The translations under genes and the position numbers were made by a program. The notes beneath the pieces were generated by a model. It did no database searches. It saw only the letters and a list, made by a program, of their open reading frames with translations, and was not told the DNA's origin. Below are positions 1 through 64,000 of a DNA stretch of 64,000 nt, one piece after another (the first letter of the stretch is position 1; each line of letters opens with the position of its first letter). This DNA comes from an uncultured SAR116 cluster alpha proteobacterium (GTDB taxonomy: Bacteria; Pseudomonadota; Alphaproteobacteria; Puniceispirillales; Marisalimonadaceae). The stretch covers positions 8,832 to 72,831 of the forward strand of contig CABZSR010000008.1 in assembly GCA_902528415.1 (NCBI GenBank). Reading direction: 5' to 3'.

Positions 1-182
1 ACCCAGGTATTGTTTTTAACCTTTTCTGTTTTAACACCTGGAAGATCAACCGGTAATTTTGCTCTATTAAAAACAGCACATTCGTATAAATCATCGTCAA
101 CAATTTGTGTGAAACTTAAAACATAATAATTATAATCTAATTGACATTTTCCATCGATAAATTTTAGTTCATTAAATTTCAT
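1..182 (-). CDS. Hypothetical protein, 5' part only (runs off window start)
   Basis: Manual translation from ATG at 182: MKFNELKFIDGKCQLDYNYYVLSFTQIVDDDLYECAVFNRAKLPVDLPGVKTEKVKNNTW..., open to the edge; same strand as 260-646. Confidence 0.55.
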   Translation of the reverse strand, partial: MKFNELKFIDGKCQLDYNYYVLSFTQIVDDDLYECAVFNRAKLPVDLPGVKTEKVKNNTW

Positions 183-259
183 ATTTTATTCTTTTCTTAT
201 AAAACTATTTGAATTATTTATAATTAAATTCTGTTATGATCTCAAAAAATGAATATTAT

Positions 260-646
260 TTAGAAAAATTTACAATAAAATTTTTCTGGCATTTTTTTTA
301 GTTTTATTGTTCCTTCGCTCAATAATACTGGTTTAAGCTCTCTAGTATTTCTGTCTAGGTGCCACGCAAAATCCACACCTAGAAATTGATATTTATCTTC
401 AAATAAAATAAATGATGACGGTTTTTGTCCAACCACTTCACCAATAATAATGAAATTACCTTTAATTTTCTTATAAACTTGAGAAAATAAGTTTGTATTT
501 TCTTTTTTAAATTGAAATTCGATTAAATTTGATTTTGATTTATTATAACAAGTTAAATTAGCTAGCCTTGTTTCAGCATGTAATTTTGTAGCAAGAATAA
601 AAAAGAAAAGTATTATCAATTTAATTACAATTTTCATTATACTCAT
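260..646 (-). CDS. Small exported hypothetical protein
   Basis: N-terminal hydrophobic signal peptide ending LHA; only two Cys, near each end of the mature chain; family not recognised. Confidence 0.7.
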   Translation of the reverse strand: MSIMKIVIKLIILFFFILATKLHAETRLANLTCYNKSKSNLIEFQFKKENTNLFSQVYKKIKGNFIIIGEVVGQKPSSFILFEDKYQFLGVDFAWHLDRNTRELKPVLLSEGTIKLKKMPEKFYCKFF

Positions 647-701
647 AAATCATACTTTTAAATAATTTTCAATTAACTAAAGTATAAAGTAGGAGATAAA
701 A

Positions 702-1349
702 GTGGATAAATTAACTGAACGCCTCTCAAAATGCTACGCTAGCGCTGTTCATGATGTGTTAAGAGAAAAAGGTTTTGAAAATTGTGTCCTCCCTCCAGAA
801 ATACAGGCTCTAAAAAGGGGGCAAAAATTGTTTGGAGAGGTTTTCACTATTTCTGGTCATATAGATTATACACTTTCAAGGCATGAATCACTCCTTTTAT
901 GGTCGCAAGTGTTATCAAAAGTTCCAAATAAAAAAGTAATTGTTTGTCAACCTAACACTCATTCTGTTGCTCTAATGGGAGAACTATCTGCTCGTGCTCT
1001 TATGGTTAAAGAAACTAAAGGATACTTGATGGATGGGCATTGTAGAGATGTTGAAGAAATAATAGAAGCAAATTTTCCAGTTTTTTGTAGACTATCTACA
1101 GCCGCCGATATAGTTGAAAGGTGGAAATATCACTCTCTGGGTCATCCAATAACTATTGGTACAGTCACAATTTGTTCGGGGGACTTCATAATAGGTGATA
1201 TGGATGGCGCAGTTATTATACCTAAAAAGGTTGTAGAAGAGGTTATAACCAAGACTGAAAATGTGATGTTTACAGAAAATGAAATGAGAAAAGCAATCTT
1301 AAGTGGGATGGATCCTGAACAAGCTTACCTTAAATTTAGAAAATTTTAA
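702..1349 (+). CDS. RraA-family / HMG-CHA aldolase-like protein
   Basis: GTG start with SD AGGAG; G-E-X20-R-D motif (GELSARAL...DGHCRD); GDFIIGDMDGAV. Confidence 0.85.
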   Translation: MDKLTERLSKCYASAVHDVLREKGFENCVLPPEIQALKRGQKLFGEVFTISGHIDYTLSRHESLLLWSQVLSKVPNKKVIVCQPNTHSVALMGELSARALMVKETKGYLMDGHCRDVEEIIEANFPVFCRLSTAADIVERWKYHSLGHPITIGTVTICSGDFIIGDMDGAVIIPKKVVEEVITKTENVMFTENEMRKAILSGMDPEQAYLKFRKF

Positions 1350-1398
1350 TTTGTACAATAATTTTTCAATATTCAACTAATAATGGTCATATTAATAA

Positions 1399-2712
1399 AT
1401 GATCATTAACAGAAAAAAAATATGGTCTTTATCATGGCCATTGATAATTGCTAATTTTACTATTCCACTTGTTGGATTGACTGACACTATCATTATGGGG
1501 CATATGCCTGATAGCGTTTATATTGCAGCAATTGCAATCGGCGGCATTATTTTTAACTTTATGTACGCTGGTCTAAATTTCTTAAGAATGGGTACTACGG
1601 GGATTGTTGCTCAAAATTTTGGAAGTAATAATTTTGAAGAAGTTTTTTTCAGTTTACTAAGACTATTAATAATAGCTTTTACAATTGGTATTATATTATT
1701 TCTGCTTAAAAATTATTTATATGATTTATCAATCTATTTTTTAACTCCGAATGAGCAAGTTCAAGAATTTTACAAAGAATATCTGTTTGTAAGAATGATT
1801 GGATTACCAGCAGGATTATTAAATATAGTTTTTCTAGGTTGGTTTTTTGGAATGCAAAAAACAAAATCAGTTATGTTGCAATTAATTACGATCAATATTG
1901 TAAATATTATTGCATCACTCTATTTAGCAGTTTTTCTAGATTATGGAATATTTGGAGTAGCTTTAGGAAGTGTAATCGCTCAATGTTCAGGACTTATTTT
2001 ATCTATAATAATTTTCATGTACTATTATTATAAGTTCAATTTTAGATCCTATAAACTTTATAAAATATTAAATATGGGTAGTTTTTTAAATTTATTTTCA
2101 ATTAGTAGACATTTATTTTTAAGAACCATGTTGTTAGTAGCTGTTCAAGCCTACGTAATTAAAAAAGCTGGATTAATAGGTGTTGATCAACTTGCTACTA
2201 TTGAAATTTTACTAGTTATCTTTAGTTTGTCATCATATTCCTTAGATGCTTTTGCTCATTCTGCTGAGTCAACTGTTGGTGTTTCTATAGGTTCGAAAAA
2301 TAAACTTAATATTTTAAAAGCAATTAGAAACACAACAGAGTTGGCCTTAATGTTTTCAATCATTATAGGAATAATTTTATATGTTTTTAACTTTTACATA
2401 ATTGCACTATTTACCGATATAACAATTTTAAGAAACCTAACAAATGAGTTGTGGGGATTAGTTGTCATAACACCCTTTATTTCAATGTTAGCCTTTCAAT
2501 TAGATGGTATTTTCATAGGCGCAACTTTAGCTAAAGAAATGAGAAATTGTATAATATTCTCATCCATTATTTTTTATTTAATTTTAGAATATTTTATAAC
2601 AGATAACTTAGATTTAAAAAGTTTATATTCATGCTTTCTCTTTTTTTTAATTCTAAGAGGTTTCTTTCTAACTATTTATTTACCTCGAGTATTTAAGTTG
2701 GTTAAAAATTAA
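1399..2712 (+). CDS. MATE-family efflux transporter (DinF-like)
   Basis: PLVGLTDT and FLRMGTTG motifs, LDGIFIGA, ~12 hydrophobic segments. Confidence 0.9.
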   Translation: MIINRKKIWSLSWPLIIANFTIPLVGLTDTIIMGHMPDSVYIAAIAIGGIIFNFMYAGLNFLRMGTTGIVAQNFGSNNFEEVFFSLLRLLIIAFTIGIILFLLKNYLYDLSIYFLTPNEQVQEFYKEYLFVRMIGLPAGLLNIVFLGWFFGMQKTKSVMLQLITINIVNIIASLYLAVFLDYGIFGVALGSVIAQCSGLILSIIIFMYYYYKFNFRSYKLYKILNMGSFLNLFSISRHLFLRTMLLVAVQAYVIKKAGLIGVDQLATIEILLVIFSLSSYSLDAFAHSAESTVGVSIGSKNKLNILKAIRNTTELALMFSIIIGIILYVFNFYIIALFTDITILRNLTNELWGLVVITPFISMLAFQLDGIFIGATLAKEMRNCIIFSSIIFYLILEYFITDNLDLKSLYSCFLFFLILRGFFLTIYLPRVFKLVKN

Positions 2713-2776
2713 ATATATATTCTAAAAGAATTTTAACTTAAAAATGTTTATAATAATTAGATAAGTACATAAATAA

Positions 2777-3214
2777 ATGGGAAATCAAGAAGAATTAAAT
2801 AAGCTGTCTTTTAGGCGTATGATTTTGGTGATGGCTTTTATATCAATATTAATATCTTTAATTCCTAGCATTTTCAATTTTGAGAAATATTATGGTTTAA
2901 GTCGATTTGTTGATCAAGGTATTATAAGTAGTTATTTAGACAATGAGTTTGAATTATATCTAACAATTTTCATGTCTATTTTTTCTTTAACAAGCTATAT
3001 CTTAATTTATTTCTTTGTGCCTTTCGGAAATTACATTTTCTTAGTATATCTGATATTTAATTTTATAATTGTTATGTTTGGAGGAGATCAAATTAATTAT
3101 GGATTTTTATATCCATTAGAGTGGTTTAAGAACGTTTCAGAGGCTTTTTTATTATATTGGATGTTTTTTGGTAATGTAAAAGACCATTTTCTATTCAAAA
3201 AAAATATTTCTTAA
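2777..3214 (+). CDS. Hypothetical integral membrane protein (~4 TM)
   Basis: 145-aa ORF with several hydrophobic stretches; fills the intergenic space. Confidence 0.7.
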   Translation: MGNQEELNKLSFRRMILVMAFISILISLIPSIFNFEKYYGLSRFVDQGIISSYLDNEFELYLTIFMSIFSLTSYILIYFFVPFGNYIFLVYLIFNFIIVMFGGDQINYGFLYPLEWFKNVSEAFLLYWMFFGNVKDHFLFKKNIS

Positions 3215-3237
3215 ACTTTAATTATGAAGGATATTCT

Positions 3238-3816
3238 ATGGAATTTAATATAAGAAAAGTCATTTTATTAAAAGAAGAGATTTTTCATGAAAATGGACCT
3301 GTTCAGATTATACCTAGACTGAGAGGAGCTGCCATTGCTATTGTTGCCAATCCATATGCAGGTAAATACCATGAAGATTTGCAATCAGGAACAGAAAATC
3401 TTAAGGAGCTTGGTTTAATGCTAACTGACAGGCTTATATCTTCACTAGGTGGGATCAAAGGTATTGATGGATATGGAAAAGCCGCTTTGGCGGGAGAAAA
3501 TGGAGAATTAGAGCACACTGCTTTATGGCATGTTCCAGGGGGATATGCAATGCGGCAAAGATTGAGTAATTCTAAAGCAATAGTTCCTTCAGCTATGAAA
3601 GTGGCAGGTATGGGATCTTCAATTGATATTCCCTGAGGGCATACTAATGCAGCATATGTAAGAAGTCATTTTGATGCATATGAAGTTAATGTAACTGACA
3701 GTCCGCGAGCCAATGAAATCATGTTTTGCTTAGCAATGACTAAAGGGCCTAGGATACACAATAGAATGGGTGGGTTGGAAGCAAAAGATATCTTAGGCGA
3801 AGATGGTTTGAGATAA
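3238..3816 (+). pseudogene. AA_synth/DUF1185-family protein interrupted by an in-frame TGA (3634-3636)
   Basis: NPYAG, GYGK, GELEH motifs before the stop; the same frame continues GHTNAAYVRSHFD...GGLEAKDILGEDGLR to TAA at 3816, giving a typical ~192-aa length. Confidence 0.8.
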
Positions 3817-3821
3817 CTAAA

Positions 3822-4745
3822 TTATATAATTTTATGAACGTAAGTTTCATCATATCTTTGAGATAAATATTCACCCGCTACAAGATTTTTTTTATTAGAG
3901 ATAATAGTATCATATTGAGGATTAAAGAAAAATGGTATTGAAAACCTTTCCTTATTAGTTCCTATAACTTTATGCGGTGTTGCTCTAATTTTTTGATCTG
4001 ACCAAATCTCAAGCATGTCTCCAAAATTTATTATTATTTCATTTTTTTTTGCAGTTACCGGCTCCCATTTTTTTGAAGGGAGTTCTACTTCTAATCCAGG
4101 TGTTCCGTCTGTAAATAAGAGGGTTAAACAGCCATAATCAGTATGTGGAGCAATCCCAAAATCATTATCAGTAAGTTCTTTAGATCTTTTGGGATAGTAA
4201 TTACATCTGAGTAGTGCCATAGGAAGATTAAACTTATCTGCAAAGTAATTAGCCGAATAGTTAAGTGAAATTTCAATTTGTTTTAAAATAGAAATTGAAA
4301 TTTGACTACATAAATTATAAAATTCCATAATGCTTTTTTCAAAAAATGGAATTTTATCTGGCCAAATATTTTTTGAATAATAAGGTAAATTTTGAAACTT
4401 ATGTTCAACTGTTATTTTTGGCCCACAGTCAAATATTTCTTTATTATCAGGATTGAAATCTGAGTTAACTTGTTCTGCTTTTATGCCACCCCAACCTCTG
4501 TTTGAAGCTGTCTTTGACATGTTAACTTTATTTTTTTCGTTAAAACTTTGTTTAAAAAATGTTTTGTATAAAGAAAAAACATTTGCAATTTTATTACTAT
4601 TAATAGGATAATTTTTCATTATTAAAAAACCATATTCATTCACGGCAACTCTTAGTTTTTTAAGTTCTTTATAATTATCATCCTGATTATTATTACATAA
4701 TAAGTTATAATCTATTCTTGGAATTTGGTTTGACATAAAAATCAC
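3822..4745 (-). CDS. 2-oxoglutarate/Fe(II) dioxygenase, isopenicillin N synthase-like family
   Basis: HTD...H facial triad (PHTDYG, ATPHKV), RFS 2OG-binding motif, N-terminal IPxID and GF motifs; start may be an internal ATG. Confidence 0.9.
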   Translation of the reverse strand: MIFMSNQIPRIDYNLLCNNNQDDNYKELKKLRVAVNEYGFLIMKNYPINSNKIANVFSLYKTFFKQSFNEKNKVNMSKTASNRGWGGIKAEQVNSDFNPDNKEIFDCGPKITVEHKFQNLPYYSKNIWPDKIPFFEKSIMEFYNLCSQISISILKQIEISLNYSANYFADKFNLPMALLRCNYYPKRSKELTDNDFGIAPHTDYGCLTLLFTDGTPGLEVELPSKKWEPVTAKKNEIIINFGDMLEIWSDQKIRATPHKVIGTNKERFSIPFFFNPQYDTIISNKKNLVAGEYLSQRYDETYVHKII

Positions 4746-4791
4746 TTTTATAAATAATTTATCATATGAATTAAATTATATTTGTGAAGTA

Positions 4792-6294
4792 TTATTTAGT
4801 TGTTGTAGTATTTATAAAATCAATTGCTTTAGCAAAAATAAGTTTTTTTCTATCAACATTCATCCTCTCTAAAGATTTCACTAAAATTGCTAGTCTTGGA
4901 TTATTTTTGAAAAAAGAAATATTTTCACTCATAAACATCCAGTACAAGCCATCAACTACATCACACCAATCATCTTTTTTGTAATTACTCATTTTTAAAA
5001 TATAATTTGATCCACAAGAATATGGTTTTGTAGCAAATATACCTCCATCTGCAAAAGTCCCCATTCCATAAACATTTGGAACCATTACCCAATCTGAGGA
5101 ATCCACAAACATTTCCATAAACCATCTGTAGATTTCATCTGGATGTATTTTTGATAGATTCATTATATTGCATATGACCATTAATCTAGGAATATGGTGG
5201 GTATATCCAAATTTAAGACAGTCTTTTATTGCATCATCCAATGGATCTATTCCTGTAGTTCCTTCGTACCAATCTTTTGTTAATTTTCGTTGATGGTTCC
5301 AGAAGTTTGAATTAATTTCTTCATTACCTTTATAGTGGTATATGCCTCTTATAAATTCTCTCCATCCAATAATTTGACGAATAAATCCTTCCAAGGAATT
5401 AATAGGAACTGATTTTAATTGAGAGAATTCTAGCGCCTTTTTAATCACCTCATCTGGAGTTATTAAACCCATGTTAAGAATAGGACTGATAGCACTATGA
5501 AAAAGAAAGTTGTTCTCTGATATAATTGCATCCTCATAACTGCCAAAATTTGCAAATTTATTTTCAAAAAAATTATTCAACCACATTAATGATTCTTCTC
5601 TGTCAGTTGGCATCCACAAATAATCTGTAGATCCAGGATGGTCATGAAAGAAAGAATTTATTGTTAATTTTAAGGATTTAAATTTTTTGTCATCTTGGGT
5701 TGGGGGTATTTTAGGGATATCAATATTTTTTGGTAATTTTTTTCTATTATCTTCGTCATATGACCATTTTCCACCTAAAGGTTTATTTTGATCATCAATT
5801 AATATGGACAATTTTTGACGTATTTTTTGATAAAAACTAGCCATTCTTATTAATTTTTTTTGACTTTTCAAAAATTCCTTAAATTCTAACCTTGATGTTA
5901 AAAACATTGGGTTGTTAATGGTTTCATGATTTAGTTTGTTTACAAAGACGAAGTTGTTAAATCTTTTTTCAAAAAAATGGTCTTCAATCTCAAAGTATTT
6001 AATCCTAGAGATATCTTCTTTTTTTATTACCTTTAAAAATTTATCTTCGAAAATATCCTTAAAGTTATCATCATCGATAGAATGATAATATACCTCATAT
6101 CCATTTTTAACTAAATTGTCCCTATATTTTCTCATAGACCAGAGAAACATCAAAATTTTTAATTTATGATGCTTATGTTCAGTAGTTAAACCAAAATCTT
6201 CGGCCATAAATATTTTGTTAACATTAGTTTTTTTGATATGTTCTAAAGGGAATAATTGATTACCAAGAATTAGTAGAATTTCATTTTCGGACAT
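4792..6294 (-). CDS. Bacterial (6-4) photolyase / CryPro-type cryptochrome-photolyase, apparently lacking the Fe-S cluster
   Basis: LILGNQLF, HHKLK, GGKWSYDEDNR, EGFIRQIIGWREF, HHIPRLMV, KPY motifs of the PhrB/CryB clade. Confidence 0.9.
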   Translation of the reverse strand: MSENEILLILGNQLFPLEHIKKTNVNKIFMAEDFGLTTEHKHHKLKILMFLWSMRKYRDNLVKNGYEVYYHSIDDDNFKDIFEDKFLKVIKKEDISRIKYFEIEDHFFEKRFNNFVFVNKLNHETINNPMFLTSRLEFKEFLKSQKKLIRMASFYQKIRQKLSILIDDQNKPLGGKWSYDEDNRKKLPKNIDIPKIPPTQDDKKFKSLKLTINSFFHDHPGSTDYLWMPTDREESLMWLNNFFENKFANFGSYEDAIISENNFLFHSAISPILNMGLITPDEVIKKALEFSQLKSVPINSLEGFIRQIIGWREFIRGIYHYKGNEEINSNFWNHQRKLTKDWYEGTTGIDPLDDAIKDCLKFGYTHHIPRLMVICNIMNLSKIHPDEIYRWFMEMFVDSSDWVMVPNVYGMGTFADGGIFATKPYSCGSNYILKMSNYKKDDWCDVVDGLYWMFMSENISFFKNNPRLAILVKSLERMNVDRKKLIFAKAIDFINTTTTK

Positions 6295-6301
6295 TTAATT
6301 G

Positions 6302-7477
6302 TTACTCGTATACAGATAAATTAGTGGTGTTTGATTTTATAAAATCCCAGTCATATTTTACACCTAATCCAATACCGTTTGGAACAGAAACATAACCTTC
6401 ATTATCAATACAATCAATCATATCAGTATAACCACACTTATAAACAGGTGCCATTGTGTTCGGACAATCAGGTCCAACAAGGGCTACCTCATAGTAATTA
6501 GAGTTTCTAGTAGCTGCCATTACGTGTCTATGTGCAGGCCCACATGCGTGCACTTCTACATCTATTCCAAATGCTTCTCCTAAATGTGAAATTTTCATTG
6601 CACCTGTTATACCCATATCATACTCAGGGTCTGATCTTAAAAAATCAGTGCCTCCAGCAATTAAAAAATCACATTTAGTTTCAATACCTCTTATATGTTC
6701 AGTTTGTAAAATGGGTGTTTTTAACATCTCCCTTAGACGTTTATGAGAAAAAGCTGATATACCACTATCCCTGTATGGGTCTTCTAACCAAAAAAAGTTT
6801 GCTTCATCACAAGCTTTTCCAACATATAAAGCATCAGCAAATGTTCTAAGTTGGCATGCGGGATCAAGCATTAAATTCATCTTATCTCCAACTTCTTTGG
6901 CAACATGTAAAACATTGTCAGCTTCTTCTTTTCTATCACCTTCATGCCATCCATGTATCTTAAATGCTTTATATCCTAATTCAAAACATTGTTGGGCAAA
7001 TTCACTAAAAGCCTCTTTGCTATCTAGGCCTCCATTTCTATCACCATGATAAGTGCTAGCATATGCGGGAAGACGTTTTCTATAACTTCCAAGTAATACA
7101 CCAATAGAACAATTTAATTTTTTTCCTGTCCAATCCCATAAAGCAATATCCAGAGGGCCGTGACCCATATGATCAAATTGTCTAAGTTCTCTTTTAAAAT
7201 CATCATAGATTTTTTCTCTTTCATCAGCATTATATTCTAATAATTTTGGAGCTAACATTTTAGATTGTGCACAAGCTACTTGATTTCCTCCCCAATGAGT
7301 CACATACTCACCTCTGCATCCGTCTTTGGTTTCGATAATAATCGCGTATTTATCAAGTTTTATAGACTGACCCTTCGAAAAGCCAACTGCACCTATAGTA
7401 TTTGCATTAGTTAAAAGACCAAGATTATTTGCAGTATGAGTAAATTCGTGTATTTCAACTCTGATAATTTTATTCAT
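6302..7477 (-). CDS. Enolase superfamily (mandelate racemase-like) enzyme, substrate unknown
   Basis: DIALWD, AYAS, KxH (FKIH), metal ligands in LMLD, WLEDP, TE; HACG. Confidence 0.9.
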   Translation of the reverse strand: MNKIIRVEIHEFTHTANNLGLLTNANTIGAVGFSKGQSIKLDKYAIIIETKDGCRGEYVTHWGGNQVACAQSKMLAPKLLEYNADEREKIYDDFKRELRQFDHMGHGPLDIALWDWTGKKLNCSIGVLLGSYRKRLPAYASTYHGDRNGGLDSKEAFSEFAQQCFELGYKAFKIHGWHEGDRKEEADNVLHVAKEVGDKMNLMLDPACQLRTFADALYVGKACDEANFFWLEDPYRDSGISAFSHKRLREMLKTPILQTEHIRGIETKCDFLIAGGTDFLRSDPEYDMGITGAMKISHLGEAFGIDVEVHACGPAHRHVMAATRNSNYYEVALVGPDCPNTMAPVYKCGYTDMIDCIDNEGYVSVPNGIGLGVKYDWDFIKSNTTNLSVYE

Positions 7478-7605
7478 TTTCTTTTCCTAATAAAATTTGA
7501 ATAGACAAAATTTAAAAAACTTATATGTTTTTTATTCTTTATATTTATTACTTTGAATTATTATTCAAAATTACTTATTAACATTATGTATGTAAAGGAC
7601 ATAAA

Positions 7606-8754
7606 ATGAATTTAAAAGATTGCTATAACTTTCAAGATTTTAGAAGATTAGCAAAAAAACGCCTTCCTTCACCAATTTTTCATTATATTGATGGCGCTGC
7701 TGATGATGAGGTTACGTATAATAGAAATACTGCGGCATATAATGATGCTGACTTAGTTCCAAATGTATTGAGAGGTGTAGAAAATGTTGATTTATCAACA
7801 ACTATTTTTGGCAAAAAATTAGATTTACCATTTTATTGTGCACCAACTGCTTTACAAAGACTTTTCCATTATGACGGAGAGAGAGCCGTTGGTAAAGCTG
7901 CTCAAAAATTTGGAACTATGTTTGGTGTTTCGTCTCTTGGAACCGTAAGTGTAGAAGAGATTTCATCAATAGTTTCAACACCTAAAATGTTTCAATTTTA
8001 TTTTCATAAAGACAGAGGGTTAAATGATAGTATGCTTGAGAGAGTTAAAGCAGCTAAATTTGATGTTTTGGCTTTAACTGTTGATACTATTACTGGTGGT
8101 AACCGAGAAAGAGACCTCAGAACAGGTTTCACATCCCCGCCTAGATTAACTCTGTCAAGTCTATTTAGTTTTGCTTCTAAACCCATGTGGGGGATAAACT
8201 ATTTAACAAAACCAAAATTTGAATTGCCTCAACTGCAAGATCATGTAAGCGAAGGAACTAATACGGCAACTTCGATTGGCTCTTATTTTACTACAATGCT
8301 AGATCAATCTATGAATTGGAAAGATGCAGAACGTTTAAGTTCAAAATGGGGAGGACATTTTGCATTAAAAGGCATTATGAGTGTTGAGGATGCAAAAAAA
8401 GCTGTAGATATTGGATGTACTGGAATAATGGTTTCAAACCATGGAGGACGACAACTAGATGGTGCACGGGCTCCTTTTGATCAACTAGCAGAAATAGTTG
8501 ATGCTGTTGGTGATAAGATTGATGTTATTTGTGAGGGAGGTATTCAAAGAGGTACACATATGTTAAAGGCTCTTTCCTTAGGAGCAAAGGCCTGTTCTGG
8601 AGGTAGGTTGTATTTATACGCTCTGGCATCTGCCGGTCAAGAAGGAGTTGAAAAAGCATTAGGTATTTATCGAACCGAACTTGAAAGAGATATGAAATTA
8701 ATGGGATGTAAAAGTATAAAAGAATTAAATAGATCTAATATTAAGTTAAGATGA
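7606..8754 (+). CDS. lldD: FMN-dependent alpha-hydroxy acid dehydrogenase (L-lactate dehydrogenase-like)
   Basis: VSNHGGRQLD signature, LTVD, NRERDLR. Confidence 0.85.
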   Translation: MNLKDCYNFQDFRRLAKKRLPSPIFHYIDGAADDEVTYNRNTAAYNDADLVPNVLRGVENVDLSTTIFGKKLDLPFYCAPTALQRLFHYDGERAVGKAAQKFGTMFGVSSLGTVSVEEISSIVSTPKMFQFYFHKDRGLNDSMLERVKAAKFDVLALTVDTITGGNRERDLRTGFTSPPRLTLSSLFSFASKPMWGINYLTKPKFELPQLQDHVSEGTNTATSIGSYFTTMLDQSMNWKDAERLSSKWGGHFALKGIMSVEDAKKAVDIGCTGIMVSNHGGRQLDGARAPFDQLAEIVDAVGDKIDVICEGGIQRGTHMLKALSLGAKACSGGRLYLYALASAGQEGVEKALGIYRTELERDMKLMGCKSIKELNRSNIKLR

Positions 8755-8766
8755 ATTCAAAATTAC

Positions 8767-9448
8767 ATGAAAATTTTTAACTTTTACCTTAAATTTTTTT
8801 CAAAGATTTTTTTAACCAGGTCAGTTCTTGTTACATCATGGAGTGCTCCAAAACCAAATATATTTTTTCCTAAATTTGAAACTTTTTTTTTACTTTGTTT
8901 AGGTCCATTTTTCTTTGGCCGGGCGAAAGTATTATAATTGTTTCCTCAAATGGTGTTACTCCTTGGACTGTCCAGGCTGAAGGGGTGGCGAACAAAGTAA
9001 ACATAGGTGTTGGATTATCTACTTTTTTAATTAGCTGTTTTGTATTAATATTTGGCTACCATTAAAACTTAAGCCATGTATAGGCACTATAATGAATATT
9101 TTTGTTATGGCAGCAACAATGGGTTGCACGATACCATTCCTTTCCTTTTTGAATAATATTTTTAGCCCTATATTTCTATCTTTTTTTGGAACTTTACTAG
9201 TTGGATTTGGAAGTGGCATAAATTAGATAGCCAATCTCGGACCTGGGACAAGGGACGGACTTATGACAGGGATATCTAAAAACTATAATAAACCAATAAG
9301 TTTAGTTAGGTTTTGCATTGAGGTTTTTGTTATCCTTTTTGGGTGGTTGCTAGGTAGCACTTTAGGTATAGGTACCATAGTTTTTGCTGTTTTTATTGGT
9401 CCTTTTATATCTTTAAGTCTTAAAAGTGTAGCTCATTTGAAAAAGTAA
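8767..9448 (+). pseudogene. Degraded YczE/YyaS/YitT-family membrane protein
   Basis: Three-frame reconstruction gives WSAPKP..FLLCLG / GESIIIVS.NGVTPWTV / WLPLKLKPCIGTIMN..GFGSGIN*IANLGPGTRDGLMTG..GIGTIVFAVFIGP; frameshifts near 8920 and 9052, in-frame TAG at 9224-9226. Confidence 0.8.
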
Positions 9449-9451
9449 TTT

Positions 9452-10192
9452 TTAAATTGTCTTAATTAGTAGTGAAATACCAAGAATAATTAATGTAATT
9501 AGAATACATTTTCTAAATTGTTGTTGATTTATTCTTTCTCTTATTTTAGTACCTATCAACTGAGCTATAAATGCTGGTATTATCAAAAAAACACTCATAA
9601 TCAAATCCTCTTTAGTAGCGAAACCATAATAAATTAGTGAGCCATAAAGTGGAAATGATCCAATAAAATACATAGTTGCAACAGTTCTTACAAATTTCTC
9701 TTTTGGCAAATCAGTTGCCACTAAATAAGCCAACATTGGTGGGCCATAAAATGTAGATAATCCACCTAAGATACCAGAGCCAAATCCAATAATTATTGTG
9801 ACACTATTTTCCCATTTTTTCTTAATATTATTAATTTTAAAACCAAAGCAATTAACCAAAGCAGTACAAATTATTGATATTGCGATAATTCTTGTAATTG
9901 TTTCCATCTCAATTTCTAGTATTAATCTAGCGCCAACAAACAATCCAACAATTAAACTTAAAAACATTGGTAAAAATCTATAACTACTTACTCCTTCTTT
10001 AAATTTAATTTGAAAAAAATTTGTGAATAATATAGGAGCACATAAAAGTATCATTGCTGTTGTTGCTGGTATGAAAAAAGCAACTATTGGCACAGCAACT
10101 GTAGGCATCCCAAAACCAATAGTACCTTTAATAATTCCACCAGCTAATACAGCTAAAATAATTATACCAATAATAGTAGGGTCATTATACAT
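9452..10192 (-). CDS. TauE/SafE (DUF81) family permease
   Basis: GIIKGTIGFG and GILGGLSTFYGPP internal repeats; ~8 TM. Confidence 0.88.
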   Translation of the reverse strand: MYNDPTIIGIIILAVLAGGIIKGTIGFGMPTVAVPIVAFFIPATTAMILLCAPILFTNFFQIKFKEGVSSYRFLPMFLSLIVGLFVGARLILEIEMETITRIIAISIICTALVNCFGFKINNIKKKWENSVTIIIGFGSGILGGLSTFYGPPMLAYLVATDLPKEKFVRTVATMYFIGSFPLYGSLIYYGFATKEDLIMSVFLIIPAFIAQLIGTKIRERINQQQFRKCILITLIILGISLLIKTI

Positions 10193-10277
10193 TGTTTATT
10201 TGAAAAAAATATGTCATTAATTATAACAAATGTATTATAATAATTACCAAGTAAAGTTTTAATTTCTATATAATTTC

Positions 10278-10853
10278 ATGAATGAAATAATAAATTTTCT
10301 TAAAGCCAGAAGATCAGTGACCGCCAAAAATATGGTAAATGGTTTTGTTTCTGATAATGATCTCAATAATATATTGAGTTGTGGCATAAGAGTTCCGGAT
10401 CATGGTGCCTTAACACCTTGGCTTTTAACTGTGATTAGAGATGAAGCAAGATATAGAATTGGTAAAGAAATATTAGCTCCTGAATTTAAATCAATTAAAC
10501 CGAAAGCTTCAAAAGAAGAAATCGATTATGAAAGAAATAGGTTTAGTAGAGCTAGTGTAGTTATTGGCGTTTTGTCTAAACCCGTCTCACATCCTAAAAT
10601 ACCATTATGGGAGATGGAGTTATCCTCAGGAGCTGTTTGTGAAAACCTTTTAATTGCTGCACAATCACTCGGTTATGCAGCTCAATGGTTAACAGAATGG
10701 TATTCTTATAACGAAAGCATGATTAGAGAAATTGGTGGTGATCCTAAAACTGACAAAATAGCTGGATTTATTTATATAGGAGACAAAGAAAAATTCCCTA
10801 TTGAAAGAAGAAGGCCTGTGAGAGAAAAAGTAATAAAATTTTTAAATAAATAA
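10278..10853 (+). CDS. Nitroreductase family protein (YdjA-like)
   Basis: RRS, RVPDHGALTPW, GYAAQWLTEW, GFIYIG. Confidence 0.9.
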   Translation: MNEIINFLKARRSVTAKNMVNGFVSDNDLNNILSCGIRVPDHGALTPWLLTVIRDEARYRIGKEILAPEFKSIKPKASKEEIDYERNRFSRASVVIGVLSKPVSHPKIPLWEMELSSGAVCENLLIAAQSLGYAAQWLTEWYSYNESMIREIGGDPKTDKIAGFIYIGDKEKFPIERRRPVREKVIKFLNK

Positions 10854-10855
10854 TT

Positions 10856-11839
10856 TTAAATTGTTTCTGTATTTAAGCAATTTTCAAAAACATTTTTGTC
10901 TACATTACCTCCAGAAGCTATAACTAAAACATTTTTGTTCTTAATTTTCACTTTTTCTGAAATAGCAGCAGCCAAACCTACAGCACCACCTGGTTCTAGA
11001 ACAATTTTGAAATGTTTATATGCTGTATTCATTGCTATTAAGGCTTCATCGTCAGAAACTGACACTCCAGAAGTTAAGTTTATTTTATTTATGTTAAATG
11101 TAATATTACCAGGCTTTTCAGCTAATAATGCATCACAGATTGATTTGTATTTCATTGAATTAGAAACTATTTTGTTTCTTTCTAGAGATTTTTTAGTATC
11201 ATCAAAATATTCTGGTTCAACAGAGTAAATTTTAGCATTATCAAATTTAGTTTTTATCGCTGTACTTATTCCTGCGATTAATCCTCCACCACCACAACAA
11301 CATAATACAATATCAGGTATAACGTTTATTTCTCCTAATTGTTCTAGACATTCAATACCAGCTGTACCTTGTCCAATTATAACATTAATATCATCAAAAG
11401 GTGGAATAATGGTTGCATTATTTTTTTGCGCTATAGCTTTACCAATCTCTTCTCTGTTTTCGCTATTTCTATTATATTTAACTATAGTTGCTCCCCAAAA
11501 AGCAGTTCCATTTAATTTAGTCCGTGGAGAATCTTCAGGCATTACAATTGTTGCTTTACGACCTGTTATTTTTGCTGCAGCAGCAACTGCTTGTGCATGA
11601 TTACCACTTGACCATGCAACCACCTTATTAACACTAGTAGGAAGTTGTAAAATAGTATTCATAGCACCTCGAAATTTAAATGCTCCAATAGTTTGAAGAT
11701 TTTCAGCTTTTAAAAAAAGGTTGGTTTGTAATTTTTGGTCAATATAAGGAGATTTCAACAATGGTGTTTTTACTATATAATTTTTTAATCTTTTAGAAGC
11801 TTCAGAAATTAATTTATAAGATACTTTGTCTTCAATCAT
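10856..11839 (-). CDS. PLP-dependent threonine/serine dehydratase (no regulatory domain)
   Basis: KAENLQTIGAFKFRGA (PLP Lys), SSGNHAQ, GGGGL, SGGNVD. Confidence 0.9.
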   Translation of the reverse strand: MIEDKVSYKLISEASKRLKNYIVKTPLLKSPYIDQKLQTNLFLKAENLQTIGAFKFRGAMNTILQLPTSVNKVVAWSSGNHAQAVAAAAKITGRKATIVMPEDSPRTKLNGTAFWGATIVKYNRNSENREEIGKAIAQKNNATIIPPFDDINVIIGQGTAGIECLEQLGEINVIPDIVLCCCGGGGLIAGISTAIKTKFDNAKIYSVEPEYFDDTKKSLERNKIVSNSMKYKSICDALLAEKPGNITFNINKINLTSGVSVSDDEALIAMNTAYKHFKIVLEPGGAVGLAAAISEKVKIKNKNVLVIASGGNVDKNVFENCLNTETI

Positions 11840-11873
11840 TGATATTTTCCCTAATAAATTTTAATACAATAAC

Positions 11874-11902
11874 TTGTTAAATTTAAATGACATGAGTATG
11901 AT
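11874..11902 (+). promoter_or_regulatory. Putative sigma70 promoter of dapA operon
   Basis: TTGTTA-N17-TATGAT ending 35 nt upstream of the dapA ATG. Confidence 0.45.
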
Positions 11903-11937
11903 ATACAAATTAATTTTTTAATGGCGAGGTTATTTTA

Positions 11938-12813
11938 ATGTTATTTCATAGTTCTTACACGGCACTTTTAACGCCATTTAAAGATAATCAACTAGATATT
12001 AACGCTTATAGAAATCTTGTTGATTTCCAAATAGAAAATGGAACTCATGGACTAGTTCCTGTTGGAACAACTGGAGAGTCACCAACTTTATCTCATGATG
12101 AACACAAAAAGCTTGTGGAAGTATGTGTTGAACAAGCCAATGGAAGAGTTCCTGTTATTGCTGGCGCGGGTTCTAACTCTACATCAGAAGCAGTCGATTT
12201 TGTTAAGCATGCATGTACAGCAGGTGCAGATGGTCTTTTAGTTGTAACACCATATTATAACAAGCCAACTCAATCTGGTTTGTTAGCCCATTATAATGAA
12301 CTTATAAAAAATTCAAGTAAACCAATAATAATTTATGATATACCGGGTCGCTCAGTAATAAAAATGTCAGATAATACCATGGCAGAATTAGCTAAAAACG
12401 ATTTAATAGTTGGTGTAAAAGACGCTACTGCTGATTTGGCTAGGCCAACAAGGTTGCAAAATCTAATTGGAGATAATTTTATTCAACTTTCTGGGGAAGA
12501 CGGTACCGCCCTTGCTTATTTAGCTGCAGGTGGTCATGGCTGTATATCCGTCACTGCAAACATAGCTCCAAACTTATTATCAAGAATGCATAACGCTTGG
12601 AAGCAAGGTGATATTACCAATGCGCAAGATATAAATAAGAAATTAATGCCTTTACATGATTCATTATTTTGTGAAACCAGTCCTGGTCCATTAAAATATG
12701 CAGCTTCATTATTAGGTATTTGTTCTTCAGAAGCAAGACTTCCTATGGTAGAAATTGAAGAAATAAGTAAGAAAAATGTTGATAACGCTCTTAAAACAGC
12801 AGGGTTACTCTAA
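11938..12813 (+). CDS. dapA: 4-hydroxy-tetrahydrodipicolinate synthase
   Basis: GTTGESPTL, PYYNKP, IYDIPGRS, GVKDAT. Confidence 0.97.
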   Translation: MLFHSSYTALLTPFKDNQLDINAYRNLVDFQIENGTHGLVPVGTTGESPTLSHDEHKKLVEVCVEQANGRVPVIAGAGSNSTSEAVDFVKHACTAGADGLLVVTPYYNKPTQSGLLAHYNELIKNSSKPIIIYDIPGRSVIKMSDNTMAELAKNDLIVGVKDATADLARPTRLQNLIGDNFIQLSGEDGTALAYLAAGGHGCISVTANIAPNLLSRMHNAWKQGDITNAQDINKKLMPLHDSLFCETSPGPLKYAASLLGICSSEARLPMVEIEEISKKNVDNALKTAGLL

Positions 12814-12829
12814 TTTGTTGAAATAAAAA

Positions 12830-13312
12830 ATGAAAAAAAATGTCACAAAAGGCATATCACACGGAAGAGTTGCTGAAAACAGACGAGCTAAATTTGATTA
12901 TTCTATTATAGATACAATAGAAGCTGGCATCATATTATTAGGTAGTGAAGTTAAAAGTCTTCGACTTGGTAGAGCAAGTATTGCAGAATCTTACGCAACT
13001 GACGAATATGGTCACATTGTCCTAATAAATTCTAATATTCCAGAATATAATTCTGCGGCATCTGGTCAGAACCATGAACCTAAAAGGGTTAGACGATTAT
13101 TAATACACAAAAAAGAAAGAAATAAAATTTTAGGACAGATAAAAAAAAATGGATGTACGATTGTACCGTTAAGCTTATATTTTAATAAAAGAGGTTTAGC
13201 GAAAATATCTCTAGGAATTGCAGAAGGAAAAAAGAAAGCTGATAAAAGAGAAGTAATAAAAAAACGTGACTGGGAAAGAGAAAAGCATCGATTATTAAAA
13301 AATAATAATTAA
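12830..13312 (+). CDS. smpB: SsrA-binding protein
   Basis: NRRAKFDY, EAGIILLGSEVKSLR, GKKKADKRE. Confidence 0.97.
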   Translation: MKKNVTKGISHGRVAENRRAKFDYSIIDTIEAGIILLGSEVKSLRLGRASIAESYATDEYGHIVLINSNIPEYNSAASGQNHEPKRVRRLLIHKKERNKILGQIKKNGCTIVPLSLYFNKRGLAKISLGIAEGKKKADKREVIKKRDWEREKHRLLKNNN

Positions 13313-13356
13313 ATTACTTGTAAATTATCAATTTATATCTTTTAAAACTATTTATT

Positions 13357-13857
13357 ATGTCTAATGAAATAATTATAGGTATTGGTGGAAATATAAATTC
13401 AGAGGATGGAACTCATCCTATCAAAATATGTAACAAGGCTATTTTTTCATTACAAGAGTATTCAATAAAGGTTAAAAAACAGTCAAAATGGTACAGTTCA
13501 GAAGCAATACCTAAGAGTAATCAACCAAATTTTTTTAATTGTGTAGTTATTGCGAATACTAAATTAAATGAATATGATGTTTTAAAATTTTTACATAAAA
13601 TTGAAGCAGAATTTGGTAGAAGAAGAAATAAAATTAATGCACCAAGATCTATCGATTTGGATTTAATAGATTATTCTAATAAAGTTTGTAAAAATAATAA
13701 ACTTATAATACCCCATCCGAGAGCACATTTAAGAAAATTTGTTATGGGTCCATTAGCAGAAATAAATCCTGATTGGATACATCCAATTCTAAAAGTTAAT
13801 GTTTTAGATATTTTGAAGAAATTAGATAAACAAAAACTAGAAGAAGCCTCTATCTAA
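13357..13857 (+). CDS. folK: 2-amino-4-hydroxy-6-hydroxymethyldihydropteridine diphosphokinase
   Basis: IGIGGN, PRSIDLDLI, PHPRAHLRKFV. Confidence 0.95.
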   Translation: MSNEIIIGIGGNINSEDGTHPIKICNKAIFSLQEYSIKVKKQSKWYSSEAIPKSNQPNFFNCVVIANTKLNEYDVLKFLHKIEAEFGRRRNKINAPRSIDLDLIDYSNKVCKNNKLIIPHPRAHLRKFVMGPLAEINPDWIHPILKVNVLDILKKLDKQKLEEASI

Positions 13858-13918
13858 AAATTTAAGATTGATTTTTATAAAATTTTATGCATTATTAAAA
13901 AAAATTTGGAGATAGCTT

Positions 13919-14323
13919 ATGGCTCGTGTAACCGTTGAAGACTGTATAAAAAAAATACCTAATAGGTTCGATCTTGTTGTAGCAGCTGCCCAACGTTCTA
14001 GAGAAATATCCAATGGCGTAGCAATTGAAATTGAAAGAGACAATGACAAAAATCCAGTAGTATCTCTTCGTGAAATAGCTTCTGAAGCTGTTGATGCAGA
14101 GAGTTTACAAGAGAGATTTATTAGATCAATGCAAAAAAATTTGATAAAAGAGGATGTTAGTTCAGAAAATGACGCTTCTTTAGAAGAAGAATTTGCTGCT
14201 TATCTAAATGAATCTGATAATAAAAATCAGAATAATGATGATTTAATGTTCAATAAAACTAATTCTAACGAAGAAGGTTCATTTATCGATGTCTCAGATG
14301 AATTTCTAAAAAATGAAGATTAG
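13919..14323 (+). CDS. rpoZ: RNA polymerase omega subunit (acidic alphaproteobacterial tail)
   Basis: [26 protein letters not shown]. Confidence 0.97.
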
Positions 14324-14399
14324 GATTTATTAGTTTATTTTTCCACAAATTATAATTTTAGTTGTGGATATAATTATTTAATAAAGTAACATATCCTAA

Positions 14400-16517
14400 A
14401 TGAAAATAACAGCTTCTCAACTTTATAAAAAAATTTCAAAATATGATAATATTGTTTCTCAAGAAACAATTTCAAAAGCTTATCTTTTGTCAAAGAAAGC
14501 ACATTCCAATCAATACAGAGGTAGTGGTGAAGAATATTTTACACATCCTTTAGCTGTCGCAAATTACTTGGCTGAAATGAAGTTAGACTCTTCAACAATA
14601 ATAACAGCTCTTTTACACGATGTTGTTGAGGATACTAAAGTTACAATTCAAAACATAAATGATGAATTTGGAAATGAAATTTCAAGATTAGTTGACGGAG
14701 TCACTAAATTATCGAAATTAGATTTAAAATTTGGTTTTGCTCAAGCAGAAAATTTTAGAAAGCTTTTATTAGCATCATCAGATGATATTAGGGTTCTTCT
14801 GGTAAAGCTTGCAGATAGATTACACAATATTAGAACTATTGATGGAATTAAAAATAATGAAAAAAAATCGAAAATTTGTTTCGAAACTTTAGAAATTTTT
14901 GCTCCTTTAGCGGAACGTCTTGGAATAAATGCAATTCAAAGAGAGTTGGAAGATAGATGCTTTGCTGTTTTAAAGCCAGAGACAAGAGAATCAATATTAA
15001 AACGTCTTAAGTTAATTTATTCTAAAGATGAATTAAATATTCCTTTCATTACTAGAGAAATCGAGGAGTTGTTAAAAAAAAATAACATTAATTCTAGAGT
15101 AACTGGAAGAGTTAAAAGTAGTTATTCAATTTGGAAAAAGATGCAATATAAGAACTTAAGTATGGATCAGTTGTCTGATATTATGGCCTTTAGAGTTATT
15201 GTTGATGATGTAGAATCTTGTTATAAAGGTCTTGGAATACTTCATCAAGAATACACAGCCATTATGGGTCGTTTTAAAGATTATATATCGGCACCAAAAC
15301 GTAATGGATATCGGTCACTTCATTCAAGTTTGATTGGACCCAAAAAAACAAAAATTGAAGTTCAAATCCGAACATCTATTATGGATCAATTTGCTCTAAA
15401 TGGAGTGGCTGCTCATTGGATATATAAAGAAGGAAAAAAATGGTCTGAAGGAATAAGATATAAGTGGGTAAGGGAATTAATTCAAATTCTGGAAGAGAGT
15501 AATGAACCAGAAGAATTTTTAGAAAATACAAAATTAGAGATGTTTAATGATCAGATTTTTTGCTTTACTCCAAAAGGTAATTTAATAATTTTACCTAAGG
15601 GAGCAAATGCAGTAGATTTTTCTTACGCCGTTCATTCTGAAGTTGGTAATGCAGCAGTTGGCGTTAAAATTAACAACAAAAATAGATTAATAACCACAGA
15701 GATTAAAAATGGTGATCAAGTTGAAATATTAACCTCAAAAAATGGTTTTCCTGATCCAAAATGGATTGAAAGTTGTATTACTGGTAAGGCTAAATCAGCA
15801 ATTAGAAGATTCATAAGAAATAGAGAAATTAAAGAATTTTTACATTTAGGTACTGCTTTACTTCAAAAGGAATTTAGGCAGCAGAAAAAAAGGATGCATG
15901 AAAAAAGTTTAATAAAAGTTATTGATGAATTTGATTTGTCAGATGTACAAGAATTATTAATTGAAATTGGTAAGGGAAATATTAATTCAAGAGAAGTTTT
16001 AAATTTTTTGTATCCCAATAAAGAAAACTTAAAAACAACATTACCATCGCTAAAAAAGCCCTTTTCAAAAGAAAGCATGAAGATTAAGGGGGTAGTTTCT
16101 GGGATGGCTATTCATTATGCACATTGTTGTCACCCATTGCCAGGTGAAAGAATTGTAGGTATAGTTACTACAGGAAAAGGCATTACTGTTCATGCCCTAG
16201 ATTGTTTTGCATTAGAAAAATTTAATGATATGCCTGAAATATGGCTTGAATTATCATGGGATAGAGAAGGTCAATCTTTTCACAAAGGAAGTTTAGTAGC
16301 TGTTTTAGCAAATGAACCAGGAAGTTTAGCAGATGTTACAAAGATAATAAGTTTAAATGATGGAAATATTTCTAATATTCAAGTTTTTTCAAGGGATTTA
16401 GATTATTATAAGTTTAATATTGACCTAGAAGTTAAAAATATTACCCATTTAAATCAAATAATTGCTGCAATGAGATTATCTGAGTTTGTAGAAAGTGTTG
16501 AAAGAGGTAAAGATTAA
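14400..16517 (+). CDS. spoT: Bifunctional (p)ppGpp synthetase/hydrolase (long RSH, Rel)
   Basis: HDVVED hydrolase motif, RFKD synthetase motif, TGS, CC zinc finger, C-terminal ACT. Confidence 0.95.
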   Translation: MKITASQLYKKISKYDNIVSQETISKAYLLSKKAHSNQYRGSGEEYFTHPLAVANYLAEMKLDSSTIITALLHDVVEDTKVTIQNINDEFGNEISRLVDGVTKLSKLDLKFGFAQAENFRKLLLASSDDIRVLLVKLADRLHNIRTIDGIKNNEKKSKICFETLEIFAPLAERLGINAIQRELEDRCFAVLKPETRESILKRLKLIYSKDELNIPFITREIEELLKKNNINSRVTGRVKSSYSIWKKMQYKNLSMDQLSDIMAFRVIVDDVESCYKGLGILHQEYTAIMGRFKDYISAPKRNGYRSLHSSLIGPKKTKIEVQIRTSIMDQFALNGVAAHWIYKEGKKWSEGIRYKWVRELIQILEESNEPEEFLENTKLEMFNDQIFCFTPKGNLIILPKGANAVDFSYAVHSEVGNAAVGVKINNKNRLITTEIKNGDQVEILTSKNGFPDPKWIESCITGKAKSAIRRFIRNREIKEFLHLGTALLQKEFRQQKKRMHEKSLIKVIDEFDLSDVQELLIEIGKGNINSREVLNFLYPNKENLKTTLPSLKKPFSKESMKIKGVVSGMAIHYAHCCHPLPGERIVGIVTTGKGITVHALDCFALEKFNDMPEIWLELSWDREGQSFHKGSLVAVLANEPGSLADVTKIISLNDGNISNIQVFSRDLDYYKFNIDLEVKNITHLNQIIAAMRLSEFVESVERGKD

Positions 16518-16542
16518 ATGGAGCTATTAAATAATTAAATCT

Positions 16543-17034
16543 ATGAAATTTTATAAAATTTTTGTCATTAAAGTAACAAGGTTTATCTCTTATTATAAAT
16601 TGAAATTAGCACGTTTGCCTGCTTCGCCACATGCTATAGCCTCTGGTTTTGCTTGTGGTTCAATGGTTTCATTTACACCTCTTTTAGGACTTCACTTTTT
16701 ACTTGCTATAGTTTTTGCTTATATAATTAGAGGTAACTATGTTGCAGCCTTATTAGGTACGATAGTAGGTAATCCAATTACTTTTCCATTTATTTGGGGA
16801 TTGATTTACAAAGTAGGAGCATTTGTTACCTCAACTAAACAAAAACAATTAAATCATGAGATTAATTTTGATATGATAGTAACCCAAACTTATGAAATTT
16901 TTTTACCAATGTTACTAGGTGGTGCAATATTAGCAATACCAGTTTGGTTAACAACATATTTGCTAACATATAGTTTTGTTTCTTCGTACAAAAAATCCAA
17001 ATTGAAGAAAAATAACAATTTAAAAGGTAATTAA
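16543..17034 (+). CDS. DUF2062-family membrane protein
   Basis: SPHAIASGFACG, GNPITFP; typical position between rel and pdxJ. Confidence 0.85.
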   Translation: MKFYKIFVIKVTRFISYYKLKLARLPASPHAIASGFACGSMVSFTPLLGLHFLLAIVFAYIIRGNYVAALLGTIVGNPITFPFIWGLIYKVGAFVTSTKQKQLNHEINFDMIVTQTYEIFLPMLLGGAILAIPVWLTTYLLTYSFVSSYKKSKLKKNNNLKGN

Positions 17035-17035
17035 A

Positions 17036-17773
17036 GTGAACAGACATATTCGGCTAGGTATTAATATTGATCACGTAGCTACACTTAGAAATGCCAGAGG
17101 TGGTGATACTCCTAATGTAACAGAAGCAGCCAAAGTTGTCGAAGAATCTGGTGCAGATTTGATAACAGTTCATGTAAGAGAAGATAGAAGACATATAAAT
17201 GAAAAAGATTTAGGAAATATTTTAGATACTGTAAATATACCTGTAAATTTAGAAATTGCTGCTAACTCAGAAATGGTAGATATTGCAATTAACTATAATC
17301 CAAAATTTGTATGTATTGTTCCAGAAAACAGAAAAGAAATAACTACTGAAGGTGGTTTAGATGTGATTAACAATTTTAAGGAATTAAAAAAAGTTTTAAA
17401 ATCTATTACTGATACTGAAATTAATGTTTCAATTTTTATTGATCCAGATAAAGAGCAGATTAAAGCTGTCAATGATTTGGGTATTAGTACTGTTGAGTTT
17501 CATACAGGCTCTTATGCTAATGCATTTATAAAAAACAGAAATATTGATAAAGAATTTAAAAAAATAGAGGAGAATGTGTTTTTTGCAAAAGAAAAAGGCA
17601 TAAATTGCCATGCAGGACATGGTTTAACCTTTGAAAATGTTGCTAAAATTGCAGGATTACCTCACATAATAGAACTTAATATAGGGCATTTCATTATAGC
17701 AGATTCTATTTTTAATGGGCTACAAAACTCGATTTTAAAAATGCGTAATATTATAACTAAAGCATCAATATGA
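17036..17773 (+). CDS. pdxJ: Pyridoxine 5'-phosphate synthase
   Basis: LGINIDHVATLRNAR, HVREDRRHI, AGHGL, ELNIGH. Confidence 0.97.
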   Translation: MNRHIRLGINIDHVATLRNARGGDTPNVTEAAKVVEESGADLITVHVREDRRHINEKDLGNILDTVNIPVNLEIAANSEMVDIAINYNPKFVCIVPENRKEITTEGGLDVINNFKELKKVLKSITDTEINVSIFIDPDKEQIKAVNDLGISTVEFHTGSYANAFIKNRNIDKEFKKIEENVFFAKEKGINCHAGHGLTFENVAKIAGLPHIIELNIGHFIIADSIFNGLQNSILKMRNIITKASI

Positions 17774-18177
17774 TAATTGGTATTGGAACGGATATCCTTT
17801 ATATTAAAAGGATAAGTAAAATTTTAAATAAGCATGATAAAAAATTTATTAAAAGAATTTATGGCTCTAACGAAATTAGTGTTATTGAAAATAAAAAAAA
17901 TAATTTAGATCATTATTTAAGTAAAAGATTTGCAGCTAAAGAAGCAACTTGGAAAGCCTTTAATCCTAAACGTGGTAACGGCTTAATTTTTAGAGAAATT
18001 GAAACACTTAATGATAAAAATGGTAAACCTTATTTATTTTTTTCAGGTAAAACTTATAGTTGTATAAAAGAAAGAGAAAAAGTGCTTGGTGGAACACTTA
18101 AATTTGATGTTTCTTTATCTGACGAACAACAATACGTCATTGCATTTGTTGTAATTTCACTTGCTCCATTTGTTTAG
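17770..18177 (+). CDS. acpS: Holo-ACP synthase
   Basis: IGIGTDI, RFAAKEA, GKP, SLSD. Confidence 0.95.
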   Translation: MIIGIGTDILYIKRISKILNKHDKKFIKRIYGSNEISVIENKKNNLDHYLSKRFAAKEATWKAFNPKRGNGLIFREIETLNDKNGKPYLFFSGKTYSCIKEREKVLGGTLKFDVSLSDEQQYVIAFVVISLAPFV

Positions 18178-18227
18178 GTATTGCATAAAGTGATTATTTA
18201 TAGTTCTGTTTGCTCGGAGAAAAATTA

Positions 18228-18974
18228 ATGAGTATTGAAATAAAGAAAGAAAGTAATTCTTTTAAAGAACTTTTGAAAACTTTGTTAATTGCAGGATCGA
18301 TTGCGATTTTTTTTAGGTCTATTTTTTTTGAACCTTTTAATATTCCTTCTGGTTCAATGATACCTACCTTACTTGTAGGTGATTATCTTTTTGTATCTAA
18401 ATATTCTTATGGATATTCAAAATATAGTTTCCCATTTGGAGTGGTTCCAATTTCGGATAGAATTTTAGATAAAACACCTAAAAGAGGTGATGTAATTGTC
18501 TTTAGAAAACCAGGTGATGAGAGTGTTGATTATATTAAGAGATTAGTAGGGCTTCCAAACGATACAATTCAAGTTAAAAAAGGTGTTTTATTTATTAATT
18601 CAAAAAAAGCAAAAAGAATTAAAACTAATATTGGAATGATGAAAAATATTTTTGGGGGTGAGAAAGTTTTTACACAATATAAAGAAAGTTTTGGGGATAA
18701 AATTTTCCATCAAATAATTGAATCTAGTGATAATGATCCATTTGACGATACTATTGAATTTAAAGTTCCCGCTAATCATTTCTTTTTTATGGGAGACAAT
18801 AGAGATAATAGTAGAGATAGCAGAACCCCAGAAGTTGGCTTTGTTCCTAAAAAAAATTTGATAGGCAAAGCTAAAATTATTTTTTTCTCACACAATGGTT
18901 CTGCTTCTATTTTTGAGTTTTGGAAATGGCATAATTCTATTAGGTTTTCACGAATAGGTAAGGCTATTGAATAG
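18228..18974 (+). CDS. lepB: Signal peptidase I
   Basis: IPSGSMIPTL, YIKR, GDNRDNSRDSR; ATG 18228 has SD GGAG, so preferred over TTG 18210. Confidence 0.95.
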   Translation: MSIEIKKESNSFKELLKTLLIAGSIAIFFRSIFFEPFNIPSGSMIPTLLVGDYLFVSKYSYGYSKYSFPFGVVPISDRILDKTPKRGDVIVFRKPGDESVDYIKRLVGLPNDTIQVKKGVLFINSKKAKRIKTNIGMMKNIFGGEKVFTQYKESFGDKIFHQIIESSDNDPFDDTIEFKVPANHFFFMGDNRDNSRDSRTPEVGFVPKKNLIGKAKIIFFSHNGSASIFEFWKWHNSIRFSRIGKAIE

Positions 18975-19657
18975 TGACAACTAATAAACTTGAAAAAATA
19001 ATTAAATATAATTTTAACAATGTTAATTTACTACAGGAAGCACTTATTCATTCAAGTTATTCCGGTAAGAGTTGTAAAAAAAATAAAAAAAATTATGAAC
19101 GTCTAGAATTTCTTGGAGATAGAGTTTTAGGTTTAGTTTTGGCAGAGTACGTTTTTAATGTGTTTCCAGAAGCAAATGAAGGATTGTTAAATACTTATTA
19201 CCAAAAATATGTTAGTCAAGAATATCTTTTTAATTATTCAAAAAAAATACATCTTTCAAATTTCATAAAAACACAAAAAGGTGACAAATTAGACAATAAC
19301 AAATCTATATTAAGCGATGTTGTTGAGTCTATAATTGGAGCAATTTATTTGGATTCAGGTTTTACAGATTGTAAAGAGTTTATAATAAGAGAGATTATTG
19401 GTGAGGGTATTATTTCTTCTAAACCAGTAAGACATCCAAAAACTATTCTTCAGGAATATTGTTTAGACAAATTTAAATCTTTACCAAAATATAAAATGTT
19501 AAATAAATCTGGAGATGATCATAATCCAGTATTCACAGTTTCAGTTAATATCGAAAACTTTGAGTCAGTTTGTGCTAAAGGTAGAAATTTAAAAAGTGCT
19601 GAACAATCAGCAGCATTGAAATTCTTAGAAATTTTAAGTGATAAAATTTTAAAATAG
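18974..19657 (+). CDS. rnc: Ribonuclease III
   Basis: ERLEFLGD signature, DVVESIIGAIYLD, C-terminal dsRBD. Confidence 0.96.
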   Translation: MTTNKLEKIIKYNFNNVNLLQEALIHSSYSGKSCKKNKKNYERLEFLGDRVLGLVLAEYVFNVFPEANEGLLNTYYQKYVSQEYLFNYSKKIHLSNFIKTQKGDKLDNNKSILSDVVESIIGAIYLDSGFTDCKEFIIREIIGEGIISSKPVRHPKTILQEYCLDKFKSLPKYKMLNKSGDDHNPVFTVSVNIENFESVCAKGRNLKSAEQSAALKFLEILSDKILK

Positions 19658-19675
19658 AAATGGTTATTATTAGAC

Positions 19676-20593
19676 TTGAATAAATTAGAATCTAAATCTG
19701 GCTTTGTAAATATACTTGGTGTTCCTAATTCTGGAAAATCAACTTTAATTAACAAATTAGTAGGAAAAAAAGTTTCAATAGTGTCTCATAAAGTTCAGAC
19801 TACCAGATTTTGTATTAGAGGAATTTGTACATATTCTTTTAAAGATTTATCAAAATCTCAAATTATTTTAATTGATACTCCTGGTATTTTTTCTGCAAAA
19901 AGAAGATTAGATAAGGCCATGGTCTCTGCTGCTTGGTCAGAGTTAAAACATTCTGACAAGGTGATATTTATTCATGATGTTTCAAAGTCTATTAAAAATA
20001 ATAGTTTAAATGTAATGAAAGAAATATTTAAAATTAAAAAAAAAGTTATATTAGTCTTAAATAAAATAGACTTATTGACTAAACACAAACTATTAAAACA
20101 AATATCACATTTTAAAGAATTATATGACTTTGAAAAAGTGTTTTTGGTTTCTGCTAAAAACGGTAGTGGATGTGATCAATTAATTGAATTTTTAGCAATG
20201 TCAATGCCATCGCATCCATTAATGTATGATGATAATACTATTTCAGATTTACCCCTATCAATATTGGCATCTGAAATAACTAGGGAAAAACTTTTTAAGA
20301 ATTTAAATAAAGAGTTACCTTATAATTTAATGGTTGAAACTGAAAAATGGGATATTAGAAGTGATAAAAGCATAAATATTCAGCAAACAATTTTTGTTAA
20401 CAAAAGTAGTCATAAACCAATAATTTTAGGAAAAGCAGGTCAAAATATAAAAAGAATTTGTATTCTGGCTCGTAAAGACTTAGAAAAACTTTTAAATTGT
20501 AAAATACATCTATTTTTATTTGTAAAATTTAAAAAAAACTGGATGGAAGACTCGTCTAAATACTCATCAATTGGTTTGAACTATAATGCCTGA
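19676..20593 (+). CDS. era: GTPase Era
   Basis: GVPNSGKS, QTTR, DTPG, NKID, KH domain. Confidence 0.96.
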   Translation: MNKLESKSGFVNILGVPNSGKSTLINKLVGKKVSIVSHKVQTTRFCIRGICTYSFKDLSKSQIILIDTPGIFSAKRRLDKAMVSAAWSELKHSDKVIFIHDVSKSIKNNSLNVMKEIFKIKKKVILVLNKIDLLTKHKLLKQISHFKELYDFEKVFLVSAKNGSGCDQLIEFLAMSMPSHPLMYDDNTISDLPLSILASEITREKLFKNLNKELPYNLMVETEKWDIRSDKSINIQQTIFVNKSSHKPIILGKAGQNIKRICILARKDLEKLLNCKIHLFLFVKFKKNWMEDSSKYSSIGLNYNA

Positions 20594-21344
20594 ATGGAAT
20601 GATCAAGGTATAGTTTTATCTGCAAAAAAATATGGTGAAAAAGGACTCATAATAAATATCTTGACTGAAAACCATGGACGTCACCTAGGTTGGTTCAATA
20701 ATTATAAAAGCAAAAATATTTTAGCAGATGTTCAACCAGGTAATTTAGTAAATGTTTTTTGGAAATCTCGATTAATTGAACAAATGGGAAAGTTTAAAAT
20801 CGAACTTATTTCATCAGTTACTGGAAAAATATTTGACGAAAAACTGAAACTTCAAGCATTAAACTCAGTGTGTTCTTTATTAGAAAAATTTTTACCTGAA
20901 AGACAAAATTATTTTCAAATATTTAATGCAACTAATGCTTTTATACATCTCCTTACATTTCAGGATGAAAGTAAAAATGATTATTGGATGGAAGGTTATG
21001 TCAAATGGGAAATTGGTATTTTATCATCAATTGGATTTTCTCTTGATTTAAACCAATGTGCTGTAACAGGGAGTAACACTAATTTACTCTTTGTAAGTCC
21101 AAAAACTGGGAAGGCTGTCTCAAAAGAGGGTGCTGGAAGGCATGCTCCTAAGTTGCTTTTATTACCATTTTTTTTAGGAGGAGATAATGTTATAGGTTCA
21201 AATTTTTATAAAGAAATCTTAGCAGGACTAAACATTACGTCTTATTTCTTTAAAAATAAATTACTATTATCTATAAATACCAACAAACCAATAAACTTAC
21301 CTAAACCAAGAATACGGCTCGTTGAACTGATTGAAAAATTATAA
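20586..21344 (+). CDS. recO: DNA repair protein RecO
   Basis: EWNDQGIVL, CAVTG, VSPKTGKAVS; rnc-era-recO synteny. Confidence 0.93.
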   Translation: MPEWNDQGIVLSAKKYGEKGLIINILTENHGRHLGWFNNYKSKNILADVQPGNLVNVFWKSRLIEQMGKFKIELISSVTGKIFDEKLKLQALNSVCSLLEKFLPERQNYFQIFNATNAFIHLLTFQDESKNDYWMEGYVKWEIGILSSIGFSLDLNQCAVTGSNTNLLFVSPKTGKAVSKEGAGRHAPKLLLLPFFLGGDNVIGSNFYKEILAGLNITSYFFKNKLLLSINTNKPINLPKPRIRLVELIEKL

Positions 21345-21362
21345 ATTTAGAAGAGATATCTT

Positions 21363-23579
21363 ATGGAAAAATCTGATTTACAAGAAGAAAATATTAACTT
21401 TACTACCTTTTCAAAAGCAATTTCTGAACGTTATTTATCATATGCATTATCTACAATAACATCTAGATCTTTACCTGATGTTAGAGATGGTTTGAAACCA
21501 GTTCACAGGAGAGTTTTGTACGCAATGCTTCAATTAAAGCTAAATCATAATCTTAGCTTTAAAAAATCAGCAAGGGTGGTTGGTGATGTTATGGGTAAAT
21601 TTCATCCTCATGGTGATGCCGCAATTTATGAATCAATGGTTAGGATGGCTCAAGAGTTTGCTTTAAGGTATCCGTTAGTTGATGGTCAGGGTAATTTTGG
21701 CAATATTGATGGAGATAATGCCGCAGCTATGAGATATACAGAGGCTAGAATGACTAAAGCCGCAGAGTTACTTCTTCTTGATATCGATAAAGATACTGTT
21801 GATTTTAGAGTGACATATGATGATGAGGGTAAAGAGCCCGTTGTGTTACCTTCAGCGTTTCCTAATCTGTTAGCGAACGGATCTCAAGGTATTGCTGTTG
21901 GAATGGCTACTTCTATTCCACCCCATAATATTAGTGAGTTGGTAGATGCTCTTCTTCATTTGATCAAGTTTCCTAACGCATCTGGCACCACAATTTCTAA
22001 TTATGTAAAAGGACCTGATTTCCCAACAGGTGGTATATTGGTAGAGCCTAAAACATCCATCCAAGAAGCATATAGAATTGGAAAAGGTGGATTTAAATTA
22101 AGGGCAAGGTGGATTGTTGAAAAATTAAAAAGTGGTCAATGGCAAATAATAGTAACTGAAATACCTTATCAAGTTCAAAAAAGTAGATTGCTAGAGAAAA
22201 TTGCTGAATTGATGGAAAATAAAATACTACCAATGTTATCTGACATTAGAGATGAGAGTACAGAGAATATAAGGTTGGTTGTTGAGCCTAAAAGCAGAAA
22301 CTTATTACCTGAAATGATTATGGAGACACTCTTTAAAAAAACAGACTTAGAAACAAGAGTGTCACTAAACTTAAATGTTATTGACGATAAAAACATACCA
22401 GGAGTTAAATCTCTAAAAGAAACATTAAAATGCTGGTTGGATCATAGACAGATCATACTTAAAAGAAAAACTCAACACAGACTCTCTCAAATTGAGAATA
22501 GGATTAATATTTTAAATGGTTACATTACTGTTTACTTGAACTTAGACAAAGTAATTGAAATTATTAGAGAAGAGGACAAACCTAAAGAAGTATTAATATC
22601 TTTTTTCAAAATTAATGAAATTCAAGCAAATGCGATTTTAGATATGCGTCTTCGCTCCTTAAGAAAATTAGAAGAGATAGAGTTAAAAAAAGAACTTAGT
22701 AGTTTACAAAATGAATTAGAAACCCTTAAAGGTATACTTAATGATACAGATGAACAATGGAAAGTAATATATTCAGACATTAAAGATCTTAAAAAAGAAT
22801 TTAAAGATATATCAAATCGAAAAACTGATATTCAAGAATTACCAGATGTAGAAGATTTTAATGAAGATCAGTTTATTGTTAAGGAACCGCTAACAGTAAT
22901 TTTATCTGAACAAGGATGGGTAAGAACTCAAAAAAATCACTTAGAAGATGATATAGAATTGAAATATAGAGAGGGTGACAAGGAAAAATTTAAAATCCAT
23001 GCTCTAACTACTGATAAAATTATTTTTTTTGTAGATAATGGAAGGTTTTTTTCTGTTCCGGCTAATAAACTACCTACTGGAAGAGGTTTTGGTGAGCCTG
23101 TATCTCTTACAATAGATGTAAAGGGAGACAATAAAATTGTATCTTGTTTTCCGTTTTTTGAAGGTAGTGTAATTTTAGCTTTAGAATCTGGTCATGGTTT
23201 TAAAATTAAAACTACAAATTTAGTTGCGCAAACCAAGTCAGGAAAACAAATTTTAAATGTTAAAGACAATAATAAAGCAAAAATTTGTAAAAAAATAATT
23301 GGTGATACAGTTGCGATAGTAGGTAATAATAGAAAATTAATTATTTACTCAATTGAAGAAGTTCCTGAATTAAATAAAGGAAAAGGTGTGATACTTCAAA
23401 GATATAAAAATGGTACTTTATCAGACATTATGACATTTAAAAAAGAAGATGGTATTAATTGGAAAATGAATGGTGGACGTCAAAGAACTGAAAAGGATCT
23501 TTTGACTTGGGAAGGAAAAAGGGGTGGTGCAGGTAAAATGGTGCCAAACGGATTTCCAAGACCTCCATTATTTAAATAA
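21363..23579 (+). CDS. parC: DNA topoisomerase IV subunit A
   Basis: [23 protein letters not shown]; short CTD with no GyrA box seen. Confidence 0.93.
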
Positions 23580-23763
23580 ATTAATAAATCAAATGAATTT
23601 TACGATTTTTAAATGACCATTTTTTGAGCAAAATTTATTAAAAAATCTGAGTAATTTAAATCATAAAAATTTAAATAAAATTTTTATTTTTTTTGTGTTA
23701 ATAATTTTAAAACAAGGCTATAAATATACACATAAAATTAAATGATTTAAATGGGAGTTTTTT

Positions 23764-24864
23764 ATGAAACGTAGAGATTTTATTACTAAAACTGGTGTCG
23801 GAGTTGCTGCTGGTATTGTTGGAGCTGCTACACTGTCTGCACCAGCTATTGCTGACGGACACAAAGAAATAAACATTGTGTCAACTTGGCCAAGAGATTT
23901 TCCAGGATTAGGATTATCAGCGCAAAGATTAGCTGCAAGAATAACTGAATTATCTAATGGGAAACTAAAATGTAATTATTTTGCAGCAGGTGAAAAAGTT
24001 GGTGCCTTTGATGTTTTTGATGAAGTTGCATCTGGTAATTCGCAAGCTTACATCGCAGCTGACTATTACTGGAAAGGAAAACATCCTGGTTTTGCATATT
24101 TCACATCTGTTCCATTTGGAATGACTACTGTTGAGTGGAATGCTTGGATTAAATTTGGTGGTGGTCAGGAGCTCTGGGATGAGATGTCAGGTGAGTTTGG
24201 ACTCAAAGCCCTTCCATGTGGTGGTACAGGAACTCAAGCTGGTGGTTGGTTTAATAAAGAAATCAACTCAAGTGAAGATCTTAAAGGATTAAAGATGAGA
24301 ATTCCAGGCCTTGGTGGAACAGTTATGTCAAAATTAGGAGCCTCTCCAGTATCACTTCCAGGTGGACAGATTTATGAAAATCTCGTGTCTGGCTCAATTG
24401 ACGCTACTGAATGGGTTGGTCCATATAATGATTATTTCATGAAGTTTTATGAAGCTGCAAAATACTATTATACTGGTGGAATGCATGAACCAGGATCTTG
24501 TTTGGCTTTTGCTTTTAATGCAAGTTTTTGGGGCAAATTATCTAGTAACGAAAAAGCTTTAATAACAGCAGCTAGCATGGAGGAACATGCTGCTCAATAT
24601 GAAGAAACTTGTGCAAAAAATGGTGAGTATCTCGCTAAATTAATAAATGAGCATGGAACAAAGGTACGATCATTTAATGACGATGTTTGGGACTCTTTTG
24701 GTGAAGCAGCAGCTGAAGTTTTTGAAGAAACAAGAAATCATTCAGCACTTGCAAAAAAGATAGATGGCGCATATCAATCATTTTTAAAAGAATGTGGAAG
24801 TATGATGGCTAAGTTTGAAATCTCGTATGTAAATCAAAGAAACAGAGTTTTAGACTTTTCTTAA
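23764..24864 (+). CDS. dctP: TRAP transporter solute-binding protein, TakP/SmoM subfamily, Tat-exported
   Basis: MKRRDF Tat signal; DYYW, GTQAGGW, KMRIPG, ATEWVG, HEPG. Confidence 0.93.
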   Translation: MKRRDFITKTGVGVAAGIVGAATLSAPAIADGHKEINIVSTWPRDFPGLGLSAQRLAARITELSNGKLKCNYFAAGEKVGAFDVFDEVASGNSQAYIAADYYWKGKHPGFAYFTSVPFGMTTVEWNAWIKFGGGQELWDEMSGEFGLKALPCGGTGTQAGGWFNKEINSSEDLKGLKMRIPGLGGTVMSKLGASPVSLPGGQIYENLVSGSIDATEWVGPYNDYFMKFYEAAKYYYTGGMHEPGSCLAFAFNASFWGKLSSNEKALITAASMEEHAAQYEETCAKNGEYLAKLINEHGTKVRSFNDDVWDSFGEAAAEVFEETRNHSALAKKIDGAYQSFLKECGSMMAKFEISYVNQRNRVLDFS

Positions 24865-24871
24865 ACAACTT

Positions 24872-24909
24872 ATTAGGGTCAGCTTTCGCTGACCCTAATT
24901 TATTTTATA
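24872..24909 (+). terminator. Strong intercistronic hairpin (terminator or mRNA stabiliser) after dctP
   Basis: Perfect 12-bp stem ATTAGGGTCAGC/GCTGACCCTAAT (24872-24899), TTTC loop, followed by TTATTTTAT. Confidence 0.8.
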
Positions 24910-24922
24910 CAGGTATTCACAA

Positions 24923-25876
24923 ATTTATATTTATTACAGAATTTTTGGTTGGTCATTATTGTCTTTCATAATAGCCTTTTTGATAGACAATATATTAATA
25001 GTTGGATTTGAATTTCCTGGTGCTGTTTCAATTATAAATAATTTTTCTCTACCGTCTTTTTTTGAAATTTCAATTTATATGATTATTTTTTTATTCACCA
25101 TAATGGTGGTTTTAAAAAATAAAAATATATCGTTAAGAAAAGAAGCCGAACTTCTTCATCTTATTAATGTTTATTTAATAAGATCATGTTTTTGGGTTAT
25201 CTTCTTAGTTGGATTAGTTGATATTACTATAGCTTTTTTTCGTGTTGAGAAAATATTTGAAGTTTTTTTTACCAAACAGTTTTCTAGTAATTTTACCAGG
25301 CCTATTTTTGTAGGAACTTTTATACATTTACCTTTAATAGTTGTTGGTTTTATTTTAGGTAAATTTACTAAAACTCTTGGATTCCAATGGTTATCCTTGT
25401 TGATTGTTATAAGTGAACTTTTAATTGTTATTGCTAGATTTATATTTTCTTATGAACAAACATTTATGGGGGATTTAGTACGTTATTGGTATGCAGGTTT
25501 ATTTTTGTTTGCTTCTGCTTATACATTGTACGAAGAAGGTCATGTTAGAGTCGACATATTCTATCAAGGATTACAAAATAAAACTAAAGGATTGGTAAAT
25601 TGCGTAGGTTCAATAGCATTAGGTGTTTCTACATCTATGACAATTATTTTTATAGGTTTTAATGGGAAACAATCAATTATAAACAGTCCAATATTAAATT
25701 TTGAAATTACTCAGCAAGGTAGTGTTGGTATGTTTATTAAATACCACCTGGCAATGTTTTTAGGTGTATTTGGTATAACAATGTTAATTCAATTTATTAG
25801 TTACTTTTTTGAATCTTTAGCTGATTATTATGGTGAAAAAGGTAAAAGGGTGATTGAAAACCAGTCGAGTCACTAA
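24923..25876 (+). CDS. dctQ: TRAP small permease subunit with N-terminal extra membrane domain
   Basis: LFLFASAYTL..EGHVRVD DctQ motif; frame is open upstream of TTG 24959 (RIFGWSLL); start is uncertain (ATT 24923 with SD AGGT, or TTG 24959). Confidence 0.85.
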   Translation: MYIYYRIFGWSLLSFIIAFLIDNILIVGFEFPGAVSIINNFSLPSFFEISIYMIIFLFTIMVVLKNKNISLRKEAELLHLINVYLIRSCFWVIFLVGLVDITIAFFRVEKIFEVFFTKQFSSNFTRPIFVGTFIHLPLIVVGFILGKFTKTLGFQWLSLLIVISELLIVIARFIFSYEQTFMGDLVRYWYAGLFLFASAYTLYEEGHVRVDIFYQGLQNKTKGLVNCVGSIALGVSTSMTIIFIGFNGKQSIINSPILNFEITQQGSVGMFIKYHLAMFLGVFGITMLIQFISYFFESLADYYGEKGKRVIENQSSH

Positions 25877-25879
25877 TTC

Positions 25880-28534
25880 ATGGAACTTTTATTTTTAATT
25901 TTATTAATAGTTATAATGGCAATATCACTAGGGGTGGGTTTTCCTGTCGCTTTTGCTTTACCTGGTTCTGCTATCATTACAATTGGAACTGCGGCTTTTT
26001 TTGGTTATTTATTTGAAAATGACTTTGGAGCTTTTTTTTATTTAGGAGGTCCATCGGAATGGTTGTCAGCTGGTGTTACAAACCTTAGGGGCGTTTATTG
26101 GGAAGTTGAAAGAGACACACTTATAGCTATCCCTTTATTTATTTTCATGGGCTTAATGCTTCAGAGATCAAGAATTGCTGAAGATTTACTAGTAACAATG
26201 GCCCAACTTTTTGGTCCTGTTAGAGGCGGCTTAGGAATTTCAGTTGTCTTTGTTGGAGCTTTATTAGCTGCTACAACAGGTATTGTTGGTGCTACGGTTG
26301 TGGCTATGGGATTAATATCATTGCCAGCTATGTTACGTAATAAATACTCAGCTCCTCTTGCAACAGGAACCATTGCTGCTTCAGGTACACTTGGTCAGAT
26401 AATACCTCCATCAATTGTTTTAATAATTTTGGCTGATCAATTAGCCTCTGCTTCAGACCAGGCTAGTACTATGAGAAAAGCTTTGTATAAAGAAGCAACT
26501 GGTCAAATTTCCATGCCTTCAATTTTTGATGTAACTTCGACCAGCGCTGGAGAAATGTTTTTGGGAGCCTTTTTGCCTGGAATTTTATTAGTAGGTATAT
26601 ATATGCTTTTTATCTTAGTTTTAGCATTTATATTTCCTAAAACTGCTCCTGCCGTTCCTTATGATGGAAAGATGGATAAAAAGTTTTGGCTTAACGTAAT
26701 GTTAATCCTAATTCCACCATTAACTCTAATAATTTTGGTGCTAGGTTCTATAATTACTGGTATTGCAACTGTCAATCAAGCTGGAGCGATTGGAGCTGCT
26801 GGTGCTATTATTATGGCAGGATACAGACAAACTGAAGGTTTCAAAAGCTCTCTTTATCCAGCAATCTTAGTTATTATTGCTGTCCTTATCTTAGCTTATG
26901 CAGTTTCTAATTATAATATGAATGTAAAATTAATTAATACTTTTGATGATAAGATTGGTATTTTTTTAGGATCTTTTGGATCTATAATACTTTGTATTGC
27001 TTTAGCGTGGAGTTGTTGGAGACTTTTCAAGTTTGGTAACACTATGCAAGGTGTAATGCTTGAAACAGCTAAAACAACATCTTTGGTTTTTATAATTTTA
27101 TTAGGTGCAGCTATGTTAACTGCAGCATTTAGAGCTTTTGGAGGTGAAGAATTAGTTAAAGAGTATTTAAATTCTTTACCAGGAGGTTTTTGGACTAAAT
27201 TTGTAATTGTCATGCTAGTTATTTTTATACTTGGATTTTTTCTTGACTTTATTGAAATAGCTGTTGTTGTAGTGCCAATTGTTGCTCCAATTTTATTATC
27301 CGATCCATCTGCAAATATAACAGCAGTTTGGTTGGGTGTTATGATAGGTTTGAACATTCAAACTTCTTTTTTAACACCTCCTTTTGGCTTTGCATTATTC
27401 TATTTAAGAGGCGTTGCGTCTAAAGCAGTTAAAACTATTGAGATGTACAAAGGTGTTATTCCTTTTATCACTCTTCAATTAATTGCTTTGGCTGTGGTTG
27501 GTTCATATCCTTATTTAGTAAATTATCTACCTAATAGATTAAGCTTCACATCTGAAACGTCTCCTCCTCCAAAAAATCCTAAATTGCAATTATGTATTGA
27601 AAATTATATGAAGGAAAATGTATTAAGTAACAAAAATAATACTAAAAACTCAATTGATTTTTTGGCTAAGGCTGACTTAACCACGCTTCCAAAGGAATAT
27701 AAAAAAATAATTGTTAATTCAATTACTAATTTTAATAATGGATTTGATAATTTAAGCAATGCTTTTGAAATACAAAGCCAAATTAATGTTGAAGCGATTC
27801 AATATTTACCTAAGTTGAAAGTAGTTAGGGACAAAGAGAAAAATATTAGAGAATTTAAGAAATTAATTAAAGACAATAAAACAAGCATTTCTAGGTTAGA
27901 CTCGGAAGAAACTGAAAAAATATTAACATTAAAAAATGAAAATATACTATTAAATGAAAAAATTAATAATGAAAAATTAAATTTTCCTAATAACTGGGTT
28001 AATGAGTACAAAATTTTTCAAAATCTTATTAAATCTGAAAATATGAATAGAAATAAATATAGAAGATCAGTCGATAGTTCTTATGAAGAAATAGAGATTA
28101 TTTACAATATATTGAATAAAAGAGACACGCTTTATAAGTTTGAAAAAGATTTTATTAAATTTAATAATGTATTAGAAAAAGATAATCCTAAAATTCTATC
28201 AAAAGAAATAAAAGAGTTATCTAAAAAAATATCTCGTCTACCAGACAATTCTAAAATAACTTCCAAATTATCAAAAGTTTCAAGAAATTTAAAAAAGAAA
28301 AAAGTTAACTATAAAAGAGTAAGAAAAGATTTTGAAAAGTCATTTTCTATTTATTTGAGTAAAATTAATTCTTTAAAGACTATTGATGAAAATGTTGAGA
28401 ATTATTTAGATAACTTTCTTAATGATACAAGAAATACTCTTGGTCTTAGGTTGCAGCAAAGTTTGCCTAAAGATGTTGCTCTATATTTGGCTAGTTGTAA
28501 ATCATCTCACCGTAATTTATCATTATATTTTTAA
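25880..28534 (+). CDS. dctM: TRAP large permease subunit with long soluble C-terminal extension
   Basis: GFPVAFAL, AIPLFIFMG, GTLGQIIPPS, SFLTPPFG; about 320 extra hydrophilic residues after the last TM. Confidence 0.92.
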   Translation: MELLFLILLIVIMAISLGVGFPVAFALPGSAIITIGTAAFFGYLFENDFGAFFYLGGPSEWLSAGVTNLRGVYWEVERDTLIAIPLFIFMGLMLQRSRIAEDLLVTMAQLFGPVRGGLGISVVFVGALLAATTGIVGATVVAMGLISLPAMLRNKYSAPLATGTIAASGTLGQIIPPSIVLIILADQLASASDQASTMRKALYKEATGQISMPSIFDVTSTSAGEMFLGAFLPGILLVGIYMLFILVLAFIFPKTAPAVPYDGKMDKKFWLNVMLILIPPLTLIILVLGSIITGIATVNQAGAIGAAGAIIMAGYRQTEGFKSSLYPAILVIIAVLILAYAVSNYNMNVKLINTFDDKIGIFLGSFGSIILCIALAWSCWRLFKFGNTMQGVMLETAKTTSLVFIILLGAAMLTAAFRAFGGEELVKEYLNSLPGGFWTKFVIVMLVIFILGFFLDFIEIAVVVVPIVAPILLSDPSANITAVWLGVMIGLNIQTSFLTPPFGFALFYLRGVASKAVKTIEMYKGVIPFITLQLIALAVVGSYPYLVNYLPNRLSFTSETSPPPKNPKLQLCIENYMKENVLSNKNNTKNSIDFLAKADLTTLPKEYKKIIVNSITNFNNGFDNLSNAFEIQSQINVEAIQYLPKLKVVRDKEKNIREFKKLIKDNKTSISRLDSEETEKILTLKNENILLNEKINNEKLNFPNNWVNEYKIFQNLIKSENMNRNKYRRSVDSSYEEIEIIYNILNKRDTLYKFEKDFIKFNNVLEKDNPKILSKEIKELSKKISRLPDNSKITSKLSKVSRNLKKKKVNYKRVRKDFEKSFSIYLSKINSLKTIDENVENYLDNFLNDTRNTLGLRLQQSLPKDVALYLASCKSSHRNLSLYF

Positions 28535-28551
28535 AACTGTTAGCGCGATAA

Positions 28552-30144
28552 ATGCAATCATCTAAAATGTCTTTTAAAAATATGATGGTGGCCCCTCATC
28601 ATTTAGCAGCGAAAACTGGATCAGATATTTTAAAAGAGGGTGGGAATGCAATAGAAGCTATGATTGCATCGGCAGCAATAATATCTGTTGTTTATCCACA
28701 CATGAACTCAATGGGTGGAGATAATTTCTGGTTAATATCAGATAAAAACAAAAAGGTCACTGCCATTGATGCGTGTGGCCCCGCTGCAAAAAATGTGTCT
28801 ATAGATTATTATAAAAAACTTGGCTTTAATAAAATTCCTTCACGTGGTGCTTTATCAGCATTAACAGTTCCTGGCGCAGTATCTGGTTGGAAATTAGCAT
28901 ATGATTATAGTGTTAAAAATTTAGGAGGTAAACTCCCTTTAAGTCGCCTTTTATTTGATGCAGAACAGACTTCTAAAGATGGAATTGCAGTTACAAATAC
29001 TCTAAAAAATAATCTAACTTCTAAATTATCACAACTTATCGATATTCCAGGATTTAAAGAGATATATTTAAAAGATGGAAAAATACCTGAATTTGGAGAT
29101 AAATTAACTTTTCCTGCAATGTCAAAGACTTTTTCTACGCTAATAAAGAATGGATTAGAAGATTTCTATTTAGGTGATATTTCTGAGAGTATTATATCTG
29201 ATTTATTTGACCTTGGATCACCTTTGAATAAAAATGATTTTAAAAATTTTAATGCTTCTTTTGTAAATCCTTTAGAACTGAAGATAAAAAATGCTAGACT
29301 TTTTAACTTACCACCTCCTACTCAAGGATTAGCATCTATATTAATTCTTGGAGTTCTAAATGAGTTCCCTAATTCTCATAAAGATGATGTTGATTTTATT
29401 CATACTATTGTTGAGGCAACGAAAGTTGTTTTCAAAATAAGAGATAGGTATGTGTGTGATCCTAAATATATGAGTACGGATATTAATCAATTTCTTAGTA
29501 AAGATTTTATTAAAAATTTAGCTAATAAAGTTAATTTTGATAAAGCTTTGCCTTGGCCAGATGCTAGTGTTGGTGGAGACACAGTTTGGCTTGGAGCCTC
29601 AGATTCATATGGGAATAATGTAAGTTTTATTCAAAGTATTTATTGGGAATTTGGTTCAGGATTAATTTTACCTAAAACTGGAATAACAATGCAAAACAGA
29701 GGCATAAGCTTTTCTTTAGATCCAAATAACTTTAATAAGCTAATCCCTGGTAGAAAACCGTTTCATACAATTCAACCTGCTTTAGCACAATTTGATGATG
29801 GTAGGGTTATGTCTTATGGTACAATGGGTGGTGAAGGTCAACCCCAGACACAAGCCACAATTTTTTCACGATATGCAATTCAAAATTTAAATTTGCAAGA
29901 AGCTATCAATCAACCTAGATGGCTTTTAGGGAGAACTTGGGGAGAAGAAACTACATCATTAAAAATTGAAGGAAGGTTTTCAAAAGAAACTTTTGAGAAG
30001 CTAGAACTATTAGGTCATATTATTGAAAAAGTTGGAGATTTTGAAGAGATTATGGGACATGCAGGTGCAATTGTTACTGATGCTAATGGATTAATTCATG
30101 GAGCTTATGATTTACGAAGTGATGGTGCTGCCATAGGTGGTTAG
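28552..30144 (+). CDS. Gamma-glutamyltransferase-fold Ntn hydrolase, HpxW/YwrD-like
   Basis: GGNAIEA, GGDNFW, autocleavage site GGD|TVW (Thr344), SFIQSIYWEFGSG, PFHTIQP, GTMGGEGQPQ, PRWLLGRTWG. Confidence 0.9.
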   Translation: MQSSKMSFKNMMVAPHHLAAKTGSDILKEGGNAIEAMIASAAIISVVYPHMNSMGGDNFWLISDKNKKVTAIDACGPAAKNVSIDYYKKLGFNKIPSRGALSALTVPGAVSGWKLAYDYSVKNLGGKLPLSRLLFDAEQTSKDGIAVTNTLKNNLTSKLSQLIDIPGFKEIYLKDGKIPEFGDKLTFPAMSKTFSTLIKNGLEDFYLGDISESIISDLFDLGSPLNKNDFKNFNASFVNPLELKIKNARLFNLPPPTQGLASILILGVLNEFPNSHKDDVDFIHTIVEATKVVFKIRDRYVCDPKYMSTDINQFLSKDFIKNLANKVNFDKALPWPDASVGGDTVWLGASDSYGNNVSFIQSIYWEFGSGLILPKTGITMQNRGISFSLDPNNFNKLIPGRKPFHTIQPALAQFDDGRVMSYGTMGGEGQPQTQATIFSRYAIQNLNLQEAINQPRWLLGRTWGEETTSLKIEGRFSKETFEKLELLGHIIEKVGDFEEIMGHAGAIVTDANGLIHGAYDLRSDGAAIGG

Positions 30145-30145
30145 T

Positions 30146-30865
30146 TTATAAAGATTGCCAGTTACTTCCATCTAAGATTTGTCCAGGTTTAAAACGACTC
30201 TTATAAGACATACTTGATATTTCACTGATGTAATAACCTAAATATAAATGTTTGTATTTATTTTTTTTTCCAAATATTAAACATTCAGAAATCATAAAAT
30301 TCCCCATGCCTAATTTACTAAGTTTAGGATCAAAAAAACTATATACAGCTGATAAATTAACATCGTCAATATCTAAAAGTATTACGCCCATTAGATTTTT
30401 AGATTTGTCTCTAAACTCCATTAATTTTGTTCTTATGGGAGACGTTTCTATCATTGATATGAATTCATTTTCATCCATGTCAGACATAGATCCGCCAGAA
30501 TGTCTCTCAAATTGATATTTCTTAAAAAGATTATAATGTTCCGTTGTCGCAATATTTTTAATAATTTTGTAATCTACGTCTCTAATGTTTTTAATGACTC
30601 TTTTTAAACTTTTTGTTAATTCAAATTTTTTAATATCGACTCTGTATGATTTACATTCACTACAATTATCGCAAACCGGTCTATACATCCAGTTTTCGAC
30701 TCTTCTAAAACCATTAGATGCTAATTCGTTATATACTTTATTATTGTAAGTTATATCTGTCGCTATTCTCTTTTCAACTCGTCCTTTTAAGTAAGGACAA
30801 GGTGTTGCTTTAGTAAGCATATAAATTGGTTGTTCTAATACACTTTTAGGTTTTACATCTATCAT
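30146..30865 (-). CDS. bpt: Aspartate/glutamate leucyltransferase (Bpt/Ate-like N-degron enzyme)
   Basis: PCPYL, GFRR, YRPVCxxC, LSAVYSFFDP, YLGYYI, MSYK. Confidence 0.9.
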   Translation of the reverse strand: MIDVKPKSVLEQPIYMLTKATPCPYLKGRVEKRIATDITYNNKVYNELASNGFRRVENWMYRPVCDNCSECKSYRVDIKKFELTKSLKRVIKNIRDVDYKIIKNIATTEHYNLFKKYQFERHSGGSMSDMDENEFISMIETSPIRTKLMEFRDKSKNLMGVILLDIDDVNLSAVYSFFDPKLSKLGMGNFMISECLIFGKKNKYKHLYLGYYISEISSMSYKSRFKPGQILDGSNWQSL

Positions 30866-30888
30866 ATTAATTATTACGACTTACGAAA

Positions 30889-31923
30889 TTAATTTTTATC
30901 ATACTTATTAAGTAATTTTTTTGCTATATGTGGAGCAAAATAAGTAATAATACCATTACATCCAGCTCTTTTAAATGCTATTAAGCTCTCAAAAATAATT
31001 TTATCCTCGTCAAACCATCCCTTATCGATAGCGTTTTTTATCATAGAGTATTCCCCTGACACTTGATAGGCATATGTAGGCATTTTAAATTCTTGTTTTA
31101 CTCTATAAATTATATCTAAATAGGGCATTCCAGGCTTTACAATAACCATGTCTGCTCCTTCACTTATATCAAGAGCTATTTCTTTTAAGGCTTCATCAGA
31201 ATTGGCAGGATCCATTTGGTAACTTTTCTTAGATTTTTTTGATAGAGATAAATTTGATCCAACGGCATCTCTAAATGGTCCATAGAAAGCTGAGGCATAC
31301 TTTGCTGCATATGACATTATTTGTATATTTGTAAAACCATTTTTATCAAGAACATCTCTTATAAAACCAACCCTACCATCCATCATATCACTCGGTGCAA
31401 TTATATCACAACCTGCTTCAGCTTGAACAAGAGCTTGTTTACATAATATTGACAAAGTTTCGTCATTATCAATTTGATTATTAATTATAATGCCATCATG
31501 ACCGTGATCCGTATATGGATCAAGAGCCACGTCACAAATGACTCCTAATTTAGGGTTAACTTGTTTTGAAATTTCAATGGCTTTACATATTAAATTATTT
31601 TTGTTTAGTGCTTCCTTACCATCAGAAGTTTTTAATTCATTTTGTACTTTAGGAAAGAAAGCAATAGCCGGAATACATAAAGAAGATATATATTTTATTT
31701 CTTCATGTAGTAAATCCAACGAAAATCTATATATTCCAGGCATGGACAAAACTTCCTCTTTTACATTTGAGCCGTAAGTAATAAAAATAGGATAAATCAA
31801 GTCATCTAAAGATATATTATTTTCAGAAATTAGCCGTCTTGAAAAATTCGACATTCGATTTCGTCTCATTCTTATTCTTGGAAAGCTATTTGACGAAAAT
31901 ACTTGATTTGTAGATTGTTTCAT
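30889..31923 (-). CDS. hemB: Porphobilinogen synthase (Asp-type, Zn-independent site)
   Basis: DVALDPYTDHGHDG, PSDMMDGR, VKPG, AYQVSGEY. Confidence 0.97.
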   Translation of the reverse strand: MKQSTNQVFSSNSFPRIRMRRNRMSNFSRRLISENNISLDDLIYPIFITYGSNVKEEVLSMPGIYRFSLDLLHEEIKYISSLCIPAIAFFPKVQNELKTSDGKEALNKNNLICKAIEISKQVNPKLGVICDVALDPYTDHGHDGIIINNQIDNDETLSILCKQALVQAEAGCDIIAPSDMMDGRVGFIRDVLDKNGFTNIQIMSYAAKYASAFYGPFRDAVGSNLSLSKKSKKSYQMDPANSDEALKEIALDISEGADMVIVKPGMPYLDIIYRVKQEFKMPTYAYQVSGEYSMIKNAIDKGWFDEDKIIFESLIAFKRAGCNGIITYFAPHIAKKLLNKYDKN

Positions 31924-32033
31924 ATTTATGTCCTGCTAATAATTCCATAGGTTGTAATTTATACAGCAATAAACTATCAATCAACTTAGTTTTATTAATT
32001 TTTGAATATAAGCTCTAATAGGAATCAAATACA

Positions 32034-33350
32034 ATGTTATTATCAAAATTCTTTATGCCTGTTTTGAAAGAAGTTCCAAAAGAAGCAGAAATTATCTCTC
32101 ATGTTTTAATGTTAAGAACTGGTATGATACAACAATCTTCATCAGGAATATATTCTTGGCTACCATTGGGAAAGATAGTTTTAGAAAAAATTATAGATAT
32201 CTGTAGAAAACAGATGATAGAGGCAGGAGCTAACGAAATACTCATGCCTACGTTACAATCGGCTGATATTTGGAAACAGTCAGGTAGATATGAAGATTAT
32301 GGTAAGGAGATGCTTAGAATAAAAGATCGTAATGATAGAGATCTGTTATACGGGCCTACCAACGAAGAGTTGGTAACTGAAATTTTTAGAACTCATGTAA
32401 AGAGTTATAAGCAACTTCCTCTTAATCTTTTTCACATACAATGGAAATTTAGAGATGAACTAAGACCTAGATTTGGAGTTATGAGAGGTAGGGAGTTTTT
32501 AATGAAGGATGCCTATTCATTTGACATTGATTATGCCTCTTCAATTAAATCTTATAATATAATGTTCATTTCATACATGAAGTTGTTTAAAAAAATGGGA
32601 CTTAAAGCAATTCCTATGAAAGCTGATACAGGTCCAATAGGGGGGGACCTTAGCCACGAATTTATTATAATTGCTGAGACAGGAGAAAGTGAAGTTTATG
32701 TGGAAGATAACCTTCTAAATTTCCAAAGTTCATTAGAAAATATTAATTACAATGATGATCTCCAAAAAGAAGTTGATAAATATACTTCTTTTTATGCAGC
32801 TACAGAAGAAAAACACGATCCTAATGATCACAAAAATAATCTTAATTTAGTTAAAACTAGAGGAATCGAGGTGGGCCATATTTTTTATTTTGGGCAAAAA
32901 TATTCAATTCCTATGAATGCTTCTGTGAGTGATAGCGAAGGAAAAAGTATTTCTCCATATATGGGTTCATATGGTGTTGGTCTCTCTCGATTAGTGGGCG
33001 CTGTAATTGAAGCCAATCATGATAATAATGGAATAGTATGGCCTAAAGAAGTTACTCCTTGGAATTATAATATAATAAATTTGAAAAGTGGCGATCATAC
33101 TTGTGATGAAATATGCTCTAATTTATATAAATTAATGAAAGAAAACTCTCTAAGCGTTCTTTATGATGATACTTTTGAAAGGGCTGGAGCAAAACTCGCT
33201 AAGGCAGATCTAATAGGTTTGCCATATCAAATCATAATCGGACCTAAAGGTGTTAAAGATAAATTATTTGATGTTAAGAATAGAAAAAGTGGAGATGTTT
33301 CTAAATTATCTTATAATGAATTATTAAATTTTTTAAATATAAAATTATAG
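32034..33350 (+). CDS. proS: Proline--tRNA ligase (short form lacking editing insertion)
   Basis: [32 protein letters not shown]; 438 aa. Confidence 0.97.
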
Positions 33351-33366
33351 GAATTACTCTAATCAT

Positions 33367-34617
33367 ATGATTTTTAATGAAACGGAAAGAACTATCGCTT
33401 TAAGGTATGTAAAATCAAGGCGGGCAGAGGGATTTATTTCTATTTCTGCCTGGTTTTCACTTGTTGGTATCATGTTAGGTGTTGCAACTTTAATAGTTGT
33501 TATGTCAGTTATGAATGGATTTAGAACAGAATTAGTAGATAGAATATTAGGGATAAATGGGCATTTAATTGTTTACAATAATAAAGACGTTGAAATATCT
33601 AATTTTAATGAAGTTGTAAAAAAAATCTTAGATACAGAAAATGTTGTTGCAGTCACTCCTCATCTAGAAGGGCAGGCTTTAGCTAAAACAAAAAGTACTG
33701 TTTCAGGTGTTATAGTAAGAGGAACAAACTGGTCAGATCTACCAGCAAAAAAATTATTATGGCAGTCACTCGATCAGACCTCTATTAGCAACTTTAAAGA
33801 CAAGAAGAGTATAATTTTGGGTTATAGATTAGCACAAAGATTAAATGTGAATATAGGTGATTACATTTCACTTATATCCCCAAATGGGATGGAGACAGTA
33901 CTTGGTATCTTGCCGGTTAAAAAGAACTTCATTGTAGGTGGTTTTTTTGACATAGGTATGTACGAATATGATAATAACTTTATTTTTATTCCTTGGGAAA
34001 AAGCTGAGGAATTTTTATCAACCAAAAATATTGCTCACGGTATTGAAATTTTTTTAAGTGATCAAAAATCAACGTCGCAAGTTCATGATGATTTAATAAC
34101 CAAAATTGGTGATAATTTCACAATTATTGATTGGAAAAAAAGAAATTCTTCTTTTATGAACGCATTGGCGGTTGAAAAAAATGTAATGTTTTTAATTCTT
34201 ACATTAATTATTGTTGTTGCAGCATTCAACATAATTTCTTCAATGATTATGTTAGTTCAAACTAAAAAATCTGATATTGCACTAATGAGAACAATGGGTG
34301 CATCAAAGTATTTGATAATAAGAGTTTTCCTTTTAACAGGATCTATTATTGGTATTCTAGGAACCTTCATTGGATCAGTCATTGGAGTAATTGTTTCAAT
34401 TTATATAGAAGAAATTAGGATTTTTGTAAGCACGTTATTTGGACAAGAATTATTTTCAGCAAAAATATATTTTCTTTCTAATCTTCCTTCAAATATTAAT
34501 TTTAATGAAGTTTTTATGGTTATATCTATTTCTATATTACTCACTTTAATAGCGAGTATATTTCCAGCATGGAAAGCTTCCAAAATAATGCCTGCTGAGG
34601 CTTTGAGATATGAATGA
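33367..34617 (+). CDS. lolC: Lipoprotein-releasing ABC permease LolC/E (single LolF-type)
   Basis: GVATLIVVMSVMNGF, AAFNIISSM, PAEALRYE. Confidence 0.93.
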   Translation: MIFNETERTIALRYVKSRRAEGFISISAWFSLVGIMLGVATLIVVMSVMNGFRTELVDRILGINGHLIVYNNKDVEISNFNEVVKKILDTENVVAVTPHLEGQALAKTKSTVSGVIVRGTNWSDLPAKKLLWQSLDQTSISNFKDKKSIILGYRLAQRLNVNIGDYISLISPNGMETVLGILPVKKNFIVGGFFDIGMYEYDNNFIFIPWEKAEEFLSTKNIAHGIEIFLSDQKSTSQVHDDLITKIGDNFTIIDWKKRNSSFMNALAVEKNVMFLILTLIIVVAAFNIISSMIMLVQTKKSDIALMRTMGASKYLIIRVFLLTGSIIGILGTFIGSVIGVIVSIYIEEIRIFVSTLFGQELFSAKIYFLSNLPSNINFNEVFMVISISILLTLIASIFPAWKASKIMPAEALRYE

Positions 34618-35305
34618 AAGTAAAATTAACAAAGAAATTCTATTTTTAAAAAATATTACTCATATTTATGATCAAGATCATCAAAGAATAAAAGTTTTGG
34701 ACAACATAAATGTAAGAGTTGTTAGGGGAGAAATGGTAGCTTTAATCGGGCCTAGTGGAACAGGAAAATCTACTTTATTAAATATAGCTGGATTACTTGA
34801 ATCTCCAACATTTGGTTCAGTTAGTTTAGCGGGCCAAAATTGTAAAAACTTAAATGAGGATTTAAAAACTGCATTAAGAGGTTCCGAAATAGGGTTTATA
34901 TTTCAGTCTCATCGATTGTTTCCAGAATTTACAGCAATTGAAAATGTAATGATTCCACAATTAATAATGGGTGAAGCTAAATTAAAAGCTGAAAAAAAAT
35001 CTAAAGAGTTGTTATCGGTTCTCGGATTAGAAAAACGTTTAAACTTTAGACCAGCTAAATTATCTGGAGGAGAAGCACAAAGAGTAGCTATAGCAAGATC
35101 TTTGGCAAATTCTCCAAATTTAGTTTTAGCTGATGAACCGACGGGAAATTTAGATCCAACTAGTGCGAAAAATGTTTTTGAAATTTTATATAAATTAGTT
35201 AAATCTCTAAACATAAGTTGTTTGATTGCAACACATAATTACGATTTAGCAAAATTAATGGACAGAAGTATAGTTTTAAAAAATGGATCTATTAACAATA
35301 ATTAA
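34610..35305 (+). CDS. lolD: Lipoprotein-releasing ABC ATPase
   Basis: GPSGTGKS, LSGGE, ADEPTGNLD. Confidence 0.93.
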   Translation: MNESKINKEILFLKNITHIYDQDHQRIKVLDNINVRVVRGEMVALIGPSGTGKSTLLNIAGLLESPTFGSVSLAGQNCKNLNEDLKTALRGSEIGFIFQSHRLFPEFTAIENVMIPQLIMGEAKLKAEKKSKELLSVLGLEKRLNFRPAKLSGGEAQRVAIARSLANSPNLVLADEPTGNLDPTSAKNVFEILYKLVKSLNISCLIATHNYDLAKLMDRSIVLKNGSINNN

Positions 35306-35329
35306 TTTTAAAATTGAAATTTTTAAAAA

Positions 35330-38300
35330 ATGAAAAATTTATTTGTTCATTTGAGAGTTCATAGTAATTTTTCGTTAGCTGAAGGAATGTTGTCATTTAA
35401 TTATATATCCGCATTTTGTAAAAAGAATAACCAACCAGCTATTGCCATAACAGACACCTCAAATATGTTTGGGGTACTAGAGTTTTCAATTGAAATGGTA
35501 TCAAACGGCATTCAACCAATAATTGGTATTCAAGTAAATATTTCAGGTGTAACAAATCTTGATAAAAGTATTGGTGAAGTTGTATTAATTGCTAAAAATG
35601 AAATTGGCTATAAAAATTTATTGATTTTAACCAGTAAATTGTCAAACAACTCTGAATTTGATAAATTTATTAACTATGAGGACTTAAAAAATTATAGAGA
35701 TGGTATAATTTTATTAACTGGCGGTATTGAAAACGGATTTGTTGGGAAACCTGCTTCTTTAGGAAATATAAAATTAGTTAATGAGAGGTTAGGGGTTCTA
35801 AAAGAATTATTTGAAGATAATCTATATATTGAACTTCAAAGACATGGTATTAAAAGTCAAATTAATGCTGAAAAAATATTATTAGATTCCAGTGAAAATT
35901 TTGATCTTCCTCTTGTTGCAACAAATGATTGTTTTTTTGAAAATGAGAAAAAGTTTAATGCACATCAGGTTTTAACTTGCATTGATAAAGGTTTAACGAT
36001 TTCCTCAAAGAATAGGAGATTATTAACTAAAGAACATTATTTAAAAGATAGTAAGAAGATGGTTTCTTTGTTTGAAGATATTCCTGATGCAATTGAAAAT
36101 ACTGTCATTATTGCTAAAAGATGTTCCTTTTTTGTTAAAACTCATGAACCAATTCTTCCTAAATTCCCTGGACTTGCAAAAATAAGTGAAACCGATTTTC
36201 TTTCTGATATTTCTAAAAAGGGTTTGATGAAAAGATTTGAGTTTTCGACTGAAACATTTACTGATCAAGAAAAAGAAACTTATATAAATAGATTGACGAA
36301 TGAACTAAATATAATCAACAAAATGGGTTTTGCTGGATACTTCTTAATTGTCTATGATTTTATTAAATGGTCAAAAAGTAATAATATTCCAGTTGGACCA
36401 GGCAGGGGATCTGGTGCAGGTTCAATTGTTGCTTGGTCTCTAAATATCACAGATTTAGACCCCATAAGGTGGGGTCTGTTGTTTGAGAGATTTCTAAATC
36501 CAGAACGTATTTCAATGCCGGACTTTGATATAGATTTCTGTCAAGATAGAAGAGAAGAGGTTATTCAGTATGTGAGGGAAAGATATGGTAAAGACAGAGT
36601 AGCTCAAATAATAACTTTTGGAAGTTTACAGGCAAAAGCAGCAATTCGAGATGTTGGAAGAGTTCTTGAAATGCCTTATGGACAAGTTGATAAAATTGCT
36701 AAGTTAATTCCATATATACCTTCTAGTCCAATTACAATTCAAGAAGCAATCAATAAAGAAGAAGCTCTAAAAAAAGAAATTTCAGAAGATGAACAAGTCA
36801 AACACCTTATCAAAACTGCTATTGATATTGAAGGACTTAATAGACACGCATCAACACATGCAGCTGGTTTAGTTATAGGGGATAGACCTCTAAATCAATT
36901 AGTTCCTCTTTATAAATTTAGTGAGGAAGAAATACCTGCCACACAGTTTAATATGAAATTTGTAGAAAAAGCTGGTCTTGTTAAATTTGATTTTTTAGGA
37001 CTTAAAACCTTAACTGTATTGGCTAAGGCTGAATCATTAATTATTAAAAAAGATAAAAATTTTAGTTTGAATAATATTTCATTAAATGATTCGAGAACAT
37101 ATGAAATGTTATCAACAGGATCTACTACAGGAATTTTTCAGCTTGAGTCTGCTGGTATGAAAGATGTGTTAATTGGTCTCAAACCAGATAGATTTGAAGA
37201 TATAGTAGCAGTCGTATCTTTGTATAGACCAGGTCCAATGGAAAATATCCCAAGTTATATTAATAGAAAGCATGGAAGAGAAAAAATTGTTTATATGCAC
37301 TCTAGTTTAGAAACAATTTTAGAAGAAACATATGGAATTTTTATTTATCAAGAGCAAGTTCTAATGGCTGCACAAATTTTAGCAGACTTTTCTTTAGGCA
37401 GTGCAGATATTCTAAGAAGAGCAATGGGAAAAAAAGATAAAAAAGAAATGTTTCAACAAAAAAAAGCTTTCCTAATAGGTGCCAAAAACAAAGATATTGG
37501 CGAAGACAAAGCTAATGAAATTTTTGACCAAATTTCTGCTTTTGCAGGCTATGGCTTTAATAAATCTCATGCTGCAGCATATGCATTAATAGCCTATCAG
37601 ACTGCATGGATTAAAACTAATTATCCTCATGAGTTTTTTGCATCAATGATGACTGTAGAGAGTAATAATACTGAAAAATTGTCAATTTTTGTTCAAGATC
37701 TTAAAAAAATAGGAATATCTATTTTGAAACCTTGTATTAACTACAGTAGTGATGAATTTAAAATCGAAGCAGTATCTCAAAATAAGTATGGAATTAGGTA
37801 TTCTCTATCCTCATTGAAAAATGTTGGGGATGAGTGCATTAAAAAAATTGTTAAAATTCGAAAAAAAGAAGGATTTTTCAAAAATATTGATGATTTACTA
37901 AACAAAGTTTCATATGGCACTATTACAAAAAAAACTTTTGAAAGTCTAATCAAATCTGGGGCCTTAGATGCACTAGAAAATAATAGAAATAAGTTATTTA
38001 AATCAATTGAATTGATGATTGTTCATTCACATTCTATAGATAAAGATAAAATCTCTAATCAACAAAATCTTTTTAATGAAACTAATCAGAATGAATTATT
38101 AATTAATCTTCCTGACACAAAAGAATGGAGTGCTCACGAAAAACTAAATAATGAATTTTCATCTTTAGGATTGTATTTATCGTCCCATCCTCTCAAAAAT
38201 TATTTAAATATTTTAAACAAAATTGATATTAAAAAGACTTCAGAAATCTTAGAAGAACCGCATAAGTATTTTGGAAAAAATATACAATTATGTGGTATTG

Positions 38301-38755
38301 TATTTAAAATTCAAAAAAAACTCTCATCTAGAGGTAAATGGGCTTCATTCTATTTAAATGACTTAGGTGGTGAAGCAGAAATTGTAATGTACTCAGACAC
38401 TATTAATAAATATGAAGCTCATTTAAATGAAAGAAACTTAATTTTAGTAGATGTTGAAATAAAAAATGAAACAAACCAAGGGTGTAGGATAATTGGAAGA
38501 AGAATAAGGTCGCTTAATCAATTTATATCCGAAAAAAAATGCAACGTTTTAATACATTCTGAAAATAATAATTTTTTAAGTGAAATTGCACCTTTATTAA
38601 ATGATTTAGATGTTGGTGACTCTAATATTTCATTAATTAGCTCAATTGATCAAAAGACAGTTGAAATTAAAATTAGAGAGAACATAAAATTATCATCAAA
38701 ATTGATCGCAAATTTATCCTTAGTTGATGGGATAGATAGTATTAATTTTGAATAA
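35330..38755 (+). CDS. dnaE: DNA polymerase III alpha subunit
   Basis: PHP domain, GRGSGAGS, MPDFDIDF, KFDFLGL, YGFNKSHA. Confidence 0.98.
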   Translation: MKNLFVHLRVHSNFSLAEGMLSFNYISAFCKKNNQPAIAITDTSNMFGVLEFSIEMVSNGIQPIIGIQVNISGVTNLDKSIGEVVLIAKNEIGYKNLLILTSKLSNNSEFDKFINYEDLKNYRDGIILLTGGIENGFVGKPASLGNIKLVNERLGVLKELFEDNLYIELQRHGIKSQINAEKILLDSSENFDLPLVATNDCFFENEKKFNAHQVLTCIDKGLTISSKNRRLLTKEHYLKDSKKMVSLFEDIPDAIENTVIIAKRCSFFVKTHEPILPKFPGLAKISETDFLSDISKKGLMKRFEFSTETFTDQEKETYINRLTNELNIINKMGFAGYFLIVYDFIKWSKSNNIPVGPGRGSGAGSIVAWSLNITDLDPIRWGLLFERFLNPERISMPDFDIDFCQDRREEVIQYVRERYGKDRVAQIITFGSLQAKAAIRDVGRVLEMPYGQVDKIAKLIPYIPSSPITIQEAINKEEALKKEISEDEQVKHLIKTAIDIEGLNRHASTHAAGLVIGDRPLNQLVPLYKFSEEEIPATQFNMKFVEKAGLVKFDFLGLKTLTVLAKAESLIIKKDKNFSLNNISLNDSRTYEMLSTGSTTGIFQLESAGMKDVLIGLKPDRFEDIVAVVSLYRPGPMENIPSYINRKHGREKIVYMHSSLETILEETYGIFIYQEQVLMAAQILADFSLGSADILRRAMGKKDKKEMFQQKKAFLIGAKNKDIGEDKANEIFDQISAFAGYGFNKSHAAAYALIAYQTAWIKTNYPHEFFASMMTVESNNTEKLSIFVQDLKKIGISILKPCINYSSDEFKIEAVSQNKYGIRYSLSSLKNVGDECIKKIVKIRKKEGFFKNIDDLLNKVSYGTITKKTFESLIKSGALDALENNRNKLFKSIELMIVHSHSIDKDKISNQQNLFNETNQNELLINLPDTKEWSAHEKLNNEFSSLGLYLSSHPLKNYLNILNKIDIKKTSEILEEPHKYFGKNIQLCGIVFKIQKKLSSRGKWASFYLNDLGGEAEIVMYSDTINKYEAHLNERNLILVDVEIKNETNQGCRIIGRRIRSLNQFISEKKCNVLIHSENNNFLSEIAPLLNDLDVGDSNISLISSIDQKTVEIKIRENIKLSSKLIANLSLVDGIDSINFE

Positions 38756-38812
38756 TTTATAAATTTTAAAACTTGCAAATTTTAAAAAATTATTCTAATA
38801 AATATTCATCTT

Positions 38813-38889
38813 GTGTAATGCTTGGTTTAATAAACCATCCGGTGTTCTTTAAGCATTACTTTAACAAAAACCGGTAAAGAGGAATTTTA
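38813..38889 (+). promoter_or_regulatory. rpsB (S2) leader RNA, pseudoknotted autoregulatory element
   Basis: GTAATGCTT(38815-23)/AAGCATTAC(38851-59) stem; GGTTT/AAACC hairpin; CCGGT(38839-43)/ACCGG(38870-74) pseudoknot next to SD GAGGA. Confidence 0.7.
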
Positions 38890-39687
38890 ATGACAACACC
38901 AACTTTCACTTTGCGTCAATTGCTTGAAGCTGGAGTTCATTTTGGGCATCATACGAGAAGATGGAATCCTAAAATGGAGCCTTATATTTTTGGCAAAAGA
39001 AACAATATTCATATAATTAATTTAGAAAAAACAGTCCCTATGTTGTATGAAGCATTGCAGGCTATACAATCCATAGCTAAAAATGGCGGAAAATTTTTAT
39101 TTGTTGGGACCAAACGTTCTGCATCTGAATTAATTTCTCAAGCTGCAATCAATTGTGGTCAATACTATGTTAATCATAGATGGTTAGGTGGTATGTTAAC
39201 CAACTGGGAAACTGTCTCTAAATCTATAAAAAAACTTAAAAGTTTAGAAGAAAGAATAGAGTCAGGAGAAATTAATAGTCTTACAAAAAAAGAGAAACTT
39301 AATATTGAAAGACAGAAGGAAAAGTTAGACCTTACCTTAGGTGGTATCAAAAATATGAATGGTGTTCCTGATGCAATGTTTATAATAGATACCAACAAAG
39401 AAGCTATAGCCGTTTTAGAGGCAAACAACCTTAACATTCCTGTAATTGCTATTTGCGATAGTAACACTAATCCTTCAGGGGTTGATTATCCCATTCCTGG
39501 AAATGATGACGCTTTGAGGGCTATTTCTCTTTACTGTGATTTAGTAGCTGCTTCTGTCTTAAAAGGGTTAGAAAGTAATCTTGAACAAAGTGGAGTTGAT
39601 ATTGGAGAGTCAGAGGATTTAATCGAAGAAAAAATAATTCAAAATACTCCAAACGAGATAGTTTCTTCAGAAGAAGCTTCAACATAA
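38890..39687 (+). CDS. rpsB: 30S ribosomal protein S2
   Basis: [25 protein letters not shown]. Confidence 0.98.
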
Positions 39688-39778
39688 TAAGTGTAACAAT
39701 AATTATTTTGTTGAATTTTTGTTAAAATCGATGATTTTTCTACATTTAATAACTATTAATCATTAGAAAGGAATTACT

Positions 39779-40702
39779 ATGACTCTTTCAGCCTCAACTA
39801 TAAAAGAACTTAGAGAAAAAAGTGGTGCAGGTATGATGGATTGTAAAAAGGCACTTACTGCAACTGATGGTAATATGGAAGAAGCCATAGATTGGCTCAG
39901 AAAACAAGGACTTTCGGCTGTCGCAAAAAAATCAGGTAGAGTGGCTGCTGAAGGATTAATAGGGGTTACTATAAACAATAATTCTGGAGCAATGGTAGAA
40001 ATTAATTCTGAAACGGATTTTGTAGCTAGAAATGAATTATTTCAAAATTTCGTTAAAACTTGCAGTACTCTTGTCTTATCAAGCAAAAATGATATAGAAG
40101 CATTGCAAAAACTTCCTTTTCCAAATTCTGATAGAACCGTAAATCAAGAGCTTTCTAATAATATTGCTACTATTGGTGAAAATATGAACATAAGACGAGT
40201 AGAGTTTTTAGAAGTATCAGAGGGTATATTGGTGTCATATATTCATAATAATGTTGCTGATGGCTTGGGAAGATTAGGTGTTCTAGTAGCTTTGGAATCT
40301 AAAGCTGAAAATAATAATTTATTAGAAACTGGAAAACAAGTTGCAATGCATATAGCAGCCACCTCTCCTAAATCTCTGAACATTGAAGATTTAGATCCAC
40401 AAATTGTTGAAAGAGAGAGAGAAGTTCTTATTGATCAGGCGATGGCATCAGGAAAGCCTAAAGAAATAGCTGAGAAAATGGTTCAAGGTAGAATGAATAA
40501 ATTTTATCAAGAAGTTGTATTAAATGAACAAGTGTTTGTTGTAGATGGTGAAACTAAAATTAAAGATCTTATAAAAAAGTTATCGTCAGATATTAATCAC
40601 GATGTTAAGATTAAGGGCTTTAAAATTCTTAAGTTAGGTGATGGAATTGAAGTAGGTGAAAGTAATTTTGCTGCAGATGTAGCAGCAACAGCAGGTATAT
40701 AA
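39779..40702 (+). CDS. tsf: Elongation factor Ts
   Basis: GAGMMDCKKAL, ETDFVA. Confidence 0.98.
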   Translation: MTLSASTIKELREKSGAGMMDCKKALTATDGNMEEAIDWLRKQGLSAVAKKSGRVAAEGLIGVTINNNSGAMVEINSETDFVARNELFQNFVKTCSTLVLSSKNDIEALQKLPFPNSDRTVNQELSNNIATIGENMNIRRVEFLEVSEGILVSYIHNNVADGLGRLGVLVALESKAENNNLLETGKQVAMHIAATSPKSLNIEDLDPQIVEREREVLIDQAMASGKPKEIAEKMVQGRMNKFYQEVVLNEQVFVVDGETKIKDLIKKLSSDINHDVKIKGFKILKLGDGIEVGESNFAADVAATAGI

Positions 40703-40728
40703 TGATAATTTAAAATTATGGAATAAAA

Positions 40729-41445
40729 TTGACTAATTTTAAATGGAATAAAATTCTTCTTAAAATCTCAGGTGAATCCCTGATGGGCAAAGATTCGTTT
40801 GGGATTAATCCCTTAGTAGTACAGTCATTTGCAAAACAAATAAAAAAAGTAATTAACTCAGGCTTACAAATTTGTATTGTAGTTGGTGGTGGTAATATCT
40901 ACAGGGGTGTATCTACTAGCAATAGTGAAATGGACAGGGCTACTGGAGACTATATGGGAATGTTAGCAACTGTAATGAATAGTCTCGCCATTCAAAATGC
41001 AATGGAACAGTTGGGTGTTCAAACAAGAGTTCAGTCCGCTCTCCCAATATCAGCTGTTTGTGAGCCATATATAAGGAGAAGAGCAAAAAGACATATGGAA
41101 AAAGGAAGAGTTGTAATATTCGCAGCTGGAACTGGTAATCCTTATTTTACAACTGATACTGCAGCTGCTCTTAGAGCTTCCGAAATGAATTGTGATGCAA
41201 TTATAAAAGCAACTCTTGTAGATGGGGTATATTCAGCGGATCCTAAAAAAGATAATAAAGCAGTCAAATATGATATACTTAGTTATTTGGATGTTTTGAG
41301 TAAAGATTTGAAGGTTATGGATGCTTCAGCTATATCTCTTGCTAGAGAAAATAAAATACCTATTATAATATGCTCTATAATTAAGGATGATAATCTTAAC
41401 AAGGTCTTAAAAGGTCAAGGTACATTTACTCTAATTACTGATTAA
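40729..41445 (+). CDS. pyrH: UMP kinase
   Basis: [30 protein letters not shown]. Confidence 0.97.
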
Positions 41446-41456
41446 AAGGAGGTTTT

Positions 41457-42014
41457 ATGGTAGAAATCAATCCCACTGAAATTAAACTTCGAATGAGCAA
41501 AGCAATTAATAGTTTTAAAAAAGATTTAAGTGGTTTAAGAGTTGGCAGAGCCTCATCATCAATGCTTGATCAAATAAATGTTAATGCTTATGGCAGCTCT
41601 ATGCCCATAAATCAAATTAGTACAATCAGTGTTCCAGAAGCAAGATTATTATTAGTATCAGTTTGGGATAGTTCACTTGTATTAAACACTGAAAAAAGCA
41701 TTAGAGAAAGTCCATTAGGTCTGAATCCTATGGTTGAAGGCAACGTTATTAGAATAGCAATTCCAGCGTTGTCAGAAGATAGAAGGATAGAAATAACAAA
41801 AGTTGCTGCAAAGTATGCAGAAAATGCAAAAATAGCTGTCAGGAATATCAGAAGGGATAATATAGAAAATATTAGAAAGCTTCAAAAAAATGGTGAAATA
41901 AGTCAAGATCAAAAGCATCAGGACGAATTACTCATACAAGATATTACTGATGAAATTATAAAAAGTATCGATGATATTTTGTTAAATAAAGAAAAAGAAA
42001 TTTTAGAAAATTAA
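41457..42014 (+). CDS. frr: Ribosome recycling factor
   Basis: LRVGRA, LSEDRR, AVRNIRRD. Confidence 0.97.
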   Translation: MVEINPTEIKLRMSKAINSFKKDLSGLRVGRASSSMLDQINVNAYGSSMPINQISTISVPEARLLLVSVWDSSLVLNTEKSIRESPLGLNPMVEGNVIRIAIPALSEDRRIEITKVAAKYAENAKIAVRNIRRDNIENIRKLQKNGEISQDQKHQDELLIQDITDEIIKSIDDILLNKEKEILEN

Positions 42015-42016
42015 TT

Positions 42017-42697
42017 ATGAAACTTAATCATTTAGCCATCATAATGGACGGCAATAGGCGCTGGGCAATTTCTAATAATTTACCTTCGTACCACGGGCAC
42101 CAAAAAGGCGCTGATAATTTATGGAATATGATTAACGACATAGATAATTATTCATTAAAATATTTAACGGTTTTTATTTTTTCCACAGAAAATTGGAAAA
42201 GATCTAAAAAAGAAATATCATTTTTAATGGAATTATTGAATAAATTTTTAGATGACACTATTTCAAAAATCAAAGATGAAAATATTAAAATTAGGTTCAT
42301 AGGTGACTTATCAGTTTTCAATAAAAATATTCAAAATAAACTTCATCGTATTATTGATGAAACATTAAAGAATACAGGTGTTACAGTCAGTTTAGCTCTA
42401 AATTATGGTGGTAGATCTGATATAATTTCAGCTCTTAATAAGATTTTAAAAAACAATAGTATTTCTGAAATAATTAAAGAGCACGATTTTAAAAAATTTA
42501 CTTTGAATGGAGATCTTCCATACCCAGACCTTTTAATTCGAACTGGAGGAGAGAAGAGATTGTCTAACTTTTTACTATGGGATTTGGCTTATACTGAATT
42601 GATGTTTTTAGATAAAATGTGGCCAGACTTTGATAAGATAACGTTAGAAAAATGTATTCATAATTTTAATAAAAGAGTAAGAAATTATGGGGTATGA
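42017..42697 (+). CDS. uppS: Undecaprenyl diphosphate synthase
   Basis: IMDGNRRWA, FSTENWKR, RTGGEKRLSNFLLW. Confidence 0.97.
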   Translation: MKLNHLAIIMDGNRRWAISNNLPSYHGHQKGADNLWNMINDIDNYSLKYLTVFIFSTENWKRSKKEISFLMELLNKFLDDTISKIKDENIKIRFIGDLSVFNKNIQNKLHRIIDETLKNTGVTVSLALNYGGRSDIISALNKILKNNSISEIIKEHDFKKFTLNGDLPYPDLLIRTGGEKRLSNFLLWDLAYTELMFLDKMWPDFDKITLEKCIHNFNKRVRNYGV

Positions 42698-43527
42698 TAA
42701 TTAATTTACATATTAAATTTAAAAATCTTTTTAATGTTAAAGAATTTAAGCTGAGGATTTTGTCTACAGTAATTCTTTTATGCTTGTTTTATGGATTATA
42801 TATTTTAGGAAATCCATTTTTCTCTTTTTTCTTTATTATAATTTTTTTCATATTATTTTATGAGTTTGAATTTATATGTTGGAATAAAATAAAAAAAAAC
42901 CAAATTTTTAAGATTTTAATTTTTCAATTTTTATTATTAACATTCCTAACAAGTGAAATATACGTATTAAATATAATTGTTGAATTTTCTAATTTCTTAG
43001 TTCTTTTAACTTTTTCTCTTTTTATTAATTTATTGTTTTTAAAAACACATATTAATTGGCTATCCTTTTTTATTTCTAATTTAATAATTTTATCTTTTTT
43101 TTCTTTAATTAATATTTTAATACAGCCCGGTGGTTTGAACTATTTCTTATATTTAGTAATATTAATCAGCACAATGGACATTTTTGCATATCTTGGTGGT
43201 AAAATTTTTGGCAATCAAAAAATAGCTCCAAAAATTAGTAAAGGAAAAACAGTTGAAGGAACTCTAATTGGCCTATGTGTTACAATTTTAATGTCTATAA
43301 CGACAAAATATTTAGTAAATTTTGATACTTTTCAAGCTTTCATTGCTGGTTTCTTAATAGGTTTATTAGCTTTTTTTGGAGATCTCTTAGAGTCTCATTT
43401 AAAAAGAGACATAGGTGTTAAAGACAGTGGTAAAGTAATACCAGGTCATGGTGGTGTGATGGATAGATTTGATGGTTATTTTTTGACATTACCAATCTAT
43501 AACGTTTATTTAGTAAACTATTTTTAG
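42694..43527 (+). CDS. cdsA: Phosphatidate cytidylyltransferase
   Basis: DIFAYLGG, KTVEG, KDSG..IPGHGGVMDRFD. Confidence 0.95.
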   Translation: MIINLHIKFKNLFNVKEFKLRILSTVILLCLFYGLYILGNPFFSFFFIIIFFILFYEFEFICWNKIKKNQIFKILIFQFLLLTFLTSEIYVLNIIVEFSNFLVLLTFSLFINLLFLKTHINWLSFFISNLIILSFFSLINILIQPGGLNYFLYLVILISTMDIFAYLGGKIFGNQKIAPKISKGKTVEGTLIGLCVTILMSITTKYLVNFDTFQAFIAGFLIGLLAFFGDLLESHLKRDIGVKDSGKVIPGHGGVMDRFDGYFLTLPIYNVYLVNYF

Positions 43528-43534
43528 GGTAGTT

Positions 43535-44683
43535 ATGAAAAGTAAAAAAGATATAATTTTATTAGGATCGACAGGATCAATAGGTGAATCATCTTTGCGA
43601 TTAATAAGAGAAAATAGAGATAAATTTAATCTTATAGGCGTTTCAGCACACAATAATGTAAGACTATTAAGTGAAATCGTCAATGAATTTGATGTCCCTA
43701 ATGTAGTTTTATCAAATGCCACAAACGCCAATAAATATTTTGGAAAAAATGAATTGCATGTAGGTTCATTATGCTTAATAGAATTAGCAAAAATTAAGTG
43801 TGACATTGTAATAACTGGTATAATAGGTATGTCGGGATTGCATTCAGCATATGCTGCTATCAATTCTGGAAATAATCTAGCAATAGCCAATAAAGAAACT
43901 TTAGTTGCCGCTGGAAAAATTTTCATTAATAAGTCAAAAGAAAAAAATGTTAAAATTTTACCAGTTGACTCAGAACATAGTGCCATCTTTCAGTGTCTTA
44001 ATAACAAAAATATTTCCAATTTAGACTATATTACTCTAACTGCCTCTGGTGGGCCATTTTTAAACACACCACTTAAAGAATTCAAAAATATAAAGCCTCA
44101 AGATGCAATTAGACATCCTGTTTGGAAAATGGGAAAAAAAATTTCTGTCGATAGTGCTACCATGATAAACAAAGCCCTTGAAATTATTGAAGCGTCCGTT
44201 TTATTTAATCTTTCTAGCAACAAAATTGATGTCTTAGTTCATCCAGAGCATATAATTCATGGTTTAGTTCATTATAAGGATGGATCAGTTATTGCAAATT
44301 TAGGTCTACCAGATATGATTACTCCTATAAGTGTGGCATTAACCTGGCCAGAGAGATTAAACCTAAATTTAAAAAAAATGTCATTAGTAAATATTAATAA
44401 ACTAACTTTTTTTAAACCTGACTTAAAAAAATTTCCTGGTTTAAAACTTGGTTGGGACGCTCTTCAAAGTCCTTACTGTTCTCCTGTGGTACTTAATGCC
44501 TCAAATGAAATAGCAGTTGATTGTTTTCTTAAAAACAAAATTAAATTTACAGATATTTTTAATATTGTTGAAGAAACGCTTAATTTTTACAATCCTGCAA
44601 AACCTAAAAATATAGACGACATTATAGAAACAGATAAAATTGCAAGGAAACATGCATTAAAATTTATTGACAAGGTAAAATAA
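43535..44683 (+). CDS. dxr: 1-deoxy-D-xylulose 5-phosphate reductoisomerase
   Basis: LGSTGSIG, ANKE, PVDSEH, TASGGPF, NKALEIIEA. Confidence 0.97.
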   Translation: MKSKKDIILLGSTGSIGESSLRLIRENRDKFNLIGVSAHNNVRLLSEIVNEFDVPNVVLSNATNANKYFGKNELHVGSLCLIELAKIKCDIVITGIIGMSGLHSAYAAINSGNNLAIANKETLVAAGKIFINKSKEKNVKILPVDSEHSAIFQCLNNKNISNLDYITLTASGGPFLNTPLKEFKNIKPQDAIRHPVWKMGKKISVDSATMINKALEIIEASVLFNLSSNKIDVLVHPEHIIHGLVHYKDGSVIANLGLPDMITPISVALTWPERLNLNLKKMSLVNINKLTFFKPDLKKFPGLKLGWDALQSPYCSPVVLNASNEIAVDCFLKNKIKFTDIFNIVEETLNFYNPAKPKNIDDIIETDKIARKHALKFIDKVK

Positions 44684-44684
44684 T

Positions 44685-45767
44685 ATGATTGAAACAAGTT
44701 TTTTTAACGCTTTAATTGGTTTTTTTATTGTTTTAACACCTTTAATTTTTATACATGAGCTCGGGCATTATTTAGCTGCTATAAAATCTAGAGTTAAAGT
44801 TGAATCGTTTTCTATTGGATTTGGACCTGAGTTATTAGGATATACTGATAAAAGGAATACTAGATGGAAATTCTCCCTTTTGCCTCTAGGTGGTTATGTC
44901 AAAATGAAGGGTGAATTAATTGCTAATGAAGAATCAAAAAATGAAGATAATGATACTTTTTTAAAAGCAACTTTAAAAAACAGATTCCTAATTATTTTTT
45001 CGGGGCCTTTGGCTAATCTTTTATTAGGCTTTTTTTTAATAACTTCAGTTTTTTACTTCAATGGAAAGTATGAAAGTCCTCCAATAATAAATACTATAAT
45101 ATCTAACCAACCAGCTGAAATAGCTGGTCTCAAGCCGGGAGACGTTATAAAAAAAATAAATCAAAAAGTCATTAACAATTTTAATGATGTTAAGACAATT
45201 GTAGAAAAAAATCCTAACATCTCTCTTACTTTCCTAATTGAAAGAAATAATGTTGTTCTTATTAAAAATATTATTCCCAATGATCACTTTAATAATATTT
45301 ATAAGCAAAATGTTGGTAGAATTGGTGTTACGGCTTTATCAGGAGAATTACAAAAATTAGATTTTCATGAAGCTGTATTTGTTGGTTTAAAACAATATTA
45401 TACAATGACATTAGGATGGTTTTATGGTCTTAAATTATTTATAACAGGTAACGTAGAAAAAAAAGATATTGCGGGACCTATTAAAATAGCCAAAATTTCT
45501 GGTTCAGTTTTAGAAAAGGGTATTATAGAGATTTTAATATTTATGTCAGTTATGTCCATTAATTTAGGATTAATAAATTTACTACCGATACCAGTTTTGG
45601 ACGGAGGACATTTATGTTTTTATATTTATGAAGCTATTTTTAATAGGCCTTTACCTAGTATAGTTCAAAATGTGTTATTAAGATTTGGACTAATTTTTTT
45701 GGTTAGTTTAATGATTTTGGTAATTGCATTTGATTTGGGTTTTTTAAATATAAATGGTATACAATAA
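44685..45767 (+). CDS. rseP: RIP metalloprotease RseP
   Basis: HELGH, one PDZ domain, NLLPIPVLDGG. Confidence 0.95.
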   Translation: MIETSFFNALIGFFIVLTPLIFIHELGHYLAAIKSRVKVESFSIGFGPELLGYTDKRNTRWKFSLLPLGGYVKMKGELIANEESKNEDNDTFLKATLKNRFLIIFSGPLANLLLGFFLITSVFYFNGKYESPPIINTIISNQPAEIAGLKPGDVIKKINQKVINNFNDVKTIVEKNPNISLTFLIERNNVVLIKNIIPNDHFNNIYKQNVGRIGVTALSGELQKLDFHEAVFVGLKQYYTMTLGWFYGLKLFITGNVEKKDIAGPIKIAKISGSVLEKGIIEILIFMSVMSINLGLINLLPIPVLDGGHLCFYIYEAIFNRPLPSIVQNVLLRFGLIFLVSLMILVIAFDLGFLNINGIQ

Positions 45768-45788
45768 AAAAAAAGCCTATAAAATATT

Positions 45789-48062
45789 GTGATGTATATG
45801 CATAATTTAAATTTTTTTTTGAAAACACTTATTACTATTTTGTTAATATTTTTTATTAGCTTTTCTTATGCTGATACATTAACAATTAAAAAAATTATTG
45901 TTAGTGGAGAAAAAAGACTGTCAAAGTCGTTCATTCTTAATTTTTTACCTACTTATCCAAATACTAAATTTAACGATGAGGTTTTAAATCAATTTACCAA
46001 AGATTTGTATAATACTGGTTTATTTTCAGAAGTTAATTTGGAAATAAAAAAAGATATATTACAAATAATTGTTAATGAATATCCTATAATAAACGAAGTC
46101 TCTTTTTCTGGTAATGATTTATTAGATAACGAACAATTAAATGATATTGCTATGATTTCCCCCAGAGACACATTAAATCTAGACAAAATTAATGAGGCTG
46201 TTGACAAAATAAGAACAGAATATCAAAAAATTGGTAGATATTTAGCAGAGGTTAAACCTCAAAAAGTAAAATTAGGAGAAGGCCGAGTTAACTTAAATTT
46301 TGTTATAAATGAAGGTTCTTTATTGACTGTTAAGAATATTAATTTTGTTGGTAATCAAAATTTTTCTAATAATGAATTGAAATCCATAATTTCAACAAAA
46401 GAAGACGCCTGGTACAAATTATTTGGTTCAAATAAATTTGTACCAGAACGTCTGGAATATGATAGAAAGAAATTAAAAGAGTTCTATAATCAGAGAGGAT
46501 ATATAGACTTCAAAGTTGAAATAGCTAGGGGCGATCTTTTGCCAGATATTTCAGGTTTCAATTTGAATTTCATAGTTAAAGAAGGCAAAAGATACACCGT
46601 TAATGACTTAGTTATTGAATCTTCATTGATTAATGACAACAAAAAGAAGTTATTACTTAAAGAAATTTACCTAAAAAAAGAAGAATATTTTAATTCTAGA
46701 GCTCTAGATGCAAGCATTAAGTTTCTTGTTGAGGAATTTGAACTTCTTGGATTTAATTTTATTAGAGTATTTCCTAAAATTAAAAAAGACAAAAATTTAG
46801 TAAATATTTTATTTTCTATCAATGAAGGTTCTGAAAAATATATTAATAAAATTACAATTATTGGTAATACAAGGACTAATGACAACGTTATTAGAAGAGA
46901 ATTGTCTTTATTAGAAGGTGATCCATTTAATAAAAGTAAACTTACAACTTCAATTAGTGCTTTGAGAAGATTAGGTTATTTTCAGTCTGTAACTTATAGC
47001 TTAGATGAAATTGATACAAATTTAATAGATATAAAATTAGATGTTAAAGAAACTAATACAGGGGCTGTAAGTTTTGGTGTTGGTTATTCGTCACTAAATA
47101 ATACTTCATTCTCGTTTGGTTTAAATGAAAAGAATTTTCTTGGTGAAGGTAAAAAAGTAAGATTACAAGCTGATCTGTCTGAAAAAAAATCCACTTATAA
47201 TATAGGTGTAACTGAACCATATTTTTTAGATAGACACTTATCATTATATGGAGATATTTTTAATCAAGAGACTGAGAATAAAAAAGGCGACATTAAGTCT
47301 AGTTCTTCTGGATTTGGTTTTGGAATAGGTTTTACCAATGAAACCCTAACGCAAAGTTTTAAATATAAATTGTCAACTTCTGAGACTACTACTTCATCCA
47401 CCTCAACTGCTGCTTCCGAAACTGGTGAAGAAGGAATAGAAATTATAACTTCTTCAATAACACATAGTATTTCAAAAGATACTCGAGATAGTTATTTCAA
47501 TCCAACCTCTGGATATAACTGGAAATTTAGCAATACTGTAGCTGGTATTGGAGGAGATGCAATTTTTTATAAATCAATTCTTAATTCAAGAATTTATTAT
47601 CCAATAGATTATGGAGATTATGTTTTTGGGTTTAAGTCTGGTGCAGGATTTATTACTGCTATAGATGATAAAATAACGTCATCTAATCGTTTTTTTCTAG
47701 GTGGTAAAAAGTTAAGAGGTTTTGATAATGGAGGTTTAGGGCCTAGAGACACTGGTAACAATCAAGCTGTTGGAGGAAATAATTTTTATAATTTTTCGTT
47801 TGAATTAAAATCAAACAAATTCATGCCTGAAGATACTGGTTTAGAATGGCTTATATTCTCTGATATAGGATCAATTTGGGGAACAGATTATAAGACCAAT
47901 GTAAAAGGATTTGATGATATTGAGCCTAGAATTTCTAGTGGTTTTGGACTGGCAATGGTTACACCTGTTGGACCTCTACAAATGATTTGGGGTTTCCCAT
48001 TACAAAGCCAAGATCATGACATAGAAGAAAATTTTCAATTTTCAATTGGAACAAACTTTTAA
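45789..48062 (+). CDS. bamA: Outer membrane protein assembly factor BamA
   Basis: POTRA repeats (GNTRTNDNVIRRE), LRGF motif, C-terminal FQFSIGTNF; exact start uncertain. Confidence 0.96.
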   Translation: MMYMHNLNFFLKTLITILLIFFISFSYADTLTIKKIIVSGEKRLSKSFILNFLPTYPNTKFNDEVLNQFTKDLYNTGLFSEVNLEIKKDILQIIVNEYPIINEVSFSGNDLLDNEQLNDIAMISPRDTLNLDKINEAVDKIRTEYQKIGRYLAEVKPQKVKLGEGRVNLNFVINEGSLLTVKNINFVGNQNFSNNELKSIISTKEDAWYKLFGSNKFVPERLEYDRKKLKEFYNQRGYIDFKVEIARGDLLPDISGFNLNFIVKEGKRYTVNDLVIESSLINDNKKKLLLKEIYLKKEEYFNSRALDASIKFLVEEFELLGFNFIRVFPKIKKDKNLVNILFSINEGSEKYINKITIIGNTRTNDNVIRRELSLLEGDPFNKSKLTTSISALRRLGYFQSVTYSLDEIDTNLIDIKLDVKETNTGAVSFGVGYSSLNNTSFSFGLNEKNFLGEGKKVRLQADLSEKKSTYNIGVTEPYFLDRHLSLYGDIFNQETENKKGDIKSSSSGFGFGIGFTNETLTQSFKYKLSTSETTTSSTSTAASETGEEGIEIITSSITHSISKDTRDSYFNPTSGYNWKFSNTVAGIGGDAIFYKSILNSRIYYPIDYGDYVFGFKSGAGFITAIDDKITSSNRFFLGGKKLRGFDNGGLGPRDTGNNQAVGGNNFYNFSFELKSNKFMPEDTGLEWLIFSDIGSIWGTDYKTNVKGFDDIEPRISSGFGLAMVTPVGPLQMIWGFPLQSQDHDIEENFQFSIGTNF

Positions 48063-48087
48063 ATATTTTTCAAATAAAGGGCAGTAA

Positions 48088-48693
48088 ATGCTTTTTACAA
48101 AAATTATAATTATTTCGAGTTGTATTTATGGTAGCACACATTCATCTTTAATGATGCATAGAAGTGACTGCTTTATGAGTAATCCAAATAAGTATTTAAT
48201 CTCTAACATACCCGACACACATGAAATAGGTATAGTTGATTTCAGATATATATTAAAGAAGTCAAATGCCATGAAAACTTTAGGTAACAAATTTTTATTA
48301 TTTGAAAAAAAAATTATTGAAAAATTTAAACGTAAACAAAACGATCTTAAGAAAAAAGAAAAAATGATTATAAAAGAAAAGTCAAAATTAACTGAGGTAG
48401 AATATAAAAAAAAAATGAAGTTCTTCAAAGAAGATGTTTCAAAATTACAAAAAAATTATAAAGATGAAAGGTCAATATTAAATAATTCATTCCAAAATAT
48501 TCAAAAAAAAATAAAAGATTTATTGGCACAAGTAGTAAAAGATGTATCAGTTAAAAAAAATATAAATGTAGTTTTTTTAAAAGAAAATATTTTTTTATTT
48601 AATAATCCAAGTATAGATTTAACATCCGAAGTTCTTGATCTATTTAATAAGAAAACAAAATCGTTAAAAATAATCATAACTCCATCTAAGTGA
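48088..48693 (+). CDS. skp: Skp/OmpH periplasmic chaperone (divergent N-terminus)
   Basis: IGIVDF, long basic coiled coil, IDLTSEVL; lies between bamA and lpxD. Confidence 0.8.
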   Translation: MLFTKIIIISSCIYGSTHSSLMMHRSDCFMSNPNKYLISNIPDTHEIGIVDFRYILKKSNAMKTLGNKFLLFEKKIIEKFKRKQNDLKKKEKMIIKEKSKLTEVEYKKKMKFFKEDVSKLQKNYKDERSILNNSFQNIQKKIKDLLAQVVKDVSVKKNINVVFLKENIFLFNNPSIDLTSEVLDLFNKKTKSLKIIITPSK

Positions 48694-48709
48694 ATTTAAA
48701 GGCTTTTTT

Positions 48710-49762
48710 ATGAATAATTTTTTTTTTAAAATTGAGTATAAAATTAAGTTAACCGAGATTTTAAATATTCTTAAGGTGTCAAGAATAGATTTTTTGAATA
48801 TAAATAAAAAAATAAATAAAAATATTGAAAATATTTTTATTAAAGATTTTGTTTCATTGTCAAATTTAAAAAAAGATAAATTGTCTTTTTATACTAACAA
48901 GAAACATGATTTAAAAACTGTTTCTTCAGGTATTTGTATTATTGAAAAAAAAAATTCAAATCTAATAAATAATGAAGTTATTAAAATTCCGTATAATAAT
49001 CCAAAAAAAGGTTTTTCAATAATTTTGGAGAAATATTTTGGTAACTTTCATCTCAAAAATAAAATTAATAACATTCATCCTTCAGCAATTGTTCACAAAA
49101 CAGCAAAAATTGGTAATAATGTTTCTATTGGTCCATTTTCTTTTATAGATAAAGGAGTAGTTATAGGGGATGATACTTTTATTTCAGAAAGAGTTAGTAT
49201 TTCTTGTAACTGTAAAATTGGCAAAGGGTGTTTTTTGGGTGTTGGGTCAGTTATTGAATATACAATAATAGATAAAAAAGTAATTATATCGTCTAATACA
49301 GTTATTGGAAAGTCTGGTTTTGGATTTATACCTAATAAATCAAAAACACATTTAATTCCTCATATTGGTGGTGTTTTTATTGGCGAGGGTACTAATATAG
49401 GTGCAGGTTGTACCATAGATAGGGGCCTGCTTGATGATACCTTTATAGGTAAATATGTTATGATAGATAATCAAGTACATGTTGGACATAACTCAACCAT
49501 TGATGACTTTTGTATTTTAGCTGGTCAGGTTGGTTTGTCTGGATCTGTGGTATTAAAAAAAAATGTGACTATTGGTGGTGATGTTAGTATTAAGGATAAT
49601 ATTACTATTGGTGAAGATTCTGTTATTGCTGGTGCTTCAAAAGTTTTTAATAGTTTTCCAAAAGGAAGTTATATTGGAGGGAGTCCTGCACAGGACATTC
49701 AAGATTGGAAAAGAATAGTTGCATCTCAAAGGTTAAATCTAAAAAAAAGAAAGAATAATTAA
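48710..49762 (+). CDS. lpxD: UDP-3-O-acylglucosamine N-acyltransferase
   Basis: Hexapeptide repeats, GFGF, TIDRG, IDNQVHVGHN. Confidence 0.95.
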   Translation: MNNFFFKIEYKIKLTEILNILKVSRIDFLNINKKINKNIENIFIKDFVSLSNLKKDKLSFYTNKKHDLKTVSSGICIIEKKNSNLINNEVIKIPYNNPKKGFSIILEKYFGNFHLKNKINNIHPSAIVHKTAKIGNNVSIGPFSFIDKGVVIGDDTFISERVSISCNCKIGKGCFLGVGSVIEYTIIDKKVIISSNTVIGKSGFGFIPNKSKTHLIPHIGGVFIGEGTNIGAGCTIDRGLLDDTFIGKYVMIDNQVHVGHNSTIDDFCILAGQVGLSGSVVLKKNVTIGGDVSIKDNITIGEDSVIAGASKVFNSFPKGSYIGGSPAQDIQDWKRIVASQRLNLKKRKNN

Positions 49763-49763
49763 A

Positions 49764-50243
49764 ATGGTTCTAAAAAATGATAATGGAGATCTATTAACTC
49801 TTTTACATAATGATATAATCAAGCTGATACCACACAGGCATCCTTTTTTATTGATAGACAAAATTACTGATATTAATTTAAATAAAAGTATAACTGGTAT
49901 AAAAGTAGTTACTTTTAATGAACCATATTTTCCTGGACATTTTCCTGAATATCCAGTCATGCCTGGAGTGCTTATCTTGGAAGGGATGGCTCAAACTGCT
50001 GCTTGTTTAATATCATACGAATATCAGTCTCTATCTAAAAATAATCTTGTTTTTTTTACTGGCATTGATAAAGCAAAATTTAGAAAACCTGTTACTCCCG
50101 GGCATATGTTACTCTATAAAATTTATCTAATTACTAGTAAAAAATCATTATATAAATTTAGAGGAGAAGCTTTTGTTGAAGAAAAATTAGTAGCTTCATC
50201 TGAATTTTCTGCAATGTTAGTTGATAAGGAAAAAGCTAAATGA
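49764..50243 (+). CDS. fabZ: 3-hydroxyacyl-ACP dehydratase
   Basis: PHRHPFLLID, GHFP, PGVLILEGMAQ. Confidence 0.97.
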   Translation: MVLKNDNGDLLTLLHNDIIKLIPHRHPFLLIDKITDINLNKSITGIKVVTFNEPYFPGHFPEYPVMPGVLILEGMAQTAACLISYEYQSLSKNNLVFFTGIDKAKFRKPVTPGHMLLYKIYLITSKKSLYKFRGEAFVEEKLVASSEFSAMLVDKEKAK

Positions 50244-51040
50244 GTAAGCAGATCCATCCAACATCTATAATACACAATGGCAGTGAAATTGAGGACAATG
50301 TGATTATAGGTCCTTATTCTATAATTGGACCGAATGTAAAAATTAATAAAAACACAAAAATTCACTCTCACGTGATTATTGTAGGTAATACAACTATTGG
50401 CTTTAACAACGAAATTTACCCTTTTTCTGCAATTGGATCGGACCCTCAACATTTGAAATATGATGGAAAGTTAACTGAACTTATAATAGGTAACCATAAT
50501 ATTTTTAGAGAACATGTTACAATTCATCCTGGAACAAATGTAGGCACAAAAAAGACAATTATAGGTAATAACGGTTTTTTTATGGTCGGTTCTCATGTAG
50601 CACATGACTGTATAGTCGGTAATAATGTTGTTTTTGTTAATAATGCAGTTATTGGTGGTCATGTTGAAATTTCAGATTATGTATATTTAGGAGGACAAAG
50701 TGCTGTACATCAATTTTGTAGAATTGGAAAACATGCCATTATCGGCGCTGGCACCACTATAGATGGTGATGTTATTCCATTTACTTCAGTTGTTGGCAGT
50801 AGAGGTTATCTAAGTGGATTAAATTTAGTAGGTTTGAAAAGAAGATCTTTTAAAAAAGAAGAGATAAAAACATTAAGAAATGTTTACAGGCTGCTATTTG
50901 CTCCTGAAGGCACGTTTAATGAGCGGTTATCTGAGGTTAACGATACATATAGTGATAATTCTTTCGTAAAAGAGATATTAGTGTTTCTTTCAGAAAATTC
51001 AAATAGACCCTTAGTTCATCCAAAAATGGATAAATTTTAA
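50240..51040 (+). CDS. lpxA: UDP-N-acetylglucosamine O-acyltransferase
   Basis: PQHLKY, HVAHDC, VHQFCRIG, GLNLVGLKRR. Confidence 0.97.
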   Translation: MSKQIHPTSIIHNGSEIEDNVIIGPYSIIGPNVKINKNTKIHSHVIIVGNTTIGFNNEIYPFSAIGSDPQHLKYDGKLTELIIGNHNIFREHVTIHPGTNVGTKKTIIGNNGFFMVGSHVAHDCIVGNNVVFVNNAVIGGHVEISDYVYLGGQSAVHQFCRIGKHAIIGAGTTIDGDVIPFTSVVGSRGYLSGLNLVGLKRRSFKKEEIKTLRNVYRLLFAPEGTFNERLSEVNDTYSDNSFVKEILVFLSENSNRPLVHPKMDKF

Positions 51041-51849
51041 TGAAAATTGCTATAATTGCAGGCAGTGGTAATTTACCAGTACAAATAGCAACGCAAAACA
51101 AAGAAGCTTTTGTATTGTGTATTAAATATTATTCTTGTCCTAATTCATTTCAAAATAAGTCCGAAATTGTTTCTTTATTTGATCCTATTAGTTGGTTAAC
51201 CGTCTTAAAAACTAACAATATAACTCATATTGTAATGGCAGGTAAAATTGAAAGACCGTCTAATTTTGATAAAATTACTAACGAAAAAGCTAATGAATTG
51301 ATAAATAAAATTATATCTGTGGGAGACAATTCAGCTTTAAATTATATACAGGACTTTTTTAATAAAAATGGTTTTGAAATACTTCCAATTAATTCAATAT
51401 TAAAAGACTGCTTCATGCCAAAGGGTTTTTATCAAGAAAAGTTATTTTCTCAAAATTTAAAAGATTTTGTTTATAAAAGTAGTCTGTTTGGTGTAGATCT
51501 ACTCAACACACTTTCAAAATTTGATGTTGGTCAGTCAGTTGTAGTAAATAATAAGCTTGTTTACGCAATTGAGGGATTAGAAGGAACCAACTCTATGATT
51601 GATAGAGTTGGAATTTTATATAACCATAATAAAAATCGTTATGACTTTGGACCTGTTCTAATTAAAATACCTAAAACTGGCCAGAATACCAATTTAGATT
51701 TACCAGTAATAGGATTAGAGACAGTTGAAAAATGTAAAAAATTACGTTTCAGCTCTATTGTTGTATCCTCAAAGGGTACATTGATTGCAGAGTTAAATAA
51801 AGTAATGGCATATATTAAAGAGAATAACTTTTGTATTTATGCAATCTAA
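51040..51849 (+). CDS. lpxI: UDP-2,3-diacylglucosamine diphosphatase LpxI
   Basis: IIAGSGNLP, DVGQSVV, AIEGLEGT, DLPVIG; lies between lpxA and lpxB. Confidence 0.92.
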   Translation: MKIAIIAGSGNLPVQIATQNKEAFVLCIKYYSCPNSFQNKSEIVSLFDPISWLTVLKTNNITHIVMAGKIERPSNFDKITNEKANELINKIISVGDNSALNYIQDFFNKNGFEILPINSILKDCFMPKGFYQEKLFSQNLKDFVYKSSLFGVDLLNTLSKFDVGQSVVVNNKLVYAIEGLEGTNSMIDRVGILYNHNKNRYDFGPVLIKIPKTGQNTNLDLPVIGLETVEKCKKLRFSSIVVSSKGTLIAELNKVMAYIKENNFCIYAI

Positions 51850-51876
51850 ATTATTTAAACAACTTTTAACAAATTT

Positions 51877-53085
51877 ATGCCAATGGTCAATAATAACAAA
51901 ATATTTATATTAGCAGGAGAATCTTCAAGTGACTTGATAGGTTCTTCCATAATCAAAGGTTTAAAAAAGAATAGCAAAGAATTAAATTTCTTTGGTGTAG
52001 GTGGTCCTAATATGATCAAAGAAGGGTTACGTTCTGTCTATGAAATAAATTCTTTTAATATTATTGGATTTTTAAACACTATTTATAATTTTAAAAAATT
52101 AAATAAATATTTAAATGAAATTGTTAAATTGATTTTAAAAGAAAAACCAAAAGTTGTAATCACAATTGATACAAAAGGTTTTTCTCTTGCCTTAGCAAAA
52201 CAGTTAAAATTAAAATTTTCTGAAACTAAGTTTAAATGTCCTTTGATACATTTTGTACCTCCAACTATATGGGCATATGGGAAATCAAGGATTAAAAAAT
52301 GGAAAAATATGCATGACGGTTTGTTTTGTCTATTTAAAAAAGAAGAGGCTATTTTTAATAAACTTAATACTAAATGTAATTATGTTGGCAATCCTGTAAT
52401 TGAAAAGGTCTTAAATTATAATAATAAAAATAACACTAAACTAATTAATAATAAATCTTACCATAATCCTAAAAATATAAACTGTTTATTGTTACCGGGT
52501 AGTAGAGAAAGTGAATTAAAATATTTGCTACCTGAATTTATTTCTTTGATTACAAGTGAAAATCCGAAATTTACTAACATAAATTGGATTATTTCAACAA
52601 CAAAGCCTCAATTTGAAGAAGTGATTTCAAAAATTAAAAAGTTCAATATTTCATCTAATACTAAAGTAGTTATACTTGAAGAAAATTATGAATTACTTAA
52701 ATATGCAGATTTAGCAATTGCATGCAGTGGAACAATTACGCTTGAGTTAGTTTTATTTGAAGTCCCAACTATAGCAATTTACAAATCAGATTTTTTAAGT
52801 GCATTTATAGGAAGATTATTAGTTGATTTTCAGAATGTGTTACTTCCTAATTTTTTGTTAGGAGATAAGTTAGTACCATTTCTATTTCAAGAAAAGTGTA
52901 GCTCTTTTCATATTAGCAATTTATTAATTGAATTTATTCAGGATATTGAAAATAAAAAAAAATTATTTAGAAATTATTCACAAATTATTCTTAATAATAT
53001 GGGCTACCAAGAACCAAGAGAATTGGATTTTTCAACTAGCTCATGTAAGGAGATAATTAAAATTATAAATAATTACAAATATTAA
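51877..53085 (+). CDS. lpxB: Lipid-A-disaccharide synthase
   Basis: AGESSSD, PPTIWA, LLPGSRESE, SGTITLE. Confidence 0.95.
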   Translation: MPMVNNNKIFILAGESSSDLIGSSIIKGLKKNSKELNFFGVGGPNMIKEGLRSVYEINSFNIIGFLNTIYNFKKLNKYLNEIVKLILKEKPKVVITIDTKGFSLALAKQLKLKFSETKFKCPLIHFVPPTIWAYGKSRIKKWKNMHDGLFCLFKKEEAIFNKLNTKCNYVGNPVIEKVLNYNNKNNTKLINNKSYHNPKNINCLLLPGSRESELKYLLPEFISLITSENPKFTNINWIISTTKPQFEEVISKIKKFNISSNTKVVILEENYELLKYADLAIACSGTITLELVLFEVPTIAIYKSDFLSAFIGRLLVDFQNVLLPNFLLGDKLVPFLFQEKCSSFHISNLLIEFIQDIENKKKLFRNYSQIILNNMGYQEPRELDFSTSSCKEIIKIINNYKY

Positions 53086-54387
53086 TTATCTTTTATCTAA
53101 ATTGACAAAATCTCTTTTGATTTCCCCAGTATAAAGTTGTCTAGGTCTTCCTATTCTCTGAACCGGGTCAGTTATCATTTCATTCCACTGAGCAACCCAT
53201 CCAACTGTTCTTGCAACAGCAAATAAAACAGTAAACATATCTGTTGGAAATCCCATTGCTTTAAGTATAATACCTGAATAAAAATCAACATTTGGATAAA
53301 GTTTTTTCTCTATAAAGTATTCATCATTAAGAGCAATTTTTTCTAACTCCATTGCTATCTCCAACAAAGGATCATTCTTTACACCTAATAGCTCTAACAC
53401 TTCATGACATGAAACTCTCATAACTGCGGCTCTAGGATCATAGTTTTTATATACCCTGTGACCAAATCCAAATAATCTAAACGGATCATTCTTATCTTTA
53501 GCTTTACCTACAAATTCTCCAATTCTATCAACAGTTCCAATTTCTGATAGCATTTTCAATACGGCTTCGTTTGCTCCACCATGAGCAGGACCCCAAAGAG
53601 AGGCTATACCTGCTGCAATACATGCAAAAGGGTTTGCACCAGATGAACCAGATATTCTAACTGTTGAAGTTGAAGCATTTTGCTCATGATCAGCATGTAA
53701 AATCAAAATCTTGTCCATAGCATTTGCTATGATAGGATTTATATTATATTTTTCGGCAGGAACAGAAAAACACATATGAAGGAAATTTTCTGCATATGAT
53801 AAGTTATTTTGAGGGTAATTAAATGGTTGTCCAAGAGAGTATTTATAAGCCATAGCTGCAATTGTTGGAATTTTTGCTATTAATCTTCTAGAGGAGACTA
53901 ATCTCTCATAAGGATCATTAATATTGGTTGAATCAGGATAAAAAGCTGAGAGAGCACCGACAACACCTACCATAATAGCCATAGGGTGAGCGTCACGCCT
54001 AAATCCCCTATAGAAATTAATTAATTGTTCATGAACCATTGTATGAAAAGTAATAGCATTTTCAAATTCATCTTTTTCAGGCTTTTTAGGTAATTCACCA
54101 TTAAGCAATAAGTAAGCAACTTCTAAAAAACTACTTTTATTGGCTAATTGGTCTATTGGATAACCTCTATGCAATAAAACACCTTTTTCACCATCGATAT
54201 ATGTTATTGCTGACTCGCATGAACCTGTTGATCCATAGCCAGGGTCATAGGTAAATATGCCTAAATTACTATAAAGAGATCTTATATCTACTACAGATGG
54301 TCCAACTGATCCAGATAAAGTTTCTAATTTTAATTCTTTACCATTAAAGACAATTTTATTTTTTTCTGATGATGAATTATTTGACAT
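53086..54387 (-). CDS. gltA: Citrate synthase (type II)
   Basis: [37 protein letters not shown]. Confidence 0.98.
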
Positions 54388-54432
54388 GTATTACCTGCTT
54401 AAAAAATTTTTAATCAATAATTAATTATGAAA

Positions 54433-55806
54433 TTAGTATTTATAATTTAGTCGATTTAACGAAATTGTACAACCTAGTTCATAAATAATTGATACCAAGT
54501 CTGGAGCATTAGTTTTTCCTGTTAAAGCAATTCTAAGAATTGGTCCAACTTCTTTAAATTTCAGAGTGTTATCCTGAAAATATTTTTTTAAACAGTAGTC
54601 TATAGACATTTTGCTCCATTCACATTTTTTTAATAAATCACCGATACCGTTAATTATTAAATTATTTTCTTGCAATAGTTTTACCTTATTTGTTTCTTTA
54701 CAAAGAAAGTTATCATCAATTATCCATTCAAAGTCATCTTTTAGGTCTATATATACATTAACTCTTTTTAAAAGGTCAGGTAATAGTGCCTTTAACCTTC
54801 TTTCCTGATTAATATTTAAAACTAATTCAAATCTTTCAGTTAATAAATTATATATTGTATTAATATCGATCTTATTTAGGTACTTTGAATTAATGCTGTA
54901 AAGTTTTTTAATATCAAATTTAGCAGGAGATTTGTTAATTTTTTTTAGTGAAAATAATTCAATGGCTTTTTCAAATTCATAATCTTCATCGTTATCATTA
55001 TGAGATGTCCATCCTAATTGCGTCAAATATAATAACATTGCCTCACGTGTAAAGCCCATATTACGATAATCGATTAAGTTCGTTGCTCCATGTCTTTTAG
55101 ATAATTTAGAACCGTCTGTTCCATGTATTAGCGGTATGTGTGCATAAGAAGGTTTTTTCCAGTTTAAAAAATTAATAATCTGTATTTGTCTAAATGCATT
55201 ATTGAAGTGATCATCTCCTCTAATTATGTGAGTTATACCCATCTCATAATCGTCAACAACTGAAGATAACATATACGTTGGTGTTTTATCAGATCTAAGA
55301 ATTATCATGTCATCAAGTATTTCGTTTTTTACTGATACCTCTCCTTGCACATAATCTTTTATGGTAGTTGTACCTTTTATGGGCATTTTAAGCCTAATAA
55401 CATATTCATCTTTTTCACTGTTACATTTATTATCTCTCCATGGAGATTTTATCGGTTTTCCATTAGCTCTACTTTTAATCCTTAAATCATTTAATTCTTT
55501 TGAATTTAAGAAGCATTTATAAGCAAATCCTTTGTCTAAAAGTTCATGAACAACCTTCACGTGGGATTCTAAATTTTTAGATTGGTATATTATTTTTTCT
55601 GAAGAATTTATACCAAGCCAATTAAGACCATCATATATAGCTTCAACTGCTTCACTAGTTGATCTTTTTGTGTCTGTGTCTTCTATTCTAACTAAGTATT
55701 TACCGTTGTGTCTTTTGGCAAATAAGTAATTAAATATAGCGGTTCTAGCACCGCCTATATGCAAATAACCTGTAGGTGAAGGAGCAAATCTAGTTACAAT
55801 TTTCAA
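54433..55806 (-). CDS. gltX: Glutamate--tRNA ligase
   Basis: RFAPSPTGYLHIGG, IRGDDH, KLSKR. Confidence 0.97.
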   Translation of the reverse strand: MKIVTRFAPSPTGYLHIGGARTAIFNYLFAKRHNGKYLVRIEDTDTKRSTSEAVEAIYDGLNWLGINSSEKIIYQSKNLESHVKVVHELLDKGFAYKCFLNSKELNDLRIKSRANGKPIKSPWRDNKCNSEKDEYVIRLKMPIKGTTTIKDYVQGEVSVKNEILDDMIILRSDKTPTYMLSSVVDDYEMGITHIIRGDDHFNNAFRQIQIINFLNWKKPSYAHIPLIHGTDGSKLSKRHGATNLIDYRNMGFTREAMLLYLTQLGWTSHNDNDEDYEFEKAIELFSLKKINKSPAKFDIKKLYSINSKYLNKIDINTIYNLLTERFELVLNINQERRLKALLPDLLKRVNVYIDLKDDFEWIIDDNFLCKETNKVKLLQENNLIINGIGDLLKKCEWSKMSIDYCLKKYFQDNTLKFKEVGPILRIALTGKTNAPDLVSIIYELGCTISLNRLNYKY

Positions 55807-55870
55807 AATTATTCTCGTATTTAATGAGTTGTTAACTAGTTACATACATTACAGAAAATATAAAGAGTTT

Positions 55871-56554
55871 TTAATATTTTCTTATAAGAGTACACATCTT
55901 ACCTTGAATAGTAATTCTATCAGGGCCATAAATTTGAGTTTTATAATGCTTATTAGCTGGTTCAAGAGCAATGCTATCACCTTTTTGTCTAAACTTTTTA
56001 AGTGTGGCTTCCTCTTTGTCAATTAAGGCGACAATTATATCGCCATTTTTAACATCTGTTTGTTTATTTATTATAACAGTATCTCCATCATAAATACCTT
56101 CATCTATCATCGAGTCTCCCTCAACATATAGTGCAAAACACTCTTTGGAAGATATATATGAAGATGGCACTTCAATAAGATTGTCATAATTAGATATTGC
56201 CTCTATTGGTGTCCCTGCGGCAATTTTCCCCAAAAGGGGAATTTGTTCAACAATATAGTTTTTTGGTTCATTTATTACGCTAGTCTTTTTATCTAAAAAT
56301 TTATTAGTTAGATTTATTACATTGGTTATATATGCTTGTCCATTGGTATATTTTTTTGGAGCTATTGCTCTAGCTTTATTTTCTAAACGCTCAACGTAAC
56401 CTCTTTCCTCCAGAGATTTTACAATTCTGTGAATTCCAGATTTTGATTTTAAAGATAATTCTATGCAAATTTCCTCGTAGGATGGTGAAACACCGTCCTC
56501 TTCTATTCGCTTTATAAGAAAAGATAATAACTGATTTTGTTTTTGTGTTAACAT
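55871..56554 (-). CDS. lexA: SOS repressor LexA
   Basis: MLTQKQ, SPSYEE, SKSGIHR helix (alpha type), AAG cleavage site, GDSM, ATLK; ATG 56554 has SD GAGG. Confidence 0.97.
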   Translation of the reverse strand: MLTQKQNQLLSFLIKRIEEDGVSPSYEEICIELSLKSKSGIHRIVKSLEERGYVERLENKARAIAPKKYTNGQAYITNVINLTNKFLDKKTSVINEPKNYIVEQIPLLGKIAAGTPIEAISNYDNLIEVPSSYISSKECFALYVEGDSMIDEGIYDGDTVIINKQTDVKNGDIIVALIDKEEATLKKFRQKGDSIALEPANKHYKTQIYGPDRITIQGKMCTLIRKY

Positions 56555-56567
56555 CAAAACCTCAAAA

Positions 56568-56582
56568 GTTCATGGTTTGTTC
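56568..56582. promoter_or_regulatory. Alphaproteobacterial SOS box (LexA operator)
   Basis: Exact GTTC-N7-GTTC (GTTCatggtttGTTC) 13 nt upstream of the lexA ATG. Confidence 0.9.
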
Positions 56583-56610
56583 TAACATATTTGTTATAAA
56601 ATACAAGCGT

Positions 56611-57849
56611 TTAAATATTATTTGGAAATTTTAATATTTTGACTATCTCACCATTACTTTTAATATCATCAAAAGGTTCTCTTGTTATCAAACAGTTTGA
56701 ATGAGAAAATTTAGTTATCATGGAACTATCTTGCACACTAATTGGTATGGCATAAATGTCACCATTTTTATATTTAATATTAGCTCTCACAAAATCAAAA
56801 CGTTGATCATTTTGTGACAGTTCTCCACACAAAATAGCGTTTTCAAATATTGGAAATTGATTAGTATTTCCTAACATTGTCCTAATAGCAGTATTAACAA
56901 AAATTAGAGAACAGACTCCTGATGAAACTGGATTGCCAGGAAGCCCTATTAAAGGAGTACCATTTACTTTTGAGAATAATAATGGTTTACCAGGTCTCAT
57001 AGCAATTTTCCAAAATTCAGTTTTGTTTCTTTTAAAAAGTTTTAATGCCTTTTGAATAAGGTCATATTTACCAACTGAAACTCCACCTGTAGTTACAATT
57101 AAATCACAATCACTAGCGTCTTTTAAAATTTTATATATATCTAATTCATTATCACCAGCAACAGGCAATATTTTTGGTATTCCACCAAATTCTTGTATCA
57201 TTGCAGCAAGCATAAGACTATTGCCATTTGGTATTTGGTCTTTCTTTGGTGTTTCTCCTACTTTTATAATTTCATTACCAGTAGATAATATTGAAACAAT
57301 TGGCTTTCTTGAAACAGATAACCAAGTTTGGCCAGTCATAGCAATGGAACCAATGTGTCGAGACTTAATTACCACACCTTCGTTAAAAAGGATTTCATTT
57401 TTTTTAAAATCCAAACCTTTTTTTCTAACAAACTGGTTTTTTTTGATATTAATCTTTGTTTCAACATATTTCTTATTTGATGAATTTCTAACATCTTCTT
57501 GGACAATTATTGTATCACTTCCCAAAGGTAATTTTGCGCCAGTAAAAATTCTAACTGTTTCTAGTCCTTCAATTTTTTTTGAGAATGAATTTCCAGCAGA
57601 AGACTCTCCGATTACTTTTAGCTTCTTCGGAGTTTCTTCATTTAATTTTGTGTAATTATTGTAATTTATGGCATAACCATCCATGGAAGATACATCATAT
57701 TTTGGATTGTGTATATTACTTACAACTGGTTTTGACAAACATCTGCCTAAGGCATTTTGGATAAAAACATCCTCTGAGCTAATCTTATCAAAACTTAATT
57801 TAATTTTCTTGATAGCTTCGTCTAATGACAACAAATTAGACTTTTGCAT
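56611..57849 (-). CDS. moeA: Molybdopterin molybdenumtransferase
   Basis: SSMDGYA, IFTGA, TGGVSVG, GLPGNPVS; ATG 57849 with SD GGAG preferred over GTG 57870. Confidence 0.95.
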   Translation of the reverse strand: MQKSNLLSLDEAIKKIKLSFDKISSEDVFIQNALGRCLSKPVVSNIHNPKYDVSSMDGYAINYNNYTKLNEETPKKLKVIGESSAGNSFSKKIEGLETVRIFTGAKLPLGSDTIIVQEDVRNSSNKKYVETKINIKKNQFVRKKGLDFKKNEILFNEGVVIKSRHIGSIAMTGQTWLSVSRKPIVSILSTGNEIIKVGETPKKDQIPNGNSLMLAAMIQEFGGIPKILPVAGDNELDIYKILKDASDCDLIVTTGGVSVGKYDLIQKALKLFKRNKTEFWKIAMRPGKPLLFSKVNGTPLIGLPGNPVSSGVCSLIFVNTAIRTMLGNTNQFPIFENAILCGELSQNDQRFDFVRANIKYKNGDIYAIPISVQDSSMITKFSHSNCLITREPFDDIKSNGEIVKILKFPNNI

Positions 57850-58321
57850 TAAACTCTCCGGACTTCCCACCCGATTTATGAATAAGTTTTATGTCAGATA
57901 TAACCATTTCTCGGTCAATACTTTTGCACATATCATAAATAGTTAGTGCAGCAACTGAAACCGCGGTAAAAGCTTCCATTTCAACACCAGTTTTGCCAAC
58001 TAAGGCTGCTTCAGCTTTTATCTTTATACATGATTCTTTTATTTCAGGTTTCAAATCAACATTAACATAGGATAAAGGTATCGTATGACATAATGGTATC
58101 AATTGGTCAGTTCTCTTTGCAGCCATTATTCCTGCTATTTTAGCAATATTTAGTACGTCTCCTTTTTTAATTTTTATATCTAGTATTTTTTTAAGAGTTT
58201 CTGTTTGCATTGTTATCTTTCCAATTGCAATTGCAACTCTTTCTGTCATTTCTTTTTTGTTGATATCAACCATAGATGGATTTCCATCTTCATCTAAATG
58301 GGTTAATTTAGTTTTATTCAA
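57836..58321 (-). CDS. moaC: Cyclic pyranopterin monophosphate synthase
   Basis: MVDI, LIPLCH, TGVEMEA, IYDMCK, KSGGKSG. Confidence 0.97.
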   Translation of the reverse strand: MNKTKLTHLDEDGNPSMVDINKKEMTERVAIAIGKITMQTETLKKILDIKIKKGDVLNIAKIAGIMAAKRTDQLIPLCHTIPLSYVNVDLKPEIKESCIKIKAEAALVGKTGVEMEAFTAVSVAALTIYDMCKSIDREMVISDIKLIHKSGGKSGEFNAKV

Positions 58322-59109
58322 TTCATTAACCCCAATATTTTTTTTGTTGCCAAAATTAAATCTTTTTCTCTCATTAAGCTCTCTCCAATCAAAAAGTTTT
58401 GTATTCCGTTTTCTTTGAGTAATTGTAAATCTAAATTATTTTTAAGACCACTTTCGGCTACAATAATTTTATCAGGGTTAATAAAACTTTTTAATTTTAA
58501 AGTATTATTTATATCAACTTCCATAGTTTTAAGATTTCTATTATTTATACCAACTAATAAGGTATCAAGCTTATTAGCCATTTCAATTTCTTCCTTTGTA
58601 TGAGTTTCTACTAAAACATCCATTCCAAAATTTTTTGCTTCTTGTTCTAACATAATCGCCTCATTTAAGGTTAAAGCTGCCATTATTAACAATATACAGT
58701 CTGCTCCTAGCGATCTTGATTCTTTTATTTGCCAAGGGTCGACTATAAAATCTTTTCTTAAGATCGGTAAATCAACTTCTCTTTTTATAATATTTATGTA
58801 TTTATTATTTCCTTGAAAGTATTTTTCATCAGTTAAGACAGACAAGCATGAAGCACTACCATCTCTATAACATTTCGCTAAATGTAAAGGATCAAAATCA
58901 TTTCTAATAAGTCCTTTACTTGGAGATGCTTTTTTAATTTCTGCAATTAAGTTTAATTTCTTTGGATTATTAAGTTTGTTAATAAAGCCTCTTGGTTTTT
59001 TTTGTTGGTCTATTATTGAATGCAGTTCAAAATCTGTTATCTGACTTTTTCTATAAGAAAACTCTTCTTTTTTGTAGTTTATAATTTCTTGTAATTTTGT
59101 AATCATCAA
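58318..59109 (-). CDS. trpC: Indole-3-glycerol phosphate synthase
   Basis: IAEIKKASPSKG, LRKDF, GINNRNL, AESG. Confidence 0.97.
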   Translation of the reverse strand: MMITKLQEIINYKKEEFSYRKSQITDFELHSIIDQQKKPRGFINKLNNPKKLNLIAEIKKASPSKGLIRNDFDPLHLAKCYRDGSASCLSVLTDEKYFQGNNKYINIIKREVDLPILRKDFIVDPWQIKESRSLGADCILLIMAALTLNEAIMLEQEAKNFGMDVLVETHTKEEIEMANKLDTLLVGINNRNLKTMEVDINNTLKLKSFINPDKIIVAESGLKNNLDLQLLKENGIQNFLIGESLMREKDLILATKKILGLMN

Positions 59110-59121
59110 TGTCTTTAAACC

Positions 59122-60144
59122 TTAACTGTTTGTTATTTCAATTAACTCATTTAATTTGTTTAAAGCCTTTCCATTATCCAACGAATTAATAGACATACTT
59201 GCACCTTCTTCTAGGGACTTGGTATGTCCTGTTGCAACCAAAGCTGAAGCTGAATTTAACACAACTACATTTCTAAATGTACTTTTTTTACCATTAAATA
59301 ATTCAATTATTTCCTTTGCATTTTCTGTTGGTTCTCCTCCAATAATTTCATTGATGTTAGCTACAGGAATATCTATGTCAGATGGATTAATCGTGAATTC
59401 TCTAATTGAACCATTTTTTAATTCTGCACAATGAGTTTTACCTGTAATAGTTACCTCATCTAATCCATCACTTCCGTGAACTATCCACGCATGTGTTGAC
59501 CCAAGCCTTTTTAAAGATTCTGCAAACGGTAAAATTAATGATTTATCATATACACCCAATAATTGTCTTTTCACTAAAGCGGGGTTAGACAATGGACCAA
59601 GTAAATTGAATATAGTCCTAATTCCAATTTCTTGTCTTATTTTGCCAACATATTTCATTGCAGAATGATGTTTTGGTGCTAACAAAAAACAAATACCTAT
59701 ATTATTTAAGCATTTTTCTACTATATCTATTCTGCAGTCTATATTAACTGATAAAGATTTTAGAACATTAGCAGCACCTGACTTAGAAGTTGCGGAATAA
59801 TTACCATGTTTTGCAACTGGCACGCCAGTTCCAGCTAATACGAATGATACTGCAGTAGAAATATTCAACGTTCCTAAATTATCACCACCAGTTCCAACTA
59901 CATCTATAGTATCCTCTTTTGACGGAACTTTTAAACATTTTTCTCTAAGTATTTCTGCACCTGCAGCAATAACGATTGGGTTATGACTTTGCATTTTTAT
60001 AGCAGTTAAAAAAGATGAAATTTGAGCGTCAGTAGCTTCTCCGGACATTATTATCTCAAAAGCTAACTTACTTTGTGTGGTATTTAATTCATTTCCATCT
60101 GTAATATTTTTCAAAATATTTTTGAATTTACCATCATTATCCAT
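59122..60144 (-). CDS. trpD: Anthranilate phosphoribosyltransferase
   Basis: GTGGD, NIST, KHGN, RTIFNLLGPL, DGLDE. Confidence 0.97.
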   Translation of the reverse strand: MDNDGKFKNILKNITDGNELNTTQSKLAFEIIMSGEATDAQISSFLTAIKMQSHNPIVIAAGAEILREKCLKVPSKEDTIDVVGTGGDNLGTLNISTAVSFVLAGTGVPVAKHGNYSATSKSGAANVLKSLSVNIDCRIDIVEKCLNNIGICFLLAPKHHSAMKYVGKIRQEIGIRTIFNLLGPLSNPALVKRQLLGVYDKSLILPFAESLKRLGSTHAWIVHGSDGLDEVTITGKTHCAELKNGSIREFTINPSDIDIPVANINEIIGGEPTENAKEIIELFNGKKSTFRNVVVLNSASALVATGHTKSLEEGASMSINSLDNGKALNKLNELIEITNS

Positions 60145-60314
60145 AAAAAAACTCTTTGTCTTATTAGTTGAAAATTAATTAAATATTATAAAAAATAATT
60201 ATAATGTTTTTTATTGATTTAATCTAGGACTCTTTGTTTACATATTTAATGTGGTATTATGATACTCATCATATTAAGCTGTTGAAAATAATAAATAATA
60301 ATTAAAATTTTTGA

Positions 60315-60343
60315 TTGACTGACAAAATTAAAAGGGTTAGATA
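60315..60343 (+). promoter_or_regulatory. Putative sigma70 promoter of rplM-rpsI
   Basis: TTGACT-N17-TAGATA upstream of rplM. Confidence 0.45.
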
Positions 60344-60388
60344 ATTCTGTTTAATTAAATGTACTTAAACTTTTTTAAAGGAAATCAA

Positions 60389-60853
60389 ATGGCTTTAAAA
60401 GGTACTTATTCGGCTAAGCCTAAAGACATAACCAAAGATTGGTTTATTGTCGACGCAGAAGGTTTGGTTTTAGGACGTTTAGCAGTAATTATTGCAAATA
60501 GATTAAGAGGCAAGCATAAGGTTGGCTTTACTCCTCACATGGCATGTGGAGATAATATAATTGTTACAAATTGTGAAAAAGTTGTCTTAACAGGAAATAA
60601 GAGATCACAAAAAACATATTATTGGCATACAGGCTATCCAGGAGGTATAAAGGAAAGAAAGGCTGATAAGATTTTAGACGGTAGATTTCCTGATAGAGTT
60701 ATACGTAAAGCAGTAGAAAGAATGATCCCTCGTGGTCCTTTAGGACGTCAAGTAATGAGACAGCTATATATTTATGCTGGTAGCAATCATCCACATGAAG
60801 CGCAATCTCCACAATCTTTAGATGTAAAATCTATGAATAGAAAAAATAGTTAA
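60389..60853 (+). CDS. rplM: 50S ribosomal protein L13
   Basis: LGRLA, LRGKHK, HTGYPGG, HPHEAQ; ATG 60389 with SD AAGGA preferred over 60359. Confidence 0.97.
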
Positions 60854-60863
60854 AGGTTTAATT

Positions 60864-61352
60864 ATGACTGAAGAAAACAAAGAAATTAATGATTTAAGTG
60901 ATTTATCTAAATTAAAAGAAAATGAAGAAAATCAGGTTATCCAGATTGAACCAAAAATGGACAAACTTGGAAGGTCATATGCTACAGGCAGAAGAAAAGA
61001 GTCTACAGCTAGAGTTTGGGTGAAAAGGGGTACTGGAAAAGTTTTAATTAATGGCAAAGAAATGATTAACTACTTTGCTAGGCCTGTCTTACAAATGCAA
61101 CTTAATTTTGTTTTTGATATTACAGATCGTAAAGATCAGTTCGATGTCATTGCTACAGTAAAAGGTGGTGGCTTGTCAGGGCAAGCTGGTGCAGTTAGGC
61201 ACGGCTTGAGCAGAGCCCTAAGCTTATTTGAGCCCGAACTAAGAAAACCACTTAAAACTGCAGGTATGCTTACTAGAGATTCTAGAGTTGTAGAGCGCAA
61301 AAAATACGGTAGAGCAAAAGCAAGAAAAAGCTTTCAATTTTCTAAAAGATAG
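60864..61352 (+). CDS. rpsI: 30S ribosomal protein S9
   Basis: [15 protein letters not shown]-terminal QFSKR. Confidence 0.98.
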
Positions 61353-61371
61353 ATTTTATTCAATTTTATTC

Positions 61372-61400
61372 AAAAGGTGTGCATTGCGCACCTTTTTTTT
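61372..61400 (+). terminator. Rho-independent terminator after rpsI
   Basis: AAAAGGTGTGC-ATT-GCGCACCTTTT stem (one G-U pair) running into a T8 tract. Confidence 0.88.
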
Positions 61401-61450
61401 ATTTTAAATATATCATATAAGTATTTACAAAATAACAAAGGATAAAAATT

Positions 61451-62746
61451 ATGAGCCTTTTAAAAATTGGAATTGCAGGTCTAGGGAATGTAGGTGAAGA
61501 GGTTGCATATCAACTTATAAAAGGTTTCAGAGTACAAAAAAATCTTTTTGAATTTGAATTAGTAGCAGTTTCAGCAAAGTCAAAAAATAAAAAAAGAAAA
61601 ATTGACGTGAGTGGTATTAGATTTTTTGATGATCCGCTCAAAATGGCTTCTTCTCAAGATATTGATGTTATAGTCGAATTAATAGGTGGTGATGAAGGAG
61701 TTGCAAAACAACTATGTTTTACAGCATTAGAAAATAAAAAATCTTTAATAACAGCCAACAAAGCATTAATAGCAAAATATGGTAAGCAGCTTGCTGAATT
61801 AGCAGAAAAAAATAATTTATTTTTTTCCTTTGAAGCATCTGTAGCTGGAGGTATTCCTATTTTAAAGCTTATAAGAGAGGGTCTAATTGTAAATGATATT
61901 ACAAAATTAACAGGAATACTGAATGGTACGGCAAATTTCATTTTATCAGAGATGGAATTGGCTGACAAAGGATTTGAAGAGGTTTTAGCTGATGCTCAAA
62001 AAAAAGGTTACGCGGAGGCTGATCCTTCTTTTGATGTAGATGGTATTGACGCAGCTCACAAAACTATAATTTTATCTGCTTTGGCGTATGGGAAAATGCC
62101 AAATTTAGAAGATTTATCCATACAAGGGATAAGAGAAATTTCACTTAATGATATAAAGTACTGTAATGATTTGGGTTATAAGATAAAATTATTAGGGAAC
62201 TCTCTAATTTCAAAAGATCTTAAAGGCAAAGAAGAATTATTTTGTTCAGTTAAGCCTTGGCTTATTGCAAAGAACTTTGGTCTTTCAAATGTTTCTGGTG
62301 TAATTAATGCTGTTCAAATTGAATCAAGCCTAGCTGGTTCTGTTATGATTACAGGAGCTGGAGCGGGCGGTAAACCTACAGCTTCAGCTGTACTGGCAGA
62401 TATAGTAGACATTGCTAACGGAACTAAATTATTTTCATTTGGCAGAAACTCATATGATATAAAAGAAAATTTTAAAACAACACCCTATAGAGAAAAATAT
62501 AAGTTTTACTTAAGGTTAAGTGTCGTTGATAAATCTGGTATTCTTGCTGATTTAACATCTATCTTTAAAGATTATAATATATCTATTGAGAGTGTTATCC
62601 AAAAATCAAATCAAGAAGATAAAACAGCGGAGTTAGTAATTATTACTCACAAAGCTAATAATTCAGTTTTGGAAGATGCATTGACGTCGATAATAAAATT
62701 AGATGGTGTTATTACTAAACCTGTTTGCATAAGCATTTATTCGTAA
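61451..62746 (+). CDS. hom: Homoserine dehydrogenase with ACT domain
   Basis: GLGNVG, TANKAL, EASVAGGIP, GYAEADP, GAGAGGKPTASAV. Confidence 0.96.
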   Translation: MSLLKIGIAGLGNVGEEVAYQLIKGFRVQKNLFEFELVAVSAKSKNKKRKIDVSGIRFFDDPLKMASSQDIDVIVELIGGDEGVAKQLCFTALENKKSLITANKALIAKYGKQLAELAEKNNLFFSFEASVAGGIPILKLIREGLIVNDITKLTGILNGTANFILSEMELADKGFEEVLADAQKKGYAEADPSFDVDGIDAAHKTIILSALAYGKMPNLEDLSIQGIREISLNDIKYCNDLGYKIKLLGNSLISKDLKGKEELFCSVKPWLIAKNFGLSNVSGVINAVQIESSLAGSVMITGAGAGGKPTASAVLADIVDIANGTKLFSFGRNSYDIKENFKTTPYREKYKFYLRLSVVDKSGILADLTSIFKDYNISIESVIQKSNQEDKTAELVIITHKANNSVLEDALTSIIKLDGVITKPVCISIYS

Positions 62747-62766
62747 AATTTTAATAAGTTTTTAAT

Positions 62767-64000
62767 TTGTCCAAAACTATATTATATAATTCTAAAAAAT
62801 CAGTAAGTAATGCTGATTGGAAAATTATTGTTTTAGATGATTTTACTAGAAGATTTGTAGACTATTTATCTCAAAAATATAATTTACCAAATTTTATTTC
62901 TCCATATTTAATGTTTAAAGAAATAAATTTAGACGATTTTGATAATTTTTTTAATCCAAAGCTCAAAAATCTTCTCCCAGAACCCTTTTTATTTAAAGAT
63001 TTAGAAAAAGGTGTCAAAAGGTTGGTAGATGAAGTCGTAAACTCGCGTCCTGTTGGAATTTTTGGAGATTATGACGTAGATGGAGCAACATCTGCTGCTA
63101 TGATATCAAGTTATCTGGAGCAATGTGGTTGTAAAACATTCATCCATATACCAGATAGATTTTTAGAAGGTTATGGCCCAAATGAAAAAGCTTTAAAAGC
63201 TCTTCATGAAAAAGGTTCGGAATTAATCATAACTGTCGATTGTGGTATTTCATCATTTGAACCTTTGCAAGCAATGAACTCTGTTAATATAGATCTAATA
63301 GTGATTGATCATCATATCCCAGATGTAAGATTACCTCCAGCATATGCAATTATTAATCCTAAAAGAGTTGATAATCATAAAGGATATGAAGATTTATGTG
63401 CAGCAGGAGTGACATTTATTTTTCTTATTGGGCTTAATAGGGAACTAAGAAAAAAAGGTTTTTTTAAAAATAAAAAGGAACCTGATTTGTTTCAATTTTT
63501 AGATCTCGTAGCATTGGGGACAGTTTGTGACGTAGTACCTCTAATTAAATTAAATAGGGCATTCGTAAAGCAGGGTCTTTCAATAATGAAAAAAAGAGAA
63601 AATTTTGGCATTAAAGCTCTTTCAGATATTAGTAAATTAAGCAGTGCGCCAAATACTCAAGCTTTAGGGTTTTCATTAGGTCCTAGAATTAATGCTGGGG
63701 GGCGAATTGGTAATAGTGAACTAGGTGTATATCTTTTAAAAGAGACTGATGAAAATAAAGCTTTTGAAATTGCGAGTAAGTTAGATGATTTAAATAAAAA
63801 GCGAAGATTTTTAACTACTGAATTAGAAAGTAAAATTATTGGACAGATTGAAAAAATAATTTCGGAAAATAATAGTGAGGTTCCATCTGCATTAGTTGTT
63901 TATGGTAATGATTTTCATGAAGGTATTATAGGTATTGTTGCTGGTAGAATGAAGGAATTATATAATAGGCCAGTTTGTATAATTGCTATTAATCAACATG
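62767..64000 (+). CDS. recJ: ssDNA-specific exonuclease RecJ (truncated by window end; absent from ORF track)
   Basis: Manual translation from TTG 62767: ...GDYDVDGATS, PDRFLEGYG, TVDCG, IDHH, DLVALGTVCDVV, GPRINAGGR, HEGIIGIVAGR. Confidence 0.95.
   Translation, partial: MSKTILYNSKKSVSNADWKIIVLDDFTRRFVDYLSQKYNLPNFISPYLMFKEINLDDFDNFFNPKLKNLLPEPFLFKDLEKGVKRLVDEVVNSRPVGIFGDYDVDGATSAAMISSYLEQCGCKTFIHIPDRFLEGYGPNEKALKALHEKGSELIITVDCGISSFEPLQAMNSVNIDLIVIDHHIPDVRLPPAYAIINPKRVDNHKGYEDLCAAGVTFIFLIGLNRELRKKGFFKNKKEPDLFQFLDLVALGTVCDVVPLIKLNRAFVKQGLSIMKKRENFGIKALSDISKLSSAPNTQALGFSLGPRINAGGRIGNSELGVYLLKETDENKAFEIASKLDDLNKKRRFLTTELESKIIGQIEKIISENNSEVPSALVVYGNDFHEGIIGIVAGRMKELYNRPVCIIAINQH

What the first reader, a model, noticed from the sequence alone, without database searches (positions are those of the whole stretch)
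23764..30144. TakP-type TRAP transporter linked to an HpxW-like amidohydrolase: candidate oxamate / 2-oxo-amide scavenging system
Seen: dctP-dctQ-dctM-Ntn hydrolase lie on one strand with 3-bp and 17-bp gaps between the last three genes, set between core genes parC and bpt. Knowledge: the binding protein keeps the residue set TakP uses for a cation-2-oxoacid complex (YY, Q in GTQAGG, R in KMRIPG, EW, E in HEPG). The hydrolase resembles my recollection of Klebsiella HpxW oxamate amidohydrolase (GD|TVW nucleophile, SFIQSIY-EFGSG, MGG[DE]GQPQ, PRWLLGRTWG) more than canonical periplasmic GGT, and has no signal peptide. Inference: oxamate is an isostere of pyruvate and a purine-degradation product, so this unit could import oxamate or a related 2-oxo-amide and release NH4+, with no other purine catabolic genes nearby.
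Basis: partly seen in the sequence, partly recalled or inferred. Interest (0 to 1): 0.7.

Follow-up and report, generated by a model that had tools for sequence, protein, structure and literature searches.

The report
TRAP importer joined to HpxW-type amidase
A marine alphaproteobacterium has an oxamate-amidase-family enzyme gene attached to the end of an old, widely conserved keto-acid uptake operon, which suggests but does not prove that it scavenges nitrogen from oxamate or a similar small amide.

Summary
dctP, dctQ, dctM and a signal-less GGT-family hydrolase lie co-directionally between parC and bpt, with 3-bp and 17-bp gaps. Every quoted motif is present.

The hydrolase belongs to the HpxW (oxamate amidohydrolase) family:
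- Its best solved relative is 5HFT.
- It sits inside a well-supported clade with Enterobacter HpxW and allFGHK-linked members.
- It keeps 13 of 15 family-signature positions.

TakP-type TRAP operons lie beside HpxW-family genes in 19 of 80 unrelated proteobacterial loci. They occur in four gene orders, and many have sigma-54 promoter boxes.

This window's TRAP is a different kind:
- It belongs to an ancient orthogroup with a 58-80% identical binding protein, a long DctQ and an 884-aa DctM.
- That orthogroup usually occurs without any HpxW gene.
- In other alphaproteobacterial families it sits at the same parC-bpt site without the hydrolase.

The hydrolase was therefore added in one lineage, and the transporter's ligand is probably not oxamate alone.

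The genome (73% complete) shows no allFGHK and no clear oxalyl-CoA decarboxylase, so any oxamate would have to come from outside.

Verdict: oxamate import and deamidation is the best single reading (about 0.45), and it is unproven. The scan noted a similar TRAP-TauE-HpxW unit on other DNA.

The parts
23580..23763 (+). AT-rich intergenic region upstream of dctP; the promoter was not identified
   Evidence: Sequence read. No sigma-54 -24/-12 box at 9 or more of 12 matches in 23001-30200. Sigma-70-like matches are no more frequent than in shuffles. No Rfam family.
23764..24864 (+). dctP: Tat-exported TakP-type TRAP solute-binding protein (366 aa)
   Evidence: PF03480 at E 6e-51. Best PDB relatives are 4PET, 5CM6, 7UG8 and TakP 2HZK. 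TakP residues Y99, Y100, Q156, R177, E214, W215 and E240 align to Y101, Y102, Q158, R179, E216, W217 and E242. An RRDFITK twin-arginine leader is present.
24872..24899 (+). Intercistronic stem-loop (12 bp, 6 G-C pairs, 4-nt loop) followed by a T run, between dctP and dctQ
   Evidence: In relatives the stem is kept through changes on both arms. Inferred role: attenuator or mRNA-stabilising hairpin that gives excess binding-protein message, as in other binding-protein operons.
24959..25876 (+). dctQ: small TRAP membrane subunit with an N-terminal extension of about 150 aa (about 4 extra hydrophobic segments)
   Evidence: PF04290 matches residues 155-285 only. Hydropathy. The full length is conserved in the genus and at 53% identity in Minwuia and Roseovarius.
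25880..27541 (+). dctM core: large TRAP permease domain (residues 1 to about 554)
   Evidence: PF06808 and TIGR00786. Hydrophobic segments run to residue 543.
27542..28534 (+). dctM C-terminal tail of about 330 aa: soluble, all-helical, with no known family
   Evidence: No Pfam hit. Across orders the start keeps an invariant PPPxN..L..C and the end an invariant C...H...SL.F. AlphaFold2 mean pLDDT 85.5, all helices. No Foldseek PDB match at E <= 0.001. It is a separate ORF in G071.
28552..30144 (+). HpxW-family Ntn amidohydrolase (530 aa, cytoplasmic); predicted autoprocessing and nucleophile Thr344 (codon 29581-29583)
   Evidence: PF01019 at E 3e-122. It scores below the NCBIfam GGT equivalog cut-offs. 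5HFT chains A and B give 265 + 250 bits, against 258 for 2NLZ and 169 for E. coli GGT; 5HFT chain B starts at the aligned TVW. It lies inside a 99%-supported HpxW clade and keeps 13 of 15 signature positions.

Best explanation
The four genes work as one uptake-and-deamidation unit.

- The Tat-exported TakP-type binding protein captures a small 2-oxo-monocarboxylate through a cation bridge. The DctQM permease imports it.
- The cytoplasmic HpxW-family Ntn hydrolase, translated from the same message 17 bp after dctM, splits imported oxamate into oxalate and ammonium. This yields nitrogen.
- The transporter is probably a broader 2-oxo-acid importer (pyruvate-like ligands) that also carries the pyruvate isostere oxamate. 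The hydrolase was added to its 3' end in this lineage.

Shown: gene order, family memberships, conservation, and recurrence of TakP-type TRAP with HpxW elsewhere.
Inferred: co-transcription, oxamate as ligand and substrate, and the fate of the oxalate (probably excreted, since no oxalyl-CoA decarboxylase was found).
For: 1. The hydrolase is in the HpxW family.
- The best PDB hit is 5HFT, with about twice the score of any other GGT-fold structure.
- It lies in a 99%-supported clade with Enterobacter and Erwinia proteins that are near-identical to 5HFT.
- It keeps 13 of 15 family-specific positions. The genome's other GGT paralogue keeps 0.

2. Family-wide context fits oxamate.
- 11 of 80 loci have allFGHK, which makes oxamate from oxalurate, next to the gene.
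- 9 have an amidase-signature neighbour, as beside the Enterobacter and Erwinia HpxW genes.
- One has a CoA-transferase III gene plus a TPP enzyme gene, consistent with frc/oxc.

3. TakP-type TRAP operons lie within about 3.5 kb of HpxW-family genes in 19 of 80 loci from alpha-, beta- and gammaproteobacteria.
- They occur in four gene orders, with at least 9 changes of state on the hydrolase tree.
- At least three binding-protein subtypes are involved, counting this one.
- 9 of about 14 loci have a sigma-54 -24/-12 box 70-110 nt upstream of dctP, against 0.12 expected.

4. No allFGHK is found in the genome, so there is no internal oxamate source.

5. The unit is kept intact while the hydrolase diverges to 56% identity.

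6. In 300 sampled alphaproteobacterial genomes, HpxW is enriched among carriers of this binding-protein orthogroup: 7 of 25 against 22 of 275, odds ratio 4.5. Relatives are not independent.
Against: 1. The binding-protein orthogroup keeps the same pocket signature throughout. It occurs in 25 of 300 sampled genomes, 18 of which have no HpxW-family gene and none of which has it adjacent.
2. Minwuia and Roseovarius carry the same long-Q, long-M TRAP without the hydrolase.
3. G146 and G165 have this TRAP at the same parC-bpt site, in the opposite orientation and without the hydrolase.
4. The pocket differs from the subtype usually found beside HpxW: W42, A99, D100, Y102, W217 here against Y42, N99, A/S100, F102, F217 there.
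5. That 'main' subtype also occurs without HpxW in 3 of 6 sampled genomes.
6. The hydrolase clade sits on a long stem (0.4) in an unresolved polytomy and differs at two signature positions: A107P, and W380M in the GIxWQNRG motif.
7. No TauE gene and no sigma-54 box are present here.
8. No paper in the searchable library links oxamate with TRAP transport or with seawater.
Confidence: 0.45

Rival explanations
1. The transporter and the hydrolase are functionally independent. The TRAP is a housekeeping importer of pyruvate-like 2-oxo acids. The HpxW-type enzyme landed at the 3' end of its operon in this lineage and acts on oxamate, or another amide, that arrives by another route.
For: - The TRAP orthogroup is ancient, 58-80% identical across orders, and mostly HpxW-free.
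- The same parC-TRAP-bpt site lacks the hydrolase in other families.
- The best solved relatives of the binding protein include TakP (2HZK), for which pyruvate and a cation are bound; 4PET and 5CM6 are pyruvate complexes by my recollection.
- The whole region is syntenic, so conservation within the lineage alone proves little.
Against: - TakP-type TRAP operons lie beside HpxW genes repeatedly and independently in other lineages. This is hard to explain without a functional link.
- The 17-bp gap and shared strand have been kept through deep divergence.
- The genome shows no internal oxamate source.
Confidence: 0.3
2. The enzyme hydrolyses a different small amide tied to 2-oxo-acid import. One candidate is 2-oxoglutaramate or 2-oxosuccinamate, formed when imported 2-oxo acids are transaminated with glutamine or asparagine (an omega-amidase-like role). 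Another is an imported longer 2-oxo-amide.
For: - The clade differs from other HpxW members at W380M in the GIxWQNRG motif and sits on a long branch.
- The binding-protein pocket has smaller residues (G/A/S154, T157, A159) and an acidic D/E100 compared with TakP and 4PET. This could suit a larger ligand or one that donates hydrogen bonds.
- Attachment to several TakP subtypes would also fit an enzyme that clears a by-product of keto-acid use.
Against: - 13 of 15 family-specific positions and all family-invariant residues are kept.
- TRAP-linked members elsewhere keep 15 of 15 and interleave with allFGHK-linked members.
- Known omega-amidases belong to the nitrilase superfamily, not the GGT fold (my knowledge).
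Confidence: 0.15
3. The enzyme is a cytoplasmic gamma-glutamyl or glutathione hydrolase, or a cephalosporin-acylase-like enzyme, unrelated to oxamate.
For: - The Pfam family is G_glu_transpept.
- 2NLZ ('cephalosporin acylase') scores 258 bits.
- A few HpxW-family loci lie next to Dpp-type ABC transporters.
Against: - It scores below both NCBIfam GGT equivalog cut-offs: 332 against 358, and 172 against 990.
- It has no signal peptide.
- It lies outside the clades that hold the genome's own GGT paralogue and the other GGT representatives.
- The own GGT paralogue keeps none of the 15 signature positions that this protein keeps 13 of.
Confidence: 0.05

Closest known systems
Klebsiella HpxW, oxamate amidohydrolase (PDB 5HFT; Hicks and Ealick 2016, cited in PMC5270733)
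   Same: - GGT/Ntn fold.
- Cytoplasmic.
- Autoprocessing at GD|T.
- Same clade.
- Motifs SFIQSIY.EFGSG, MGG[DE]GQPQTQ and PRWLLGRTWG are shared.
- About 50% identity in the large subunit and more in the small subunit.
   Different: - Here it is not embedded in a purine (hpx) cluster and has no oxalurate-cleaving genes in the genome.
- It is attached to a transporter.
- Two family-signature positions differ, including W380M.
- Activity is untested.
- That 5HFT is HpxW rests on my knowledge plus its near-identity to the Enterobacter hpx-cluster protein.
TakP (Rhodobacter sphaeroides), alpha-keto-acid TRAP binding protein with a cation-bridged ligand (PMC1839085)
   Same: - All seven ligand, cation and closure residues are conserved.
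- It has a Tat leader.
- It is in the same Pfam family.
   Different: - Pocket-lining positions differ: W42 for F40, A99 for V97, D100 for G98, G154 for N152, T157 for V155, A159 for M157, M240-H241 for W-W.
- The partner DctQ and DctM are much longer.
The TakP-type TRAP (often with TauE) plus HpxW units seen here in Halomonas, Limnobacter, Polynucleobacter, Hyphomicrobiaceae and others; apparently undescribed in the searchable literature
   Same: - A TakP-type TRAP operon lies next to an HpxW-family gene.
- The most common order is dctP-dctQ-dctM-(tauE)-hydrolase, as in the window.
   Different: - Those units use another binding-protein subtype (about 37% identity; N99, F102, F217) and normal-length DctQ and DctM.
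- They often carry TauE and a sigma-54 promoter.
- None of these features is present here.
E. coli allFGHK oxalurate pathway (oxamic transcarbamylase plus carbamate kinase), as described in PMC12625717
   Same: It is the known biological source of oxamate. Homologues lie directly upstream of HpxW-family genes in 11 of the 80 surveyed loci.
   Different: No homologue was found in this genome by tblastn. The window unit would use external oxamate, not internally produced oxamate.

Membership tests
HpxW family (oxamate amidohydrolase, GGT/Ntn fold) | GGT-fold domain with a Thr nucleophile at the autoprocessing site | tested here: met
   PF01019 covers residues 25-525. T344 aligns with residue 1 of 5HFT chain B. 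D343 and T344 are invariant in 24 family members.
HpxW family (oxamate amidohydrolase, GGT/Ntn fold) | Groups with authenticated HpxW rather than with GGT, YwrD-like or other paralogues | tested here: met
   FastTree of 151 proteins. The window protein lies inside a 99%-supported clade with Enterobacter and Erwinia HpxW orthologues. The genome's own paralogue and 34 other representatives fall outside it. The position within the clade is unresolved. Named YwrD and E. coli Ggt sequences could not be fetched.
HpxW family (oxamate amidohydrolase, GGT/Ntn fold) | Family-specific residue signature | tested here: met
   13 of 15 positions that are at least 90% conserved in the family and at most 20% in the outgroup are kept. 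The misses are A107P and W380M. The genome's own paralogue keeps 0 of 15.
HpxW family (oxamate amidohydrolase, GGT/Ntn fold) | Hydrolyses oxamate to oxalate and ammonium | not testable with these tools
   This needs an enzyme assay. The primary paper (PMC4908869) is not held, so the published substrate-contact residues could not be checked.
HpxW family (oxamate amidohydrolase, GGT/Ntn fold) | Genomic link to purine, allantoin or oxalurate catabolism | tested here: not met
   No AllF, AllG, AllH or AllK homologue was found in the 73%-complete genome. Only generic M20 and aminotransferase hits appeared.
TakP-type TRAP binding protein | DctP fold with the TakP carboxylate, oxo and cation ligand set | tested here: met
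   PF03480. Y101, Y102, Q158, R179, E216, W217 and E242 align with TakP Y99, Y100, Q156, R177, E214, W215 and E240.
TakP-type TRAP binding protein | Binds 2-oxo monocarboxylates (or oxamate) | not testable with these tools
   No ligand-binding tool is available. No characterised member of this orthogroup was found in the PDB (best 236 bits) or in the papers searched.
Canonical periplasmic gamma-glutamyltransferase | Signal peptide and equivalog-level similarity to Ggt | tested here: not met
   No signal peptide. TIGR00066 scores 331.9 against a cut-off of 357.85; PRK09615 scores 172.5 against 990.
Recurrent TRAP-(TauE)-HpxW unit of other proteobacteria | Main-type binding protein (N99, F102, F217), TauE gene, sigma-54 promoter | tested here: not met
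   The pocket signature differs. No TauE hit in the genome. No -24/-12 box in 23001-30200.

The most novel reading that the evidence does not exclude
Oxamate, or a close 2-oxo-amide, is an unrecognised dissolved organic nitrogen currency. Many proteobacteria, including this streamlined marine alphaproteobacterium, take it up with TakP-type TRAP transporters. They deamidate it with HpxW-type enzymes without having the rest of purine catabolism, and they release oxalate. In this lineage an ancient keto-acid TRAP with an unusual helical extension of about 330 aa on DctM was co-opted for the job.
Probability: 0.35. Interest if true: 0.7.

Novelty: new variant of a known kind. Interest (0 to 1): 0.5.

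Why it matters
If the reading is right, the last nitrogen of purine breakdown is traded between microbes as oxamate. Cells that lack the upstream pathway would salvage it with a four-gene unit that standard annotation labels 'C4-dicarboxylate transporter' and 'gamma-glutamyltransferase'. That would add a cross-feeding route to marine and freshwater nitrogen budgets and a possible source of oxalate.

It also gives a direct experiment: one binding protein, one enzyme and a handful of ligands.

Independently of the oxamate question, the window's TRAP belongs to a widespread, strongly conserved and uncharacterised orthogroup. Its DctQ and DctM carry large extra domains that no solved TRAP structure explains.

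Tried and rejected
- Sigma-54 and NtrC control of the window operon: no -24/-12 box was found. NtrC-like palindromes upstream of the sigma-54 boxes in other loci are no commoner than background, about 1 per 250 nt at up to 4 mismatches, so nitrogen control is not shown.
- Riboswitch or other RNA: nothing in Rfam at E <= 0.1 for 21000-32500.
- Co-loss within the genus: five genus genomes without the hydrolase also lack the binding protein. The two that I checked also lack parC and bpt matches. The whole region is therefore missing or unassembled, and the pattern is uninformative.
- A first sigma-54 scan had an indexing error and was redone.
- The Hicks and Ealick HpxW paper is not held, so published active-site contacts could not be compared.
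- Literature: no paper links oxamate with TRAP or TakP, or with seawater. 7UG8 could not be traced. The SAR11 TRAP binding protein of PMC11485210 is discussed with isethionate and the paper never mentions pyruvate, oxamate or keto acids, so it did not help.
- Oxalate catabolism in the genome: nine family-III CoA-transferase paralogues are present, but only 23-24% identical generic TPP-enzyme hits to Oxc.
- Fold search of the DctM tail gave only generic long-helix matches, with TM-scores of 0.26 or less normalised to the model and 0.30 or less to the target.
- Named reference sequences for E. coli Ggt and B. subtilis YwrD could not be obtained. The control genomes are not returned as loci. The phylogeny therefore uses unnamed representatives as outgroup.
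Full report
**1. Observation**

The region holds four co-directional genes between parC (21363-23579) and a convergent bpt (30146-30865):
- dctP, 23764-24864
- dctQ, 24959-25876
- dctM, 25880-28534
- a GGT-family hydrolase, 28552-30144

Pfam and NCBIfam confirm each family.

Three features were not mentioned:
- DctM is 884 aa, about twice the usual size.
- DctQ is 305 aa, and the DctQ domain covers only residues 155-285.
- The 94-bp dctP-dctQ spacer carries a strong hairpin followed by a T run. Its stem is kept in relatives through changes on both arms.

G+C is about 29% throughout. The genome is a 1.72-Mb alphaproteobacterial assembly, 73% complete.

**2. The hydrolase**

Against the PDB, the two chains of 5HFT give 265 and 250 bits. 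The next fold relatives, 2NLZ and 2I3O, give 258 and 228 bits over the full length. E. coli GGT gives 169 bits. By my knowledge 5HFT is Klebsiella HpxW, the oxamate amidohydrolase. Consistent with that, an Enterobacter protein that sits beside amidase, M20 and class-V aminotransferase genes matches 5HFT almost perfectly.

The window protein aligns from its first residue, has no signal peptide, and has Thr344 at the position where 5HFT chain B begins. It scores below both NCBIfam GGT equivalog cut-offs.

In a 151-sequence tree, the window clade lies inside a 99%-supported group. This group also holds the Enterobacter and Erwinia HpxW orthologues and all 80 surveyed genome loci. The genome's second GGT paralogue and 34 other representatives fall outside it. 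The window clade consists of the window protein, three genus orthologues and three metagenomic relatives at 56-61% identity.

The window clade sits on a long stem in an unresolved polytomy. Of 15 positions that separate the family from the outgroup, the window protein keeps 13 and the paralogue keeps 0. The two misses are A107P and W380M, the latter in the GIxWQNRG motif.

I conclude that it is a member of the HpxW family by sequence. Its activity is untested.

**3. What HpxW-family genes sit next to**

A scan of one genome per species returned 80 loci at 46-55% identity.

| Neighbour | Loci |
|---|---|
| allFGHK homologues | 11 |
| TakP-type TRAP operon within about 3.5 kb | 19 |
| Amidase-signature gene | 9 |
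| Dpp-type ABC transporter | at least 4 |
| CoA-transferase III gene plus TPP-enzyme gene beside a GntR regulator (consistent with frc/oxc) | 1 |

allFGHK is the oxalurate-to-oxamate module. The amidase-signature neighbour is also what lies beside the Enterobacter and Erwinia HpxW genes.

The TRAP-linked loci come from alpha-, beta- and gammaproteobacteria. They show four arrangements: upstream co-directional, downstream co-directional, divergent and convergent. TRAP adjacency changes state at least 9 times on the hydrolase tree. Four of these loci insert a TauE-family gene between dctM and the hydrolase.

In 9 of about 14 loci where the region upstream of dctP is available, a sigma-54 -24/-12 box lies 70-110 nt upstream on the right strand. 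About 0.12 would be expected by chance. Sigma-54 dependence does not by itself mean nitrogen control, and the NtrC-site test was inconclusive.

Taken together, HpxW-family enzymes are fed either by an internal oxalurate-cleaving module or, apparently, by a TakP-type transporter.

**4. The transporter in this window is a different kind**

The binding protein keeps all TakP ligand, cation and closure residues. It is only about 37% identical to the binding proteins found beside HpxW elsewhere. Most of those share one pocket signature (Y42, P49, N99, F102, F217), whereas the window has W42, L49, A99, D100, Y102 and W217.

The window protein belongs to a very conserved orthogroup. Proteins 72-81% identical occur in Rhodobacterales, Minwuia and many marine metagenomes. 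All keep the same signature: A-[DE]-YYW, CG[GAS]TGTQ[AM], [DE]ATEW and GMHEPG.

| Genome or contig | What is there |
|---|---|
| Minwuia thermotolerans, uncultured Roseovarius | Same operon: DctQ about 330 aa, DctM 883-887 aa; no hydrolase |
| G146, G165 (other alphaproteobacterial families) | Same TRAP between parC and bpt, opposite orientation; no hydrolase |
| Two sister families of the same order | The orthogroup at 58-59% identity; no HpxW gene |

In an even sample of 300 alphaproteobacterial genomes:
- the orthogroup occurs in 25;
- the HpxW family occurs in 29;
- both occur in 7, and in none are they adjacent.

That is an enrichment (odds ratio 4.5), though relatives are not independent. 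Even so, 18 of the 25 carriers have no HpxW. The 'main' HpxW-linked subtype behaves the same way: 6 of 300 genomes carry it, 3 of those have HpxW, and 2 have it adjacent.

The transporter therefore predates the hydrolase at this site. Its ligand cannot be one that requires HpxW. The hydrolase was added to the 3' end of the operon, together with an inversion of the TRAP segment. It has since been kept there while diverging to 56% identity.

**5. Rest of the genome**

No AllF, AllG, AllH, AllK or TauE homologue was found. There is no convincing oxalyl-CoA decarboxylase, although nine family-III CoA transferases are present. Any oxamate would have to be external, and the oxalate would probably be excreted. 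The genome is incomplete, so these absences are provisional.

**6. Mechanism and odds**

The best single reading, at about 0.45, has four parts:
- The TRAP imports small 2-oxo monocarboxylates, including oxamate.
- The hairpin after dctP tunes the ratio of binding protein to permease.
- The hydrolase is translated from the same message.
- It releases ammonium from oxamate.

The strongest support is the repeated, independent pairing of TakP-type TRAPs with HpxW enzymes. At least three binding-protein subtypes are involved, counting this one. A further point is the lack of an internal oxamate source.

The strongest counter-evidence is that this transporter usually works without HpxW.

Rivals:
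- An independent keto-acid importer with an unrelated neighbour (0.3).
- Another amide substrate, such as 2-oxoglutaramate, linked to keto-acid transamination (0.15). W380M, the long branch and the roomier D100-containing pocket hint at this.
- A gamma-glutamyl hydrolase (0.05).

**7. Novelty**

Both protein families are known. A stand-alone 'TRAP plus HpxW' salvage unit does not appear in the papers I could search. An earlier first-stage note of this scan proposed the same idea for a TRAP-TauE-HpxW operon on other DNA. The window carries a variant built on a different, uncharacterised TRAP orthogroup.

**8. Side result: the DctM tail**

The tail of about 330 aa has no Pfam family. It keeps an invariant PPPxN..L..C at its start and C...H...SL.F at its end across orders. 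In G071 it is a separate ORF that begins exactly at the PPP motif. It folds confidently as long helices (pLDDT 85.5). It has no significant PDB match.

By my recollection of solved SiaQM structures, both ends of the M subunit face the periplasm. If that is right, the tail is periplasmic and the two invariant cysteines could form a disulfide. This is inference only.

Noticed in passing
window 27542-28534 (DctM residues 555-884): The helical C-terminal domain of about 330 aa on DctM is conserved in length across alphaproteobacterial orders. Its start keeps an invariant PPPxN..L..C and its end an invariant C...H...SL.F. It has no Pfam family and no significant PDB fold match, and the AlphaFold2 model is confident (pLDDT 85.5). 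It is probably periplasmic, which is inference only.
   Followed up: partly
L119 8470-9450 (G071:C18): In this genome the DctM tail is a separate 326-aa ORF that starts at the MPPPKNPKL motif. It overlaps the end of a 572-aa DctM core by 44 nt in another frame. The tail can therefore exist as its own polypeptide, or this is a frameshift.
   Followed up: no
window 24959-25420 (DctQ residues 1-150): DctQ has an N-terminal extension of about 150 aa with about four extra hydrophobic segments and no Pfam match. The extension is conserved in Minwuia and Roseovarius orthologues (53% identity over residues 1-297).
   Followed up: partly
L013 (G006:C3) 9014-13834: In one genus member the TRAP genes are much more diverged than their flanks: DctP 62%, DctQ 45% and DctM 56%, against hydrolase 75% and parC 83%. 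Its binding-protein pocket is more TakP-like (N154, V157, M159). This looks like allele replacement or a shift in specificity.
   Followed up: no
L120 (G146:C5) and L121 (G165:C7): The parC / long-type TRAP / bpt / hemB neighbourhood is conserved across distant alphaproteobacterial families. The TRAP segment is inverted relative to the window, and no hydrolase is present.
   Followed up: partly
G000:C9:53617-55164 and C9:56990-58333: The genome has a second GGT-family paralogue, 32% identical and outside the HpxW clade. It lies about 1.8 kb from an amidase-signature gene.
   Followed up: no
L047, L054, L056, L064 (dctM-tauE-hydrolase) and L126 9615-10421: A TauE/SafE-family membrane protein gene travels with HpxW-family genes in several unrelated lineages, including a hydrolase-TauE pair with no TRAP. 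It could export oxalate or import oxamate. Its role is unknown.
   Followed up: partly
L038 5495-9437: In a Kiloniellaceae genome, a family-III CoA-transferase gene, a TPP-enzyme gene (together consistent with frc/oxc) and a GntR regulator gene lie directly upstream of the HpxW-family gene. This fits a route from oxamate to oxalate to formyl-CoA.
   Followed up: no
G000, several contigs (C1, C2, C3, C4, C7, C17, C35): A genome of about 2 Mb carries nine family-III CoA-transferase paralogues, which is an unusually large set.
   Followed up: no
window 24930-24958 and relatives (alignment A2): A sequence block just upstream of the dctQ start (consensus about TTATTACnGATTATTTGGTTGG) is conserved among genus members. 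It may be an internal promoter or a translation signal downstream of the hairpin.
   Followed up: no
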